DNA from: an uncultured Chlamydiae bacterium
GTDB lineage: Bacteria > Chlamydiota > Chlamydiia > Chlamydiales > JAJFMB01
DNA: 64,000 bases
Assembly (NCBI GenBank): GCA_963696295.1
Contig: CAVOJR010000001.1
Span: 3,120,095-3,184,094, forward strand
Direction of reading: 5' to 3'
Shown: piece after piece, positions 1 through 64,000 of the stretch
How positions within the stretch are numbered: the stretch's first letter is position 1
How the letters are laid out: each line of letters opens with the position of its first letter
The notes under the pieces: generated by a model
The model's input: only the letters and a program-made list of their open reading frames with translations
What the model was told of the DNA's origin: nothing
Databases searched by the model: none
Translations under genes and position numbers: made by a program

Positions 1-2922
1 GGGGAGAGCAAGCGGCTGCCCGATGAACAGGTCGAAGTGATTGAATCGCTGTTCGACATCCTTCAGGATTACAGGGAAGATTTTCATTTCGAGCTGAACC
101 GGCAGCAATTTTTGTCCGAAAAGCGGTATCAGGAGATAGCGCCTGAATTAGCCGAAAAAATCGCCAGACGGCTCTCCCTCGACGCGGCCTTGATCCCTGA
201 CTTTAAGGAATTTGCAATTGGAAAGAAAACCCCCGACTGGCTGGAGGAGCACCCCGACAGGGGCAGGCTCAGCCTGGCGAAGGGATTGATCTGCCATCTC
301 TTAAAAAGCTCTCTTGAAGGCGCTGTGGAAGAAACATTCGGCCTGTCGAAACTCCATATCAGCTCCAAGGAGTACGCCATCCCTTACGCCAGGAGCAATA
401 CCCCGAAAGAGACCGCTCAATCCCCCTCTCAGTACAAAAATCCGCATGAAACCTTCACGAAAACCTATATCACCTACCTTTATCGGGGCTTGGAGCCCTC
501 CCAAGTAAAAACACTGATCACCACCTTAAAACAGGAGATGGAAACCTCCTTGGCCGATGGCGTCCCTCCGGCCGAATGCCCAGCGAATAAACTCTACCAA
601 AGCTTCTTTAAGGGGAAGGCGCCGAATATGCTCCTGCACCTCACCGATAAAGAAATCGACGAACTAACCGGCGACCTCAAGAAAAATCCCAAAGCGATTT
701 TCACCTATATCCGCTACGTTATCGCCCGGCAATTGCCCCTCTACCCGCTCCACTTCAAAAGCACGGCGCAAAACTTTTTAAGCCAATTCGCCAAATCGCT
801 CACCCTCTCGGCGACCCCGCCCGATGCGGTCAGCCACAACAAGGCGGCCAAATTTGTGCCGATGAAGGGGATCTCAGGAAAAGTCTCCTACCTCATGCTC
901 ACCAAGGGGGTGACCTGGCGCGTCGTCAAAGAGGAGCTCCCAAAAGAGGTGCTGCAAAGAGCGCAAGATTTCTCCCATAATGTCCGGGCGATCGTCGATA
1001 CCGGGGCTTTGTTTAAAGGGCTTTCCAACCGGGAAGTGGCCCTGGCGCTGAAAAAGGGGCTCCAGCAGCCTGAGATCGAAGGCTTTGTCTACTTCGACGA
1101 AAAAGGGGAAAAATTCAAAGTGCTCTACAAAAACAGCGACGAGCCGCAAGATCTGGAGGATTGCGAAATCCCCCCTGAGAAGCTGATCACCTACTACGAT
1201 CAAAGCCGCGCCTTGGGCAGCGATATCGCGCAGGCAGAAGACGCCGTCGCGCGAATCCTCATTGGCAAAGGCACAACTAAAGCCGCCGCCGGCCAGGGAA
1301 TGGGGCGGATGCGCAAGATCCACCAAAACCAGGGGGTGGAGTGGATGGTGCAGGCGCCGGTGGCCGAAGAGATCAAAAAATTATACGGCACTGACTCGCT
1401 AAAAGGGGAAGAAGGGGTTGGCTATATGATCGCCAATCAGGCCGAGGAGGAGGCGGACAACAATTACGAAGCGCTCACGCAGCAGATGGACAACGAGATC
1501 AGGAACGGGATGATGGATCAGCTGCTCAGCCAGGATGTCGGTCAGGCCCTCAATTATTTTGATCAATTTGAAGAGCACCTGGTGGGCGTGGAATCGACCG
1601 ATCCTTATGAGCTTTATGCCAAAGTTTCGCTCGATCGCGACCCCAGAACGCAGGTGAAAGAGGGGAAAACGGTCAAAGGGTGTCTCGAGGAACATCTCGA
1701 TCTCTGTCTTTCCAAGCTAGAGAGGATCAAAGGCTTAAAAGGGAAAGAGCAGATCAAACAGAGCCTGGAAGGCTACCGGGCAAAGTGCCGCGACAAAGAG
1801 ATCCCGCTGCCGGCAAAGGTTAAATCCCCCGCCATCGAATCGGGATTGGACTGCGAAGTCCTCCTCGACATCAATCAGCAGCTCGAGATGCAGCAGCAAG
1901 CGCAGATAGAAGAGGGAATGGCGATCAGAAAGCCCTGGAAATTCCCAGAGGAGCTCGATCTTTTTGCCACGGCTTTTGAGAAGACCGCATCGGTAAATCC
2001 TCTTCCAAACCTCTTCATTCAAGGCTTGAATATGGTTTACCGCACCTTCAATGCTCCTTACAGCGCAATAAAGACACGGCTCAATAGTGGTGACTTTATC
2101 GGCTGGAGTTCGCTCTTCATCGGACTGCCCTTTTACATTATAGAAAAAATCACTATCGATCCGATGAAGTGGGCCTGGAAGCATCTGTCGGGATCTTTGA
2201 GCGATCAGTGTTCGATCTACACTGTGGCGGATGTGATCCATACGCGGATAACCCCAAAATTATTGGGCTTCTTCAGCAAAAACCTGCTCGTTTCGAACAA
2301 TTTCTTCCGCGTGAAAGTGCACCTCGAAGAGACATACCCCGAGACCCCGTTCAGCCAAGAGCAAAAGCCCCTCTTCCACGTCCTCGTCATCCAGGACAAA
2401 GAGCAGCTGAAAATGATGCTGATCGATCAAAATGACAGCGCCTACTTCCACCGCAAGCTCCGGCGCGACTTCCTGCACACGCCCCAGGATGTTGCCGATA
2501 AAAGGGAGCGGAAACTGGCGATTTACGACTTGAGAAACGGGATCATCGTCCAAGGGAAGAATGGATTTACCGGCCTCGAAAAAAATCCCGCCTTCCAGGA
2601 GCTGCTTGTGCAGGCCAGGCTGCTCAACGGCGAAGTGCTCTTCAACCAGGAGGAGCTCGCCTTCATTGAAAAGAACAAAGTGGAGGGGCTGGGAGAATTT
2701 CTGCAGACCCACGTTTTAGTGCACCACACCCTGAATCGCAACCTCTACCCCCAAACGGCTTTGGGCAAGCTGCTCGGAGTCAAGAAAAAGCCCCCAGCCC
2801 CTGCCCCGAAAAAAGCCCCGCGCTTAAAATTCGGCGAATTGGGCGAGCGCCTCGTCCGGCCGGGCTTTTTCGACCCCGGGGCATTCCGCCCCTTGATTCA
2901 CTTCACCTGGCAGGATCAGTAA
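1..2922 (+). CDS. Large hypothetical protein, C-terminal ~970 codons (5' end outside window); SF2 helicase C-terminal-like motifs
   Basis: Frame 1 is open from nt 1 (GESKRLPDEQVE precedes the GTG at 37). Stop at 2920-2922. Nt ~1080-1320 encode EGFVYFDE (motif IV-like), ALGSDIAQ (motif V-like) and AGQGMGRMRK (QxxGRxxR, motif VI-like). I do not recognise the remaining ~530 aa. Confidence 0.6.
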   Translation, partial: GESKRLPDEQVEVIESLFDILQDYREDFHFELNRQQFLSEKRYQEIAPELAEKIARRLSLDAALIPDFKEFAIGKKTPDWLEEHPDRGRLSLAKGLICHLLKSSLEGAVEETFGLSKLHISSKEYAIPYARSNTPKETAQSPSQYKNPHETFTKTYITYLYRGLEPSQVKTLITTLKQEMETSLADGVPPAECPANKLYQSFFKGKAPNMLLHLTDKEIDELTGDLKKNPKAIFTYIRYVIARQLPLYPLHFKSTAQNFLSQFAKSLTLSATPPDAVSHNKAAKFVPMKGISGKVSYLMLTKGVTWRVVKEELPKEVLQRAQDFSHNVRAIVDTGALFKGLSNREVALALKKGLQQPEIEGFVYFDEKGEKFKVLYKNSDEPQDLEDCEIPPEKLITYYDQSRALGSDIAQAEDAVARILIGKGTTKAAAGQGMGRMRKIHQNQGVEWMVQAPVAEEIKKLYGTDSLKGEEGVGYMIANQAEEEADNNYEALTQQMDNEIRNGMMDQLLSQDVGQALNYFDQFEEHLVGVESTDPYELYAKVSLDRDPRTQVKEGKTVKGCLEEHLDLCLSKLERIKGLKGKEQIKQSLEGYRAKCRDKEIPLPAKVKSPAIESGLDCEVLLDINQQLEMQQQAQIEEGMAIRKPWKFPEELDLFATAFEKTASVNPLPNLFIQGLNMVYRTFNAPYSAIKTRLNSGDFIGWSSLFIGLPFYIIEKITIDPMKWAWKHLSGSLSDQCSIYTVADVIHTRITPKLLGFFSKNLLVSNNFFRVKVHLEETYPETPFSQEQKPLFHVLVIQDKEQLKMMLIDQNDSAYFHRKLRRDFLHTPQDVADKRERKLAIYDLRNGIIVQGKNGFTGLEKNPAFQELLVQARLLNGEVLFNQEELAFIEKNKVEGLGEFLQTHVLVHHTLNRNLYPQTALGKLLGVKKKPPAPAPKKAPRLKFGELGERLVRPGFFDPGAFRPLIHFTWQDQ

Positions 2923-3043
2923 CACTCGAATTTTTTTCCGTTTGTGTCGACCAGGCGTTCGCCGCGTAGTTCTTCGAGCCTACCTAGGTAATTCAAAGTT
3001 GAATTTGGAAGCGGTTGCAATTGTTAAGAAAATATAAATTAAC

Positions 3044-3072
3044 TTCACATTTACGATTCATTGATTTATAGT
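3044..3072 (+). promoter_or_regulatory. Sigma-70-like promoter for the coiled-coil ORF
   Basis: TTCACA (3044-3049), 17-nt spacer, TATAGT (3067-3072). AGGAG at 3086-3090 and ATG at 3097 follow. Confidence 0.4.
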
Positions 3073-3096
3073 ATTCGAATAATTTAGGAGTGCACT

Positions 3097-4065
3097 ATGA
3101 GTTACAATGGTATAAATGGTGGTGAAGTTGTCAGATACTACAGCAACAACAACAATTCGAATAATAATAATGGCGATCAACAAGTCCAGGGAAATGGGGT
3201 GTCTTATACGCTATTGTCTGTGGAAGAAGAATCAAAAGTAAAAGAAAGACTTCAGGCTATCAGTAAATTGATAGAACTGGAACAAGATGAGGGCCAAAAA
3301 AGGGCATACCGTCTTCACTATAAAGCAGAAGTGGCTAAAGAACTTGAAAGCAATCTTGCAAAAGCCATTTTGAATGAACAAAGCGCAAAGGCTAAATTTG
3401 ATGATTTTTTAGATCGACATGCACAATTGGAGATAGAAAAACATAGACAGGAATTAGCTAATCAACAATTGCAAGAAAGAATTGATGGTGAAGCTAAAAA
3501 GAGAGCTGAAGTCGAAGATGAATTGAATGCCCTCACTCCCTTACTTTTTAAACTAAACAAAACGAACCAACAGGCAACAGCAGAATTGGATCAAACAAAG
3601 TCCTCTTTAGAAAGCGAAGGCCAAAAGAGAAAAGTTGCAGAAGCTGAATTGATTCAAACTCGGTCCTCTTTAGAAAAAAAAGTCAAAAAGATAAAAGTTG
3701 TAGAAGAAGAATTGACTCAAACAAGGTCCTTATTAGAAAATGAAGGCACATCGAGGCAAAACTTTGAAAATGAATTAAGAGCAGCAATATCCTCATTAGA
3801 TTCTCAGAAAATTGCGCGAAAAGTTGCTGAGGCAAAACTTGTCGAAGCAATTGCTCAGATCGAAGAAGATAAGAAAAGAATTGATACCCTCGAAAAGGAA
3901 AAAAAGAAAATCGTTTCTCAGCATGAAGAAACTCAAAGTCAATTGAAACAAACAAAAGCAGCTCTTTGTAAAAGTCAAAAAGCTCTTGAAGATGAAAGGG
4001 CAATGAGAGCTGAGCTTGAGCAAAAAATCCAGAAGTTTATCAATCAATTCCAATTTAAAAAGTGA
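3097..4065 (+). CDS. Coiled-coil protein with N-terminal Asn-rich tract (candidate secreted/effector-type protein)
   Basis: AGGAG RBS 7 nt upstream. NNNNSNNNNG run near the N-terminus. E/K/Q/L-rich heptad-like sequence throughout. Three 21-aa repeats L(D/I/T)QT(K/R)S(S/L)LE... at 3586-3648, 3649-3711 and 3712-3774. AT-rich relative to flanking core genes. Confidence 0.75.
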   Translation: MSYNGINGGEVVRYYSNNNNSNNNNGDQQVQGNGVSYTLLSVEEESKVKERLQAISKLIELEQDEGQKRAYRLHYKAEVAKELESNLAKAILNEQSAKAKFDDFLDRHAQLEIEKHRQELANQQLQERIDGEAKKRAEVEDELNALTPLLFKLNKTNQQATAELDQTKSSLESEGQKRKVAEAELIQTRSSLEKKVKKIKVVEEELTQTRSLLENEGTSRQNFENELRAAISSLDSQKIARKVAEAKLVEAIAQIEEDKKRIDTLEKEKKKIVSQHEETQSQLKQTKAALCKSQKALEDERAMRAELEQKIQKFINQFQFKK

Positions 4066-4165
4066 ATGAAAGATTTAGGTCAAATATTCATCATTCATTC
4101 GTTGCGTCTTTTACTCTGCTTGTAAAGGGGATTTTGAGTTATGAACCAAAAAAATAAGGATTAAA

Positions 4166-5635
4166 ATGAACGGAATAAACCCTTGGGAAAAGACAACAAA
4201 ACCTTTGCAGGTACCGGCAGGGTTTTATTCCTCCCTTCGGAAAATCAACACAACTAAAGTCGACAGAGCGACATCGCCGATTTTCGATGTCCAAGGAAAC
4301 CTCTTATGTGAAGGTATGAGCCAAAAAAAAGCAACTAAAGTCGACAGAGCGACGTCCCCGATTTTCGATGTCGAGGGAAATCTCTTATGCCACGACTTTA
4401 ACAGACTAACGACAAGCGGCTCTGTTATCGATTTCATTGACAAGACCAATTTCGATGCTTTTGAAGCGACTGACCTCTTCAAATTATGCAGTATGGCAAC
4501 AACAATTTTATTGGATGAGGCTCTTTCAAAAACATTAAAAAAACTGAAGTATGAGATATTGAAAAAGATCGATCAATTCTCTCTGCCGGAAATCAGCCAA
4601 ATGACTCTGGATTTGAGTAAAATTAACCTCCTGGATAAGGGGCTTATGTACGCGATTTCAAATCAGGTAGTGGCAAAGCAAGCCGGCTTGAACAGGGAAC
4701 AATTTTTCCAAATCATCTCAACATTCGAAAAATTAAAATTTGCTAACATCGAATTTTTCATCATGATGGCAAAATTTGCCGTTGAACAGATACCCGACTG
4801 TTCCGGAGAAGAACTTACCAAAATCGCCTCCGCTTATGCCTTTGTTTTAGCTGAAGTTCAGAACAGCCAAAATGCCGGAGTGCTGAAAAACCATGCCCGC
4901 GCTATTTGGCTTGAAATACAAAAAAAAGGTCTTGAACTTTCCCTCCCTCCTTCAGCCGTACAATTATTCGAAGATACTTTAAATGTTAATCCGATAAAAA
5001 ATCAATTAATGACCACTGATGAGCTGGGCTTAATTTTCCTTCTCTGCAGAGAAAATATTTTAGACACGGATCTGCTCGTTACCACGCTGCAACGGTTGGC
5101 AATATTAAACAAACCGGTGGCTGTATATGATAGGGAAATATTTAATAGATTGGTAATGAATGGGATGGATTTGATTCAGCAAAGCGGATTGTATGCGGAT
5201 CATCTTTGCGGCCTCGCTTATGCGCTTGTACGACTGGATAAATATGATGAAGATATGTTATCTCGGGTTGAAAGCCGCGCTCTGGCATTGGTTTCAACTT
5301 TCAACGCCAGACATTTTGGCGACATCACTTCTGCTTTGTGCCAATCAAGATTTCCCAAGCGCAAATTTTTCAATACGGTTGCCCCTTTTATTCTGAAACA
5401 GCTCCGTACGGCAACTGATACCGATTTGGCCCAGATAGCCATCGCCTATGAGGTGTTCCAACAAAATTCTTCGGTTTCTTTTGCGATTCTCGTTGAGATA
5501 GACAGGAGATGGGAGGAATTTAAGCAAGACAGAGATTTCATCAATATGGCTATAGAAAGCGCCGCCGCAAACCTCAAGGGTTTGAATAAAGAGGAACAAG
5601 CGATTGCTGCAGGAATTTTGCAATCCTTTGCCTAG
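4166..5635 (+). CDS. Alpha-helical repeat protein, FAST-kinase/OPR/heptatricopeptide-like pattern; N-terminal 27-aa duplication
   Basis: Long ORF. Direct 81-bp duplication (4251-4331 / 4332-~4395) encodes TKVDRATSPIFDV(Q/E)GNLLC twice. The downstream part has repeated ~36-38-aa units of the type f..eel..ia.Aya.l.....d..l, for example LTKIASAYAFVL, LCGLAYALVRLDKYDEDML and LAQIAIAYEVF. Confidence 0.7.
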   Translation: MNGINPWEKTTKPLQVPAGFYSSLRKINTTKVDRATSPIFDVQGNLLCEGMSQKKATKVDRATSPIFDVEGNLLCHDFNRLTTSGSVIDFIDKTNFDAFEATDLFKLCSMATTILLDEALSKTLKKLKYEILKKIDQFSLPEISQMTLDLSKINLLDKGLMYAISNQVVAKQAGLNREQFFQIISTFEKLKFANIEFFIMMAKFAVEQIPDCSGEELTKIASAYAFVLAEVQNSQNAGVLKNHARAIWLEIQKKGLELSLPPSAVQLFEDTLNVNPIKNQLMTTDELGLIFLLCRENILDTDLLVTTLQRLAILNKPVAVYDREIFNRLVMNGMDLIQQSGLYADHLCGLAYALVRLDKYDEDMLSRVESRALALVSTFNARHFGDITSALCQSRFPKRKFFNTVAPFILKQLRTATDTDLAQIAIAYEVFQQNSSVSFAILVEIDRRWEEFKQDRDFINMAIESAAANLKGLNKEEQAIAAGILQSFA

Positions 5636-5740
5636 CTTGGTTGAAAGTTTGACCGTTTGAACCATGCCTGCAGTTTCAGCCTGTTAAGTGGCAAGAAAAC
5701 AAGTTTCCCTGTATTATTTTCCTTAATATCAGGGAGATTT

Positions 5741-6616
5741 ATGTCTGACCCATTATCTGTGGAAACATGGACTCAGCGCGCAAAAAGGCATGCGGCCCGG
5801 GTCAGCCCTCACGCCGATGCTTTTTTAAAACGGCGCATGGCGGGAGAGACACATGCGGTGCATGATTTTTTATTCACTTACTACAGTTGTTCCCCGCAAA
5901 AACTGAAACAATGGGTGCCCTCGATTGAGGAAGAGCTGGTTGTTTCTGGCCAGATTCTTGAAGAGTACCCCTGGCTGAACGCCTATTGGTTTTGCCTGAA
6001 AAAGGATGTATTATTCCTGAACAGAGAAAAAATGACCGGTACAACCCGCGGACTCGCCTCTTTTATCGCTGAGCTCTGCGGCAATATTTCCCTGCGCCCG
6101 CCCCGTTTTGGCTGTTTTGGCCTGCATGAGTGGGCGATGGTTTATAAATTATCCTCAGAGGAGCTCCGGCATAAAAAGCATCGCCTCCGGCTCTCTTCCG
6201 ATGAGTTGGCCGCCTTTGTGGAAAGTCAAACCATATGTTGCTCCCATTATGACGCTTATCGTTTCTTTACCAAAGAGGCGCATCCGCTGAACACATTAAA
6301 TCCACTGCTGGAAACGCGGCTTAATATGGAGCAGGGAGGGTGTGTGCACGCCAATATGGATCTATATAAGTGGGCTGCGAAGCTTTGGCCCTGGATCGGC
6401 TCCGACTTCCTGGCTAAGGCTTTTGCCTTAGCTCTTGAAGGGCGGGAATTGGATATGCGGGCGAGCCCCTACGATTTGCAAGCGGAGGGGTATCTGCCTA
6501 TCTGCATAGAAACCGAGGAGGGGCGCAGGCAATACCAAAAAGAACAGCAGCTCTACGCCGAGCGCGCGACAGCTTTACGGGAAGAGCTCTGCCTCTTTTG
6601 CGGGCTATTGGTTTAA
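5741..6616 (+). CDS. Conserved hypothetical protein (HDFLFTYYS motif family; from memory often database-labelled 3-methyladenine DNA glycosylase-like)
   Basis: AGGGAG at 5731-5736 then ATG at 5741. The listed ORF start at 5657 has no RBS and adds a hydrophobic junk-like leader. Motifs HAVHDFLFTYYSCSP and FGCFGLHEWAMVY. GC content resembles the core genes. Confidence 0.6.
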   Translation: MSDPLSVETWTQRAKRHAARVSPHADAFLKRRMAGETHAVHDFLFTYYSCSPQKLKQWVPSIEEELVVSGQILEEYPWLNAYWFCLKKDVLFLNREKMTGTTRGLASFIAELCGNISLRPPRFGCFGLHEWAMVYKLSSEELRHKKHRLRLSSDELAAFVESQTICCSHYDAYRFFTKEAHPLNTLNPLLETRLNMEQGGCVHANMDLYKWAAKLWPWIGSDFLAKAFALALEGRELDMRASPYDLQAEGYLPICIETEEGRRQYQKEQQLYAERATALREELCLFCGLLV

Positions 6617-6667
6617 TTTCGTCCCGTGGCCTTTCCGAAATGCCATGCGGACGAAAATAAACCCCTA

Positions 6668-6964
6668 TTATTCTCTGATCCCAGAAGTAAGAAAATTTCT
6701 ACCAATAATCACTACCCTGTTAGCGTAATTGAAAAGTTTCTCCCTAACTTGTTTATCCGAAGATATTGAATAAATGATGTCTTTCAGATCTTCTGCTAAA
6801 CGTTGAAATTTTGCTTTGTCGTTACGACAGTTGAATCCCATTTCCAAACAAATAGCATTCACTTTTTTAGCGAGTTCTTCCCGATATTCTCCAACATCAT
6901 AGGCAACAAGCGCCTCAGCAATCCCGTAAGAAGCATATGCTTCACAAGCCAACATAGTGTTCAT
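6668..6964 (-). CDS. Hypothetical 98-aa protein
   Basis: ORF in an AT-rich region with only a weak RBS (AAGAGA). No recognisable motif. Confidence 0.45.
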   Translation of the reverse strand: MNTMLACEAYASYGIAEALVAYDVGEYREELAKKVNAICLEMGFNCRNDKAKFQRLAEDLKDIIYSISSDKQVREKLFNYANRVVIIGRNFLTSGIRE

Positions 6965-7208
6965 TTTTTTCTCTTGATAAGGTTAATTGATTTGCATAGG
7001 AGAAAAGAGAATAACATAGAAGAAACTAATAAATCAACTTGATAGACTGAGTAAACGATCGGGCCAGGAATGGGCCAGTCGTATCTGCCTATCGCAAATA
7101 ACATCCGAGCGAATGCATTACGGGATGTTAAATTATTTCTTTATATTATATTTAAAATAATTTAATAAATGACTGCTATAATTATATTTTAAACCAAAGA
7201 GGTGTAAA

Positions 7209-7565
7209 ATGACTGTACAAAATCATATTCATTCACAGACGCCAGGTAACCAAGAGTATACCAAGGCCAAATTCCTGACAAATGCCTGGCAGGAGAATAA
7301 GAAACTCACCCAAGCTCTAGCTGAGCAAGGAGCGCATTATATTGCAAAAGCAAATACCCCTCCTCCTCCGCCGCCCGCTTCAATGAAGCCAAAAAACGTG
7401 CAAGCGATGAAATTGCCCCAAACGCCCCCACATTCGGAATCAAAAAATGTGCAAACAATGAAATTGCCGGAATCAAAAACAGCCTACTTTGAAGCTTTAG
7501 CAACCAAAGTCAAAGAGAGCGCGCGGGAGCTGTTTTCCTTTGATTGGCTTTTCAATCGAGCCTAA
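7209..7565 (+). CDS. Hypothetical Pro-rich 118-aa protein
   Basis: AAAGAGG RBS before the ATG. PPPPPP tract. Short internal duplication KNVQ(A/T)MKLP(Q/E). Confidence 0.55.
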   Translation: MTVQNHIHSQTPGNQEYTKAKFLTNAWQENKKLTQALAEQGAHYIAKANTPPPPPPASMKPKNVQAMKLPQTPPHSESKNVQTMKLPESKTAYFEALATKVKESARELFSFDWLFNRA

Positions 7566-7660
7566 CTCAAGAAAAAAAGTGCAAATTCGCTGGCGGTTAG
7601 TCCAAAAAGCCGCCAATTAAAATTCTTGGGGAAGTAGTTTGGAACCGTAGCGTTGTATAA

Positions 7661-9094
7661 TTAGCTGCTTAGTTGAAAAACACCCGCGTTGACTAAATGG
7701 GCAATCACATTGGCATCGCGGTCCAACTTTTCCCGGGCGGTATCGAAAATAAGCTGTTTGCTGTAGCCTGTTTTTATTTCCCGGGCGACTCTCCAGTTCC
7801 ATATTTTGAAGCCCTCCTCATAGATGGCGTCCGACATGGCCATTTGATCGGTGTCGGCTCCATGGGTATGGGTCAGGCCAAAATCGGGAGCGACGATATT
7901 CGTGTACAAATAGTAGTTGTGCTTGTCGGCTGGATTGAGGAAATCGTTCATCAGCCTCTCGATATTGGGAAAATACTTAACAATCGGATAGGCGTTTTTG
8001 GGGACAAAATGTTTATCCAGGGCCTTTTCAAAAATCTGATCGCGGCATTTTTGCAAGGCGTACTTGAGGGGGTCTTGGGCTGTGATATTCTCAGCGTATA
8101 TCGCATCCACTTCCCAAATCACCGCTCCCGAATAGCCATAAGCCGAAAGCCCAAGCCGCGTCAAAATTTCACTTTTCTTCTCATCGCCGGCTGTTTTTAA
8201 AAAGGTGAGGATATGGGCTAATTTTTTTTGCAGCGTCTCATATTCTTTTGGCTCGGAGTTCTGCAAGGTTCCTTGTTGAATGAGATCGAGCCCCTTCAGT
8301 ATCGCTGCAGGCTCTACTTGGCGCTCAGGGTTTCGCTTATGAAATTCCCGCCATTCCAGGCTCTTGGAAAATGGTTCCGTAAGAGCTATTTTAGACCAGT
8401 CAACCTGATGATAAAATTCGCTTAACCGGCTATCTTGCGAAATGGGGGAAACAATCTCCGAAAGGTGATACGGGGAAATTTCGACCAGGTCCAGGGTCAA
8501 TGGGCGGCTTATGTCTACCGGCTGAGGCTTTTTCACTTGTTTGGTGTTTCTGAGATTTAAGGCTATCTCTATTATGGCGAGCCCCTTTTTGAGGGCGCAG
8601 TCCTGAAATAAAGCCGAGATGCCGGCAATCATGAAGGCGTTTTTATCCAGCGCGCTTCGCACGGTATAGGGAAGAAGGCGGGCCCGGCTCATGGCTCCGA
8701 CCCCTAACATGAAAAGAGTTGCCCCGCCTAAAGCGGCGTTCCCGAGGACGATCAAGGCCGCTGATGAGACCGCCGTTGAGACGATGGCTACTGTCCCCAG
8801 CGAGTCGTGCAAGCGGAGCAGCTTGGGGTTTTTCACCAGGTGCGCCGCAAAGGTGACGGCGCCCGGCAGCGCCAGGAGGGAATATTTGAGGGGCGTATAA
8901 AAGGCCGGCTGTTTCTTTCCGAGCGATTCAAACACACGCTCGACGCTTTCCAGCGCTTGTTGGACGCTTAGCGTTTGGATTAAGGCGGGCACAATACGGC
9001 GCCCCCCTTTCCGCTGAACACCCTCTTCGATCCGCCCGAGATTTAGTTCGTGGCCGATGCTGATCCCTTCAAAAAAGGGTTTTAAAACCTGCAT
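7661..9094 (-). CDS. Hypothetical membrane protein with paired hydrophobic segments (Inc-like topology)
   Basis: 477-aa ORF. Two long hydrophobic stretches (LLALPGAVTFAAHLV ... TVAIVSTAVSSAALIVLGNAALGGATLFMLGVGAM) lie in the N-terminal third, followed by a ~300-aa soluble domain. Confidence 0.7.
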   Translation of the reverse strand: MQVLKPFFEGISIGHELNLGRIEEGVQRKGGRRIVPALIQTLSVQQALESVERVFESLGKKQPAFYTPLKYSLLALPGAVTFAAHLVKNPKLLRLHDSLGTVAIVSTAVSSAALIVLGNAALGGATLFMLGVGAMSRARLLPYTVRSALDKNAFMIAGISALFQDCALKKGLAIIEIALNLRNTKQVKKPQPVDISRPLTLDLVEISPYHLSEIVSPISQDSRLSEFYHQVDWSKIALTEPFSKSLEWREFHKRNPERQVEPAAILKGLDLIQQGTLQNSEPKEYETLQKKLAHILTFLKTAGDEKKSEILTRLGLSAYGYSGAVIWEVDAIYAENITAQDPLKYALQKCRDQIFEKALDKHFVPKNAYPIVKYFPNIERLMNDFLNPADKHNYYLYTNIVAPDFGLTHTHGADTDQMAMSDAIYEEGFKIWNWRVAREIKTGYSKQLIFDTAREKLDRDANVIAHLVNAGVFQLSS

Positions 9095-9795
9095 GCGATA
9101 TCCTTGGCTAATTTCTTAGCTTTATTAACGAGAACGGGATCGGCACTGAATTCGCAGCAATGAATGAGGAGCGCAGCCTTTAATTCTTTACCTTTTTCTG
9201 CCGCTTTAATCCATTTTTGCAATCCCTTGTTGTTATTGAGATTGTGGTAGACCCTCCTCATCTGCGGAGTAAGCGCACAAGGATAGGAGATGCCGTCAGA
9301 AGAGAGAAAACTAAAATAAGAGTGGAAGTTAGCGGGGTTTCCAACCCGGTCTATGGCGGAAAATACGGCCTGTTGAACAAAAGGGGGATGAGAGGCAGGA
9401 TTCAAGGCTACCGATTTTGCCCGTTTGACTAAAGTGGTGATTTTCATCTCATTTGTATTTTCATAGTCCAATGCCCGGATAAGAGAATCGATCCAACGGG
9501 TGGATTCCAGCAGGTTTTTGTCCAACACATCCTCATCGGTGATGTCTTCAAGATCCTTAACCTCATTCACCGGGGAGTGGTTGTCCTCGGAAGAAGTGCT
9601 CAAATCTTCCTTTTTTGTGCTTATGGCGCGCACGTTTCTTTGGGTATATTCTTTGTAATTAAAATTTAAGTCGTTATCAAAAACTTCACTTGCGACCTCG
9701 TCAACTTTGGAATTTCTTTGGCTATATGCATAGGCAATCCCGGCCGCGGCGCCAAGGGCTGTGAAGATCAATAATTGCCGTCTTGATATGAACAT
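9082..9795 (-). CDS. Hypothetical protein with N-terminal TM/signal anchor
   Basis: 237-aa ORF. N-terminus RRQLLIFTALGAAAGIAYAY. Its 3' end overlaps the start of the downstream 477-aa ORF by 13 nt, which suggests an operon. Confidence 0.65.
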   Translation of the reverse strand: MFISRRQLLIFTALGAAAGIAYAYSQRNSKVDEVASEVFDNDLNFNYKEYTQRNVRAISTKKEDLSTSSEDNHSPVNEVKDLEDITDEDVLDKNLLESTRWIDSLIRALDYENTNEMKITTLVKRAKSVALNPASHPPFVQQAVFSAIDRVGNPANFHSYFSFLSSDGISYPCALTPQMRRVYHNLNNNKGLQKWIKAAEKGKELKAALLIHCCEFSADPVLVNKAKKLAKDIACRF

Positions 9796-9965
9796 TTAAT
9801 TTCCTTGAAAAAGAAGTAGTCTAGCACAGCCAATATTTAATTTGTACTCATTAATTATATAAATTAAATTTATAATTAATATTAAAATAGAAGCTCCGGT
9901 TCCCCTTCTGGACTGTAAATATCAGATATGCTAATGTTGTAAAACACCGCTAAGAGGTTTTTTTT

Positions 9966-10172
9966 ATGAGCCTGATTATCACTATTCTCGTCGCGTTTGC
10001 TTTTTTTCTGCTGGCTCTGGCCCTTGTGGCCATCGGCTGGCTTATCACCGGAAAAATGAAGGTCAAAATCGGCGCTTGCGGACGAGTTCCGGATAAAGAT
10101 AATAAATGCGGCGAGGAAACCAAATGCAGCCTTTGCGACGAGGGAAAGAAAGAGAAAGATGACCTACAATAA
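9966..10172 (+). CDS. Small single-TM Cys-rich protein, possibly NqrM-like
   Basis: 68 aa. One TM helix (IITILVAFAFFLLALALVAIGWLI) is followed by GACG...C...C..C. The 3' end overlaps the ubiE start by 14 nt. The architecture resembles the NqrM/DUF539 maturation factor (from memory). Confidence 0.45.
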   Translation: MSLIITILVAFAFFLLALALVAIGWLITGKMKVKIGACGRVPDKDNKCGEETKCSLCDEGKKEKDDLQ

Positions 10173-10884
10173 ACAAGACCCGGAAACTATTCAGACCCTT
10201 TTTGGCAACATCGCGTCTCAATACGACCGCACCAACAGCGTGCTATCATTCAAGCTGCACAAATACTGGAACAATGAGCTGGTCAAAGCCATATCAGAGG
10301 AAGAATCTCCCAGAACTTTGCTCGACCTTTGCTGCGGAACCGGCGAAATCGCCTTGACCTACCTGAAAAAGACCCCGGTGCGCTGCCAGGCTTATCTCTT
10401 AGATTTTTGCGAAGAGATGCTGCAATGCGCCAAAGCTAAAGCGGAAGATCAATTGCTCCATCACCACACCCTGACCTATTTAAGGGCGGATGCGCAAAAT
10501 ATCCCGCTGGCCAAAGAGAGCGTCAAAGCCTGCACGATCGCCTATGGCATCCGCAATGTGAAAGAACCGAAGAAGTGCATTGAAGAGGTATTCCGCGTGC
10601 TGGAGCCGGGCGGGCGCTTTGCTATCCTGGAACTCACGCAACCCAAAAATAATCTTCTCCGTTTTGGCCACAGCTGCTATTTGCGGTTTGTTTTGCCCCA
10701 AATCGGTCGGCTGCTCACCCGAAATAAAGAAGCGTACCAATATTTGTGCCAGAGCATCCAAAACTTTGTCGACCCGCAAGTGCTCGAAGAGCAGTTGAAA
10801 GAGGCCGGTTTTGTGGAAACATACCGCAAACCTTTAAATGGCGGGATCGCCACCATCATTTTTGGACGAAAGCCGCTTCGTTAA
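10159..10884 (+). CDS. ubiE: Demethylmenaquinone/ubiquinone methyltransferase
   Basis: Motifs FGNIASQYDRTNSVLSF, LDLCCGTGE (SAM motif I), IAYGIRNV and VLEPGGRFAILE. Confidence 0.9.
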   Translation: MTYNKQDPETIQTLFGNIASQYDRTNSVLSFKLHKYWNNELVKAISEEESPRTLLDLCCGTGEIALTYLKKTPVRCQAYLLDFCEEMLQCAKAKAEDQLLHHHTLTYLRADAQNIPLAKESVKACTIAYGIRNVKEPKKCIEEVFRVLEPGGRFAILELTQPKNNLLRFGHSCYLRFVLPQIGRLLTRNKEAYQYLCQSIQNFVDPQVLEEQLKEAGFVETYRKPLNGGIATIIFGRKPLR

Positions 10885-11916
10885 TTCTCCCCTCAGCAGC
10901 TTTCCTAAGGGAGAGCGGGGGATGGCAGGCACGAAATGGGTTTGCCTGATCCTCTCAAAGGGAAGAACTCTCTCGTGAAAGCGTTTTAGAAATAGTTCTA
11001 CGGAATCACCGGTGTAGACTAAATGCAGGGCGTGCCCGAGCCGATCGTCCGGCATGGCGACAAGAGCGCAGTCGAGCTCTCCTCTCAATTCCTCTACAAG
11101 CAGGGTCAATTTCTTCAAATCGACGCTCTCCCCTCCAACTTTCACAAAATCGCTGTTTCTTCCTTGGATCTCCAGAATATCACCATGAAAAGAAGCATGG
11201 TCCTCTGTCAGGAACCACCCCATCTTCTTAGGGTCTTCAAAGCTGACATTTTCTTGGGTGAAAAAGGCATAGGCTGTTAACAATGAAGGGCTTTTGATCA
11301 TCAAGAGGCCTCTATCAGTAACTTTTGCCTCAATATGCGGCAGCAATTTCAGCTCCGGGGAATCTTTTGTCGCGGTCGCGACTTGCGAAGCGCACTCGGT
11401 CAGACCGTAGCTCGGCATCAAAGGCCAGCCCAATTTTTTGCCCTTTTCATAGAGATCGCATGAGAGCGCTCCCCCGCCCACAACCACTCCGCGAAGCGAC
11501 GGAGGGGCCTTACTCTCGAGCTTCACCAAGTCGTAGATTTGCGTCGGCACAAGGGCTGTCAAGGAGGCCCGGCCGGCTTCTAAAAGAAATTGGGCCGGAT
11601 CCCATTTACCAGGCAGATCGATGACTTCCGAGCCGCTGAGGTAAGCCCTGGCCAGGATGCCGGCTCCCCCCACATGGAAATGGGGCAAGCATTTCACCCA
11701 CTTATCAGCTTTTGTCGCTTGCAAATGTTCATTCACCGCGTGCGCAGAGGCGAAAAGCGCGCTTTTGGAGAGAGCCACCGCCTTGGACTGTCCGGTTGAA
11801 CCGGAGGTCAAAAACCAGAGGTGATCGGCCAGCTGCCCCTCCAAAAGGGCCTCTATCCGCTCCCGTCCGGGCATGCGGGGATTCAGCAAAACTTGAGTCT
11901 TTTCCCAGTCGATCAC
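10834..11916 (-). CDS. menE: O-succinylbenzoate-CoA ligase (short form)
   Basis: AMP-binding motif TSGSTGQSKAV, plus YGLTECAS and a C-terminal LGKLLRGEL. Last gene of the men cluster. At 360 aa it is N-terminally shorter than typical MenE. Confidence 0.8.
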   Translation of the reverse strand: MIDWEKTQVLLNPRMPGRERIEALLEGQLADHLWFLTSGSTGQSKAVALSKSALFASAHAVNEHLQATKADKWVKCLPHFHVGGAGILARAYLSGSEVIDLPGKWDPAQFLLEAGRASLTALVPTQIYDLVKLESKAPPSLRGVVVGGGALSCDLYEKGKKLGWPLMPSYGLTECASQVATATKDSPELKLLPHIEAKVTDRGLLMIKSPSLLTAYAFFTQENVSFEDPKKMGWFLTEDHASFHGDILEIQGRNSDFVKVGGESVDLKKLTLLVEELRGELDCALVAMPDDRLGHALHLVYTGDSVELFLKRFHERVLPFERIRQTHFVPAIPRSPLGKLLRGELTKRLSSKNDGGDPAI

Positions 11917-12794
11917 AGCTTTTTCCAGGGTAACTTGGCAAGCAAAGCGTCAAACCCGAAACCGGTGCCTTCGGGAGGGGTGAGAAAGGGCCCTTTTTGG
12001 GGCAGCTGCTCACTAAATTCGTTCGTCTGATAAACAAGATGACTGCAAAGACCACCAGTCGCCACCTTCAGTTGGGCTGCGATATAGGCCGCTGAAAGCT
12101 GTCCCAGAGGATGGTCCAAATAGGAAGTGACCACCAGCTTCTGGCTGAGATTCTGAAAGGGGGCGTGGGCTTGAACGGCCGGTTTTAAAATGAGTACTTT
12201 TGCAGCCTTGGTCTTGCCGATCGCCCGCTCCGAACCGGCATCGCAGGCTAAACTTACTGAATATTGCTCCTGCAGGCGCTGCCAGGCCACTTCTGAAAAG
12301 GGAAAGGGGTCTTCGATAAAATCGAAAAAAGGAAGAAAGGGAACCATCTCTTCTAAAAAAGCCTCGAACGCCCTTTCGGTCAAACGGGCGTTAAAATCGA
12401 GCCGCACCTGGCAGGGAAACTTTTCGAGCAGCATTTTCAGCTGCTCTTTTTCTTCAAGCTCTCTTCCCATTTTGATTTTAAACAAAGAGGTGTCGGGAAT
12501 CTCATCGGTGATCTTCAGGAGCAGATGGTGGCTCGGAGGAATGGCCAATCCATCGAAAAGGGAGCGCTTTTTAGCACGCGCCTCTCTGTCCAGTCCGGCG
12601 AAATAGAGGGAGCGCTCAGTCAAGCGGGTGGTTTGACCGTCGGCCAATCGCTTGAGCTGTTCCTGCAGAGGCAAATCCCCCAGCTCTACCCAAGGGTGGC
12701 AGTCGGCGTAGCCCCCCTCTACAGAAAGGAGCGCACCCTCCCTCACCATGCCCCCCGTTTTCGCCTTAAGGGTATAGCGATGAAAGGTTATCAT
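11913..12794 (-). CDS. menC: O-succinylbenzoate synthase (enolase superfamily)
   Basis: FKIKMGR...VRLDFNARLT pattern and its position between menA and menE. Start chosen at ATG 12794, which forms an ATGA overlap with the menA stop. The longer listed ORF (to 12893) would overlap menA by 103 nt. Confidence 0.75.
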   Translation of the reverse strand: MITFHRYTLKAKTGGMVREGALLSVEGGYADCHPWVELGDLPLQEQLKRLADGQTTRLTERSLYFAGLDREARAKKRSLFDGLAIPPSHHLLLKITDEIPDTSLFKIKMGRELEEKEQLKMLLEKFPCQVRLDFNARLTERAFEAFLEEMVPFLPFFDFIEDPFPFSEVAWQRLQEQYSVSLACDAGSERAIGKTKAAKVLILKPAVQAHAPFQNLSQKLVVTSYLDHPLGQLSAAYIAAQLKVATGGLCSHLVYQTNEFSEQLPQKGPFLTPPEGTGFGFDALLAKLPWKKL

Positions 12795-13651
12795 ACCAGC
12801 AATCCAATCGCCATAAGCGCCCCGAACATCATATGGAGCAAAGCCCCCATCCCTAAAATTTGGTTGTAGGCCGGACTCGGGGGCAATTGCCACACTTTCA
12901 GGGCAACGCTAATGGCTACGGGCAAGGCCAGCCAGGGCAAAAAAGCCGCCATAAATTGATGATGGATCCAATAGAGGGTGAGGAAAAACGGGAAAAATGC
13001 GCAAAAGGTGATCGCCCCTTTCCCGAAATTTACGCCGTATCTCACGGCGATCGTGCGCTTATTTGCCTCGCTATCGGTTGAAAAATCGCGGACATTATTT
13101 ACCGCGATGAGGAGCGTGGCGAGCAGCCCGATCTGCGTCCCTGCGATCAGAGCCTCCCAAGAGAGCCCGCCGGTTTGGATATAATAAGTTCCGCCTATGC
13201 CGATCAGCCCAAAAAAAACAAAGACGAACACCTCGCCAAGGCCAAGATAGGCCAAGGGAAAGGGGCCGCCCGTGTACATATAAGCCAGCAGCAGGGAAAT
13301 GCAGAGCAGGCAAGCGATGACCGCCCCCCCTTGAATCACCAGGGGCACAGCAAACAGGGCGCCTAAGGCAAGGCAGGCCATCCCCCCTCTCATCACGGCG
13401 GAGGGGGTGAGCAGGCCGCTTTGCACCACCCGCACCGGGCCGATTCTTTTCTCAGTGTCGGCCCCTTTTTTGAAATCCAGCGCGTCATTGAGCAGATTTG
13501 TGGCTATCTGAACGAAGACAGCCGCAAACAGGCAGCAAAGCGCCAGGAACCATTTTGGATGAGGAGCTAGAGCTGTCCCCACCAGCACAGGAATCACCGA
13601 TGCGGTAAGGGTCTTTGGCCTCGCCGCCATAATCCACGCATTCATTGGCAC
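12791..13651 (-). CDS. menA: 1,4-dihydroxy-2-naphthoate polyprenyltransferase
   Basis: UbiA-family motifs ARPKTLTASVIPVLVG and NLLNDALDFKKGADT...RIGP. Polytopic hydrophobic protein. Confidence 0.9.
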   Translation of the reverse strand: MPMNAWIMAARPKTLTASVIPVLVGTALAPHPKWFLALCCLFAAVFVQIATNLLNDALDFKKGADTEKRIGPVRVVQSGLLTPSAVMRGGMACLALGALFAVPLVIQGGAVIACLLCISLLLAYMYTGGPFPLAYLGLGEVFVFVFFGLIGIGGTYYIQTGGLSWEALIAGTQIGLLATLLIAVNNVRDFSTDSEANKRTIAVRYGVNFGKGAITFCAFFPFFLTLYWIHHQFMAAFLPWLALPVAISVALKVWQLPPSPAYNQILGMGALLHMMFGALMAIGLLV

Positions 13652-13656
13652 CTCCC

Positions 13657-14486
<830 letters not shown>

Positions 14487-14490
<4 letters not shown>

Positions 14491-15152
14491 TGCACATCTC
14501 CTATGAATTGTTTTAGTTGTTCTTGAAGCTCATTTTCCCAAAGTAGGCGGTGGCCCGCTTCCGGAACCCTCCATTCCCTTGATTTTTTGTTCGTAAAGGC
14601 TAGGCCGCATGTGGCCTTTGGGTCCCTTTCCCCTGTGATCCAGAAGAGGGGCATCGGCAAAGCGGCAATCAAAGGAGTCAAATACTCCTGATGGCCAACC
14701 GACCACTTTTCCAGCACCTGGCAAAGAATTGCCCGGTCATAGTCTGCCTCATTTCTCATCACAGATCGATCCCCGGCAAAGACGCCCTGGCCATTCCAAT
14801 CCCGCATCAGTTTCTCCCAAGGGTCGTTCAAAAAGCGCTTGGCCCATTTTTTATCCTGGGCCAGGCGCTCCTCCCTTTCCCGCTTCTCTTTAAGGCCGGG
14901 ATTGGCGGAGATGATCACCGCCGCTTTCCAACGTTTTGGATTTTGAATCAGCGCGTGCAGGGCAAGCCTGCCCCCCAGGGAATACCCCGCCAGGACGCTC
15001 TCCCCGGAAACCCGGGCATTAAATTGCTCTGCCCACTCGGCTAGGCTTTTGATCGGAGGCTGAAAAAGATTGATATTGTTTGCCTTCGGCAGGCTCTGCT
15101 GCCAATCGCCTGGCCGTCCCAAAAAGCCATGTAGAGCGTATATATCGGTCAT
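14487..15152 (-). CDS. menH: SHCHC synthase (alpha/beta hydrolase)
   Basis: LHGFLG oxyanion motif, GYSLGG nucleophile elbow, 4-nt overlap with menB. Confidence 0.75.
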
Positions 15153-15339
15153 TATAGAGAGGCCTTATTTCATCTGATCCATCTTTCATACTTAAGATTC
15201 CTTAAATTTGCAAGGATTCAATACGGCAAGCGGCATCCCAGACTTTAATATTTAAGTGAGGTATTATGATAAAATAAGAACAAAACAAGAAATTAGAATC
15301 GCGGAAATTAGACCATTAGGCCTCTATGTCAAGCTAATA

Positions 15340-15361
15340 AGGCTAATCCTTAGATTAGCCT
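15340..15361 (-). terminator. Hairpin downstream of the 68-aa ORF
   Basis: AGGCTAATC / GATTAGCCT perfect 9-bp stem with a 4-nt loop, 14 nt past the stop at 15375. Confidence 0.4.
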
Positions 15362-15374
15362 CGCAGAATGCCCT

Positions 15375-15581
15375 TTATTCGAATCCGGGGCCTGATGTTG
15401 CCGTCTTCCAGGCAGAATCAAGAACATTTTTAGCAACTGTAGACGCCATGGAATTAACCTGTTCATGAATATATTTATCAGCGGCCTTCTGCATTTGTTT
15501 ATCGAATTCGATGCTGCCGCAACCGACTTGAGCTTCTCCCTTCATGGTCGCAACTAATTTATTATAATCACTGCTTATCAT
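15375..15581 (-). CDS. Hypothetical 68-aa protein
   Basis: Strong RBS (AGGAGGG) upstream of the ATG. No recognisable motif. Confidence 0.6.
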   Translation of the reverse strand: MISSDYNKLVATMKGEAQVGCGSIEFDKQMQKAADKYIHEQVNSMASTVAKNVLDSAWKTATSGPGFE

Positions 15582-15759
15582 ATACCCTCCTGTTATTAGG
15601 TTTTTTATTTGTTATACTAATAATTATAACTCAACATTTTAAATGCGATATATAGATTTTATTATTTTTCTGCAAAATTGACGTCGACAAAAAGGAAATG
15701 AAATCTTTATTAAAAATTAAAATAGTTCCTATATAATTAGCAGTAAATAAAGGGGAAAA

Positions 15760-17328
15760 ATGGCTGCTATTTCAAATTATCATCTTTCCAATAAAGAAAT
15801 CTTCTTATCATTTGCAACGGGTTTTAGTGCTATTCCTTATGCCATGCGCCACTTCCAGGAAGCAAAAAACAGTGGAAATTATGCCTACTATGCCCACAAG
15901 GCCATCGGTTCTATTCAATGTATTCCTGTAATTGGGGGGCTTTGCGCCTTAGCGGAACGCATTGCGGTATTGGCCTGTAAGAAAATATTTGCAAAACCGA
16001 TCCCGCCGGTCGAGAAATATAAAGATGATGAAACCACCCCTATACAAAAAATAGGTAAAGAGGATGATCCTGCTGACGTATCAATGGATCCTCCCCCGGT
16101 AATTGAAATAGACCAGAAAATCCTCGATAATCCGAAAGCGCTAGTTGAGATAGCGGCAACTTTCGGTGTACTTTACTACAAGGATTATGAAAGCATCCGC
16201 CTTCATCTTGCCAAACTTGCAGAACAGAACTATCCTTTTGAACCGGTGGATAAGTGGATTTGCCAAGCGGTGTTAGGGGATCCCCTTTTCAATATCGAGG
16301 AGTTTCAAAAACTGCCGGAGGAGATGCGTTGTAAAATCTTTTTTGTCGCCAATCGCTTTCAACATGAGGATTTAGTCAATCAATTGAAACCTTATACACC
16401 CAAAGGGGAAAACATTGCCCTGGAGGGGTATTCCATCTCTCCATCGGATGCTACTTTACAGGAAACCCGCACAAATATTATTTCGTTTTATAAAACTCTT
16501 AGAGAAGAGGGATCCATTCTTACTGTCAGTGAGTTTTTTGCTTTTGAGGATGAAATCAAAGCAAAACTCGATGGTTTTCTTGAATCCCTATGGAATCATC
16601 CCCCCAGTAATGGGGAGGAGCTAAACAAACAGGTAAAGCTTTTTTACGATACGGTTGACGCTGAAATCGGAAGTAAGAATAACAATCATGTGAATTTCCA
16701 TCTGATGAGGATGAAATATGCCTTAGATCAGGTTACTTATAGCAGCGACTTTAAAAATATAATTAAAAAAGTGGGAAAGTATTTTAGGAACCGCTCCTAT
16801 ATACCAAGCATAAGCACCATTAAAGAGGATAGCGGCGCAGGGTTTTATGTCAAAAGTAAGCCTTTGATTTCGCGAATCAAAGGAATAAAGTGGTGTGATA
16901 AAGTAATCAAGGAAAATAATTTACAGTATATAAAAGTTCCTAAAAAGATATTAATCGTCAATGATTCCCTAGAAAAATTTAATGTAGACACTTCGGGGGA
17001 ATTAGTTGATCCTCACGAAAACCCTCCCTATTGTCTTATCGCAGAGCAGATCTATGAAACGGATAATACGCCATCTGCAGGGGAAGACATCCAGATGAAG
17101 GCTAATGAAGAGCTGAAAACATTTGCCAAAAAATCGTATTTTTCTGATTTTTACGGTAGAAATTTCTTGTGGCACTTTGATCATTCTCTTTACTGTATTG
17201 ATACGGAATTTAATAGCTTTACATTTCCACCAGACCAGAAACTCTCAACGAGCATTTATAGGCAATTTTGTCCACCCAATTGGAGATTTACTTACACCAT
17301 CCCCTTGAGAAATAACGCCTTTGCTTAA
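15760..17328 (+). CDS. Hypothetical 522-aa protein; C-terminus with kinase-like D-x4-N ... ID-x-E pattern
   Basis: GGGGAAAAA before the ATG. AT-rich. C-terminal SDFYGRNFLWHFDHSLYCIDTE resembles a catalytic loop plus metal-binding Asp of atypical kinases. Confidence 0.65.
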   Translation: MAAISNYHLSNKEIFLSFATGFSAIPYAMRHFQEAKNSGNYAYYAHKAIGSIQCIPVIGGLCALAERIAVLACKKIFAKPIPPVEKYKDDETTPIQKIGKEDDPADVSMDPPPVIEIDQKILDNPKALVEIAATFGVLYYKDYESIRLHLAKLAEQNYPFEPVDKWICQAVLGDPLFNIEEFQKLPEEMRCKIFFVANRFQHEDLVNQLKPYTPKGENIALEGYSISPSDATLQETRTNIISFYKTLREEGSILTVSEFFAFEDEIKAKLDGFLESLWNHPPSNGEELNKQVKLFYDTVDAEIGSKNNNHVNFHLMRMKYALDQVTYSSDFKNIIKKVGKYFRNRSYIPSISTIKEDSGAGFYVKSKPLISRIKGIKWCDKVIKENNLQYIKVPKKILIVNDSLEKFNVDTSGELVDPHENPPYCLIAEQIYETDNTPSAGEDIQMKANEELKTFAKKSYFSDFYGRNFLWHFDHSLYCIDTEFNSFTFPPDQKLSTSIYRQFCPPNWRFTYTIPLRNNAFA

Positions 17329-17331
17329 TAA

Positions 17332-17628
17332 TTGATAATATGGTATAATATTTATATGATTAGTATAATTGATGACAATTTTGTCCAACTTCCCCCTTTA
17401 AAAGGGTGCGCCGCAATCCTTTCCTCCTGTGAGGAACGGGTGCATCTCATAGGAATTACCACACTGGCCCGCCTTTCAGAGATTAAGCAGGCTGTGCTTG
17501 AAAGCTGGTCCGAATCGATACGCGAGCAGGCAAAGCGGATTCAAGAGGAGCTCAGCTCTTCTGCTTATTTGAGCCATATGGCCTATCTGAAGATCCTCCT
17601 GGAACCTAAGGTTCACACGAATTTTTAA
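17332..17628 (+). CDS. Hypothetical small protein (start uncertain, possibly ATG 17356)
   Basis: The ORF begins 4 nt after the preceding stop. No motif. Contains the left copy of an 18-bp direct repeat. Confidence 0.35.
   Translation: MIIWYNIYMISIIDDNFVQLPPLKGCAAILSSCEERVHLIGITTLARLSEIKQAVLESWSESIREQAKRIQEELSSSAYLSHMAYLKILLEPKVHTNF
17568..17585. repeat. Left copy of 18-bp direct repeat TTTGAGCCATATGGCCTA
   Basis: An identical 18-mer recurs at 18411-18428. The pair brackets the P-loop kinase pseudogene. Confidence 0.7.
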
Positions 17629-17654
17629 TAAAATTTTTTCATTAAAATCTATAC

Positions 17655-18328
17655 ATGAAAACCCCCCGTTTGAAGAAATTTGCTTTGATCGGACTTCCCG
17701 GAAGCGGCAAGTCCACATACGCTTCCAAGCTGGGCGGAATTCAGCCGGAGTTTACAAACTCATTGCCGGCATCTGACGCAATCTTTTGACGTCCAACCGC
17801 TTAATGTTTTTCGCGCTTAGCCACATGGGTAATACGCTCAAAACATTAATCGGTTGGACGTCAAAATCTTGCATCATCTGCCGACAAGCAGTTTGTAAAC
17901 TCCGGCTAGGCATTCCGGTTCATCATCTGGACAGGCATATGTTTGAGCCGGACGGAAAGAAGAAGGACAAGCTGGAATTCATAAAGATTCAAAAAGATAT
18001 GCTCGACGAAGAAGCCTGGGTTGTAGAGGGGTGTTCTTTTTCGACTTTCGAAATGAGGTTCGCCAAGGCGGATGTTCTGATTTATTTCCATTTTCCCCGC
18101 CTCGTTTGCATCTTCAGACTTTTCAGAAGAATATTTAATTACAAAAGAGATTTCGGCGGCTTAAGAGCTGTTACATGGGAAATTTTGAAATACACTTGGA
18201 ACTTTGATAAAGAAAAAAGAGCCAAAATTGAAGAACTCAGGCAAAAGTATCCCCAAACAGAATTTCTCATCTTCAGAAGGCAGAAAGACGCCGATCTGTT
18301 CATAAAATCCTTGACAAAGTCAGATTAG
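17655..18328 (+). pseudogene. P-loop NTPase/adenylate-kinase-like (topology modulation FlaR-like) gene interrupted by a palindromic element
   Basis: The N-terminal piece MKTPRLKKFALIGLPGSGKSTYASKLGGI (ATG 17655) runs into a TGA inside the insert. The C-terminal piece IPVHHLDRHMFEPDGKKK... runs to 18328. Removing 17743-17915 (element plus one ATTC copy) gives ...SKLGGIPVHHLD... in a single 167-codon frame. Confidence 0.8.
17743..17911. mobile_element. MITE-like palindromic insertion (169 bp) with ATTC target-site duplication
   Basis: Arms 17745-17810 and 17840-17905 are reverse complements, about 56 of 66 nt by hand alignment, with CCGGAGTTTACAAACT termini. ATTC at 17739-17742 recurs at 17912-17915. 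No coding capacity. Confidence 0.75.
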
Positions 18329-18410
18329 CCAAAAAAAGTCTTGGCATAGCGAAAATTGGTCTTATTATCATTACTGACTCAAGGAAGGAGATATGCGGGC
18401 TTGTAGCTAC

Positions 18411-18428
18411 TTTGAGCCATATGGCCTA
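18411..18428. repeat. Right copy of 18-bp direct repeat TTTGAGCCATATGGCCTA
   Basis: Identical to 17568-17585. The core GCCATATGGC is itself palindromic. Confidence 0.7.
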
Positions 18429-18695
18429 GGAGCCGAAGTATTGGAGGTTAATTTGTCAGTTAATGGCTGCGATCATGTGGCGTGAGTCTTTACGGTTATG
18501 GTTTGGCTTTTAAGAGAGCTATCGATATGTGCGGGTTGTGGGACGGCGTGGTTGATGGAAAAGATCTTGGAAAAGAATTCAAAAATGAAGCAGCAGATAT
18601 GGCAAAAGGTCTTATAATCGTAATTTCCAGCAGAGTTTTTAGAGAGATAGCCTCGAGGCTAGAGCAGGCCCGGCTTCACGGGCCGTGCTGAAACG

Positions 18696-19655
18696 TCAGG
18701 ACTGATTAAACTTCGCTGTGCAGTCTCGCACATAGCGATATTTTTTCTCCACATCACTCAAATTACCCCCATCCCGGTAAAACTGCTTATCGATATATTC
18801 CCCGTTATGAACCACTCTCCAGGAATCGTTATCGATGACATCAGCCAATAATAAATTGCCCTTGGTATCAAAACCAAATTCCACTTTGAAATCGACCAGT
18901 ATCGACCCCTGCAATTGCCAGGCTCTTTCTAAGATTAAGAAGGTTTTTTTGGCAATGTCTCCCATTTTTGTAAAGTATTCCTCCCTCCCTTTTAAAGGAT
19001 AATCCTCCAGAACCATAAACGGTTTCACAACAGGACATTTGGGATCGTAAAGTTCAGCCTTGCCCTCTTTGAACAGGACGTAGGGATCATCACTTACTAA
19101 TTTTGCTCCCTTCCATTCCTGATCTTTCGTTTTTAAGAAAAACTCTAAAATTAAATCGGGGAAAACATGCCCCTTTTCTAATTCTGGATTGCGTTTGAGG
19201 TAGGAACCGTGTGCTTGTCTTCGGATAACGACCTCATAGAAAATCATATCGCACTTAGGGGCAGTAAAACGGATGGCATCAAGCTGTTGATAAAATGCCA
19301 CCGGCACACCCTGTTTTTTCAGCAACTGAAATACATGGCACGTGGTGCCGGTCGAGTATTCCGCTTTTGAACAGAGCATATCGTGTTTCTTGCCGTCAAA
19401 AGCAGTAATGTCGTCTTTTGAGGTGATAACGACTGTTGCGGGATCCTGCTCCAGTTGGGTGATGATTTTAGTTTTTCCTTCGGTTATCTTTAATCTTGGA
19501 TTAGAAATAGAGGCCAAAACACTCGTATAAGTGATTGCATTTTGTATTGGATAATAGATTGGCCGTCCATAAAACATCGGACGGATAGTGTAGAAGGCCG
19601 TTGCATTTAATCCTCTATAGACGACATTTGTTCCCAAACCAAAAGTAAAATTCAT
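18696..19655 (-). CDS. purC: SAICAR synthetase-like protein, eukaryotic PAICS-type, with ~55-aa N-terminal extension
   Basis: EGKTKI, SKDDITAFDG, ...GSYLKRNP..., LVDFKVEFGFD and LLADVIDNDSWR match my recollection of the human PAICS N-terminal domain (YEGKTKEV, SKDQITAGN, GSFLKRNP, LVDMKIEFGVD, VLADVIDNDSWR). Lies 64 nt downstream of menD on the same strand. Confidence 0.75.
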   Translation of the reverse strand: MNFTFGLGTNVVYRGLNATAFYTIRPMFYGRPIYYPIQNAITYTSVLASISNPRLKITEGKTKIITQLEQDPATVVITSKDDITAFDGKKHDMLCSKAEYSTGTTCHVFQLLKKQGVPVAFYQQLDAIRFTAPKCDMIFYEVVIRRQAHGSYLKRNPELEKGHVFPDLILEFFLKTKDQEWKGAKLVSDDPYVLFKEGKAELYDPKCPVVKPFMVLEDYPLKGREEYFTKMGDIAKKTFLILERAWQLQGSILVDFKVEFGFDTKGNLLLADVIDNDSWRVVHNGEYIDKQFYRDGGNLSDVEKKYRYVRDCTAKFNQS

Positions 19656-19719
19656 AACTTTCTCCCCATGCAGTTGTTAATTGAAAGGGGAAGACAGTAC
19701 CAGATTTGAAAGGTATCAC

Positions 19720-21198
19720 TCAAGTTAATTCAATCAGGGTCGGGCGCAAGAGGGAAAATTGTTCCGGTATGGCGCTCCACCTTTCATAATGAAGACCCCA
19801 GAATTTAGCCATACTTTCAAAGCTCAAATTGTGTTCATTCAGGAATAGTTTTGAAGGAAACATCTTGTTAAAGATTTGTCCCCCTCCATTATTCACGACG
19901 ACAATGGCTATTTTTTGAGCGGCTAATTGGGGGATAACCCAGGGAGCGGCCAGGTCGTAGAGGGCCGTAAGGTCGCCGATCAGCGCCCAGTTCTCCTGGG
20001 TGGCGCCGCAAAGGCCGAGAAAGGTGGAAATCTGCCCGTCGATGCCGTTCAATCCGCGGCTTGCGAAAACCTCAAAGCGCTTGAGCGACGCGGCGAGATC
20101 CCAATGGCGGATCGGCAGACTGTTGCCAAGATAAACCAGGGAGCCTTCGGGGATCAGCTTAGAGAGATCATGAATCATCGCCCTCTCTGAGCAGTGGTCC
20201 TGCGGGTGCTCAGTTTGTACAGCGAAATCATAGCGCCGCTTTACCTGATATGAGGCTAAAAAGGGAGCGAGATCTGTCTGGAGCAGCTTGCCATGGCTCA
20301 AACCGCTGAAAGGTGAATGGGTGATGGAAAGCACTTCGAGCCGATGATCTTCCAGGTCGCGCCATAAACGGGTGGTGGGCACGCCGCCAAGGCGCAAAAC
20401 AGAGTCAAACTCCTTAACCCGCTTTTCCACATTATGGAGGCGAAGGTGCTGCAGCTTCGGCTCCTCGCGAAGACCCGAGATCGCTTCCAGATAGACCGGG
20501 GCGTTTAAGGCGAGCAGGAACTCCAAAACAGCCGCTCTATCCCGGGGGAGCAGCGTGCTGACCAGCGCCAACGGGCGCTCCACGCGCTGAAAAAATTGAT
20601 CGAGAGGCAAGGAATTGGCCAAAGTCGCCGGCAATGTTTTTTTTGCCGGAGTGAAGCGCTCTTTACAGATCGTCTTTATCAAGGGCTCTTCAAAGCAGAC
20701 GTTGATATGCGCGGGGCCCTTTTGATCCCATTCGCTCAAATCGCAGAGGTCATAATCCGCTAAATCCTGAGAATGTGTCACATAAGTTCCAAAAATCCCG
20801 ACCTGTTCCGCTGTCTGGGGCGCTCCGGTTCCCCGGTATCTCCTGGGACGGTCGGCAGTGATCAACAAAAGCGGAACTCCAGAATAGGCGGCTTCCATAG
20901 CCGCGGGTAAAAGCTCCCCGACCGCTGTTCCCGAGGTGGTTATCACTGCGACGGGGCGATCTGCGGCGCGGCTTTTACCCAGGGCAAAAAAGGCCGCGGA
21001 ACGCTCCTCAGGCCAATAAAAGATGTTCTCCGATTTTTCCAGGGTCATGACAAAGGGGCTGTTGCGGGCTCCCGGGCAGATGCAAAACTCCTCAACCCCG
21101 GCATTATAGGCATTTAAGAGAACCGTCCGGACAAGTTCGGCATTCAGATCGCCAGAATCTTTCGCGTCGCATCGATCTTCAAGTTGAGTTCGCTCCAT
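19720..21198 (-). CDS. menD: SEPHCHC synthase (ThDP-dependent)
   Basis: CICPGARNSPF, TSGTAVGELLPAAMEA, LLLITADRP, GLNGIDGQ. Start placed at ATG 21198 (MERTQ...). The listed ORF start at 21294 would lie deep inside menF. Even so, a 55-nt overlap with menF remains, so the start is uncertain. Confidence 0.85.
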   Translation of the reverse strand: MERTQLEDRCDAKDSGDLNAELVRTVLLNAYNAGVEEFCICPGARNSPFVMTLEKSENIFYWPEERSAAFFALGKSRAADRPVAVITTSGTAVGELLPAAMEAAYSGVPLLLITADRPRRYRGTGAPQTAEQVGIFGTYVTHSQDLADYDLCDLSEWDQKGPAHINVCFEEPLIKTICKERFTPAKKTLPATLANSLPLDQFFQRVERPLALVSTLLPRDRAAVLEFLLALNAPVYLEAISGLREEPKLQHLRLHNVEKRVKEFDSVLRLGGVPTTRLWRDLEDHRLEVLSITHSPFSGLSHGKLLQTDLAPFLASYQVKRRYDFAVQTEHPQDHCSERAMIHDLSKLIPEGSLVYLGNSLPIRHWDLAASLKRFEVFASRGLNGIDGQISTFLGLCGATQENWALIGDLTALYDLAAPWVIPQLAAQKIAIVVVNNGGGQIFNKMFPSKLFLNEHNLSFESMAKFWGLHYERWSAIPEQFSLLRPTLIELT

Positions 21199-22139
21199 TC
21201 TTTCTCCAGTTTGCTTTCTTTTACCACTCCGCAGCCGGCTCCGATCTGCCATCTTTCCCCTTCCCGCTGCACGTTGCGGATGGCGACATAGCATTGGCCG
21301 GCGTTTTCCCGCCAGTACCCTACCGGGGCGCCAAAGCGCTTACGCGGCAGCAAGGTCTGATAACGCTCTAGCCATTCTTTACCCGCCTCTTTTGGATAAG
21401 CCCCGAGCGCCGGCGTCGGATGCAAAGCGTGTACCAGCTGATAAAATCCGTCAATCCCCGCATCCAGACTTCTGACATCGAGATCGATGGGGGTAACCAG
21501 ATGCTTAAGCGTGGAATAATTAATGACTTCAGTGTTACCAATTTTCACCTTTCCAAATGGGGAAAGCGCTTGTTCGATTCCATCGATGACCAGGCGATGC
21601 TCCCTATTTTCCTTGGGATCTTCAGCCAAGGGCTCTTCGCCGGTCCGCTTTGTCCCTGCCAGGGCAACGCTTTTTACTATCCCCTTTTCCAAAGAAAAGA
21701 GCTTTTCGGGAGTCGCGCCTAAAATGGTCTCGTGCTCATCCCAAAAGCCATAGGCGTAAACGGGATGCTTTTGAATATAGCTTAATAAATGGGTTAAACA
21801 CCAGTTTAGTTTTTCTTTGGACCAGGGAGTATTGGCATGGGCAAAGACATAGGGGACAGCTTTTTCGAGCGTGATGCCCTTAAATTGTTCGGAAAAAAAA
21901 CCAAAATAAGGGTTTTCCCAATGAAAATCAGCTCCTTTTAAGGGGGGAGGCAGGCTGAGTTTAGAAATAACTTCCTGATGCTCATGAGTAAACCAGGCTT
22001 TTGGCTCTTTTAAAAAGAAGTCGGGAAAATAGAAGCTTTCCGGGCCGGGAGAAGCAGACCAGCGTCTTTTACCCCAGCCGACAAGCAGCTGAGAAGGGTT
22101 TAAACTGACAATCGCGCCGCACTTTAAAAACTCGTCCAT
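21144..22139 (-). CDS. menF: Isochorismate synthase (short, chorismate-binding core only)
   Basis: GATPEKLF, LAGTKRTG, HPTPALGAYP, RFGAPVGY, GAGCGVV..S....EW.E. Confidence 0.85.
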   Translation of the reverse strand: MDEFLKCGAIVSLNPSQLLVGWGKRRWSASPGPESFYFPDFFLKEPKAWFTHEHQEVISKLSLPPPLKGADFHWENPYFGFFSEQFKGITLEKAVPYVFAHANTPWSKEKLNWCLTHLLSYIQKHPVYAYGFWDEHETILGATPEKLFSLEKGIVKSVALAGTKRTGEEPLAEDPKENREHRLVIDGIEQALSPFGKVKIGNTEVINYSTLKHLVTPIDLDVRSLDAGIDGFYQLVHALHPTPALGAYPKEAGKEWLERYQTLLPRKRFGAPVGYWRENAGQCYVAIRNVQREGERWQIGAGCGVVKESKLEKEWSELNLKIDATRKILAI

Positions 22140-22300
22140 GGCTTAGGATCGTAGCGCACTTAAAATTCCCTTTGCAAGAGGTTTTTGAGGAGTGTTTTAG
22201 CGTCAGAATTTGTAAAAGGGAACTGATGCAAATGACCTTGATAAATAAAGAGGTAGAAAAATATTCATGAAATAAATGGCATTATAATATCTTATTAAGA

Positions 22301-23314
22301 TTAAATTTTTTCCCACTCATCGCTAATTTCGCTCCAGCAGCTGGCGGGACTTTCTGATTCCTGGCGTGCCCCCTCTAAGAGAAGAGGTGGGTTATTATTT
22401 TGAGGAGCGCCTTCTTGCCATTCTATCGAAAGAAATTCTCTTTTTTGGATTTCTTGTTCTGGTGAAGTGTAGAAATGCTTCCCAAGCTTTGCTCCTGAAA
22501 TGACCAGAAACGATCCAAGCGCTATTCCTAAACGGATCTGACTGGCAGGAGGCAAACGGTATTCTATGCCTCCTCCGATGCCATAAATCACTGTGTGTAC
22601 CGGCGATCGCACATTAGCCGCTGCCAGGGCGGCATAGGCGCCTGTTTTTTCCCCTTCTGTAACGGCGACAGCCGGCGCGGCGATCAGGGCTGTCACTCTT
22701 GTGGCCACTGTGAGCAAGAGCGCATTTCTAGCGCCGCATAAAGCCCCGTTTATGGCTCGCGACAGAAGTTTTTCATAATCGGGAGAGTCATCCGCACAGT
22801 CGGAAGCCCCAGACAGAGCCCCGCTGACGGCCCCGGTCACAATAGCTATTTTTAGGGCGTAGATTTCACTTTGCAGATTCCAGGACTTAATATCGCCTAT
22901 CTTAGCGTCAAACCAAAAATTACTGCGTGAATTTTCAACCCTGTTGATCAGGCCGAGTGTATGGCAGACCTTGTCCTTCCAGGTGACTTTGACATGAAAA
23001 TCATTTATATTCCCTATGTCGTGGTGGCACTGCAGGCAACAGGCTTTTATTTTTTTTAAGTCGCAATAAGCTTCAACTTTTCCAAGGCAGCTTTCGTGAT
23101 AACAGTGAACCAGCTTTGGCCTCTCGCGGGCATCTGCCGCTCCCGGGTGGCCGAATGGAGTCATATCATTGAGTTGGAAAAGGGCACTGATTTTTTGGGC
23201 GGCAGAGTGGTAAGGAGCTATCAATGGCTCTTCGCAAAAAAGGCAATTCTCGGCATTGTGGGCATAGTAAATTTGATCTTCTAGAGAGAGTTTGGAATAG
23301 GTGACGGCAGACAT
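22301..23314 (-). CDS. Hypothetical protein: N-terminal Cys/His cluster (RING/zinc-finger-like) plus Gly/Ala-rich hydrophobic C-terminal half
   Basis: AAGGAG RBS. CLFC ... HCYHESC ... C ... CCLQCHH within the first ~100 aa. Later hydrophobic segments IAIVTGAVSGALSGA, LLLTVATRVTALIAAPAVAV and IALGSFLVISGA. Confidence 0.7.
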   Translation of the reverse strand: MSAVTYSKLSLEDQIYYAHNAENCLFCEEPLIAPYHSAAQKISALFQLNDMTPFGHPGAADARERPKLVHCYHESCLGKVEAYCDLKKIKACCLQCHHDIGNINDFHVKVTWKDKVCHTLGLINRVENSRSNFWFDAKIGDIKSWNLQSEIYALKIAIVTGAVSGALSGASDCADDSPDYEKLLSRAINGALCGARNALLLTVATRVTALIAAPAVAVTEGEKTGAYAALAAANVRSPVHTVIYGIGGGIEYRLPPASQIRLGIALGSFLVISGAKLGKHFYTSPEQEIQKREFLSIEWQEGAPQNNNPPLLLEGARQESESPASCWSEISDEWEKI

Positions 23315-23365
23315 TTTTTGCTCCTTAAAATTTTAAAGTCGCTATATTGCCCGTTGCCGGTGAAA

Positions 23366-23385
23366 ATTGCAATCGCTATTGCAAT
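23366..23385. promoter_or_regulatory. Twin ATTGCAAT palindromes (candidate operator) in a divergent promoter region
   Basis: ATTGCAAT at 23366-23373 and 23378-23385, 12 bp centre to centre, between the divergent 22301-23314 ORF and kbl. Confidence 0.3.
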
Positions 23386-23433
23386 CAAATTGGAGCGGCC
23401 TTAAACTTGAGCAAAAAATTGGAGAGATAGAAG

Positions 23434-24630
23434 ATGGACGCCGCATTTCTTGATTTTTTGTCGCAGCAGATTGAGGAAATCAAAGGGGCCGGGCTTTACA
23501 AAGAAGAGCGGGAAATCACCTCCCCTCAGCAAGCCGATATCACGATCTCAGGCGGGCGCCATGTGCTCAATTTTTGCTCAAATAACTACCTGGGCCTCGC
23601 GAATAATCCCGAAGTGATAAAGGCCGCGAAAGAGAGCTATGACAAATATGGCTTCGGCCTCTCCTCCGTCCGCTTTATTTGCGGAACCCAAACCGTGCAC
23701 CACCACCTGGAAAAGCGCATCTCCCAGTTTTTAAACACCGAGGACACGATTCTCTACTCCTCCTGCTTCGATGCGAACGGCGGCCTGTTCGAGACGCTTC
23801 TCGGCCCCGAAGACGCGATCATCAGCGACGCCTTAAACCACGCCAGCATCATTGACGGCATCAGGCTCTGCAAAGCGGAGCGCTACCGCTATCAAAATAA
23901 CGACATGCGCGATTTGGAGGAGAAGCTCAAAGAGGCCTCAAAGGCTAGATTCCGCCTCATCGCCACCGACGGCGTTTTTTCGATGGATGGGATCATCGCC
24001 AATTTGCCGGCCATTTGCGAGCTCGCCGACAAATACAAAGCGATCGTCATGGTCGATGATTCCCACGCGGTGGGCTTCATGGGCGAAACCGGCGCCGGCA
24101 CGCCGGAATATTGCGGGGTGGCCGATCAGATAGACATCGTCACAGGCACTTTAGGGAAAGCCTTGGGCGGCGCTTCCGGAGGCTACACTTCGGGCAAAAA
24201 ACAAATAGTTGAATGGCTGCGGCAGCGCTCCCGCCCCTACCTTTTTTCCAATACGCTGGCCCCTGCGATTGCCTCGGCCTCTATCCGCGTCTTAGACCTG
24301 CTGAAAGAGAGTGGCCATTTGCGAAAAAACCTGCATGACAACAGCCGCTACTTCCGTGAAAAAATGACTCGCCTTGGCTTTAATCTTGTCCCGGGCGTCC
24401 ACCCTATCATTCCCGTCATGCTGGGGGATGCCAAGCTCGCGCAGCAATTTGCCGCCAAGATGCTGAATGAGGGTATTTACGTGATAGGATTCAGTTTTCC
24501 GGTTGTCCCAAAAGGGCAGGCGCGCATCCGCACGCAAATATCAGCGGCTCATACCCATAAGGATATAGACCGCGCCGTCGAAGCCTTCGCCAAGATTGGC
24601 AAAGAGCTGGGTGTGATTTCCCCGGTTTGA
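23434..24630 (+). CDS. kbl: 2-amino-3-ketobutyrate CoA ligase (glycine C-acetyltransferase)
   Basis: Near-colinear with my recollection of E. coli Kbl: [100 protein letters not shown]. Confidence 0.93.
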
Positions 24631-24783
24631 TCATTTTTATCTTCCTATTTAGAGGATCTTAACTGATTCTTTACACTACCATTCAATTAATTAAAAATTT
24701 AAATTAATTATAATAAGCATTAATAAAAAGAATCTATAATTAATACATCAGCATAAAACACAAATAAAAAATAGGAGATATAA

Positions 24784-24996
24784 ATGTCAATAATAATGGA
24801 TAACAATACATTTTTAGCACAAGAAGGTCTGCCAGGAAGAAGCGCATTTGATAATGTTAGAGGAAAGTTTGAAAATAAAGTAACAGCAAAACCCACTACC
24901 CCAATGGCAACAGCTGGCCAAAAGAAGTTTTCCGCACAGTGGAAAAATGATCCTGCACTCTCTGAAAAAAAACTAAATAATTTATTTAACCACTAA
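24784..24996 (+). CDS. Hypothetical 70-aa protein
   Basis: AGGAG RBS. AT-rich leader. No motif. Confidence 0.5.
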   Translation: MSIIMDNNTFLAQEGLPGRSAFDNVRGKFENKVTAKPTTPMATAGQKKFSAQWKNDPALSEKKLNNLFNH

Positions 24997-25005
24997 GATC
25001 AACCA

Positions 25006-25031
25006 AGACAGTCACTCAAGGGTGGCTGTCT
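25006..25031. terminator. Bidirectional hairpin between convergent genes
   Basis: AGACAGTCAC / GTGGCTGTCT (9 Watson-Crick pairs plus one G-U) with a 6-nt loop, between the stops at 24996 (+) and 25055 (-). Confidence 0.5.
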
Positions 25032-25054
25032 CCTAGATTGATTTTGTCTTGCTT

Positions 25055-25948
25055 CTAGTGATCTTGAGGTGTGTTTGTGCGAATCCAGGTTTGCACATCA
25101 TCTATGGTTTTAAAATCATTGGTCGAAACAAGACCCGACGTCACCATCAATCCTCCGAGATCCTCTAAAGCCTCAGTATCACTTCCACATGTTTCAAGAT
25201 ACTCATTTAAGGGCGCCATGAATTCCCCATTGCCGCAAAAGCTTTTGGCCCGCTCCGCTTTTGTCATCTCCCATTTCTTTGCGGTGTCAAGCGCGCTTTT
25301 GATCTTAAGCAACCTATCCCGCTTTTGGACGATTATCTTCCGCTCTTCCGGCGAGGTTTGCATGAAGTGTTTTAACAGTTCTTTATTTTTTGACAGGGCA
25401 ACTCTTCTTTTTTCTATATTCTCAGAAAGCCGCGATACCAGGAATTCCGCATACTTACGGTAGCCGATCTTTTCCTCAGAGGTTAATTTCAAGTAGAGAC
25501 ATCTATTATCCACATTCTGCCATTTGCAACACTCTTCCCTATCAAGATCAGTCAAAAGTAAGAATGTCTTGCGATCTTCAAGGGTGTGTTCATTAAAATG
25601 TTGCTGCTCTTCGACTTTGAAACAAAGATATTTGATCACATCCTCAGCAGAGAGGCCGCTGCAAGCTTGCTTTGACTCACGATCTAACTTATCAAATTGC
25701 TCTCTATATGGGGAATCAAGACGAATTCTTGGAGACATAAAATTTGGCAGCGCCCAACGCCGGCTAGTTCCTATGGGGGTGGAAGACCCGTTTGTGGAAG
25801 CACTCCCCGACCCTGAACTCTCTACTACGGCCTCTTTAAAAATTGTCGTCTCAAGCTGCGGGGGGATGGTTCGCCGGCTCTCCGGGGGCAAACTTGAGGA
25901 ACGCCCTCCAAATAATGAACCTCTAACTTTTCCGTTATTCATCATCAC
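25055..25948 (-). CDS. Hypothetical 297-aa protein
   Basis: GAGGTG RBS. Ser/Gly/Pro-rich N-terminus, then a charged helical region. No motif recognised. Confidence 0.65.
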   Translation of the reverse strand: MMMNNGKVRGSLFGGRSSSLPPESRRTIPPQLETTIFKEAVVESSGSGSASTNGSSTPIGTSRRWALPNFMSPRIRLDSPYREQFDKLDRESKQACSGLSAEDVIKYLCFKVEEQQHFNEHTLEDRKTFLLLTDLDREECCKWQNVDNRCLYLKLTSEEKIGYRKYAEFLVSRLSENIEKRRVALSKNKELLKHFMQTSPEERKIIVQKRDRLLKIKSALDTAKKWEMTKAERAKSFCGNGEFMAPLNEYLETCGSDTEALEDLGGLMVTSGLVSTNDFKTIDDVQTWIRTNTPQDH

Positions 25949-26065
25949 CTCAAATTAAGATAATTATGATACCCTTTGAGGTGAATTATTTGCAAATCGA
26001 AGAAAGCGTTTATGATGTGATATTGCGGCCCATACCCTTAAGGATATAGACCGCGGCCGATTGAA

Positions 26066-26482
26066 TTACTTCTTATCCCACCCGGTGTGATGGCCTTCGC
26101 CTGCCACCTGAATCCAGCGGCTGATTTTATCATCGGCGATGGTGCCCATTGCCATGATTTGAACTTGCCGCTTTTCCCCTTTATGGGTTTTCAGATCGAT
26201 GTGGTAGTGGATAATGACCTGGTTTCCGGAGATGATCGGTTCTTCGACCGGCTCGGAAATTTTAAATTCGGCGTATTTCTCTTTAAAAAAGAGCATCCGT
26301 TTTTTATAATCTTCTTCGCTTTTAGACAGTTGCTCCCCGTTGGTAAAAAATGTGAAATTTTTAGTAACGAATTTATCTAATTCATTACCAATCTCTTTTG
26401 ATGGCTGACTGATCCATTTCTCAAAGTAATGGAAGAAATTATAAATGATTTGAACTTGTTTTTCTTTTTTAACAGCGACCAT
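26066..26482 (-). CDS. Hypothetical 138-aa protein (possibly NTF2/SnoaL-like fold)
   Basis: GAGGGGG RBS. Size and the alternating beta-like C-terminal half are consistent with a cone-shaped alpha+beta fold. Weak inference. Confidence 0.55.
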   Translation of the reverse strand: MVAVKKEKQVQIIYNFFHYFEKWISQPSKEIGNELDKFVTKNFTFFTNGEQLSKSEEDYKKRMLFFKEKYAEFKISEPVEEPIISGNQVIIHYHIDLKTHKGEKRQVQIMAMGTIADDKISRWIQVAGEGHHTGWDKK

Positions 26483-26564
26483 GAGTACCCCCTCATAATT
26501 AAGTCTCTAAATTCAACTATGATCCTGTTTTAGATAAAGTTCAATAAAAAAGCATATATTTACA

Positions 26565-34033: not shown

Positions 34034-36514
34034 ATGGACAGACGCAGCTTAATTTTTGTTATCGCTCTTTCTTTAACCCTTTTAGGTGTAAACACTTTTT
34101 TCCAATGGTTAAACCGCGGAGAAGTGGAAAAATGGCAGGAGCAGCAAAAAGCCTCCCTTGTCCTCGAAGAAAAGGAGCTTGCCGCCCAAGTCTCCGAGCA
34201 TACCGCGAAGCCGCAAGACCTGCCGCTTGTCGATCTGTTCGCCGACGAAGCGGGCCAAAATTATATCGGCCGGGGCGTCAAAGCCGGCGATACCGTGCTC
34301 ACCCTTTCCTGGGCCTCGGAACTGCCTAAAACTTTATTCAGCCGACCCTCGAACACCGAAAAAGCGTTGGAAAAAGTTGAAATTGCCTTTGCTCCGGAAA
34401 AACTGAAAGAACTCGCTGTTTACCGCTCCAAGCCCGAAGCGAAAATTCCCCTGGGATCCCTCCCCGCCAGCGGCCACTACGAACTTCAGCTGATAGAATT
34501 GCCTAAAGGCGAAATTGCTCTTGGGGAATATACTGATGGAGAATTATCAATACCCGCTGAACAGCTGCAGAAAATACGCGTCAGACTGGGGGAAGCAAAA
34601 GACATGGGCAAAGTCGGCAACGCCGTTGTCCTTTTCAAATCCACTCCTGTCGCAGTCTATGCGAGCGACACGAATTCTTTAGTCATGATCGAACATATCT
34701 TCAATCTCGGCTCACTCATTTCCGCTCCCGAAGCCAAAAAGGGTTTGAAAGCCGGAGAACGCTCTTCTGAAAAATTCTATGTGCTCGAAAATGACTACCA
34801 GCAGCTGGTCTTTTCCAATTACGGCGGTGCGCTGGCTGAGATCAATTTGCCCTTTAAAAACGAAAGCAACGACCGCAGCGTCGTCAGAGAGATCCAATTT
34901 GACCGCGACATGGTTAAAAACCACTCCTATAACGCCTACTTTCCGCAACACCCCTTTTACATTGCGGGCGTCGATAAGGAGCAGCCAAAAGGAAAACTTG
35001 GCGGCTATTACCCCTTGATCCGGCGCGATCTGATCGAATCTTCGAGCGGAAAATCCGTCAGAGTGGTCCCCTACTTTTACGCCCTTAACTTTATCTCGGA
35101 ATACCCTGAAGTTTCGGAGATTGTTTTTGATGTGCAATCTTTTACGAAAGATAAAATTGTCTTTGTCGCCAATCAGACTCACCGCCGCATCACAAAAACC
35201 TACTCGATTGCCGGACAGGAGAATGGAGCTCCCTATTGCATCGATTTGACTATTCAGATCGAGGGGGATTCGCGCGGTCTGTGGCTCTCAAGCGGCGTGC
35301 CTGAAGTGGAAATGATCTCCGGCTCCCCGGCGCCTGCGTTGAAATACCGGATTTTGAAAAACAACAACAAATCTGAAGTGAATGAAATTTCTCTTCCGAA
35401 AGACACAGCCACCGTTACCACGGTCAATCCCGATTGGATCAATACGGCAAACGGCTTTTTCGGCCTGATTGTCGATCCGCTGACAAAAATCGAACCGGGG
35501 TACCGCGTCCAGTATGTATCCGGCACTGTCGTCCCTTCAAGACTCGTTGAAATCGACCCTGAGTACAACCTTTTCAAGGCTCAAAATTTGCCCGGCTATA
35601 TGGCTATGCTGCCGATAAAATCGCGCAATGGAAGCTTGACTTTCCGCGTCTTTGCCGGTCCCTTCGCTGACAATATCTTAAAAACCGTCGACAGAACCTT
35701 TACCGATCCGGCCACCGGAGCCAGCCCCCAATATGTTGATGTGCAAAGCTTTCATGGCTGGTTTGCCTTTATATCCGAACCGTTTGCGAAGTTCCTGTAC
35801 ATCGTGATGAACTTCTTCCACAGCCTCACCAACTCGTGGGGTATTTCGATCATCCTCCTTACGGTTTTCCTCCGCCTGATGCTCTACCCGTTGAACGCCT
35901 GGTCCGCCCGCTCAATGGTAAAAATGCAGGAAATAGCCCCCAAAGTGCAGGCTATCCAGGAAAAGTATAAAAACGATCCGCGCAAATCACAACTCGAAAT
36001 CATGAATCTCTACCGGGAATCGGGAGCGAACCCCTTCTCCGGCTGCTTTCCGATCCTGATACAAATTCCGTTTCTGATCGGGATGTTCGGTTTGCTGAAA
36101 ACCACGTTTTCTTTACGAGGAGCCAGCTTTATTCCCGGATGGATCAATGATCTCTCCGCCCCCGATGTGCTCTTCTCATGGGACAAACCGATTCCATTTT
36201 TCGGAACCTCTTTCCATCTGCTTCCCTTTATTTTAGGCCTGGTTATGTTCATACAGCCGCGATTGACTTCAAACGCGCCCAAAGATCCGAATCAGATGAC
36301 CGAGCAGCAAAGGCAGGCCCGCGCCATGGGGAACATCATGTCTGTCGTCTTTACGGCGATGTTTTATAATTTCCCCTCCGGCCTTAACATCTATTGGCTC
36401 TTCTCCATGCTCCTCGGCATGCTGCAGCAGTGGTGGACGCAAAAGCAAATGGAAGCGAGAAAGGGAGCTGTTGTCATCGAAGCGAAACCGGCCAAGGCAA
36501 AAGCAAAAAAATAA
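34034..36514 (+). CDS. yidC: Membrane protein insertase YidC (long periplasmic domain form)
   Basis: N-terminal TM, large periplasmic domain, then WGISIILLTVFLRLMLYPLN, MQEIAPKVQAIQEKYKNDP and NPFSGCFPILIQIPFLIGMF. Confidence 0.93.
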   Translation: MDRRSLIFVIALSLTLLGVNTFFQWLNRGEVEKWQEQQKASLVLEEKELAAQVSEHTAKPQDLPLVDLFADEAGQNYIGRGVKAGDTVLTLSWASELPKTLFSRPSNTEKALEKVEIAFAPEKLKELAVYRSKPEAKIPLGSLPASGHYELQLIELPKGEIALGEYTDGELSIPAEQLQKIRVRLGEAKDMGKVGNAVVLFKSTPVAVYASDTNSLVMIEHIFNLGSLISAPEAKKGLKAGERSSEKFYVLENDYQQLVFSNYGGALAEINLPFKNESNDRSVVREIQFDRDMVKNHSYNAYFPQHPFYIAGVDKEQPKGKLGGYYPLIRRDLIESSSGKSVRVVPYFYALNFISEYPEVSEIVFDVQSFTKDKIVFVANQTHRRITKTYSIAGQENGAPYCIDLTIQIEGDSRGLWLSSGVPEVEMISGSPAPALKYRILKNNNKSEVNEISLPKDTATVTTVNPDWINTANGFFGLIVDPLTKIEPGYRVQYVSGTVVPSRLVEIDPEYNLFKAQNLPGYMAMLPIKSRNGSLTFRVFAGPFADNILKTVDRTFTDPATGASPQYVDVQSFHGWFAFISEPFAKFLYIVMNFFHSLTNSWGISIILLTVFLRLMLYPLNAWSARSMVKMQEIAPKVQAIQEKYKNDPRKSQLEIMNLYRESGANPFSGCFPILIQIPFLIGMFGLLKTTFSLRGASFIPGWINDLSAPDVLFSWDKPIPFFGTSFHLLPFILGLVMFIQPRLTSNAPKDPNQMTEQQRQARAMGNIMSVVFTAMFYNFPSGLNIYWLFSMLLGMLQQWWTQKQMEARKGAVVIEAKPAKAKAKK

Positions 36515-36540
36515 GGCCAAAAATAAGGCCAAAAATAACA
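36507..36540 (+). repeat. 12-bp tandem repeat (AAAAATAAGGCC x2.8) that includes the yidC stop codon
   Basis: Units at 36507-36518 (contains the TAA stop at 36512-36514), 36519-36530 and a partial one at 36531-36540. Confidence 0.8.
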
Positions 36541-36570
36541 CTTGTTCCAATTGTATCTCTGGTTTAATTT

Positions 36571-36640
36571 ATACCTAAACAACTTGAAGAGTTTGTTAAG
36601 GAACCTATCCAATTCCCAACTCTTCAAGTTGTTTGGGTAT
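36571..36640. repeat. 23-bp-stem hairpin with TATACC(C/T)AAACAA termini between yidC and dnaA
   Basis: ATACCTAAACAACTTGAAGAGTT (36571-36593) pairs with AACTCTTCAAGTTGTTTGGGTAT (36618-36640), 22 of 23 complementary, with a 24-nt loop. Confidence 0.75.
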
Positions 36641-36666
36641 AAAACTCTTGAATTGGAATGTAACGT

Positions 36667-38043
36667 ATGCAGGCTTGGGAAAATTTCTTAAAGAGTCAGA
36701 TTACCGAGATCGGCAAAGAGGCTGTGCAAAAATGGCTGAAGCCCCTGAAAATCCTGCGCTATGACGCCCAAAACCTCTATCTGGAAGCCAAAGACACCTT
36801 CCAGGCCCTTTGGTTTGAAGAGCATATCCGCCCGAAAACCAAAAGCATAACCAATAACAATAACCGCCCCATCCGAATCCACTTAGCTATTGCCAACCAG
36901 GTCAAAGTCGATCCTAAAAAGCAAAAAGAGACTCCCAAACAAACAATCCCTCCCTTTAAAATCACCTTTGAAGAGCTCTCCCCTCACTGTACTTTCGAGC
37001 AATTTTTAGTGCATGAGGGCAACTTGCTCGTCTATAAATTGCTTTGCAAAGTGACGGGCTATGATGCCGAAAGCCATAAACTTATTCCGGGAGCCGCCGA
37101 ACTGGTCTCCTTTAACCCTATATTCCTGCATGGCCCGTCGGGCACCGGGAAAACCCATTTATTGATGGCTGCCGCTCAAGCCTTAAAAGATCGCTCTTTA
37201 AATGTGCGGTATATACGCTCGGAAAGATTTACGGAACATGTAGTGGCCGCCATTAGAGCCGGTGAAATGAGCGCCTTTCGGCAAGCCTACCGCACGATTG
37301 ATGTTCTGATCATTGACGATGTGCATATTTTCTCGCGCAAAAGAGCCACCCAGGAGGAATTCTTCCACTCCTTTAACGCTCTGCACCTCACGGGCAAACA
37401 AATTATCATCAGCGCCAATTGCCTGCCCTCAGAGCTCGCCCATATCGAGCCGAGGCTCATCAGCCGCTTCGAGTGGGGCATTGTGCTCCCCTTAGAACGG
37501 GCTGACGAGGAGGCAGCCAAAAAAATTATCCTGAAAAAGGCCGCGGCGCTGAAATTCCCCATCTCCCAAAAAGTGGTGGATTATTTGGTGAACACCTTCA
37601 AAAGCAACATGAAAGCTTTGTGCCGCGCGCTCGAAGCTTTAATTTTGCGCATCCATTTGCAGGAATCTTCCGTTTACAGCAATCACCCGGAAAATATACC
37701 GCTCCCTCTGGTTAAGCATCTTTTGGCGGACCTGGCGCGGGAAGAGGAGCGCTACGTGTTGACGGCGGATATGATACTGGAAAGCGTCGCAGGGCATTTC
37801 GAAGTTGAAAGGGAAGAGATCACCGGCAAGGCGCAGAGCCGCGATTGCGTGCTGCCCCGCCAAATCGCCATGTATCTTTGCCGCAGCCAATTAAAAATGT
37901 CCTACACAAAAATTGGAGATCTCTTTGAACGGGATCACTCTACTGTGATGACCAGCGTAAAGAGAATCCAAAAAGATTTTGACGAGGACGACAAGGATTT
38001 ATTGATGCATTTACACGCTATCACCAAGAGTTTGACCCCATGA
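36667..38043 (+). CDS. dnaA: Chromosomal replication initiator DnaA
   Basis: [11 protein letters not shown] (Walker A), LIIDDVH (Walker B), and the C-terminal DNA-binding domain RQIAMYLCR...SY..IG..F.RDHSTV. Confidence 0.93.
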
Positions 38044-39365
38044 AAAAAGATTACCGAATCGTCGACGACATAGACATCGCCTCAGAGAAAGGACAGGAGC
38101 TTGCCAGATGGGGGAGGCAGGAGATCAATCTCGCGGAAAAGGAGATGCCCGGTTTGATGGCTCTTCGCTCCCAGTATGGGAATAGCAAACCCTTGAAGGG
38201 CGCCCGCATCGCGGGTTGCCTGCACATGACCATTCAGACGGCCGTTTTGATAGAAACGCTTATCGAGCTTGGCGCTAAAGTGCGCTGGTCCTCATGCAAT
38301 ATCTATTCCACGCAAGACCATGCCGCAGCGGCCATGGCGGCGGCAAAGGTTCCCGTTTTCGCCTGGAAAGGGGAACCGGAAGAGCTCTATGAGTGGTGCA
38401 TCGCGCAAACACTTCAATTTGATAAGGGGCCTCTCAATATGATCATCGATGACGGTGGCGATCTGACCAATTACGTGCACGACCTGCACCCGGAACTTCT
38501 CCCGGGAATTAAAGGGCTGACCGAAGAGACGACCACCGGCATCCGGCAGCTTTACAAAAGGATGAAAGAAGGGCTGCTCGGCGTTCCGGCCATCAATGTC
38601 AACAATTCGGTGACCAAATCGAAGTTCGACAACCTCTACGGCTGCCGCGAATCGCTGCTCGACGGGATCAAACGGGCTACGGACATCATGATCGCCGGTA
38701 AAGTGGTGGTGATCTCAGGCTATGGAGATGTGGGCAAAGGGTGCGCCCAGGCCATGGCGCATCAAGGAGCCAGGGTGCTCATCACGGAAATCGATCCCAT
38801 TTGCGCTTATCAGGCGGCCATGGAAGGTTATGCGGTAGTCACTATGGAAGCAGCGGCTCCAGTCGGCGACATTTTTGTGACAGCCACAGGGTGTAAAGGG
38901 GTGATCCGCAAAGGACACATGGAACGGATGAAGGATCTGGCCATTTTGTGCAATATCGGCCATTTTGACTGCGAAATCGATGTCGCGGCCCTCATGAGCG
39001 ATTCTTCCATTGTGGAAACCAGCATAAAACCTCAAGTGGATCTGTTTACCTTTAAAAACGGCAAAAGATTGATCTTGCTGGCGAGAGGCAGACTGGTCAA
39101 TTTGAGCTGCGCCACCGGCCATTCCTCCTTTGTGATGTCTAATTCTTTCACAAATCAGGTCCTCGCGCAAATGGAGCTTTGGCAGGCCAAGCCCGGCGCT
39201 TACCCAGTCGGCATTTATCACCTCCCTAAAATTCTCGATGAACAGGTGGCGCGCCTGCATCTGGATAAGCTGGGAGTTCACTTGACTACCCTGACGGAAG
39301 AGCAGGCCGGCTACCTCGATATTCCTGCTGACGGCCCCTATAAACCCGATTATTACAGGTATTGA
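38040..39365 (+). CDS. ahcY: Adenosylhomocysteinase
   Basis: [38 protein letters not shown] (NAD site), GHFD.EID, HLDKLGV.LT.L. ATGA overlap with the dnaA stop. Confidence 0.93.
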
Positions 39366-39366
39366 G

Positions 39367-39395
39367 TTGCAAAAAAATAGCTACTCTGCTATAGT
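39367..39395 (+). promoter_or_regulatory. Sigma-70-like promoter of tRNA-Pro
   Basis: TTGCAA (39367-39372), 17-nt spacer, TATAGT (39390-39395), 18 nt upstream of the tRNA 5' end. Confidence 0.55.
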
Positions 39396-39413
39396 TGTAT
39401 TTTACAAGTTAAA

Positions 39414-39488
39414 CGGAGTATAGCGCAGTTTGGCTAGCGCGGCTGCTTTGGGAGCAGTAGGTCGGGGGTTCAAATCCCTCTACTCCGA
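39414..39488 (+). tRNA. tRNA-Pro (anticodon UGG)
   Basis: Hand-folded cloverleaf: acceptor CGGAGTA/TACTCCG, D arm GCGC-AGTTTGGCTA-GCGC, anticodon arm GCTGC-TTTGGGA-GCAGT (anticodon TGG), variable AGGTC, T arm GGGGG-TTCAAAT-CCCTC, discriminator A. CCA is not encoded. Closely resembles E. coli tRNA-Pro. Confidence 0.9.
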
Positions 39489-39498
39489 CAAAATTATC

Positions 39499-39537
39499 AG
39501 CTCCTAACACCGCATGCGTTTTAGGAGCTTTTTTTTA
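39499..39537 (+). terminator. Rho-independent terminator after tRNA-Pro
   Basis: AGCTCCTAA / TTAGGAGCT 9-bp stem followed by T8. It ends 2 nt before the lgt ATG. Confidence 0.75.
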
Positions 39538-39539
39538 TC

Positions 39540-40649
39540 ATGGCGCAAGTATTAAGTTATCTATACTGGGATCCTGTAAGAGAGATGTTTTACATCCCTC
39601 TGATCGAAAGGCCTGTCATGTGGTATGGCTTTTTCTTCGTTTTAGGCCTCATGATCGGTTATTACATTATGATCCGGGTTTTTGAGCGCAAACTGGCCCA
39701 AACCCCCCAGCTTCTGATGCGCGACGTGGGCAACTGGAACGTTTTGATGCGGCAGCTGAGGCGCGCTTTGCAGGAAGATATCGGAAAACTCAGCGAACTG
39801 GTAAAAACTTTCCCAAAAGAACTGACCATCAAACTGAAAAATCAGTCCAATACGGAAACGATCAAATTAAAAGTTTTAGATGAACTCAATCAATACGGCA
39901 TTGAGAGGAAAGAGTGGGAGAAACTTTTTCCCAAGGCTTTCTTTACCCTGAAGGAATTAAGCGTCAGTTTGGCTGACAAGCTGCTTTGGTTCCTCATTGC
40001 CGGCATCCTGATCGGCGCGCGGCTTGGGCATGTCTTTTTTTATGAGTGGCCAAGATTTTCCTCCCACCCCATCGATATCCTGAAAGTGTGGGAAGGAGGG
40101 CTTGCCAGCCATGGAGGAACGATCGGCATCCTGATTGCCGTTTTTGCCTATCTTAAGGTGATAGGCCGCCAATTTCCGGAACTTAAGTTCATTGTGATGC
40201 TCGATGCGCTCTCTGTGCCTACAGGTCTTGCCGCTTACTTTATCCGGATCGGCAACTTTGTGAATCAGGAGATCATCGGCGTTCCCACATCTCTGCCTTG
40301 GGCCATCATCTTTGGGCATCCTGCCGACGGCAGTCCTTCCGTCCCAAGGCACCCAACCCAACTTTACGAGGCAATGGCCTATCTCGGGATCTTTATTTTC
40401 CTCTACACCTTATGGAAGCGAAAAGCCGAGCAGCTTCGCCCGGGGGTGATCAGCGGTCTGTTTTTCATTTTGACATTTGGCTCCCGCTTTTTCTTTGAAT
40501 TTACCAAAAAGCCTTTGAGCTCCATGATCGACGAACATTTCCTGCAAACAGGGCAATACTTGAGTATTCCTTTTATCATGCTCGGAATATTCCTGCTCTT
40601 TAATAATGCGGAGCCGGCCAAAGAGACTGTCCAATATCCCCAGGTCTAG
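39540..40649 (+). CDS. lgt: Prolipoprotein diacylglyceryl transferase (with ~90-aa insertion after TM1)
   Basis: WYGFFFVLGLMIGY, GARLGHVFFYEW, VWEGGLASHGGTIG, RIGNFVNQEIIG, RHPTQLYEA. Confidence 0.9.
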   Translation: MAQVLSYLYWDPVREMFYIPLIERPVMWYGFFFVLGLMIGYYIMIRVFERKLAQTPQLLMRDVGNWNVLMRQLRRALQEDIGKLSELVKTFPKELTIKLKNQSNTETIKLKVLDELNQYGIERKEWEKLFPKAFFTLKELSVSLADKLLWFLIAGILIGARLGHVFFYEWPRFSSHPIDILKVWEGGLASHGGTIGILIAVFAYLKVIGRQFPELKFIVMLDALSVPTGLAAYFIRIGNFVNQEIIGVPTSLPWAIIFGHPADGSPSVPRHPTQLYEAMAYLGIFIFLYTLWKRKAEQLRPGVISGLFFILTFGSRFFFEFTKKPLSSMIDEHFLQTGQYLSIPFIMLGIFLLFNNAEPAKETVQYPQV

Positions 40650-41024
40650 GCCTCCAAAGCCACCAGTCTAGTCACCCCTCGGCCGCAGAAGCAGAAGTAT
40701 TCCTAAAGCCACAACCAGGCCCCAATAAGTGAGCCAATATCAGTATAGTCTCGCCTCGGCCGCAGGAGCAGAAGTATTCCTAAAGCCACCCGATAAGTGA
40801 GCCAATATCAGTCTAGTCACCGCTCGGCCGCAGGAGCAGAAGTTTTCCTAAAGCCGCCCGATAAGTGAGCCAATATCAGTCTTGTCTCGCCTCGGCCGCA
40901 GGAGCAGAAGTTTTCCTAAAGCCGCCCAATAAGTGAGCCAATATCGGTCTAGTCTCGCCTCGGCCGCAGAAGCAGAAGTATTCCTAAAGCCACCACCAGG
41001 CCGCCCGGGTAAGTGAGCCAATAT
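40650..41024 (-). repeat. Tandem array of 5 copies (77, 68, 68, 68, 80 bp) of the resB 3' terminus including its stop codon
   Basis: Units start at 40664, 40741, 40809, 40877 and 40945, with a partial unit at 40650-40663. The last unit is the genuine gene end (...YWLTYPGGLVVALGILLLLRPRRD*). Upstream units encode YWLTY(R/R/G)VALG(I/K)LLLLRP(R/S)(R/G)D followed by TAG, TAT, TAG or AAG. Confidence 0.9.
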
Positions 41025-42871
41025 TTTGCAGGGTCCCTATTCACCACCAGCTGAATGCGCTGTATTGAGGTCTCCTCATGGGGATAAATGTGCGACAGAT
41101 AAAACCGGTAGCCATCCCAAGTCTCATGCACCTCGTTCATGCTCACCGTCTTTTCCACTTCCGTCTGATTTTTCAAGTCGGTAATCAACAAATCGCTCTC
41201 ATAGCTATAAGCCTGATCCATTTGCGGATAGTTGATTTGCCGCGCATCCCTCAACCTTATTTTAAAGGGAATGCGCCTCATCTCAGGGCGGAAACTCATA
41301 AGGAAACCCCCTCGCGGCCAGCTGAGGCCCTGCCCGTAGGGATCATAAAGCAAAGTCTGATAAAGCCCCTCTTTTGTTTTTACCACGATCATGGGCCGGT
41401 TATCTTCCAATTTTTTTAGGGGCTCCAGGGGTTCATGCCGCACGGTCAGCGGACACTCAAAACTCATCCGCTCTTCAAAGGAAATCCCCAATTGCCCTGG
41501 GTCAACGCCATATACCCTGAGATAAACCGAGAGCATCTGCTCTGATGAGGACTCTTGAGGGGGGGCGGGAAGCTCCTCGGCGACCATAAATACCTGCTGC
41601 AAAAGAGCGGTAATTAGTTCTTCTGGGTCTTTGATGTGTTCCACGAGGGAGGCGAGCGGCCAGTTTTTCAGATAGGCGGCCAGATCCTGCCCTCTCTTCA
41701 TCCCCTCCTCCAGCTCATTCAGCAAATAAGCCCCCCACTGAGCCCCTTTTCTTTCCCGCTCGCTCACCTGGCTCCAGTCCTGGTTTAAATACAATTTCAG
41801 CGGAGGAGGCAGGCTTTCCGCTTGTTCGAGGATTTTTTTTTCGCGGGTGGACCGGTCATAAGGAAAAGGGAATTTTGCCGCCGCGCTATAGCCGCTAAAA
41901 CCTTTGTCATAGGCGATATAGTGATCCAATTTGTCCCCAGGGAAAACCTTGGAAAAAAAGTGTCCGTAGGCGTCAAAGGCGTAAAAATGGGTATCTCCCT
42001 TCAGGTCTTTGACAAAGAGCAGTTTCGGAGTAGTCGATAAATCTGCGGCGAGCTCCTTATAGGGGAGGTTCAATAAGGCTTGATCGCCGGTCAGAGGAAT
42101 GGTTATGCCCAAATGATGCAGCGCTGGCCCCTCCCAATCAATCGCTCCATCAAATGGCCCTTCAAAGACAATTTTTTTGCTCTTCCGGTCGCTCAGACGG
42201 AGGAGAAGCCCCTCCAGGTAGACTTTCTTCGCCACTTCCATCGGATCGGCGGCATGATAGGCGTAAAGATCCCAATGATCGGCAAGGTCGCCTGGAATTT
42301 TCATCCGGGAGGAGACTTGCGCCTTTCCCTCATAGGGGTAGACCGGAAAGGGCTGAATGCCATCGAGAAAAGCAAAATTCCCTTTGATCCAGGTTTCATA
42401 GCTTTCCTTGCCGTGGGGATAAAAATGAACGATTTCCAATCCCTCCTCAACCTGGTCCAGGGGATATTGCCGCTGGCTGCCATTTTGATTTTGCACATGG
42501 AGCCGCTCCGTGCCGGGGATGATCAGCGTATCCGAGGAGGTTCCCTCCAGCAAGCCCATCTGCCCTTGCGTCCCTTTGATATTTTTGATCATGACTCCCC
42601 CGATGATCATCAACAGACCTAAATGGGTGATCAAAAAGGGGATATGTTTGCTCTTAAAGGGCCATCTTCTTAGGGCGGACACCAGGATGTTCACAAAAAA
42701 AAGGGAGAGCAAAAAGAGAAAAACGGGATTGCTGTAAGCAAGGGAGGCGGCGTAAAGATGGGAGCCGGTAAAGCTTTCGGCCAAAGTGCCGGCGATGACG
42801 ATCAGGGCCGAAGAGGCGATCAAACCGACAGCCAAATAAACACTGCCTAAAAAATAAACGATTTTCTTCAC
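40949..42871 (-). CDS. resB: Cytochrome c biogenesis protein ResB/CcsB (system II)
   Basis: N-terminal TM and SNPVFLFLLSLFFVNILVSALRRWPF...HLGLLMIIGG. Large periplasmic domain. C-terminal MNEVHETWDGYRFYLS...VNRDPAKYWLTYPGG..ALG TM segment, typical of ResB. Confidence 0.8.
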   Translation of the reverse strand: MKKIVYFLGSVYLAVGLIASSALIVIAGTLAESFTGSHLYAASLAYSNPVFLFLLSLFFVNILVSALRRWPFKSKHIPFLITHLGLLMIIGGVMIKNIKGTQGQMGLLEGTSSDTLIIPGTERLHVQNQNGSQRQYPLDQVEEGLEIVHFYPHGKESYETWIKGNFAFLDGIQPFPVYPYEGKAQVSSRMKIPGDLADHWDLYAYHAADPMEVAKKVYLEGLLLRLSDRKSKKIVFEGPFDGAIDWEGPALHHLGITIPLTGDQALLNLPYKELAADLSTTPKLLFVKDLKGDTHFYAFDAYGHFFSKVFPGDKLDHYIAYDKGFSGYSAAAKFPFPYDRSTREKKILEQAESLPPPLKLYLNQDWSQVSERERKGAQWGAYLLNELEEGMKRGQDLAAYLKNWPLASLVEHIKDPEELITALLQQVFMVAEELPAPPQESSSEQMLSVYLRVYGVDPGQLGISFEERMSFECPLTVRHEPLEPLKKLEDNRPMIVVKTKEGLYQTLLYDPYGQGLSWPRGGFLMSFRPEMRRIPFKIRLRDARQINYPQMDQAYSYESDLLITDLKNQTEVEKTVSMNEVHETWDGYRFYLSHIYPHEETSIQRIQLVVNRDPAKYWLTYPGGLVVALGILLLLRPRRD

Positions 42872-43434
42872 GCAGCAATATCTTGTATTAATTCAAAACT
42901 GCGGGCAAACCGCTCAATTTCCTCCTTGTAGGATTCCACCATTTCTTTAGGACCCACTACTTTTATGGTCACATCGGAACCAAGCTGCCCCTTGATGAAA
43001 GAGTATAACTCCGGAGCTAGCTGCAGGCTCCAGCCGATCATGGTGGTTTTTTTCCCCTCGATCAGGCCCGAACCCTCAAACTTTAAACCGACATAGCCGC
43101 TAAAAGCTTGCGGGGTGATAAAAATCCCGTGCGGATCCAGCGCGGAAAATTGTTTTTTCCACCGGGTGATTTGCGCCTGGGGCGGCACCTTTATATTGGG
43201 AAAATTATGAATGGTGGCTCGCACGGAGCCCTCGATGAGAAACTCGCAGATCGGCTTGGTCGTATCGTCTAAAGAGCCCTCTACGAGTTTTCTCTGCCAG
43301 CCGAAAGGCACTTTGATTCTATAAAGCGGTTTTTGATCCCGGCCGGGAATTTCCTGATAACCGGCTTTCGGGAACTCAGGAGTTCCGCAGCTCGCGGCAC
43401 AGGCGATAAGAATCAAACAGATTAAATAGCTCAT
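42868..43434 (-). CDS. Hypothetical lipoprotein, translationally coupled to resB
   Basis: Lipobox LIACAASCG. 4-nt overlaps with both neighbouring genes. Confidence 0.65.
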   Translation of the reverse strand: MSYLICLILIACAASCGTPEFPKAGYQEIPGRDQKPLYRIKVPFGWQRKLVEGSLDDTTKPICEFLIEGSVRATIHNFPNIKVPPQAQITRWKKQFSALDPHGIFITPQAFSGYVGLKFEGSGLIEGKKTTMIGWSLQLAPELYSFIKGQLGSDVTIKVVGPKEMVESYKEEIERFARSFELIQDIAA

Positions 43435-43925
43435 GATGATTTTTCAAGCAGCTCTAATTCTTTCTCGGCTTCTTCCGGTGTTTGGACCCTGGGAAATAAA
43501 TTCAAATAAATATCGCCCTTATGGATATTTTCCGCGAATTTGCGGCTGGAGGGGGCCAGAATTCCCGTAAAAACCGAAAGGACAAGGGCTGAATCGGCTA
43601 TGGTCAGGTTCCAAAGACAAAAGCTCACATTTTTTAAACCGGGCAGGTCGCGATAGGTAAAGACGCATTTAAACGAGGCTTTTCCCAGGGCGAATATATC
43701 AAAAACCACAGCGCGAATGGTAATAATGACAGCCGCCTTGAATTTCCCGAGTCCAACCCTATAGACTCTTCCCTGCCAATGGACGAACCGTTGGTTGGCG
43801 TCCATCTTTTTATCAAAGGCAAAATCTGACTCGAATTCTTTCCATGCAGGTTGTAAATCAAATGAAAAGGGTTCATCGATCAAAGGTTGTAAGTAATAAG
43901 TTCTTGTACTCATATACACCTCCAA
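43431..43925 (-). CDS. Hypothetical membrane protein, first gene of the resB operon
   Basis: 164-aa ORF with hydrophobic segments AAVIITIRAVVFDIFALG and ALVLSVFTGILAP. AGGTG-like RBS. Confidence 0.6.
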   Translation of the reverse strand: MEVYMSTRTYYLQPLIDEPFSFDLQPAWKEFESDFAFDKKMDANQRFVHWQGRVYRVGLGKFKAAVIITIRAVVFDIFALGKASFKCVFTYRDLPGLKNVSFCLWNLTIADSALVLSVFTGILAPSSRKFAENIHKGDIYLNLFPRVQTPEEAEKELELLEKSS

Positions 43926-43943
43926 AATTGGCTAATGGTTTAT

Positions 43944-44075
43944 TTTCGTCCATTTGGTATTTCGGAGCGAGACCAAGAAATCCCGAAGATTGTGAGGAGT
44001 TCATAGCGCTAGCTATGGACGACGAGCAAAATTCGGGATTTCGCCGGTCGCAGCCCGAAATGCCACTGGACGAAA
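43944..44075. repeat. 132-bp imperfect palindrome (MITE-like or structured leader) upstream of sucA
   Basis: The left arm (43944-43987) and right arm (44032-44075) are reverse complements. The strongest blocks are TTTCGTCCA/TGGACGAAA (outer), TGG(T/C)ATTTCGG (middle) and GAAATCCCGAA/TTCGGGATTTC (inner). The 44-nt centre contains CATAGCGCTAGCTATG. Confidence 0.7.
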
Positions 44076-44189
44076 TTAAACCAGCAGCCCCAAAATTACG
44101 AATAGAATATTTTACCCGATTTCACCCCAAATTTAAAAGAGATTTCTTTTTACTGTAAAAAAAAATTATATCTCAGTAAATACAGACTT

Positions 44190-46820
44190 ATGGATATCAA
44201 TCTGGAAAACGCTGATTATATTGAGCAGTTATATGCTCTCTATCAAGAGGATGCTGCAAAAGTAGATCCCTCATGGAAACAATTTTTTGAAAGGGAAAGA
44301 AGGGAAGAACCTGCGGAAGCGCCCTCTGATTTGAAAATCTACGATCTTATCGAGTCGTATCGGACATACGGCCATCTGATGGCCAGGATCAACCCTATCG
44401 CGATTAACGAGGGAGAGGAACCGCAGCAGCTGAGCTTAAAAATGTTGGGATTTAATGAGGGGGATCTTGGCAAACTTTATCCCACCTGCGGTCTGCTGGC
44501 GGAAAAAACGGCGCCTCTCAAAACAATTATTGACGTTTTGAAAGCGATTTACTGCAACAAAATCGGCGTAGAATACATGGGGCTCCAAAATCCGGAACTG
44601 GAAAGATGGCTTCAGGAAAAGATTGAACCTAAAAGATTTACAGACGACCTGTCCATCGATCAGAAAAAAATGATTTTACAGCATCTCAATAAATCTGAGC
44701 TATTTGAGATGTTCCTCCATACGAAATATACCGGGCAAAAACGGTTTTCCATCGAAGGGGGCGAGACGCTGATTCCCATGCTGGCCGCCATCCTGGAAAA
44801 AGGGGCGGCCTTTGGCACCCACAGTTTTGTCATCGGCATGGCCCACCGCGGCCGGTTGAATGTTTTAAGCAATATTTTACAAAAATCGTACGCCACCATT
44901 TTCTCCGAATTTGAAGAGGGGTATATCCCTGAATCATTTGAAGGGAGCGGCGATGTCAAATACCACAAAGGTTTTTCCTCTAAAGTGAATCTTGGCCACA
45001 GCCGGGAAGCCCACGTTTACCTCGCTCCCAACCCAAGCCATCTGGAAGCGGTTGACCCCGTGGTGGAAGGGCAAACCTTTGCGCGCCAAGTGTTGAGCGG
45101 CGATGATAAAAATAGCGTCATGCCCATCCTGATCCATGGCGACGCGGCTATCGCAGGCCAAGGGGTGGTTTATGAAACTTTGCAGCTCAATCAGTTAAAA
45201 GGGTATTCCACAGGGGGAACCCTTCATCTGGTGATCAACAACCAAATCGGCTTCACGACGCTGCCGCAAGATGCGAGATCCACCCATTACTGCACGGATA
45301 TCGCGCGCGCCTTTAATGCGCCGGTCTTTCACGTCAACGCCGAAGATCCTGAAGGGTGCGTTCTCGCGGTTAATCTGGCTGTGGAGATCCGGAAAAAATT
45401 TCAGTGCGATGTCTTTGTCGATCTGAATTGCTACCGCAAATACGGGCACAATGAAACCGATGAGCCGGCATTTACACAACCCATAGAATATCAGCTTATT
45501 AAAAAGAAATTGCCGATCCGCGAACTCTACCGGGATTATTTGATTCAGCAGGGCGTTTTGGAAAAGCAAATGGCTGAAGCGCTGGAGGAAGAGTTCAAAC
45601 AGTCGCTGCACCAGGAACTTGAGCAAATAAAACTCCCGAAAGAAAAACGGCAGGAGCCTGTGCAGGCATCTACCCATTGCCGCACTGCTGTTTCGAAAGA
45701 GCTGCTGATCGAAGTCGCCGAAAAAATGAGCGTCATTCCGCAAGGTTTCAACATCCATAAGAAACTGGAACGGCTGATTCAGGACAGGAAGGCGATGATC
45801 CTGGAAGACAAACCGATCGATTGGGGGATGGGGGAGCTCCTGGCCTATGCCACGTTGCTCTATGAGGGGAAAGCGGTGCGGCTCACCGGCCAGGATTGCG
45901 GCCGCGGCACCTTCAGCCATCGCCATGCGTTGTGGATGGACCAGGTGAAAGAGCGCGCGTACTTTCCGCTCAAACACCTAAAACCGGACCAGGGGCGTTT
46001 CGACGCGATCAATTCCCCGCTTTCCGAGTATGCTCCTTTGGGTTTTGAATTCGGCTACAGCTCCATTCTGCTCGATTCTCTTGTCATTTGGGAAGCGCAA
46101 TTTGGGGATTTTAGCAATGGCGCGCAAGTCATCATCGATCAATTTATTTCCACGACCGAGCAAAAATGGTCGCAAAAGTCAAACCTTGTGCTGCTGCTGC
46201 CCCATGGCTATGAGGGGCAAGGGCCGGAGCACTCCTCGGCGCGCATCGAGCGGTTCCTCTCTTTATGCGGCGACGACAATATGATTGTGGTCAACCCAAC
46301 GCTGCCCGCCCAGCTATTTCATCTGCTGAGAAGGCAGGCATTGGCGCCGATGAATAAGCCCCTGATCGTATTTACCCCAAAAGGGCTGCTGAGGCACCAT
46401 GAGTGCACGAGTCTTTTGAGCCACTTTTCGGAAGGTTCTTTCCGGGAAGTGATCAGCCACGGTTCCAAAGAGAGTACTACTTTGATCCTCTGTTCCGGCC
46501 GGGTCTACTATGACCTCCTGCCCATAAAAAAGGAGGATTGGGCCATCGTGCGGGTGGAGCAGCTCTATCCTTTTCCCAAAAAACAGCTTGAGGAAACGAT
46601 TAGAAACTTTCCCAAAATTGCGAAGACCTATTGGGTGCAGGAAGAACCGGCTAATATGGGCGGGTGGGATTTTGTCCGTCCGCAACTGCGGGAATTGTTC
46701 CCACACGAGCCGATTTATTGCGGTAGAGAGCGCAGCGCCGCCACGGCCACCGGATCCTTCCTGCTGCACAAGAAGCAATTTCAACAGATGATGGACCTAC
46801 TTAAAGGAGATCAGGCATGA
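44190..46820 (+). CDS. sucA: 2-oxoglutarate dehydrogenase E1 component
   Basis: [55 protein letters not shown]. Confidence 0.93.
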
Positions 46821-47932
46821 AAGAAGAGATTAAAGTCCCCGCTATGGGAGAGTCCATTACCGAAGCGGTCATCGGCTCTATCTTAAAACCGGAAGGCTCC
46901 CAGGTAGAAGCTGAGGATGAACTCATCGAGTTAGAGACTGATAAAGTCAACCAGGTGCTTTACGCTCCGGCTTCCGGCACCATATCCTGGAATGTCCGGC
47001 CGGAGGAGGTCGTCAAAATCGGCCAAGTGATCGGCTCGATTGATAAAGCGGCAAGGGCGGAAAAGCCGCCTGAAGTCAAAGTCGAAGTAAAACCGGAAGT
47101 TAAACGCGAAGTCAAACCGGAAGTTAAACCGGAAGTTAAACGCGAAGTCAAACCTGTCACGACCGGTCCGAAAGCGAGAATTTTCAAAGAGGAAGCCTTA
47201 CAGGAAAAAGAGCAGCCCAAACCCAAACCAGCTGGAACCGAAACGCGTAAAAAAATGCCTAAAATCCGGAAAATTATCGCCGAGCGCCTGGTTGAAGTGC
47301 AGCAAAATACGGCCATGCTGACCACCTTTAACGAAATCGACCTCTCCGAAGTGATGGCTGTGAGAAGCCGCCACAAAGACAGCTTTGAAAAGGAGCATGG
47401 GGTAAAGCTCGGATTTATGTCCTTCTTTGTAAAAGCTGTGGTTTCGGCCCTGCAGGCCATCCCCGAAGTCAACGCCTACATCGACGGGGATGAATTCGTC
47501 CAAAGACATTATTACGATATCGGCATTGCCGTAGGAACAGACCGGGGACTGATCGTGCCTGTTGTGCGCGGCTGCGACAAATTGACATTTGCCGAAATCG
47601 AGCAGAGCATCGTGAACTTTGCCAAGAAAGCCCGCGAGGGAAAAATTTCCGTCGATGACCTTCAAGGAGGCGGATTCACCATCACGAATGGGGGAGTTTA
47701 TGGATCGCTGCTCTCTACCCCGATCCTCAACCCTCCCCAAAGCGGCATTTTGGGGATGCATAAAATCTTGAACCGCCCTGTAGCCGTTGACAACCAGGTA
47801 GTGATCAGACCCATGATGTATGTCGCGTTAAGCTACGACCACCGGATCATCGACGGGAAAGAAGCGGTGACTTTTCTCGTGCATATCAAAAATCATCTGG
47901 AAGATCCCGCCAAACTCCTTTTAGACACCTGA
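46817..47932 (+). CDS. sucB: Dihydrolipoyllysine-residue succinyltransferase E2
   Basis: Lipoyl domain ELETDKV, a (E/P)VK-rich linker, and the catalytic DHR..DG motif ([13 protein letters not shown]). Confidence 0.93.
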
Positions 47933-47939
47933 GGTAAAC

Positions 47940-49310
47940 ATGGAAGAATATGATATCGTCCTCATCGGCGCCGGTCCAGGCGGTTATGTCGCCGCCCTGC
48001 ACGCCGCCCATCTTGGATTTAAAACCGCCTGTATCGATAAAGGGGAATCACTGGGAGGTACCTGCCTAAACGTCGGGTGCATTCCTTCCAAAGCCCTTTT
48101 ACAATCAAGCGAACACCTCGCCTTCATGCGGGAGAAAGCCAAAGAGCATGGGATCGAAATACAAGCATTAAGCCTTAATTTTCCCCAGATGATGGCGCGA
48201 AAAAAAGAGATCGTGCAAAGCCTGGTTCAGGGGATTGCCGGCCTTTTTCAGCGCGGCAAAGTGACTTCCATTCGAGGCGCTGCCCGCTTTGTCTCCCCGA
48301 ACGAACTGGCCATTGGCGACCAAAAAATCAGGGCCAAAAACATCATCATCGCCACCGGATCGGAACCGGTTGCCTTGCCCTTTATGCCCTTCGATGAAAA
48401 AACCATTATCTCCTCTACCGGCGCGCTCAGCCTGCCTAAAATCCCCAAAGATATGCTCGTCATCGGAGCCGGGGTGATTGGCGTGGAGCTCGCTTCCGTT
48501 TATCAGCGCCTCGGCGCAAAAGTCACTCTGGTTGAAATGCTCGATCACATCTGCCCTGCCATGGATGGGCAGGTCAGCAAAGGGCTGCTCGCCATTTTGA
48601 AGAAGCAGGGATTGACTTTTCACCTCGCGGCAAAAGTTAAGAGCGCGGAAATAAAACCCTCCGGCGTCGAATTGACTGTGGAGCATGAGAATAAAAATCT
48701 GAACCTTTCCGCCGAATGCGCTCTGGTGGCCGTCGGAAGGCGCCCCTACACTAAGGATCTTGGCTTAAAGGAGATCGGCATTGAGACAGACCCTAAAGGA
48801 TTTATTCCGGTCGACGGTAATTTCCGCACCGTTCATCCCCATATCTATGCGATCGGGGATGTTGTGGAGGGGGCCATGCTCGCGCATCGCGCCTCGGACG
48901 AAGGGGTGGTCGTCGTCGATCTGATCGCCGGCAAGAGCGCGCAAATCAACTACCTGGCCATCCCGAATGTGATCTACACCCACCCTGAAGTGGCGGCGCT
49001 TGGCTTTACCGAAGAGGAGGCTAAAGCCCTAAAAATTGAGATTGCGACCGGCATGGCCTATTTTAAAGCCAATCCGAGAGCGCGCTGCAGCGGAGACACG
49101 GAAGGCTTTGTCAAAGTGATCGGGGAAAAGAAGAGCGGCCGTCTCATCGGGATGCATATCATGGGACCGCACGCCTCGGAAATGATTGGGGAAGGGGTGA
49201 TCGCCATTGAAAAGGGAATGACTTTGAAGGAGCTCGCCTACGCCTCCCATGCTCATCCAACTCTGTCCGAGTCCATTAAGGAAGCGGCGCAAAATTCTTT
49301 AGGGGCTTAA
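47940..49310 (+). CDS. lpdA: Dihydrolipoyl dehydrogenase E3
   Basis: GAGPGGY FAD motif, redox-active GGTCLNVGCIPSK, C-terminal HAHPTLSE. Confidence 0.93.
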   Translation: MEEYDIVLIGAGPGGYVAALHAAHLGFKTACIDKGESLGGTCLNVGCIPSKALLQSSEHLAFMREKAKEHGIEIQALSLNFPQMMARKKEIVQSLVQGIAGLFQRGKVTSIRGAARFVSPNELAIGDQKIRAKNIIIATGSEPVALPFMPFDEKTIISSTGALSLPKIPKDMLVIGAGVIGVELASVYQRLGAKVTLVEMLDHICPAMDGQVSKGLLAILKKQGLTFHLAAKVKSAEIKPSGVELTVEHENKNLNLSAECALVAVGRRPYTKDLGLKEIGIETDPKGFIPVDGNFRTVHPHIYAIGDVVEGAMLAHRASDEGVVVVDLIAGKSAQINYLAIPNVIYTHPEVAALGFTEEEAKALKIEIATGMAYFKANPRARCSGDTEGFVKVIGEKKSGRLIGMHIMGPHASEMIGEGVIAIEKGMTLKELAYASHAHPTLSESIKEAAQNSLGA

Positions 49311-49311
49311 A

Positions 49312-50295
49312 ATGAAGGCTATTGTCGTCAGTCACTATGGGGAACCGGAAGTTTTAAAACTGCAAGAGGTGGAAATCGGAAAACCCGGGACTGGGCAAGC
49401 GCTCGTCCGTCTGGCAGCAGCCGGAGTGAACTTTGTTGAAATCTATCAACGGCGGGGCACCTACCCAAGAAAACTGCCCTATATCCCCGGATCTGAGGCA
49501 GCGGGCGTGGTGGAGGCTGTCGGAGAGGGCGTGCCGCAATTTAAGCCCGGGGACCGGGTGGCTTATGTGCACGAGCCGGGCGCTTATGCCGAGGCCAGTT
49601 TGGTCAGGGCCGACCGGCTGATTCCCTTGCCCGCCGATTTTTCTTTCGAACAGGGAGCGGCCTTTCCGCTGCAGGGAATGACAGCGCACTACCTGCTTCA
49701 TGAATTCCGCAAGCCGAAACCGGGCGATGTCGTGCTGATTCACGCAGCCGCAGGGGGCATGGGGCTTTTGCTTGTGCAGTGGGCCCGCCACTTAGGCGCG
49801 AGGGTGATCGGAACGGTTTCCACAGAGGAAAAAGCTAAGGCGGCGCGGGAAGCGGGAGCCTCGGATATCATTTTCTACACGAAGCAAAATTTTGCCGAAG
49901 AGATCAAGTCTTTGACTAATAATCATGGGGCGGATCTGATCATTGACGGCGTTGGTAAAACGACCTTTCAAGGAAACCTGGAAGCCGCGGCTTTGCGTGG
50001 AAATATTGTCATTTTCGGAGCGGCGAGCGGACCGGCGGATCCGATCCCGCCAAACACTTTAATGCCCCGTTCGCTGACCCTTTCGGGAGGCAGCTTGCCG
50101 AACTATCTGTTGAGCCGCGAAGAGCTTTTATATCGCGCTCAGGCGGTAATTAAAGGCGTTCAGGAGGGGTGGCTGAAGTTGCGGATAGATAAGGTTATCC
50201 CGTTGGCCAAGGCGGCTGAGGCGCATCGTTTGCTTGAGAACCGCCAGACGATAGGGAAGGTCATACTTGATATTTCGCTTGAGACTTATAAGTAA
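49312..50295 (+). CDS. qor: NADPH:quinone oxidoreductase (zeta-crystallin/MDR family)
   Basis: AAGVNFVEIYQRRGTYP, PGSEAAGVV.AVGEGV, AAAGGMGLLLVQWA. Begins 1 nt after the lpdA stop. Confidence 0.85.
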   Translation: MKAIVVSHYGEPEVLKLQEVEIGKPGTGQALVRLAAAGVNFVEIYQRRGTYPRKLPYIPGSEAAGVVEAVGEGVPQFKPGDRVAYVHEPGAYAEASLVRADRLIPLPADFSFEQGAAFPLQGMTAHYLLHEFRKPKPGDVVLIHAAAGGMGLLLVQWARHLGARVIGTVSTEEKAKAAREAGASDIIFYTKQNFAEEIKSLTNNHGADLIIDGVGKTTFQGNLEAAALRGNIVIFGAASGPADPIPPNTLMPRSLTLSGGSLPNYLLSREELLYRAQAVIKGVQEGWLKLRIDKVIPLAKAAEAHRLLENRQTIGKVILDISLETYK

Positions 50296-50341
50296 TATTT
50301 TGCTAAACTTAATATAGTTTAATGTTCTTCAGGATAACAAA

Positions 50342-50960
50342 ATGATTTCCAAGTTTCTTGACCCGCAAAAATGATGTTGCATTCAGAAAAATTTTTGGTT
50401 CAGAAAAGAATAAAGATATTCTTATTCATTTCCTCAATGACATGGTTACTTTTAAAGAGAATGGCCCCATCACGCAAGTGCCTTTTTCGAAAAACAATCC
50501 AAGACACTGAGACCGCTGCCCACAAGACCAGCATCGTGGATATCTTATGCAAAGACGATAAAAATAACACTTATATCGTTGAAATGCAAGTGGCTAAAGA
50601 AAAAGGATTTGAGAAAAGAGCCCAATATTACGCCTCGAAAGCCTACATTTCCCAGGCACATGTCGGCGGGGAGTTCCATCATCTTAAAGAAGTGATTTTT
50701 TTGGCGATTGCAGACTTTGTCATGTTCCCCCAAAAAAAAGATTATAAATCAGATCATGTTATCTTAGATAAAAAAAGCCTCGAGAACGACCTGAAAGATT
50801 TTTCCTTTACATTTCTGGAGCTTCCTAAATTCCATAAAGAGGTTGATCAACTGCCAATATGACCGAAAAATGGGCCTATTTTTTTAAACACGCTGAAGAA
50901 ATGTCGGAACAAGATCTTCTAAAACGCACCAGCTCTATCAGGTTTGACAGAGTGGCTTAG
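50342..50960 (+). pseudogene. Rpn-family PD-(D/E)XK nuclease / putative transposase, frameshifted remnant
   Basis: Family-typical peptides are spread over three frames: MISKFLDP (frame of 50342), KNDVAFRKIFGSEKNKDILIHFLND (frame of 50367, ends in TGA), KTSIVDILCKDDKNNTYIVEMQVAKEKGFEKRAQYY...VIFLAIADF (listed ORF 50371-50862), and TEKWAYFFKHAEE (50859-50960). Confidence 0.75.
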
Positions 50961-51171
50961 AGTAAGATCGTTTTACCTTGGAACCAAACTTTAAATGTGC
51001 GCAGTCCAAAGAAAATTTGTCTTCAATGGCGCGCGGAATGCCGACTTTTTAAAGCCAAATCAAAAATTTGGGCGATTTCATCCGAGCCATAATTCTTTTT
51101 TAAAGAATCGACAACCTCCGCACTAATTCCTGCTAGGAGACTCACAATAATATAAATTATCTTAAGTATAT

Positions 51172-51202
51172 CATGCTGTCTCTTTACTAAAGAGACAGCA
51201 TG
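51172..51202 (-). terminator. Perfect 15-bp-stem hairpin downstream of the Fe-S operon
   Basis: CATGCTGTCTCTTTA-C-TAAAGAGACAGCATG, 23 nt beyond the stop at 51226. No clear T-tract. Confidence 0.45.
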
Positions 51203-51225
51203 AATCAAATAGACAAAAATATCAG

Positions 51226-51783
51226 CTAATATCCGTGCGAGGAGCCGCAGCCGCAGGAAGAGCGCACGTTCGGATTCGAAATTTTAAATCCGGAATTTTG
51301 CAGCGCATCGATATAATCGATTTCGGAGCCTAGCAACCGGGGCACCTTCTTCTTGTTCACATGGATGGCGATGCCGTTGGAGACGAATATCTCATCATCC
51401 TCATTGGCCTTTTCCGAATAGTCGAGCATATACTCAAAGCCGCTGCAACCCGCCATCTGCTCGGACAGGCGAATGCCCCAGCCATGTTTGCCTTCTTCAG
51501 AGAGAATACCCATATACTTCTCTACCGCGCGTCTGGTCATGGTGATCGTGCTAGGATCAGACTGCTCTTCGAGAAGGGCGTTTAACCGGCTTACCAAACG
51601 ATCAATATGTTCTTCTGTCATGCCGTGACCCAGCATGCCGGCCTCTAAAGTTTCCCAGGTAGCCGCCTGACAGCCGACGCAATGCAATCCGGCATTGGTG
51701 ATCTCTTGGGAAAGTTTTTGAGCTTTATTCGGAAACATCGAAAGAATCTCTTCGATGGTCATATCTTTGTGAATTTTTTTCAT
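51226..51783 (-). CDS. DUF1858-like domain fused to an A-type Fe-S carrier (IscA/HesB) domain
   Basis: The N-terminal MTIEEILSMFP...GLHCVGCQAATWETLEAG resembles the DUF1858/ScdA N-terminal domain. The C-terminus has CSGFEY ... and the terminal SSCGCGSS signature of IscA/ErpA. Confidence 0.75.
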   Translation of the reverse strand: MKKIHKDMTIEEILSMFPNKAQKLSQEITNAGLHCVGCQAATWETLEAGMLGHGMTEEHIDRLVSRLNALLEEQSDPSTITMTRRAVEKYMGILSEEGKHGWGIRLSEQMAGCSGFEYMLDYSEKANEDDEIFVSNGIAIHVNKKKVPRLLGSEIDYIDALQNSGFKISNPNVRSSCGCGSSHGY

Positions 51784-51794
51784 GTGTTACATCC

Positions 51795-52061
51795 TTAGAA
51801 ACAAATTTTTACATTACCTTTGCGAATTTTACACTGGCAAGCCAACCGCTCATCTTTGGTATCGGCGCCCAGAAAATCCTCTTCCTCTTGGGTCGGGGGC
51901 GAAAGATTCTCAAATCCCTCTTTAATTTCTATGACACAAGTTCCGCAAACCCCTTCAGTACAAGCAAAAGGAACGCCGGCTTCCTCGCAAGCCTCGGCTA
52001 TCGGAGAATTTTCCTCTAATTCCACTTCCTCGCCATTATGTTCAAAAATTAATTTAGGCAT
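51795..52061 (-). CDS. 2Fe-2S ferredoxin (small)
   Basis: CTEGVCGTCV ... LACQC cysteine pattern. 88 aa. 11 nt upstream of the IscA-fusion gene. Confidence 0.8.
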   Translation of the reverse strand: MPKLIFEHNGEEVELEENSPIAEACEEAGVPFACTEGVCGTCVIEIKEGFENLSPPTQEEEDFLGADTKDERLACQCKIRKGNVKICF

Positions 52062-52116
52062 ATCGATCTCTCCTAGTGATTTAAGTCTAGAATTATGTAG
52101 GATAAATTAAAAAAAA

Positions 52117-52497
52117 TCAACTAAAAATCAGAGAGGCAATTTTATAAACGCGAGAATCTGATGTGTACCTTTTAGTTTCATCCCTCTTTTGAGCCATCAA
52201 GAGTAATTCCTTGTATATTTTTTGATATTTTTCCTTAATTTCTTTTTGGGAAATCTCCTTACTCGAAAAAACGATCTGTTTGAAGTGTTTAAACGCTTCA
52301 AACAGTTCGGCATGCAAAAGAGCGAGATAGACTTTAGCCGCTCTGCTCCCAATCTGTTTTTCCTGCCCGGGAATTGATAAAACGGAAAATTTAGGCTTTT
52401 CCTTCATCAGTGACACTGGCATCAAAATGCCAGAAAAAATTCCATTAAAACCGGTCATACACACCTTGAAATCCTTAAAAATAAGACCATAAAGCAC
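52117..52497 (-). CDS. Hypothetical 126-aa basic protein
   Basis: ORF 26 nt downstream of PP2C on the same strand. No motif. Start uncertain. Confidence 0.45.
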   Translation of the reverse strand: MLYGLIFKDFKVCMTGFNGIFSGILMPVSLMKEKPKFSVLSIPGQEKQIGSRAAKVYLALLHAELFEAFKHFKQIVFSSKEISQKEIKEKYQKIYKELLLMAQKRDETKRYTSDSRVYKIASLIFS

Positions 52498-52523
52498 TGA
52501 TCTTTTTTTGAAAACTGTAAAAT

Positions 52524-53732
52524 TTAAAACTTTTTTACCAAAACCGTAATATTGTCTTCCGATCCGGCTCCAAGAGCACGGATGGCTATATTACAGGCTA
52601 TCTGGGATAAAGAGAGCCCCCGTTCGACTGAGCTCAGCACCAGCTCGCCTACCTGATTCGAAGAAGCCACGTCGAAAACCCCGTCGCAAGCCTGCACGAG
52701 ATAGCAATGCTCCCGATTTTTGGGAAGGGAAAATTTTGAAATAACAGGTCTTGGACACATCGCTCCCCTCAAGTGGTGATCCCCTAAACCGCGGCCCGGC
52801 GCGATCGAATAGGGGCTTAAAGGATGCAAAATCCTGTTGTCATCCGAGATCGCCCCGCCGCGCCCTTCGATGACATCCCGGTTTTGTTCCGGCTTTTGAT
52901 CCTGGCTTAATTGGAAAGTATCATCGGGTGTCACAAAAATAGCCCGTGAATCCCCCAAGTTTACCACCCATAACGCCTCTCCGATCTGGAGGCAGATATT
53001 GGCCGTGGTACCCTCTATTTCACCCTGAAATGCGCGGTTGATATCTGCAAGAGTCAAGTTGATGGCGTTATAGATCCTTAAGTCTTTGTCTTTGAAAGGG
53101 AGGCTGTTATCGTTGAACCGCTCGGCAAATTTTGCGATAAACGCCCTCTTGGCATAATCAGAGCAGGCTTTCCCTCCATGACCATCGAAAACCGCGCTGT
53201 AGGGAACCTCGGCCGGGATCGAATTCAGGCTCATCAGAATTAAAGCTGCTTCATGCGCGTCTTCCATCTCATTTCTTAACCCTATCGTAGAAGCTATGCC
53301 GGATCCGTTTTCCGTATGGAAATAGATTCTCGCCTCCCCAAAAAAGACGGGAACGTCAACAGATCCTTTTTGCTCGTGCAGCCTGATGGCGTCAGTGAGA
53401 AAACTGCTTTGGTACCCCTTGTCTCTCAGTTTATCGGCATTCTCCAGATTCTCTTGAAGCTCTTTTTTCACTTCCTTGCCGTCGAAGCAAACCTGGTAAT
53501 CGAGGTTATCCAATACTTTTATCTGCCAGGGCAATAGATCGTCTGAAATTATTTTTGGCAGGGGAATTTGCTTGCTGTGCACAAAGTGGAAATGAATTTT
53601 GCCGGAAAAATCTTCGAAGGTCTTTTCCTCGATAACCCGCGCGGCCGGAAAATCAGGCTTAGCCGCCTTTTTGGGACACATAGGAACATCCTTTTTAACT
53701 ATAGTAATAAACATTTTATTTTTTTTTTGCAA
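52524..53732 (-). CDS. PP2C-family Ser/Thr phosphatase with ~130-aa N-terminal extension
   Basis: RNEMEDAH, AVFDGHGG, LGDSRA, ACDGVFDV, GSEDNITVLV. Confidence 0.88.
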   Translation of the reverse strand: MQKKNKMFITIVKKDVPMCPKKAAKPDFPAARVIEEKTFEDFSGKIHFHFVHSKQIPLPKIISDDLLPWQIKVLDNLDYQVCFDGKEVKKELQENLENADKLRDKGYQSSFLTDAIRLHEQKGSVDVPVFFGEARIYFHTENGSGIASTIGLRNEMEDAHEAALILMSLNSIPAEVPYSAVFDGHGGKACSDYAKRAFIAKFAERFNDNSLPFKDKDLRIYNAINLTLADINRAFQGEIEGTTANICLQIGEALWVVNLGDSRAIFVTPDDTFQLSQDQKPEQNRDVIEGRGGAISDDNRILHPLSPYSIAPGRGLGDHHLRGAMCPRPVISKFSLPKNREHCYLVQACDGVFDVASSNQVGELVLSSVERGLSLSQIACNIAIRALGAGSEDNITVLVKKF

Positions 53733-53759
53733 TTGGTGAAAAAAAATAATGCCTGTATA

Positions 53760-55214
53760 ATGCCGGGCATGAATCGAGTTTTGCTGGCCTTTCTGCTTTT
53801 TTTGGAACCCCTTTCAGCTCTTGACCCCGATGTTCCCCTGTTTTATAGGGGCAGGATCCATCCGGCCAGCGCGTACGCCGCCCTTTTTCTCGAGCCTTTC
53901 TCCCAAAAGGAAAACCTGGAGACGCTCTGGCGCATGCATTTTTTAGGAGACGAGGAGCGTCCCATTTTCAAGGTTCGCGATCCGGCGCTGCGAAAAAAGT
54001 TTAAAACCTCCCTTTTCAGCTACAATCAAATAAAAGATTTACCTGAATTAAAGGAGCCGATCCGACTCTATACCCAATTTTCCAGCTCCTCCTTTTTGGC
54101 CCTTCCCTGCAGGGGAGAATGGCGCTCTCTTAAAGCCTTGAAAAACTCCGAATTTAATTTCACCCTCTATTCCGATGCGGATTTCAGCGAAATTCAGAAG
54201 ACCTATCTTTTATTGGAGCGGGCTTATAAAAACGGGGATCTGACCGAAATCAAACAGCAGAACAGATCCTTGTCCACCCTTTTAAAAAAAGCCTACGCCT
54301 CCCTTGCCGGAAAACCGATGCAAAAAGCGCATGGCAAAGCGCTTTTCTATCCCACCACCGCCCAGCTTTATGCCGAAGGAGCGCTCTTTCGGATCCCCTT
54401 TCTCGAAGGGATACTCCTGCTTTATTTGCTAAGTCTTTGGCGTAAGCCCCCCTTTTTTGCCGCGTTCGCCCTTCTCACCGCCTTTTTGGGGCTCCGCTGC
54501 TACATCCTTAACCGCCCTCCCGTGAGCAATATGTATGAGACGCTGGTCTATGTCCCCTGGATCATCAGCGCCGCCGGACTTCTTTTCTACGCCCTTCAAA
54601 AAAAGCCCATCATCTTAAAAACCTCTGCGATCTCTTCCTCTTTTTTACTCCTGATCCTGCTTTTGGGACCTTTGGCAGACAAGCTGGAGAATGTGCAGGC
54701 GGTTTTGGACTCCCAGTATTGGCTGACGGTGCATGTGCTGATGGTGGTAGGCAGTTACGGCTTTTTTATCTTGAGCGGAGTCTTAGCCCACCTGGCGCTC
54801 TATAGAGATGAACTCGCAAAAACCGTTTTGCACTCCCTTTACATCGGCACGGGATTATTGATTGTCGGAACGATTCTCGGCGGAGTGTGGGCAGCCCAAA
54901 GCTGGGGCCGTTTCTGGGACTGGGACCCCAAAGAGTCATGGGCTTTTATCTCTGCTTGCATCTATTTGATCCTCATACACCTGTATCGCTTTAAACACAT
55001 CGGCAACTACGGACTTTGCCTCGGAGCGATTCTAGGCTTGCAAGCGATTATCTTTACATGGTATGGAGTGAATTATATTTTGGGAACAGGACTGCACAGC
55101 TACGGATTCGGATCGGGCGGCAAGGGGATTTATTCTCTTTTTGTCCTCTTGGAAATGGCGTTTATCATTCTGAATTTGTCTTTTAATCGGAAGCGTGCTA
55201 AAATATTGCCCTAA
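53760..55214 (+). CDS. ccsA: Cytochrome c biogenesis protein CcsA/ResC (system II haem handling)
   Basis: Trp-rich motif WGRFWDWDPKESWAF, conserved His-containing TM helices, signal-like N-terminus MPGMNRVLLAFLLFL. Start moved from the listed 53568, which would overlap the divergent PP2C gene, to ATG 53760. Confidence 0.85.
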   Translation: MPGMNRVLLAFLLFLEPLSALDPDVPLFYRGRIHPASAYAALFLEPFSQKENLETLWRMHFLGDEERPIFKVRDPALRKKFKTSLFSYNQIKDLPELKEPIRLYTQFSSSSFLALPCRGEWRSLKALKNSEFNFTLYSDADFSEIQKTYLLLERAYKNGDLTEIKQQNRSLSTLLKKAYASLAGKPMQKAHGKALFYPTTAQLYAEGALFRIPFLEGILLLYLLSLWRKPPFFAAFALLTAFLGLRCYILNRPPVSNMYETLVYVPWIISAAGLLFYALQKKPIILKTSAISSSFLLLILLLGPLADKLENVQAVLDSQYWLTVHVLMVVGSYGFFILSGVLAHLALYRDELAKTVLHSLYIGTGLLIVGTILGGVWAAQSWGRFWDWDPKESWAFISACIYLILIHLYRFKHIGNYGLCLGAILGLQAIIFTWYGVNYILGTGLHSYGFGSGGKGIYSLFVLLEMAFIILNLSFNRKRAKILP

Positions 55215-55300
55215 AAATATTGAAAAAAATGACCCTTTTAAACAATAATTAACTATACGGGTGCGAGAAACCTGCCCCATTGGTAAGAGCAAAAAAAGAT

Positions 55301-55762
55301 ATGAGAACGATTAAGAGTGAACGATTAAAAAAATTGGAAGCAGAGCTGAACGATCTCCAGCAATGGTTGAAACTCGGTTTGGTTCCGAAAAAAGACATCG
55401 ACAAACATAAAGAAGAGATCGAAGCTGTCCTCGGGAAAATTGACGAGGAAAAAGAACGCCTCCAATTCCTTAAAGAAAGCGGTGAAGCTGAAGAGTACAT
55501 TGCTCCAAAACGCAACCCGACCCGCGCAGGCTATACTGAAATGCCAACGGGCTTAGATATGGACATGGGAGAAACCGGCGGGCTGACCGAAACTGGTTTC
55601 GACATGGAATCGGAAAACACCGAAAGCTCCATCATCGAAGAGCGGGAAGAAGTTGAAGAAGAGGGAAGCACCGAGACGCTTGATGAAGAAACCGACTTTT
55701 TCAGCGAAAGGCGAAACCGCTGGGGCAAAGGTATTGTGGACCCAGACGCCGACGAATGGTAG
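55301..55762 (+). CDS. Hypothetical acidic protein
   Basis: ATG at 55301 is preferred over the listed TTG at 55280. Coiled-coil N-terminus, and the C-terminal third is strongly D/E-rich. Overlaps the hemW start by 7 nt. Confidence 0.6.
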   Translation: MRTIKSERLKKLEAELNDLQQWLKLGLVPKKDIDKHKEEIEAVLGKIDEEKERLQFLKESGEAEEYIAPKRNPTRAGYTEMPTGLDMDMGETGGLTETGFDMESENTESSIIEEREEVEEEGSTETLDEETDFFSERRNRWGKGIVDPDADEW

Positions 55763-56877
55763 AAAACGGCCTCAGCCTCTACTTTCATATCCCTTTCTGC
55801 ACAAAAAAGTGTCCCTATTGTCATTTCTATGTGCTGCCTGACCTTGAGCGTTTCCATAATTTATTGCTGGAAGGTCTTGAGCTCGAATGGCAAAGATATA
55901 AGGAGCTCATTTCTGCCCATACGATCCGGACAATCTACTTTGGGGGAGGCACCCCTTCGCTTCTGAAAACTGAAGAAGTGGCAGAGCTGCTTCAGATGAT
56001 CCGGAACACGCACTCTATTGACGATATTGAAATCACTTTGGAAGCCAATCCCGAATTGATGACCGAGGAGAAACTGAAGGCCTTGCGCGCGCTCGGCATC
56101 AATCGTCTGAGTTTCGGCGTCCAGTCCTTCGATGAAAAGCTTCTGACGCTTCTCGGCCGCACCCATTCAGCCCATCAGGCCAAAGAGGCGATTCAAATGG
56201 CTGACAAGGCCGGCTTTAAAAATATCTCGCTCGATTTGATGTACGATCTTCCCCACCAGACTTTTGCCGCCTATGAAAACTCGCTCACACAGGCTCTCGA
56301 GCTGCCGATTACCCACCTCTCCCTCTATAACCTCACCATTGAGCCCCATACTTCCTTTTTTAAACATAAAAGTTCTCTGACCCCCCACATACCCGATCAG
56401 GAGACGAGCCTGCAGATGTACCGCCTGTCGCAAGAAGCGGCCAAAGCAGCCGGTTTTGAACAATACGAAATTTCTGCCTTCGCCAAGCCCGGATTTTCCT
56501 CAAAGCATAACAGCGGGTATTGGATGGGCACCCCCTTTCTTGGCCTTGGCCCGTCCGCCTTCAGCTACTATGAGGGCAGGCGCTTTCGCAATATCGCCAA
56601 TATTAACCGCTACAAGGGAGCACTGGCCAAAGGGGAGTCCCCGGTCGATTTCGAGGAGGAGCTTTCCCCGGAAAACCGTCTAAAAGAATTGCTCGCCATC
56701 CAGCTCCGCCTGATTTGCGGGGTCGATCTGGAGGCCTTTCCCCCCTTGCCGCCCGAAACCCAAAAAGGGATCAGCCGGTTAATCGATCTGCAGTTGCTGA
56801 AGAGGGAAAAAAATATTCTCTCTTTGACCGGGCAGGGAATTTTGCTCTACGATTCCGTAGCGACGGAAATAATTTAA
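55756..56877 (+). CDS. hemW: Radical SAM haem chaperone / coproporphyrinogen III oxidase-like HemW
   Basis: LYFHIPFCTKKCPYCHFY (CxxxCxxC), GGGTPS, and the HemN C-terminal domain. Confidence 0.88.
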   Translation: MVENGLSLYFHIPFCTKKCPYCHFYVLPDLERFHNLLLEGLELEWQRYKELISAHTIRTIYFGGGTPSLLKTEEVAELLQMIRNTHSIDDIEITLEANPELMTEEKLKALRALGINRLSFGVQSFDEKLLTLLGRTHSAHQAKEAIQMADKAGFKNISLDLMYDLPHQTFAAYENSLTQALELPITHLSLYNLTIEPHTSFFKHKSSLTPHIPDQETSLQMYRLSQEAAKAAGFEQYEISAFAKPGFSSKHNSGYWMGTPFLGLGPSAFSYYEGRRFRNIANINRYKGALAKGESPVDFEEELSPENRLKELLAIQLRLICGVDLEAFPPLPPETQKGISRLIDLQLLKREKNILSLTGQGILLYDSVATEII

Positions 56878-56879
56878 TA

Positions 56880-57416
56880 TTACTTCTTTTTCGAAGGGAG
56901 TTTGAATTCTTTCCCGTCCGCCACAAAAACCCCATTGCCCCAATGGTGGATGGTGCGGGGCCGTTTTTTCGAGGGAGTGATCCAGGCCTTGACAACCTCA
57001 AGGATAAAGATGTTGTACTTCTCGGTCATCTTCATATCGGTCACCCGGCATTCCAGATTGGCAAAGCACTCCTTGATAAGCGGGGCTTGCACCAGCTCCG
57101 CCGGCTCTTGAGTGAGCTGGAACTTCTTGAACTTGTCGACCCGTTTGCCGGAGATGTTGCCCACGCCGACGACCTGCTCAGCCAGATCCTCTGTCGGGAT
57201 GTTGATCACGCACTCTTTGGTCTCTTTCAAGATCTCGAAGGTGTAATTGCGGTTGCTGATCACGCAAGCGACCATAGGCGGCTCAAAATCGATCATCATA
57301 TGCCAGGACATCGTCATGACATTGGCTTTTTCCTTGCGCGCCGTCGAGACCATGACCACCGGGCCCGGCTCGAGCAACTGGTAGACTTTTGAGAGCGGCA
57401 ATGCTTTTTTGACCAT
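56880..57416 (-). CDS. Flavin reductase-like FMN-binding protein
   Basis: LLEPGPVVMVSTA...NVMTMSWHM...P.VACVIS..NYTFE.I. is typical of the flavin_reduct split-barrel family. Confidence 0.8.
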   Translation of the reverse strand: MVKKALPLSKVYQLLEPGPVVMVSTARKEKANVMTMSWHMMIDFEPPMVACVISNRNYTFEILKETKECVINIPTEDLAEQVVGVGNISGKRVDKFKKFQLTQEPAELVQAPLIKECFANLECRVTDMKMTEKYNIFILEVVKAWITPSKKRPRTIHHWGNGVFVADGKEFKLPSKKK

Positions 57417-57515
57417 GAGTTACTCCAATCTGCTTCAAAGTCACCGGCGGCGGATCCTATCAGCCCAATAACGGACATGTTCAAGGGAATAACATGAGTT
57501 TTTTAGCTTGTCAAA

Positions 57516-57931
57516 CTATACAACCAATCTGGTAAATAGAACCTTCACGCGAGCCTGAAGGTTGTACGACTTGTCGAGCTCAAGCTATACAACCACTCTG
57601 GTAAATAGCACCTTCAAGCGAGCCTGAAGGTTGTACGACTTGTCGAGCTCAAGCTATACAACCAATCTGGTAAATAGAACCTTCACGCGAGCCTGAAGGT
57701 TGTACGACTTGTCGAGCTCAAGCTATACAACCACTCTGGTAAATAGAACCTTCAAGCGAGCCTGAAGGTTGTACGACTTGTCGAGCTCAAGCTATACAAC
57801 CACTCTGGTAAATAGCACCTTCAAGCGAGCCTGAAGGGCGGGATGTACTTGTCGAGCTCAAGCTATACAACCACTCTGGTAAATAGCACCTTCACGCGAG
57901 CCTGAAGGGCGGGGTTGTACGTGTCGAGCTT
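57516..57931 (-). repeat. Tandem array of 6 copies (69, 69, 69, 69, 71, 69 bp) of the 3' terminus plus TAG stop of the 131-aa ORF
   Basis: CTATACAACC recurs at 57516, 57585, 57654, 57723, 57792 and 57863. The last unit is the genuine gene end (YKLDTYNPALQARVKVLFTRVVV*). Each unit contains the hairpin ACCTTCA-N8-TGAAGGT. Confidence 0.92.
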
Positions 57932-58258
57932 GTATTTTGTATTTGCCAGGTCCCGGCCGGAATAGAGAATGTCCAAGGCTGCGTCCCTGCGAGGCGGCGA
58001 GTTAAATTGGCAATCCACAACGTTTCCCCTATAGGTATAGAAACGGTTTGCTCCATTTTTACCAACCTGTTGGATGGTACAATAAAAAGCGTTGCTTTGC
58101 CCGCCCCTGGCATAAGCTGCCTCAAATAGTTTAAAAAGAGTTGTCGGCTCTACGACATCGGTAAGCGGGGCGGTGGATCTGGGCGAGCCCGCCATTAAGT
58201 TTGACTGTACTGTGATATAATAGTCGTTTTCTGCAGTGCGGATGGTAGGTATAGACAT
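57863..58258 (-). CDS. Hypothetical 131-aa protein
   Basis: ORF divergent from the first CPAF-like gene. No motif recognised. Its 3' end is the founder unit of the downstream array. Confidence 0.6.
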   Translation of the reverse strand: MSIPTIRTAENDYYITVQSNLMAGSPRSTAPLTDVVEPTTLFKLFEAAYARGGQSNAFYCTIQQVGKNGANRFYTYRGNVVDCQFNSPPRRDAALDILYSGRDLANTKYKLDTYNPALQARVKVLFTRVVV

Positions 58259-58416
58259 AAAAGGCTCCTTTAGTGTTTCGTTTGCTGAAATATATTAACA
58301 CGCGGCCTGAAAAAAGGGTAGGAAATTCTTTGTTTTGAAAGTTTATGTCATTCTCTTTTGAATTGCTAAAAATAACTCATTTATTTTACAATTATTAAAA
58401 TTAATGAGAGGTATTT

Positions 58417-60180
58417 ATGAAAAATTTTCTATTTGCTTTTATTGCAGTGCTATTTTTTAGCGCGGCCTGGGCTGATGATTCTACCGTAAAAGCGATGATC
58501 CACGATCTGGAAGTCGCCAAATACCAATATGAGACCAAATACGCGCCAAAGGCGTGGAAAAAAGAGCGCTATGGCTGGAGCCTGGAGGAAAGCTTTTTGA
58601 CCGCTAAAAGAAGGATCGAAACAGAAAGACCTCAAACGATCAAAGAATATCAAAAAATCTTTAGAGATTTCATCTTCTCAACAAATGATTATCACGTTAA
58701 CGTTCGTTTCTATTCCACCGGCATCAGCTGGTTTCCCATGAAGATCAGAGGATTCCAGAACCGCTATTATATTGCCAATGATTTGAGTCCGACCCCGCAG
58801 AAAGTCCGCCTCTTTAACACTGAGGAGATCGATTGGGAAGCCTATGACGAAACCCTGGAAAAATTAATCCCCGGCAGTGAAATCCTCGCCATCGACGGAA
58901 AGCCTGTCGCCCAGGCGATTGAAGAGATCATCGACGATAAATTGGGCGGGGATCGCACTCCTACAGGATTTTCTCTCGCAGAACTTATGATTTTCACCCG
59001 CGCAGAATCGGAGGCTGAAACATTCACGATTACCGTAAAAAATGATGATGAAGTCGAAGTATTGACTCTCCCATGGGTGAGAGTGCCGGAATGGATCAAA
59101 GAGCAGCCTCTTAAAGCGGCTGATCCTGAATTCCTGGAGGCCAGCTTCAATTTGACTAAGGGAAAAAAGAATCCAAAAAAGGCTATGGAAGCCATCGGTA
59201 AACTCCTTCGCAAGGACTATAGCATCAAAAATGTGCAGCCTTTGCTGTTCCAAAAGTTTGACGCTGAGGAAACTCAAAAAGACCGGCGCGAAAAAGGGTT
59301 TTTACCTGAGCTTGGCGACCTGTTATGGGAAACAGATAAAGACCAGGAGCTCTACGCCTATCTCTATAAAAATAAAAAAGGCCGCAAAATCGGGTACATT
59401 TACCTTGAGAGCTTCGATCCTTTCGACGCCGAAGCCATGGTAGAAGAGCTGATCGAAGCCATCGCTTTTTTGGAAAAGGAGTCTGATGCGCTGGTTTTTG
59501 ACATCTCGAATAATCCGGGCGGCGATCCCTTTTATCTCTATGCGGTTTTATCCACTCTGACCGATAAGCCCCTGGCTTGCCCCACCCAAAGAGAAACCTT
59601 AATCCAGGAAGATTTGTATGACTATATCCTCTTGCAACAGCTTGTTGAATGGCTGGTGAAATGGGGCGCTGAAGAAGAAGAAGGGGTTTCGCCGAATTTA
59701 TCCGGCTTTGTCATCGACGAGACTGTGATTCAAGAGATCCAGCAATACACCCGGTCTCTTTTAAAGAATTGGGAATCGGGCAAAAGATTATCCGAGCCTC
59801 TTTACTTATATGGAATTCCTGAAATCAGACCCCACCCTAAAGCCCATTACACCAAACCCATTCTTGTTTTGATCAACGAGCTCGATTTTTCCTGCGCCGA
59901 TATTTTTCCTGCCATCTTGCAGGACAATCAAAGAGCCGTGCTTTTTGGCAAAAAAACAGCCGGAGCCGGCGGTTATGTGAGACCCTACCAGCACACCAGC
60001 CGGTTTGGCATCGCCTCCTACTCTATCACCGGTTCCATTTTAACCAGAACCAATGGAGAGGTCCTTGAAAACTTGGGCGTATCGCCTGATATTCCTTATG
60101 AAATATCACTAAGGGATATTCAGGAAAATTATGCCGATTATATTCAAAAAGTGAATAAAGAAATCAACAAATTAATATAG
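58417..60180 (+). CDS. CPAF-like S41 serine protease, paralog 1
   Basis: Signal peptide MKNFLFAFIAVLFFSAAWA. Matches my recollection of C. trachomatis CPAF: KYAPKAWKKERYGW (CPAF VKYAPKTWKEQYLGW), NDYHVNV (His), DISNNPGGDPFYLYAVLSTLTDKPL, KPILVLINELDFSCADIFP (Ser), KKTAGAGGYV, LENLGVSPD (Glu). Confidence 0.88.
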   Translation: MKNFLFAFIAVLFFSAAWADDSTVKAMIHDLEVAKYQYETKYAPKAWKKERYGWSLEESFLTAKRRIETERPQTIKEYQKIFRDFIFSTNDYHVNVRFYSTGISWFPMKIRGFQNRYYIANDLSPTPQKVRLFNTEEIDWEAYDETLEKLIPGSEILAIDGKPVAQAIEEIIDDKLGGDRTPTGFSLAELMIFTRAESEAETFTITVKNDDEVEVLTLPWVRVPEWIKEQPLKAADPEFLEASFNLTKGKKNPKKAMEAIGKLLRKDYSIKNVQPLLFQKFDAEETQKDRREKGFLPELGDLLWETDKDQELYAYLYKNKKGRKIGYIYLESFDPFDAEAMVEELIEAIAFLEKESDALVFDISNNPGGDPFYLYAVLSTLTDKPLACPTQRETLIQEDLYDYILLQQLVEWLVKWGAEEEEGVSPNLSGFVIDETVIQEIQQYTRSLLKNWESGKRLSEPLYLYGIPEIRPHPKAHYTKPILVLINELDFSCADIFPAILQDNQRAVLFGKKTAGAGGYVRPYQHTSRFGIASYSITGSILTRTNGEVLENLGVSPDIPYEISLRDIQENYADYIQKVNKEINKLI

Positions 60181-60187
60181 GTAAATC

Positions 60188-64000: not shown

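Follow-up and report, generated by a model that had tools for sequence, protein, structure and literature searches.

A palindromic segment at positions 17745-17905 of the window, by which is meant the whole 64,000 nt stretch of DNA that was analysed, is very probably one copy of a small non-autonomous, MITE-like transposable element that carries no gene. It lies within a gene for a small P-loop NTPase, and the split frames seen between 17655 and 18328 are one freshly inactivated pseudogene and not two genes. The initial annotation had recognised at this point the recent insertion of a non-autonomous inverted-repeat element and in kind this has been borne out, with an empty site now known from a near-identical genome and further copies from elsewhere; the boundaries of the element, its target duplication and the sequence of the restored gene are, however, not those that were first proposed.

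The 5' fragment of the P-loop NTPase gene occupies 17655-17742 on the plus strand, where the ATG at 17655 starts MKTPRLKKFALIGLPGSGKSTYASKLGGI, and it comprises codons 1-29 with the Walker A motif GLPGSGKS together with the first base of the Leu30 codon. As had been noted from the sequence at the outset, this frame then enters foreign sequence and ends at a TGA (17787-17789, plus strand) inside the element, which closes a truncated product of 44 aa. The 3' fragment, at 17907-18328 on the same strand, begins with the remaining TA of the Leu30 codon and closes with the stop codon 18326-18328, and the ORF at 17786-18328 is, again as first described, the remainder of the gene in a second frame (...GIPVHHLDRHMFEPDG...). 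When 17655-17742 is joined to 17907-18328 an intact protein of 169 aa results (169 codons plus stop), which reads KLGGILGIPVHHLD at the junction and aligns gap-free to the KLGxILGIPVHHL consensus of its homologues, and it is only this version that matches all homologues without a gap.

Homologues of the host protein are plentiful, with 354 found for the protein of the excised gene used as a 166-aa query, the best of them being 83-84% identical over 98-99% of that query, ~167 aa in length and encoded by Chlamydiae / Parachlamydiaceae MAGs. No sequence relative was found in the PDB, and the matches to Pfam AAA_18 and AAA_33 are below thresholds. The NCBIfam model PRK08118 (FlaR-type 'DNA topology modulation protein') scores 126.6 bits for the 169-aa protein vs 117.4 for the 166-aa version, where the cut-off is 215. 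Of the earlier description of the gene product as FlaR/adenylate-kinase-like, the kind of P-loop NTPase therefore stands but membership of PRK08118 does not, and 'FlaR-like', as far as profile scores can indicate, is a below-threshold resemblance.

The boundaries of the insertion are given by an empty allele in a close relative, the existence of which the initial annotation had proposed as a check. A look-up of the upstream 522-aa protein led to contig L031 of Logan run ERR11563597, which spans window positions 14099 onward and reads ...AAGCTGGGCGGAATTCTAGGCATTCCGGTTCATCATCTGGAC..., encoding the KLGGILGIPVHHLD protein; its empty junction is ...GGAATTCTAGGCATTCC... (also given as GGCGGAATTCTAGGCATTCCGG) and holds a single CTAG. 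Comparison of L031 and the overlapping contig L001 with the window after removal of 17743-17906 gave 3/3798 and 0/5744 mismatches respectively and no indels, the empty-site genome being ~99.97% identical to the window over 9.5 kb. Within the gene itself 17655-17742 is identical to L031:3557-3644, and there is likewise full identity of 17907-18328 to L031 plus L001. Between the filled and the empty allele the difference is 164 bp, which can be placed at 17743-17906 or equivalently at 17742-17905, with 1 nt of ambiguity because a C is present on both sides. Given that the empty site is found in a genome that differs at 3 positions in 9.5 kb and that the rest of the gene is undamaged, the insertion at this locus is, on the sequence comparison, very recent.

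This empty allele also decides against the reading first given, in which a MITE of 169 bp (17743-17911) was flanked by a 4-bp ATTC duplication at 17739-17742 and 17912-17915 and its excision restored a 167-codon ORF with a KLGGIPVHHLD junction. ATTC is present on both sides as described, but the two motifs are native coding sequence, GGA ATT C.. and GGC ATT C.., the Gly-Ile codons of a GI.GI stretch, since both are carried 9 bp apart by the empty allele, where the intervening TAGGC is also kept (GGAATTCTAGGCATTCC), and by the uninterrupted orthologue L002 (GAATTCTCGGCATTCC). Likewise, deletion of the element together with one ATTC (173 bp, 17743-17915) does leave an open frame, but its product is a protein of 166 aa without three residues that are present in 15/15 aligned homologues (KLG---GIPV compared to KLGxxLxIPVHHL), and the proposed junction has to give way to the KLGGILGIPVHHLD of the 169-aa protein. 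Furthermore, the other copies of the element end in CTCCGG and have no AGGC tail. The ATTC reading is refuted by the empty allele and retains practically no probability. A translational bypass between the two ATT codons was also considered for the interrupted gene, and was dropped as its product would be short of the same three conserved residues.

The palindrome at the window locus has arms of 73 nt at 17743-17815 and 17835-17907 that are 85% complementary, separated by a loop of 19 nt (17816-17834), and no other inverted repeat of the 64-kb window approaches it in length. As single-stranded DNA it folds with -67 kcal/mol, compared to -20.8 +/- 3.2 kcal/mol for 200 dinucleotide shuffles (z = -14.3), with 0/200 shuffles as good. 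The palindrome and its termini CCGGAGTTTACAAACT had thus been correctly identified, but not its extent of 169 bp. The element proper is a non-coding hairpin of 161 bp, CCGGAG...CTCCGG, at 17745-17905, for which the 'forward' orientation of the family alignment is the minus strand of the window. It is bounded by perfect terminal inverted repeats (TIRs) of 16 nt (CCGGAGTTTACAAAYT), CCGGAGTTTACAAACT on the left (17745-17760) and AGTTTGTAAACTCCGG on the right (17890-17905), and the loop lies within a central segment of conserved sequence in every copy, GAGCGTATTACCCA...GGCTAAGCGCGAAAAA on the forward strand. The right target repeat, CTAG at 17906-17909, is intact; the left one is degenerate and reads CAG (17742-17744) vs the predicted CTAG, with one T missing. 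No second copy was detected in the window by pattern search, BLASTN or covariance model, in agreement with the first reading of the sequence.

Copies of the family outside the window were found when the element, translated in six frames, was searched against protein collections. One of these, P0121, is a 70-aa ORF with 47/50 residues identical to the element's minus-frame translation and lies on a contig of 3,298,190 bp, equal in length to the one that carries the window's proteins, so that this genome carries at least two copies of the element; by back-translation the right junction of P0121 reads ...CTCCGG-CTNG-T. A second protein, P0125 from 'Chlamydiae bacterium GWC2_50_10', includes the element translated in a different frame, and at its locus (L032:10070-10230, also L033) there is an element of the same length that is 84% identical to the window copy. 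A full HMMER scan yielded P0126 and P0127, which led to L038:1676-1841 and L039:2714-2874, two loci in one metagenome (ERZ23498652) that are 77-81% identical to the window copy (77% for L038, 81% for L039). Contigs L040/L041 and L042 match L032 in the left flank and the element but not in the right flank, which once more starts with CTCG; they represent either rearrangement or jumps of the assembly through additional copies. The search for additional copies that had been recommended has therefore been answered by at least one more in the same genome and others in Chlamydiae metagenome assemblies (L032, L038, L039, L040, L042), with the evidence for the family comprising only ~6 independent copies.

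No reading frame is open in all copies, the open frame of the window copy being closed in L032 and vice versa, and a conserved small peptide (MMQDFD...) was dropped as a candidate product since its frame is closed in L032. The L032 copy forms an in-frame, stop-free insertion of 55 codons in an annotated ORF and is found in several MAGs; it is probably located 5' of the true start codon, as paralogues are ~75 aa shorter. With covariance model R1 neither the window nor the collected loci yielded additional diverged copies, viral contigs, plasmids and phages gave no matches to the element, and Rfam contained no family for it, with only weak sub-threshold miRNA-like hairpin hits. A search with the 18-mer AGCCGGAGTTTACAAACT gave 15 single hits in 185,579 species-representative genomes (GTDB) and 10 single hits in JGI metagenomes, approximately the number expected by chance, and no match extends beyond 18-23 nt. 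This 18-mer was too strict, in that the AG at its start comes from the target and the repeat of relatives has internal differences (ACAAATT, AAAAGTT).

The target rule can be read from the flanks of the other copies, which are GGG-CTAG-[CCGGAG...CTCCGG]-CTAG-ATG at L038, TGT-CTAG-[...]-CTAG-AAG at L039 and TAC-CTCG-[...]-CTCG-AAC at L032 (also L033). Shorter alleles are grouped with P0125 in its 90% cluster, and amongst them is a second empty allele, L036/L037 (315 aa), in which flanks 99.8-99.9% identical to those of L032 read ACCTCGAAC with a single CTCG; it has 165 bp fewer than L032, that is 161 + 4. There is thus presence/absence polymorphism at two loci, the window locus (L031) and that of L032 (L036). 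As judged by these junctions, the family element is 161 bp, CCGGAG...CTCCGG, with 16-nt TIRs and a 4-bp duplication of CTAG or CTCG (CTNG), and a 2-bp duplication (TN) with the element read as G...C fits the same sites equally.

In the window copy the duplication is imperfect, with C-AG to the left of the element and CTAG to its right where L031 has a single CTAG, and the net insertion is 164 rather than 165 bp because a T is missing from the left target copy. The missing T may be due to imprecise repair, to later mutation or to a residual assembly error in the hairpin. With the T present the left junction (17742|17743) would read TTCTAGCCGG, which would give 165 bp and a perfect CTAG duplication. 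The host gene is broken with or without this T, since the gene frame with the T put back still meets a TGA ten codons into the element. Two further alleles at the L032 locus show deletion by microhomology; L043 joins two CAATTTG repeats and keeps only the right-end TAAACTCCGG-CTCG, whilst a 311-aa allele is without 12 nt between two TCGAAC repeats.

It has further been observed that the hairpin is kept over its whole length, with 69 pairs and 97.8% of cells paired in six copies from three subfamilies. Changes on both sides were found in 22 of these 69 pairs, compared to 1-4 when the 3' partners were slid by 1-3 columns, and the covariation score was reached by 0/500 shuffles. The inner stem is almost wholly different between subfamilies with pairing retained, whilst sequence conservation among the copies extends to the outer stem with its mismatches and to the central loop. 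Wobble pairs are biased towards one strand, with 22 G.T cells (8 positions) vs 2 A.C cells (2 positions) on the window minus strand, 6/6 copies have the same two U.G pairs on the forward strand, and the RNA of the minus strand exceeds that of the plus strand in fold stability by 11-16 kcal/mol, all of which points to the folding of one particular strand, either as RNA or as single-stranded DNA. The compensatory changes represent few independent events, and template-switching correction of quasi-palindromes can give paired changes without selection. The 22 compensated pairs in three subfamilies, the two invariant wobbles and the conserved asymmetric loop nevertheless allow the tentative suggestion, which we consider rather unlikely, that the family, instead of being a simple product of deletion from an insertion sequence, is a structure-dependent mobile hairpin of which the window minus strand must fold, as RNA or single-stranded DNA, in order to propagate or act. 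If true, there would be a hairpin-recognising transposition pathway that still makes a 4-bp duplication, or a host-level RNA function on a mobile element in environmental Chlamydiae.

A transposase bounded by the same termini, a further check that had been suggested, did not come to light, and the 18-mer scans of species-representative genomes and JGI metagenomes revealed no autonomous element with these ends. The window contains no transposase-like genes except a truncated PDDEXK_2 (Rpn-like) ORF at 50371-50862, and neither the window nor any collected locus contains Y1 or RAYT genes. The genes of the window include a menaquinone cluster, SAICAR synthase, DnaA, YidC and other housekeeping genes. 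An ISAzo13-type transposase adjoining L038 was considered as a partner and dropped, as it has its own, different inverted repeats.

The element ends in TIRs, is flanked by a short duplication of fixed length with a preference for one tetranucleotide, occurs in several copies and is cleanly present or absent between alleles of two loci, which argues for a non-autonomous element mobilised by a transposase, and we infer that this is a DDE-type enzyme acting in trans. Encoded elsewhere, it would bind both ends of the element and paste it into a staggered cut at a CTNG target, with repair of the stagger duplicating 4 bp of the target or, equally, 2 bp (TN). The landing site was the CTAG of codons Ile29-Leu30-Gly31 (ATT CTA GGC) in the gene for the 169-aa P-loop NTPase, which now ends after 44 codons at the TGA of the element and so is inactivated, the left target copy having come out one T short to give a net 164 bp and not 165. 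Certain observations sit less well with this scheme: the target rule comes from few sites (~6 independent copies), the window copy taken alone would look like an insertion without duplication, and cut-and-paste leaves the whole-length compensatory conservation of the hairpin unexplained.

On the window junction only, a duplication-free insertion of HUH type had looked favoured, in which a Y1 enzyme moves a single-stranded hairpin (PATE/REPIN-like) and 164 bp, AGCCGG...CCGGC, are inserted in TTC^TAG. The assembled window junctions fit this exactly, a single long hairpin kept by compensatory changes would be in keeping with it, and the strand-biased G.T wobbles (22 vs 2 cells) suggest that one strand folds alone. 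It was dropped after L036, L038 and L039 became available, as the filled allele at L032 has 165 bp more than the empty one with CTCG on both sides and there is a perfect CTAG on both sides at L038 and L039. IS200/IS605 elements have subterminal hairpins with guide sequences and no TIRs, whereas here pairing reaches the very termini, as in true TIRs; given in addition that the window and the collected loci are without Y1 or RAYT genes, a HUH/Y1 origin is improbable. More improbable still is an artefact of assembly or sequencing, such as foldback, chimeric or adapter sequence, for which it could be said that the short-read Logan assembly of a near-identical genome is without the insert and that the ORF pieces around the insert were absent from the protein collection on exact look-up. 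A 161-bp unit of the same architecture with 77-84% identity is, however, present in the assemblies of independent projects (L032, L033, L038-L042), one more copy lies on the same contig, and the G+C content of the insert (46%) matches that of the window (47.7%).

A more serious alternative to the transposase-mobilised element, and one that we would still judge doubtful, is that the family represents a mobile structured-RNA or regulatory module akin to ERIC, Correia or the Rickettsia palindromic elements (RPEs), with the whole-length hairpin and its conserved loop selected for a function on one strand, transposition serving merely to spread it, and some in-frame copies tolerated. The compensatory pairs (22/69, with 97.8% of cells paired, vs 1-4 in the slid controls), the two U.G pairs invariant in all six copies, the 11-16 kcal/mol by which the minus-strand RNA fold is the more stable, and a loop and outer stem that are conserved in sequence whilst the inner stem varies freely would all be expected of such a module, and the L032 copy with its 55 stop-free codons in several MAGs could be one that is tolerated. 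That copy, however, probably precedes the true start, the window copy destroys its host gene, there is no match to an Rfam family and template-switching correction can mimic compensation without selection.

The finding, a small P-loop NTPase gene inactivated by a recent insertion of MITE type, is ordinary in kind, whilst the element family is apparently undescribed. No description of a MITE was found in the literature for environmental Chlamydiae, and a 2024 review is without mention of Chlamydia (PMC10969869). What is documented here is a non-autonomous element that is currently or was very recently active in the under-studied environmental Chlamydiae, and the alleles known from two loci (filled, empty or partly deleted) provide strain markers as well as a small natural series of gain and loss for hairpins. 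The one aspect deserving follow-up is the compensatory conservation of the hairpin, which raises the question of whether the structure serves mobility or an RNA function.

Amongst known systems the element can be compared with MITEPsy1 of Pseudomonas syringae, an IS5-family derivative of 100 nt with inverted repeats of 18 nt and a CTAG/YTAA duplication of 4 nt (PMC3189936). The likeness lies in a tiny non-coding element with TIRs (18 nt in MITEPsy1), a 4-nt CTAG duplication, mobilisation in trans and insertional inactivation (PMC3189936). The two differ in length (100 nt vs 161 bp), no whole-length conserved hairpin is reported for MITEPsy1, and its ends, GGAAGGTCTGAAAAAGCC, are unrelated to the CCGGAGTTTACAAACT found here; MITEPsy1 has a known parent, ISPsy2, and one of the targets here, CTCG, is not of the YTAR type. 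The targets of IS5 elements are YTAR, that is CTAG, CTAA or TTAG (PMC5009759). For the Chlamydiae family this agrees with the CTAG at the window, L038 and L039 but not with the CTCG at L032; ends of IS5 type (GGAAGGT...) are absent, the ends being CCGGAGTTTACAAACT, and no linked IS5-family transposase was found. With unrelated ends and a CTCG target outside the YTAR type, membership of the IS5-derived elements is not established.

Elements of the IS630 / Tc1-mariner group and their MITEs duplicate TA within CTAG. Read as G...C with a 2-bp duplication, the sites at the window, L038 and L039 would likewise be C-TA-G, but L032 duplicates TC within CTCG and departs from a strict TA rule. With REPINs and the PATEs of IS200/IS605 there is a resemblance in the long compensated hairpin and the strand-biased wobbles, but those are moved by Y1/RAYT without target duplication or true TIRs, whereas here a duplication is demonstrated at L032 and pairing extends to the very termini. 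ERIC of enterobacteria and Correia/NEMIS of Neisseria are imperfect palindromes of 100-170 bp that can form one long hairpin and have TIRs; they duplicate TA, are present in tens to hundreds of copies per genome and have possible RNA-level effects. The family described here differs from them in its CTNG duplication compared to TA, in the few copies documented and in belonging to another phylum, and the Rfam search revealed no sequence similarity.

The RPEs, reviewed in PMC10969869, are similarly palindromes of ~100-150 bp that lie inside protein-coding genes in an obligate intracellular lineage. The L032 copy is likewise in frame and stop-free, whereas the window copy is not tolerated (164 bp, with a frameshift and a TGA), and the Chlamydiae family differs in its clear TIRs and target duplication. 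Of the features of bacterial MITEs, an autonomous partner with matching ends was not found in the 18-mer scans of genomes and metagenomes, whilst the following are present here: an element of 161 bp that is non-coding, perfect 16-nt TIRs with paired changes in other copies, a duplication checked against an empty site, and presence/absence polymorphism.

The gene for a P-loop NTPase that is split by the hairpin element (17655-18328) is enclosed by a menaquinone-biosynthesis neighbourhood that runs from 10159 to 23314 of the window and includes UbiE, MenE-like, MenC, MenA, MenB, MenH-like, MenD and MenF-like members. YidC and DnaA are found ~17-19 kb downstream of the broken gene (34034-38043), and the window may therefore be close to the replication origin. 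The intact form of the gene spans L031 and L001, two near-identical Logan contigs of which L031 carries the empty site; both terminate ~125 bp from the insertion site, with the end of L031 overlapping the start of L001 by exactly 30 nt (18031-18060 of the window).

In near-identical populations, comprising Chlamydiae bacterium GWC2_50_10 and related MAGs, an allelic series is observed at a single locus (L032:10001-11110, with L036, L037 and L043). Where the hairpin element is present its insertion is in frame and without stops, giving an ORF of 369-370 aa, and a clean empty site gives one of 315 aa. An ORF of 311 aa is found both for an empty site that is shorter by 12 nt and for a microhomology deletion that has spared 10 nt of the right-hand terminal repeat. 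Three further contigs (L040:6238-7578, L041 and L042:1544-1801) have the left flank and the element in common with L032, with unrelated DNA beginning immediately after CTCG; such junctions reflect either rearrangement mediated by the element or jumps of the assembler via its other copies.

The window has a single transposase-like ORF, which encodes 163 aa (50371-50862, plus strand) and matches positions 41-161 of the 229 in PF12784 (PDDEXK_2), described as a "PD-(D/E)XK nuclease family transposase" and Rpn-like. This ORF is probably truncated, and nothing connects it with the hairpin element. A transposase is encoded in L038, a metagenome locus with its own copy of the hairpin element, where an ISAzo13-type insertion sequence (L038:2384-3686) encodes a 405-aa DDE_Tnp_ISAZ013 protein between inverted repeats of roughly 31 bp (AGGAACTGTCCAAAAATAACTTGAACATCTT). 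It lies ~540 bp from the hairpin-element copy, to which its ends bear no relation.

Three tandem arrays of nearly equal period are also present in the window, each of 4.0-5.7 copies at 91-94% identity, the units of which are mutually unrelated (local alignment scores not exceeding 12). The array at 27934-28231 (period 69 nt) lies within the ORF 26565-28649, and those at 40721-40994 (68 nt) and 57511-57908 (69 nt) are largely outside long ORFs and appear to be intergenic. A ~60-68-nt repeat at the end of L040 (7510-7578), with 82-100% identity to four sites within L032:18652-19522, is a further short dispersed or tandem repeat family of that genome.

Finally, the window carries two eukaryote-like proteins, both on the minus strand, one with a PPR-repeat match (28724-29674; E = 1e-8) and the other a Ser/Thr protein kinase fused with an FGE-sulfatase domain (30215-32092). 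Eukaryote-like proteins of such kinds are typical of amoeba-associated Chlamydiae.

Follow-up and report, generated by a model that had tools for sequence, protein, structure and literature searches.

The purC-like gene at positions 18696 to 19655 (minus strand) of the window, which is the whole 64,000-nucleotide stretch of DNA from an uncultured Chlamydiae bacterium that was analysed, probably corresponds to the 5' half of a purC-purE fusion gene of bacterial origin; it would have reached this lineage by transfer, been inserted in the men operon and kept its canonical SAICAR synthetase activity. Chlamydiae are textbook nucleotide parasites. In this chlamydial genome, which at 3.3 Mb is very large, an intact and apparently recently acquired SAICAR synthetase gene bears on the piecemeal re-acquisition of purine biosynthesis, or on the trimming of transferred multi-domain genes and their new translation starts. 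Less likely, it bears on a metabolic effector.

The gene, its fold and its active site

The open reading frame is complete and comprises an ATG start codon, 319 codons and a stop codon. The encoded protein matches the SAICAR_synt domain (Pfam PF01259) over residues 57-306 with 148.3 bits (cutoff 20), which is far above chance. Moreover, the PAICS-type motif series that the first-pass annotation had read in this frame could be located in full, namely EGKTK (residues 59-63), SKDDITAFDG (79-88), GSYLKRNP (150-157), VDFKVEFG (254-261) and ADVIDNDSWR (271-280). The catalytic domain as delimited by alignments and by Foldseek matches to the structures 6yb8, 4fe2 and 2z02 covers residues 57-316 (18708..19487, minus strand). 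An AF2 model of the protein has a mean pLDDT of 87.7 overall and values above 90 for residues 55-319. Foldseek matched the model to PAICS and PurC structures at E 1e-23 to 1e-18 (TM reaching 0.91 on the target), the best being human PAICS (6yb8), and each of the 38 matches with E<=1e-3 is a structure of PurC or PAICS. By sequence, PAICS of human and insects comes closest among the solved structures (E 1e-35), followed by archaeal and bacterial PurC (1e-23 to 1e-11).

The window protein was also aligned residue by residue with human PAICS and E. coli PurC. Of these two reference sequences, only the human one is partly corroborated by a structure-database alignment. The window protein is 38% and about 28% identical to them, respectively, vs 60-62% to Dependentiae-type proteins. 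G16-K19 of human PAICS, the ATP-binding loop, correspond to G60-K63 within EGKTK (19467..19481, minus strand), and human T40, A41, E97, V99 and K131 correspond to T84, A85, E141, V143 and K175. Likewise, human K191, E193, D207, D212-R215, K228 and R232 align with K257, E259, D272, D277-R280, K290 and R294. Within ADVIDNDSWR (18816..18845, minus strand), D272 matches the Mg ligand D207, and D277, S278, W279 and R280 match the CAIR/SAICAR ligands D212-R215. The E. coli PurC residues R94, S100 and R199, which we take to be the ligands of the CAIR phosphate (numbering and roles as in the 2GQS work), correspond to R145, S151 and R280, and E. coli D129 corresponds to D190. Thus, the CAIR- and aspartate-binding residues are all retained in the alignment. 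The only differences from the human enzyme at ligand sites are G42 to F86 and N43 to D87, both of which are common to relatives that are encoded inside pur clusters.

Since the complete canonical active site has been kept, ordinary chemistry is the most likely function and the protein is best regarded as a canonical SAICAR synthetase that is still competent. It would use ATP to phosphorylate the carboxylate of CAIR with the assistance of bound Mg ions, and the attack of L-aspartate would then yield SAICAR. We infer from the sequence that the product is enzymatically active. The usefulness of such an enzyme would hinge on further pur genes at other sites of the 3.3-Mb genome. The protein scores 88.7 bits with the purC equivalog model of NCBIfam (TIGR00081), which is below the cutoff of 189.9. 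This score was considered as a sign of neofunctionalisation and rejected because members of the fusion family inside pur clusters score alike (82-98), and it thus reflects the scope of the model and not a divergence of the purC-like gene. The canonical PurC proteins of E. coli (2GQS), S. pneumoniae (4FE2) and M. jannaschii (2Z02) resemble the window protein in their stand-alone form, their fold (TM 0.85-0.91 on the target) and their catalytic residues, whereas the window protein is only about 28% identical to canonical PurC, fails TIGR00081 and stems from a fusion gene, not from the canonical purC line.

Origin in a bacterial PurC-PurE fusion clade

Nearly all of the 119 best homologs, which are 51-59% identical to the window protein over the whole alignment and 54-61% by local BLASTP, are fusions of about 430 amino acids that combine PF01259 with PF00731. 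Over the SAICAR synthetase domain, the bacterial fusions (e.g. MCL4361767.1, P0006) show 54-62% identity and resemble the window protein in their ligand residues, in their TIGR00081 scores below the cutoff and in a region of about 50 residues (residues ~176-227) whose counterpart is far shorter in PAICS of human and PurC of E. coli. In contrast to these fusions, the window protein has no PurE domain, carries a leader of 55 amino acids, lies outside a pur cluster and belongs to a chlamydial genome. The fusion architecture is that of animal PAICS, and the clade is distinct and bacterial. The named genomes among the at least 80 relatives listed belong to Dependentiae, Verrucomicrobiota, Xanthobacteraceae and Saccharibacteria.

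In neighbour-joining (NJ) trees, the only kind computed, the fusion-type clade that contains the window protein was set against canonical PurC in 99-100% of the bootstraps, and the window protein grouped with P0003, P0004, P0005, P0007, P0008 and P0011 in 69%. The nearest relatives reside in genuine purine loci. One locus (L090) has the order purCE-purB-purA together with guaA, guaB, prs and purM, a second one (L091) carries purCE-purB with purM, purT, purL, purQ and purP, and in a third one (L082) purL, purQ, purD and purM are nearby. On these sequence comparisons, the purC-like gene descends from the bacterial fusion clade.

The base composition of the gene (GC 0.415, GC3 0.444) differs from that of the flanking men genes (0.53-0.56 and 0.58-0.69, respectively), and the genes of the closest clade and of a named Dependentiae relative have a GC of 0.34-0.41 and a GC3 of 0.21-0.33. 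Horizontal acquisition, one part of what the first-pass annotation had proposed, is supported by the low GC and GC3, by the singleton status of the gene and by the loss of purC that has been inferred for the last common chlamydial ancestor (PMC9816063); the eukaryotic source that formed the other part is not (see below). The donor was probably an intracellular bacterium of low GC, with a member of the Dependentiae as the most likely candidate. The signal-peptide-like N-termini encoded by neighbouring genes and the named sister sequences (bootstrap 53-69%) point indirectly to this phylum. If so, the gene would illustrate how DNA passes from one lineage of protist-infecting bacteria to another, unrelated one. 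Signal-peptide-like N-termini of relatives were also considered as evidence for export of this protein family. This idea was set aside because such peptides are common in a cultured member of the Dependentiae, in which 44% of the CDS have signal peptides (PMC6561590).

Insertion into the men operon and local expression signals

The GC and GC3 profiles delimit a lineage-specific low-GC insertion of 4567 bp (15153..19719) by which menD is separated from menH within the men operon. Besides the purC-like gene, this island contains an ORF of 522 amino acids, an ORF of 98 amino acids and a pseudogene of an NTPase, and its GC is 0.39-0.44. The upstream neighbour menD (19720..21198, minus strand), encoding SEPHCHC synthase (TIGR00173, 274.8 bits; cutoff 244.2), is of chlamydial descent judging by its nearest named homologs, which belong to the Parachlamydia group/Chlamydiales. 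Here, menH (14487..15152, minus strand) lies 4.6 kb from menD. In related chlamydiae, menF-menD-menH-menB-menA are contiguous and menD overlaps with menH. Indeed, menD is contiguous with menH and no purC lies between them in the relatives L088, L089 and L087. The insertion has interrupted this ancestral menF-menD-menH-menB-menA operon.

The pseudogene (17655..18328, plus strand) is convergent with the purC-like gene and derives from a P-loop NTPase that resembles a 'DNA topology modulation protein'. It is frameshifted, as the NCBIfam model PRK08118 matches only from profile position 23 and the P-loop part (17655-17789) lies in another frame. At the break of the frame there is a 73-nt inverted repeat (I1). 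Apart from this repeat inside the pseudogene, a search for mobile-element repeats flanking the island returned only short pairs at chance level. The N-terminus encoded by the 522-aa ORF has a bilobed hydrophobic, Inc-type look when inspected by eye.

As the first-pass annotation had stated, the purC-like gene and menD lie on the same strand at a distance of 64 nt, with the menD stop codon ending at 19720 and the purC-like start codon at 19655. The junction is also present in an independent Logan assembly of the run ERR11563597. Neither a terminator-like nor a promoter-like site was found in the 64-nt spacer (19656..19719, minus strand). Co-transcription with menD is plausible, and the purC-like gene would probably be transcribed by read-through from menF-menD. 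A Shine-Dalgarno sequence, GGGGAG (19662..19667, minus strand), was read 6 nt upstream of the ATG, and inspection of the internal candidate start codons of the ORF revealed no such sequence. Downstream, a GC-rich hairpin (GGCCCG-TGAAGC-CGGGCC; 18667..18684, minus strand) begins 12 nt past the stop codon and lacks a U-tract. The fold of the region 18630-18700 has a free energy of -23.7 kcal/mol (z = -2.35), and the hairpin is a weak candidate for a terminator or stabiliser.

Loss of the PurE half and the purine context

The alignment of the window protein ends at the linker between the SAICAR synthetase and PurE domains, three residues past the last conserved residue of the former. Pfam gave no match to the AIR carboxylase domain (PF00731) in the protein, and tblastn searches of the window with nine PurE domains recovered only the tail of the SAICAR synthetase domain and nothing downstream. 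Thus, the gene is truncated exactly at the domain boundary and the PurE half is gone. The fusion gene may have arrived in the 4.6-kb insertion already in this form or may have been trimmed within it, the PurE half being cleanly removed. Animal PAICS (human 2H31/6YB8, insect 4JA0) shares with the window protein the motifs EGKTK, GSxLKRNP and ADVIDNDSWR and the ATP, CAIR and aspartate ligands, whereas the window protein, lacking PurE, would form no octameric core or channel and is longer at residues ~176-227. Other stand-alone forms exist (P0028, P0105 and P0035), as does a form with a decayed PurE domain (P0055). These four proteins share 52-55% identity with the window protein. In the NJ trees each of them groups with other relatives that still bear PurE, which suggests separate loss events. 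The genes for P0028, P0105 and P0055 are located outside pur clusters.

Some chlamydial lineages encode de novo purine synthesis (10.1101/577767), and solitary purB genes are present in Parachlamydiales. Using PurB from the neighbouring gene of the nearest relative as a query, chlamydial PurB proteins were found among the best 120 matches, none of which lay on the contig of 3,298,190 bp on which a co-transferred purB was sought. In the window, neither a Pfam search of about 45 ORFs nor tblastn with 18 proteins of the purine pathway revealed another purine gene, and the earlier statement that the window holds no second one is thus correct. Moreover, a published reconstruction places the loss of purC, purD and purH in the common ancestor of the chlamydiae (PMC9816063). 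Both observations count against the preferred explanation, and with neither purE nor purK nor another pur gene in the 64 kb, no source of the substrate is visible. The loss of the PurE domain counts against it as well, because the SAICAR synthetase part of the parent fusions presumably receives CAIR through a channel from this domain (PMC9376930).

These points favour the strongest alternative, according to which the gene is a functionless relic. An orphaned piece of a purCE gene would then have come by transfer into a genome that has no supply of CAIR; its reading frame would still be open only because the transfer or the truncation was recent, and it would be heading to become a pseudogene like its neighbour. 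The NTPase gene beside it already carries a frameshift. Moreover, about 15 billion proteins were searched, among which the purC-like protein is a singleton, and it deviates at four near-invariant positions (A101S, N107H, E147Q and Q210V), the median among homologs being one and the maximum nine. However, all 319 codons are intact, and 91 of the 95 positions that are conserved in at least 95% of the homologs have been kept together with every ligand residue. The cut lies exactly at the domain boundary, and natural stand-alone versions such as P0028 and P0105 exist. The gene has a strong new Shine-Dalgarno sequence and start codon, and its GC3 of 0.44, shifted above the 0.21-0.33 of genes from the closest clade and from Dependentiae, suggests some residence time. 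We regard the relic as a serious alternative that is less probable than retained function.

The N-terminal leader

It had also been noted that the protein has an N-terminal extension of about 55 amino acids with no obvious counterpart, and this observation holds. Upstream of EGKTK, the window protein has 58 amino acids, whereas homologs start about 20 amino acids before the motif, and the leader is absent from all of the 119 homologs. Neither the window nor 89 fetched loci yielded a homolog of the leader, and an exhaustive search against 1.84 billion representatives returned no real match; its one match, to a eukaryotic protein with ten trefoil repeats, was spurious (BLASTP E = 9.4). A 22-nt repeat (D5) raised the possibility that the leader is a copy of the 5' end of menH, but Smith-Waterman scores were not significant against shuffles at either the DNA or the protein level. 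A 16-nt match to L087 is just a string resembling a Shine-Dalgarno sequence. The extension comprises residues 1-56 (19488..19655, minus strand), has a pLDDT of 38-52 and is predicted to be disordered over residues 1-54 of the AF2 model. It is aromatic and free of acidic residues, whereas the N-termini of P0028, P0105, P0035 and P0055 are short or signal-peptide-like. On the preferred reading of a transferred and trimmed purCE gene, the coding region would have gained a new 5' end that provides both a strong ribosome-binding site and a disordered, acid-free leader of 55 amino acids.

The leader is also the main reason to consider a host-directed enzyme, which would be exported, for instance by the chlamydial type III system that reads disordered N-termini, and would alter the purine flux or the SAICAR levels of the host. 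Residues 1-58 contain no Asp or Glu (P ~6e-5), have a net charge of +5 and include 15 Ser, Thr or Asn residues. Furthermore, in the 64-kb window the bacterium offers this stand-alone enzyme no visible source of substrate, and a host would provide CAIR, aspartate and ATP. The 522-aa ORF with the Inc-type-looking N-terminus lies in the same accessory island. However, ten of the 58 residues are aromatic, which is untypical of known signals, and the composition could equally reflect former non-coding DNA that was recruited as a new 5' end. To our knowledge, there is no effector homologous to the purC-like protein. We therefore regard export as improbable, and the same applies to the more specific scenario in which an enzyme derived from co-resident intracellular Dependentiae, cut down to one domain and equipped with the new leader, would be exported as a metabolic effector that converts CAIR of the host to SAICAR and thereby acts on the purine synthesis of the host or on signalling by SAICAR.

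Menaquinone chemistry and a eukaryotic source

The proximity to menD had led to the speculation that the enzyme took on a new role in the menaquinone pathway, where it would join aspartate to an aromatic carboxylate and act together with the products of menF and menD. Apart from the shared strand, the 64-nt gap and the missing terminator after menD, which would suit this idea, the genomic context does not support a functional tie, as menD is directly followed by menH in the relatives and the purC-like gene is part of a lineage-specific insertion, next to a pseudogene, that they do not have. The gene lies beside menD only as a result of the insertion of foreign DNA at this site, and the adjacency is incidental, with no functional coupling. 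An altered substrate is not supported either, since the ligands of the CAIR phosphate, Mg, ATP and aspartate are conserved. This includes R145, S151, R280 and D277-W279, which would bind the ribose-5-phosphate and imidazole parts of CAIR, and the protein is 60% identical to enzymes from bona fide pur clusters. A role in menaquinone synthesis is thus very unlikely.

Least probable of all is the direct acquisition of a PAICS/ADE-type gene from a eukaryotic host, as suggested by the PAICS-like sequence type and the best PDB sequence matches to human and insect PAICS, because the identity to human PAICS is 38% vs 60-62% to the bacterial fusions, human PAICS, the sole eukaryotic sequence sampled, falls as an outgroup to the bacterial clade with the window protein in 99 of 100 NJ bootstraps, and the long region at residues ~176-227 is shared with that clade and much shorter in human PAICS. 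The description of the sequence type as PAICS-like was accurate. However, such motifs also occur throughout a large clade of bacterial PurC-PurE fusions and are therefore not reliable evidence of a eukaryotic source.

The purC-like gene and its product

The purC-like gene (18696-19655, minus strand) encodes a protein of 319 aa with an ATG start. Judged from its sequence, it probably specifies a canonical-looking, still-competent SAICAR synthetase that arose by bacterial horizontal gene transfer and truncation of a purC-purE fusion and now lies in a chlamydial accessory island. The first-pass annotation had reported the motif series of PAICS-type enzymes, and every motif quoted there is present in the directly read sequence. 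The SAICAR_synt domain of Pfam matches residues 57-306 with 148 bits. Among proteins of solved structure, human and insect PAICS are closest (E about 1e-35), followed by archaeal and bacterial PurC (1e-23 to 1e-11). An AlphaFold2 model (120 sequences) has a mean pLDDT of 87.7, with residues 55-319 above 90 and residues 1-54 at 38-52 and devoid of secondary structure. All 38 significant Foldseek matches of this model were PurC or PAICS structures, the best being 6yb8. The NCBIfam purC score of 88.7 bits is below the cutoff of 189.9, and the fusion relatives P0005, P0008 and P0006 also reach just 82-98 bits. Because these relatives from pur clusters score alike, the low value characterises the family and does not point to divergence of this protein.

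A Shine-Dalgarno sequence (GGGGAG) is located 6 nt upstream of the ATG. At M27 and L47, the candidate starts inside the ORF, no such sequence is present, and the long N-terminus is therefore the best-supported start. With the end of the menD stop codon at 19720 and the ATG at 19655, the gap measures 64 nt, as described previously. This gap contains neither a terminator-like nor a promoter-like site. Co-transcription with menF and menD is plausible, though it would be incidental. Past the stop codon of the purC-like gene comes a GC hairpin (-23.7 kcal/mol, z = -2.35) that lacks a U-tract. The junction of unk337, menF, menD and the purC-like gene was recovered in an independent Logan assembly of the run ERR11563597. 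The mechanically called menD ORF (524 aa) starts at 21294 and shares 151 nt with menF (21144-21294); in the public assembly menD starts at 21198 (492 aa), and an overlap of 55 nt remains. Comparable overlaps or close coupling are found in relatives.

Integrity of the active site

Of 95 alignment positions that are identical in at least 95% of 119 homologs, the purC-like protein retains 91, the changes being A101S, N107H, E147Q and Q210V. The homologs themselves depart from the consensus at a median of 1 such position and at 9 at most. The residues listed for the SAICARs site of human PAICS served as the basis of a mapping (PMC9376930), in which the ATP loop G16-K19 corresponds to G60-K63, the aspartate-binding residues T40, K191, K228 and R232 to T84, K257, K290 and R294, and the Mg and SAICAR site (E97, V99, K131, E193, D207 and D212-R215) to E141, V143, K175, E259, D272 and D277-R280. 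The sole differences at the site are human G42 and N43, which are replaced by F86 and D87; the pur-cluster relatives share both residues. R94, S100, R199 and D129 of E. coli PurC align with R145, S151, R280 and D190; in the E. coli enzyme (2GQS), the first three are ligands of the CAIR phosphate and D129 is a Mg ligand. An alternative substrate had been raised as a speculation; the active site gives no hint of one, the ligand residues being conserved.

Purine biosynthesis genes

The earlier statement that the 64-kb window holds no other purine gene was borne out: Pfam scans of about 45 ORFs uncovered neither further purine genes nor remnants in the 64 kb, and tblastn with 18 purine-pathway proteins from related loci detected none either. 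[quoted passage not shown] The matches of a PurB search include adenylosuccinate lyases named Chlamydiales, Waddliaceae, Parachlamydiales and Chlamydiae, and none of the best 120 matches came from the window's own contig. One of these lyases is encoded by a solitary Parachlamydiales purB (P0319; L094 10001-11479, also L095 and L096) in typical chlamydial surroundings. Its neighbours are thrS, parA and a UPF0137 gene, and L094 holds no further pur gene within 10 kb of it. Thus, isolated purine-pathway genes occur in environmental chlamydiae. That the purC-like gene, alone in the window and with its ligand residues in place, is a relic that has not yet decayed is possible, if rather doubtful. 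Should the genome lack every other pur gene and the protein nevertheless be expressed or secreted, the gene would become more interesting.

The N-terminal extension

The 58 residues preceding the xGKTK motif are the longest such stretch among 120 proteins, the median of the relatives being 20. The leader lacks Asp and Glu (P about 6e-5 given the composition of the remaining protein) and contains five Arg/Lys, ten aromatic residues and 15 Ser/Thr/Asn. That it has no obvious counterpart, as remarked before, still stands: no homologs were found in the window or the fetched loci, and a search of 1.84 billion representatives yielded one match, to a trefoil-repeat protein, which is spurious. A derivation from the 5' end of menH was rejected. 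The leader may serve as a secretion or targeting signal, or it may be no more than non-coding sequence that was recruited after the transfer and gave a new start codon. A host-directed, exported enzyme, for which one may point to this leader, is improbable.

Insertion into the men operon

Named MenD homologs at about 50% identity belong to the Parachlamydia group and Chlamydiales, and other relatives share 65-69%; by these matches, the MenD of the window is chlamydial. In the related loci L088 (67% MenD identity) and L089 (48%), menD and menH overlap by 4 nt and are followed by menB, menA, (menC) and menE; ubiE is encoded on the other strand. The genes menF, menD and menH are likewise contiguous in L087 (68%). 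In the window, menD and menH are 4567 bp apart (15153-19719), and this island has a GC content of 0.39-0.44 and a GC3 of 0.39-0.50, whereas the men genes have 0.49-0.56 and 0.53-0.69. The contiguity in the relatives and the low GC of the block therefore identify the adjacency of menD and the purC-like gene as a lineage-specific insertion and not as a conserved association. The functional menaquinone link suggested by this adjacency thus falls away, and a menaquinone-related repurposing of the enzyme is very improbable.

Besides the purC-like gene, the island contains a 522-aa ORF (15760-17328, plus strand) without a Pfam or NCBIfam match, a 98-aa ORF and a P-loop NTPase gene. By eye only, two adjoining hydrophobic stretches in the N-terminus of the 522-aa protein (residues ~15-75) resemble chlamydial inclusion-membrane proteins. 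The NTPase gene (17655-18328, plus strand; 'DNA topology modulation protein'-like) has its P-loop segment (17655-17789) in another frame than the rest (17786-18328), and an inverted repeat with 73-nt arms (17743-17815 and 17835-17907, 85% complementary) lies at the break, which together mark it as a pseudogene. The gene lies between the two copies of a 23-nt direct repeat (91%; 17563-17585 and 18406-18428). A small mobile or duplicative event may have left this arrangement behind. L087 carries a different insertion of roughly 8 kb between menH and menB (7325-15540), with WD40/ARM, MORN and arginine deiminase genes. The chlamydial men operon (10159-22139 in the window; L087) seems to have received insertions repeatedly.

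Origin from a bacterial purC-purE fusion

The purC-like protein is a singleton in a protein database of 5.8 billion clusters and is encoded on a contig of 3,298,190 bp. The next-best proteins, just 54-61% identical, are bacterial; nearly all are ~430 aa long and show the PAICS architecture, in which AIRC (PurE) comes after SAICAR_synt. Among the matches listed (GTDB species representatives), the carriers are Candidatus Dependentiae (60%), Xanthobacteraceae/Pseudolabrys, Verrucomicrobiota (Chthoniobacter, Spartobacteria) and Saccharibacteria. In the alignment, the purC-like protein stops 3 residues past the last conserved SAICARs residue, and at exactly this point the relatives go on into the linker PxQQIIxWRGS and the PurE domain. 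No PurE remnant was detected by tblastn with nine PurE domains, neither downstream of the gene nor elsewhere in the window.

In a neighbour-joining tree of 99 sequences (100 bootstraps), the window protein groups with the metagenomic fusions P0003, P0004, P0005, P0007, P0008 and P0011 (69%), this set with named Dependentiae sequences (53%), and the whole bacterial clade excludes human PAICS, the sole eukaryotic sequence (99%). The horizontal acquisition proposed earlier is upheld in the form of bacterial transfer and truncation of a fusion; the eukaryotic source is hardly conceivable. Over the domain, the protein shares 60-62% of its residues with the closest bacterial sequences, compared with 38% for human PAICS and 28% for E. 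coli PurC. Of the latter two sequences as used here, only the human one is corroborated, at residues 4-146 and 167-235 (PDB alignment). A region of ~50 residues (~176-227), common to the bacterial clade and the window protein within it, is much shorter in both.

The relatives are genuine purine enzymes. P0005 (L090) is encoded in the order guaB-guaA ... purCE-purB-purA ... purM with prs nearby, P0008 (L091) as purCE-purB beside purM, purT, purSL, purQ, two purP-like genes and guaA, and the named Dependentiae protein P0006 (L082) among purSL, purQ, purD and purM. The genes of the closest clade and of Dependentiae have a GC content of 0.34-0.41, and many cytosolic enzymes neighbouring the closest fusions carry signal-peptide-like N-termini. 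From the named sister sequences, the low GC and these N-termini, we infer that the donor belonged to the Dependentiae.

About 30 of the 120 closest fusions (P0006, P0007, P0009, P0010, P0015, P0016, P0018 and others) have Sec-signal-peptide-like N-termini ending at the start of the enzyme domain, as have neighbouring PurD, PurM, Prs, GuaA, GuaB, PurA and PurT in Dependentiae-type clusters (L082 13367-15797; L090 4375-14153; L091 14216-15457). This fits the signal peptides on 44% of the CDS of the cultured Dependentiae Chromulinavorax, a known oddity of the phylum (PMC6561590). In the Dependentiae-like pur cluster of L091, two tandem DUF1246/DUF1297 genes (1117-3260) encode archaeal-type PurP (FAICAR synthetase) alongside purCE, and the pathway is an unusual mosaic. 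Fusion derivatives with a lost or decayed PurE are P0055 (L084 10001-11209), which keeps a degenerate PurE-like tail, P0028 (L093 2320-3177) and P0105 (L092 389-1243). A gene for a large RHS/YD-repeat protein is situated 2.2 kb from P0105. None of the three is part of a pur cluster. It appears that the family lost its PurE half on more than one occasion.

Elsewhere in the window, a 316-aa protein with PPR-repeat matches, a eukaryote-like domain (28724-29674, minus strand; GC 0.38), is encoded near a Ser/Thr kinase fused to an FGE-sulfatase domain (30215-32092, minus strand). Two tandem Peptidase_S41 paralogs of ~600 aa (58417-61999, plus strand) roughly match the chlamydial protease CPAF in size and family.

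Follow-up and report, generated by a model that had tools for sequence, protein, structure and literature searches.

Directly behind the stop codon of a 131-aa ORF, the last codons of that ORF are repeated head to tail, each time with the stop codon. This layout raises the question of whether the copies serve the gene or arose by an ordinary mutational process that ran across a gene end. The question was addressed in the window, i.e. the whole 64-kb stretch of DNA analysed here, for which an earlier description made without database searches (the sequence-only reading) was available.

Structure of the array

The minus-strand ORF (57863-58258) ends in ...YKLDTYNPALQARVKVLFTRVVV-TAG, its last residues being FTRVVV. 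Without any spacer, one 71-bp copy and four 69-bp copies of the last ca. 22 codons plus TAG follow on the 3' side of this stop codon (57516-57862; Table 1). TRF recognised a single array at 57511-57908 (period, 69; 5.7 copies; matches, 94%; indels, 0%), and units were delimited by cutting the minus strand after every GTATAG. Both agree with the sequence-only reading, which had described the ORF end and five further copies abutting one another.

Table 1. Positions in the window of the array, its units and the related loci
Feature	Position	Strand	Basis or remark
Flavin reductase-like gene, downstream of the 131-aa gene, same strand	56880..57416	-	Pfam PF01613, E = 3.4e-31
131-aa orphan gene, 3' end = seed of the array	57863..58258	-	ORF; one ortholog
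Ancestral (expressed) copy, codons ~108-131 plus TAG	57863..57933	-	Starts with the 7-nt ACAAGCT (57933-57927)
U1, 71 bp	57792..57862	-	Gene-type CCCGCCC block kept; frameshifted relative to the gene copy
U2-U5, four 69-bp copies	57516..57791	-	Unit-by-unit split and alignment
U2	57791-57723	-	69 bp
U3	57722-57654	-	69 bp
U4	57653-57585	-	69 bp
U5	57584-57516	-	69 bp
Distal array edge	57505..57515	-	TTTG plus second ACAAGCT (57511-57505); TTGACA one base past the last TAG
resB 3'-end copies, between convergent resB (-) and lgt (+)	40650..41030	-	Three 68-bp units, one 77-bp unit, 22-bp remnant
Miniature case at yidC, AAAAATAAGGCC x 2.7, contains the yidC TAA stop	36507..36538	+	TRF: 12 bp x 2.7

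Translation of U2 to U5, which gave LELDKSYNLQAR(L/V)KVLFTR(V/L)VV and a stop codon, confirmed the four open frames of 69 bp described earlier; since three random substitutions keep such a frame open with P = 0.88, the open frames carry no information. The longest stop-free stretch in the array is 24 codons or less in any frame. The length of the gene-adjacent unit (71 bp) was also as reported, and readthrough past the genuine TAG would give LELDKYIPPFRLA and then meet TGA after 13 codons, again in line with the sequence-only reading. Alignment bore out that the copies vary at three sites, all of them G/T. The accompanying statement that no copy has acquired an internal stop or an indel held for the open frames of U2 to U5 but failed for indels: U1 is frameshifted, and U2 to U5 differ from the gene copy in a block with a net 3-nt deletion (derived KSYN-L block). 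At all three variable sites, the change in the non-coding copies (57516-57862) is from G to T on the coding strand of the gene, G being ancestral.

U3 and U5 are identical, and a single site separates U2 from U4; a repeat search returned 138-nt copies of 99% identity at an offset of 138. The identity of U3 and U5 and the similarity of U2 and U4 indicate that the last expansion was a two-unit (138-bp) step.

The true ends of the array lie at ca. 57931-57933 (codons 108-110) and at 57505-57511, 5-11 nt past the last TAG. Since the phase of a tandem array is arbitrary, the coincidence of the repeat boundary with the stop codon, on which the sequence-only reading had laid weight, is partly a choice of phase; what stands is that the array is not intragenic and that its unit carries the stop. 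The proximal edge (57930-57944) falls on a 7-bp repeat, AATACAA x 2, coding for ANTKYK. This repeat is also present in the ortholog described below and therefore predates the array.

A 30-nt core of the unit had six matches in the 64-kb window, all at this locus, against none in 100 shuffles, and a DNA-pattern scan of JGI metagenomes gave no match to the unit sequence. In Logan ERR11563597, an independent short-read de Bruijn assembly of the same organism, contigs coming from either side end within the array, and the sequence at their edges is identical: L002 stops 2 nt short of the gene end, and L005 starts within the last unit. The resB array likewise breaks contig L006. Since the contig edges carry the identical repeat sequence, the repeat is present in the reads, while copy number is not readable from contigs that break there. 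The locus is thus a known breakpoint of short-read assemblies.

The 131-aa gene and its ortholog

A Pfam search assigned the 131-aa protein to no family. Its sole ortholog from a protein search is P0002 (132 aa, 65% identity; Logan SRR31558115), and the protein cluster of the 131-aa product has one member. A profile search of 1.84 billion representatives gave no further ortholog and one weak repeat-motif match, and a scan of JGI metagenome proteins gave no match. The ortholog terminates at the same residue (…YTRVDL-TGA) after a conserved C-terminus (ARVKVL.TRV), and neither an array nor any tandem repeat was found on its 12-kb contig. Since the ortholog has the same end and no array, the array is lineage-specific and the end of the gene is native. 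The 131-aa ORF is a real gene.

Alignment showed that the gene copy and the ortholog have G at the three G/T sites, the T variants being confined to the downstream copies, and the TYN(P/Q)(A/S)L block is common to the gene copy and the ortholog. Judged from this alignment, the expressed copy is the ancestral one and bears no sign of sequence received from the array. The sequence-only reading had proposed a check of orthologous loci for exchange of variants with the array; with the one array-free ortholog as reference, none was visible.

Stop-codon reassignment or readthrough was considered as an explanation and rejected: TAG is the stop of 13 of the 59 crude ORFs, the ortholog has TGA at the corresponding position, and readthrough meets TGA soon after the genuine stop.

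Origin of the stop-spanning arrays

A 7-nt direct repeat, ACAAGCT, is located at 57933-57927 in the gene and at 57511-57505, 4 nt past the last TAG, and brackets a putative 75-bp founding unit. A match of at least 7 nt between such boundary windows occurs in ca. 2% of random placements (P ~ 0.02). The ACAAGCT pair predicts the junction TAGTTTGACAAGCTCGACACG, from which the observed one, TAGCTTGAGCTCGACAAG, departs by two substitutions and the loss of 3 nt. Since a two-copy array has one junction, the changes of this junction are inherited by all later ones.

We consider it quite probable that a tandem duplication seeded by microhomology and covering the stop codon gave rise to the array, that slippage then expanded it, and that it is neutral as regards the protein. 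The course of events would have been as described below. Replication slippage or template switching between the two ACAAGCT sites (in codons 108-110 and 4 nt past the TAG, respectively) would have produced a tandem duplication of ca. 75 bp. As the structure of the units suggests, the single junction would then have acquired the 3-nt loss and the two substitutions, and the array would have grown by slipped-strand mispairing or unequal sister-strand exchange. The product would be an old gene-proximal 71-bp unit followed by four young 69-bp units, with two units added together in the last expansion.

Since the stop codon lies inside the duplicated segment, translation ends in the first copy, and the protein is the same at any copy number. 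The downstream copies are likely non-coding and drifting, with a spacer or 3' UTR that is 347 nt longer before the next gene as their sole likely effect; the flavin reductase-like gene is now 446 nt from the stop codon of the ORF and would be ca. 99 nt from it without the array. The array is probably neutral. The copies are highly identical and spacer-free, the stop of a real ORF is covered and the native C-terminus lies in the first copy, as in a stop-spanning minisatellite. The best explanation of the locus is thus a locally born minisatellite (VNTR) that happens to include a stop codon, and not a functional device. Among the four candidates of the sequence-only reading, slippage duplication, which it had listed last, is the one favoured by the evidence.

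The same layout had been pointed out at resB and yidC, and both repeats were found to be real by TRF. At resB, TRF reported 68 bp x 4 at 40721-40994. Compared with its homolog in L003, resB has a native C-terminus (…LRPYRHV and stop). Among GTDB genome contigs, its nearest relatives are from Chlamydiae / Parachlamydiaceae MAGs (31-34% identity), so that a Chlamydiae-like organism is the probable source of the window. Two of the four downstream copies, R1 and R3, are without TAG (CAAGAC and CTATAC, respectively), and the 68-bp period puts the copies out of frame. The edge copies are 95% alike, and identity to the reference edge copy is 73-77% for the internal ones. This pattern of edge and internal copies is the signature of neutral concerted evolution rather than of maintained cassettes.

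At resB too, a 7-nt sequence, ATATTGG, occurs both at the proximal boundary (41024-41018) and at 40637-40631, inside the last codons of lgt (P ~ 0.035), and an extra 4-nt loss is needed to reconcile the junction with the microhomology prediction. The founding unit probably contained both the resB and the lgt stop, which would overlap in a CTAG palindrome. Given the junction mismatch at both loci, the short direct repeats are suggestive, but no proof, of a microhomology origin of the founding duplication. The 22-bp remnant (GCCTCCAAAGCCACCAGTCTAG), flanked by CTAG repeats, now lies after the lgt stop (40629-40671). The yidC repeat consists of a lysine-rich tail, AAA AAA TAA GGCC, and is a case of plain slippage in a low-complexity run. 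A motif or dispersed family shared among the arrays was also considered and rejected, their similarity being no greater than that of shuffles.

Tandem duplications mediated by microhomology (5-8 bp) have been described with lengths of 55, 68 and 92 bp; genes are depleted of them unless they are in frame (PMC8639346). The founders deduced here, 75 and ~84 bp, are comparable with the duplicated segments of S. pombe ssp1 (55-92 bp), and the identical bracketing sequence is 7 nt here and 5-8 nt there (PMC8639346). In contrast to that system, the event is deduced here from an old, expanded and mutated array, and the junction needs a 3-4-nt loss. A microhomology of 7 bp has been described in plant mitochondrial repeats as well (PMC7643612). 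The window thus offers two fairly clean examples of the probable microhomology-seeded birth of a minisatellite in an intracellular-type bacterium.

Stop codons would be expected among such events. On a crude gene map of the window (59 ORFs, 89% coding), the 64 kb contain seven clear TRF arrays, of which three span a stop codon and four are intragenic. The periods of all four intragenic arrays (63, 69, 24 and 12/36 bp) are divisible by 3, and a two-copy 81-bp duplication is also in frame. Random 69-bp segments fell within genes in 82% of cases and between genes in 7.5%, covered only a start in 4.2% and covered only a stop in 3.8-4.2%. Duplications of the same size within genes would be purged by selection unless they were in frame and in a tolerant region, and owing to this selection the visible arrays are either in-frame and intragenic or stop-spanning. 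After removal of out-of-frame intragenic events, a stop-spanning share of about a quarter to a third is expected. Three stop-spanning arrays out of seven, with the rest in frame, is the outcome expected if random tandem duplications pass through a selection filter. Both large non-genic arrays in the window span a stop, somewhat more than the ca. 25% expected for 69-bp units placed at random among the non-genic classes, a post hoc comparison with a tiny n, and the stop-spanning count is at most a mild excess in a tiny sample picked afterwards. The sequence-only reading had suspected a recurrent process: the layout does recur at three loci, but a special process is not supported. The locus serves mostly as a caution: although a repeat whose unit ends in a stop codon looks designed, it is just what random tandem duplication would be expected to leave behind where genes are densely packed.

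VNTRs that span stop codons have been described before, and the present locus is a further instance of them. Among 88 VNTRs of Yersinia pestis, 10 lie across a stop codon that is part of the unit and 6 lie across a start codon; the authors expected hardly any influence of the former on the ORF (PMC3689786). The present array shares with them (M76, M65 and M59; PMC3689786) the head-to-tail copies of local sequence, the stop within the unit, the indifference of the protein to copy number and the presence, alongside, of intragenic arrays with periods divisible by 3. It differs in its 69-bp unit, which is longer than most (7-21 bp in 84% of the Y. pestis units; PMC3689786), in that 22 codons of coding sequence are copied, and in being known from one genome. 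Together with resB and yidC, the locus provides candidate VNTR markers for strain typing of the organism.

Alternative readings and the surroundings of the gene

It seems unlikely that the array is a multi-hairpin 3' UTR or intercistronic element that terminates transcription, shields the upstream mRNA from 3' exonucleases or tunes the flavin reductase gene, in the manner of REP/BIME arrays or MIRUs inside operons. A stem-loop is present in every unit, with stems of about 6-10 bp over all copies; the 7-bp stem that the sequence-only reading had ascribed to every unit was found, at 7 bp or more, in U2 to U5, but the stem of the gene copy and of U1 is 6 bp. The gene copy and U1 are weakly terminator-like (stem plus TGCTATTT; three found against 1.2 ± 1.4 in shuffles), and there is no other terminator-like site between the gene and the next same-strand gene. 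However, the folding energy of the unit is no better than that of shuffles (z = -0.59; gene copy, z = -1.28), and the ortholog is without the hairpin, its core having -2.3 kcal/mol compared with -12.0 kcal/mol in the gene copy; these two results count against the 3' UTR proposed earlier. Besides, a proper U-tract is absent, the unit is not a dispersed family and no Rfam family was matched, the only match in an Rfam search of the window being a tRNA at 39414-39488. A strengthening of the hairpin in the amplified units was also considered and rejected (core of the gene copy, -12.0 kcal/mol; units, -10.9 to -13.3 kcal/mol; no trend at resB).

REP/BIME sequences are a dispersed palindromic family outside genes. 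The present array resembles them in its repeated stem-loops directly downstream of a gene, but its hairpin is part of the coding sequence, statistically unremarkable and locus-specific. MIRU-VNTRs of Mycobacterium tuberculosis are tandem units of 40-100 bp between same-strand genes; they have stop codons in register with the flanking ORFs and form a dispersed family at dozens of loci. Tandem units between same-strand genes and in-register stops are found here as well, but the units come from the gene end of each locus itself and share no sequence. The unit of the 57511-57908 array occurs in the 64 kb only at its own locus, and not at several loci as a dispersed family of the MIRU or REP/BIME type does.

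Three arrays of unrelated sequence (27934-28231, 40721-40994 and 57511-57908) have periods of 69, 68 and 69 bp, respectively. The two larger stop-spanning arrays also appear, from their reconstructed founders, to have been trimmed from 75 and ~84 bp to 69 and 68 bp. The slippage model leaves the 68-69-bp periods in three unrelated arrays unexplained; they could be a coincidence. They might instead reflect a lineage-specific, biased process that makes or amplifies units of ~68-69 bp, preferentially at the 3' ends of genes, for example if a protein footprint, or a conflict between replication and transcription at gene ends, set the pace of slippage. Such a process would fit the three periods within 64 kb, the seeming trimming of both stop-spanning arrays and the three stop-spanning arrays among the seven. 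We nevertheless regard it as very unlikely: the comparison is post hoc with n = 3, one of the two arrays with a 69-bp period is a protein repeat of the ordinary in-frame kind, periods of 63 and 81 bp also occur in the window, and the association with stop codons is accounted for by the selection filter. If true, it would mean that a physical ruler, such as a protein footprint or an intermediate of replication or of transcription termination, sets the period of a bacterial minisatellite, and the clustering at 68-69 bp is the sole feature that might point to something new. The duplications with the 63-bp and 81-bp periods lie at 3579-3748 and 4242-4389.

We consider it highly improbable that the copies are silent C-terminal cassettes, by which recombination or gene conversion would alter the tail (V122L, V129L, TYNPA to KSYN) in a low-level phase or antigenic variation. 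U2 to U5 are in frame with the gene copy save for a net 3-nt difference, so that loss of units would produce a variant protein that is intact, and such contractions are mechanistically expected in any tandem array. Against this, the variation is trivial (two conservative V/L sites; similarity between copies, 94-100%), the expressed copy has kept the ancestral state throughout the variable sites and the TYNPA block with no visible exchange, and the C-terminus is conserved with the ortholog instead of diversifying. Moreover, U1 is frameshifted, the open frames are expected by chance, and at resB the copies are out of frame and their stops are decaying. The cassette proposal of the sequence-only reading thus found no support. 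Silent-cassette systems (pilE/pilS, vlsE and the C-terminal cassettes of polymorphic toxins; PMC3482391) likewise have promoterless partial 3' copies downstream, but the cassettes of pilE/pilS-type systems are diverse and separated, while the copies here are near-identical, contiguous and 22 codons long, with no exchange seen.

Next to no credence can be given to the remaining proposal, footprints of repeated site-specific recombination at an att-like site overlapping the gene end: integrative elements often bring a copy of the 3' end of a gene and leave the target gene intact, but the copies here abut with no DNA inserted between them, no core sequence is common to the three loci, and the genes examined on both flanks include no integrase or recombinase. 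The nearest mobile-element-like ORF, 6.6 kb away, is a 163-aa ORF at 50371-50862 (+) that matches positions 41-161 of the 229-position PDDEXK_2 profile (E = 1.7e-25; Rpn/YhgA-like 'transposase' family) and is, judging from this partial match, probably a truncated copy. Members of this family promote RecA-independent recombination.

The surroundings of the gene are otherwise of a housekeeping kind (flavin reductase-like, HemN-like, two S41 peptidases, a cytochrome c assembly protein, DNA polymerase III delta and others). The S41 (tail-specific / CPAF-like) peptidase genes are tandem paralogs at 58417-60180 and 60188-61999 (+), with 71-77% DNA identity in several stretches. An effect of a replication origin was examined, and along the window the GC skew did not switch clearly. 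Residues 79-116 of the 131-aa protein are weakly similar (E about 1e-4) to a ~38-aa motif that occurs in ~9 repeats in the 5025-aa protein P0003 and that we take to resemble the end of a filamin/Ig-like repeat; this similarity is a hint, and the only clue, to the fold of the orphan protein. The region upstream of the gene (58259-58330, minus strand) is strikingly conserved in the contig of the ortholog (L001, 5830-5891; aatttcctaccctt.tttca..ccgcgtg.ta.tat). This conservation stands out against a protein identity of only 65%, and the region may be a promoter or an operator.
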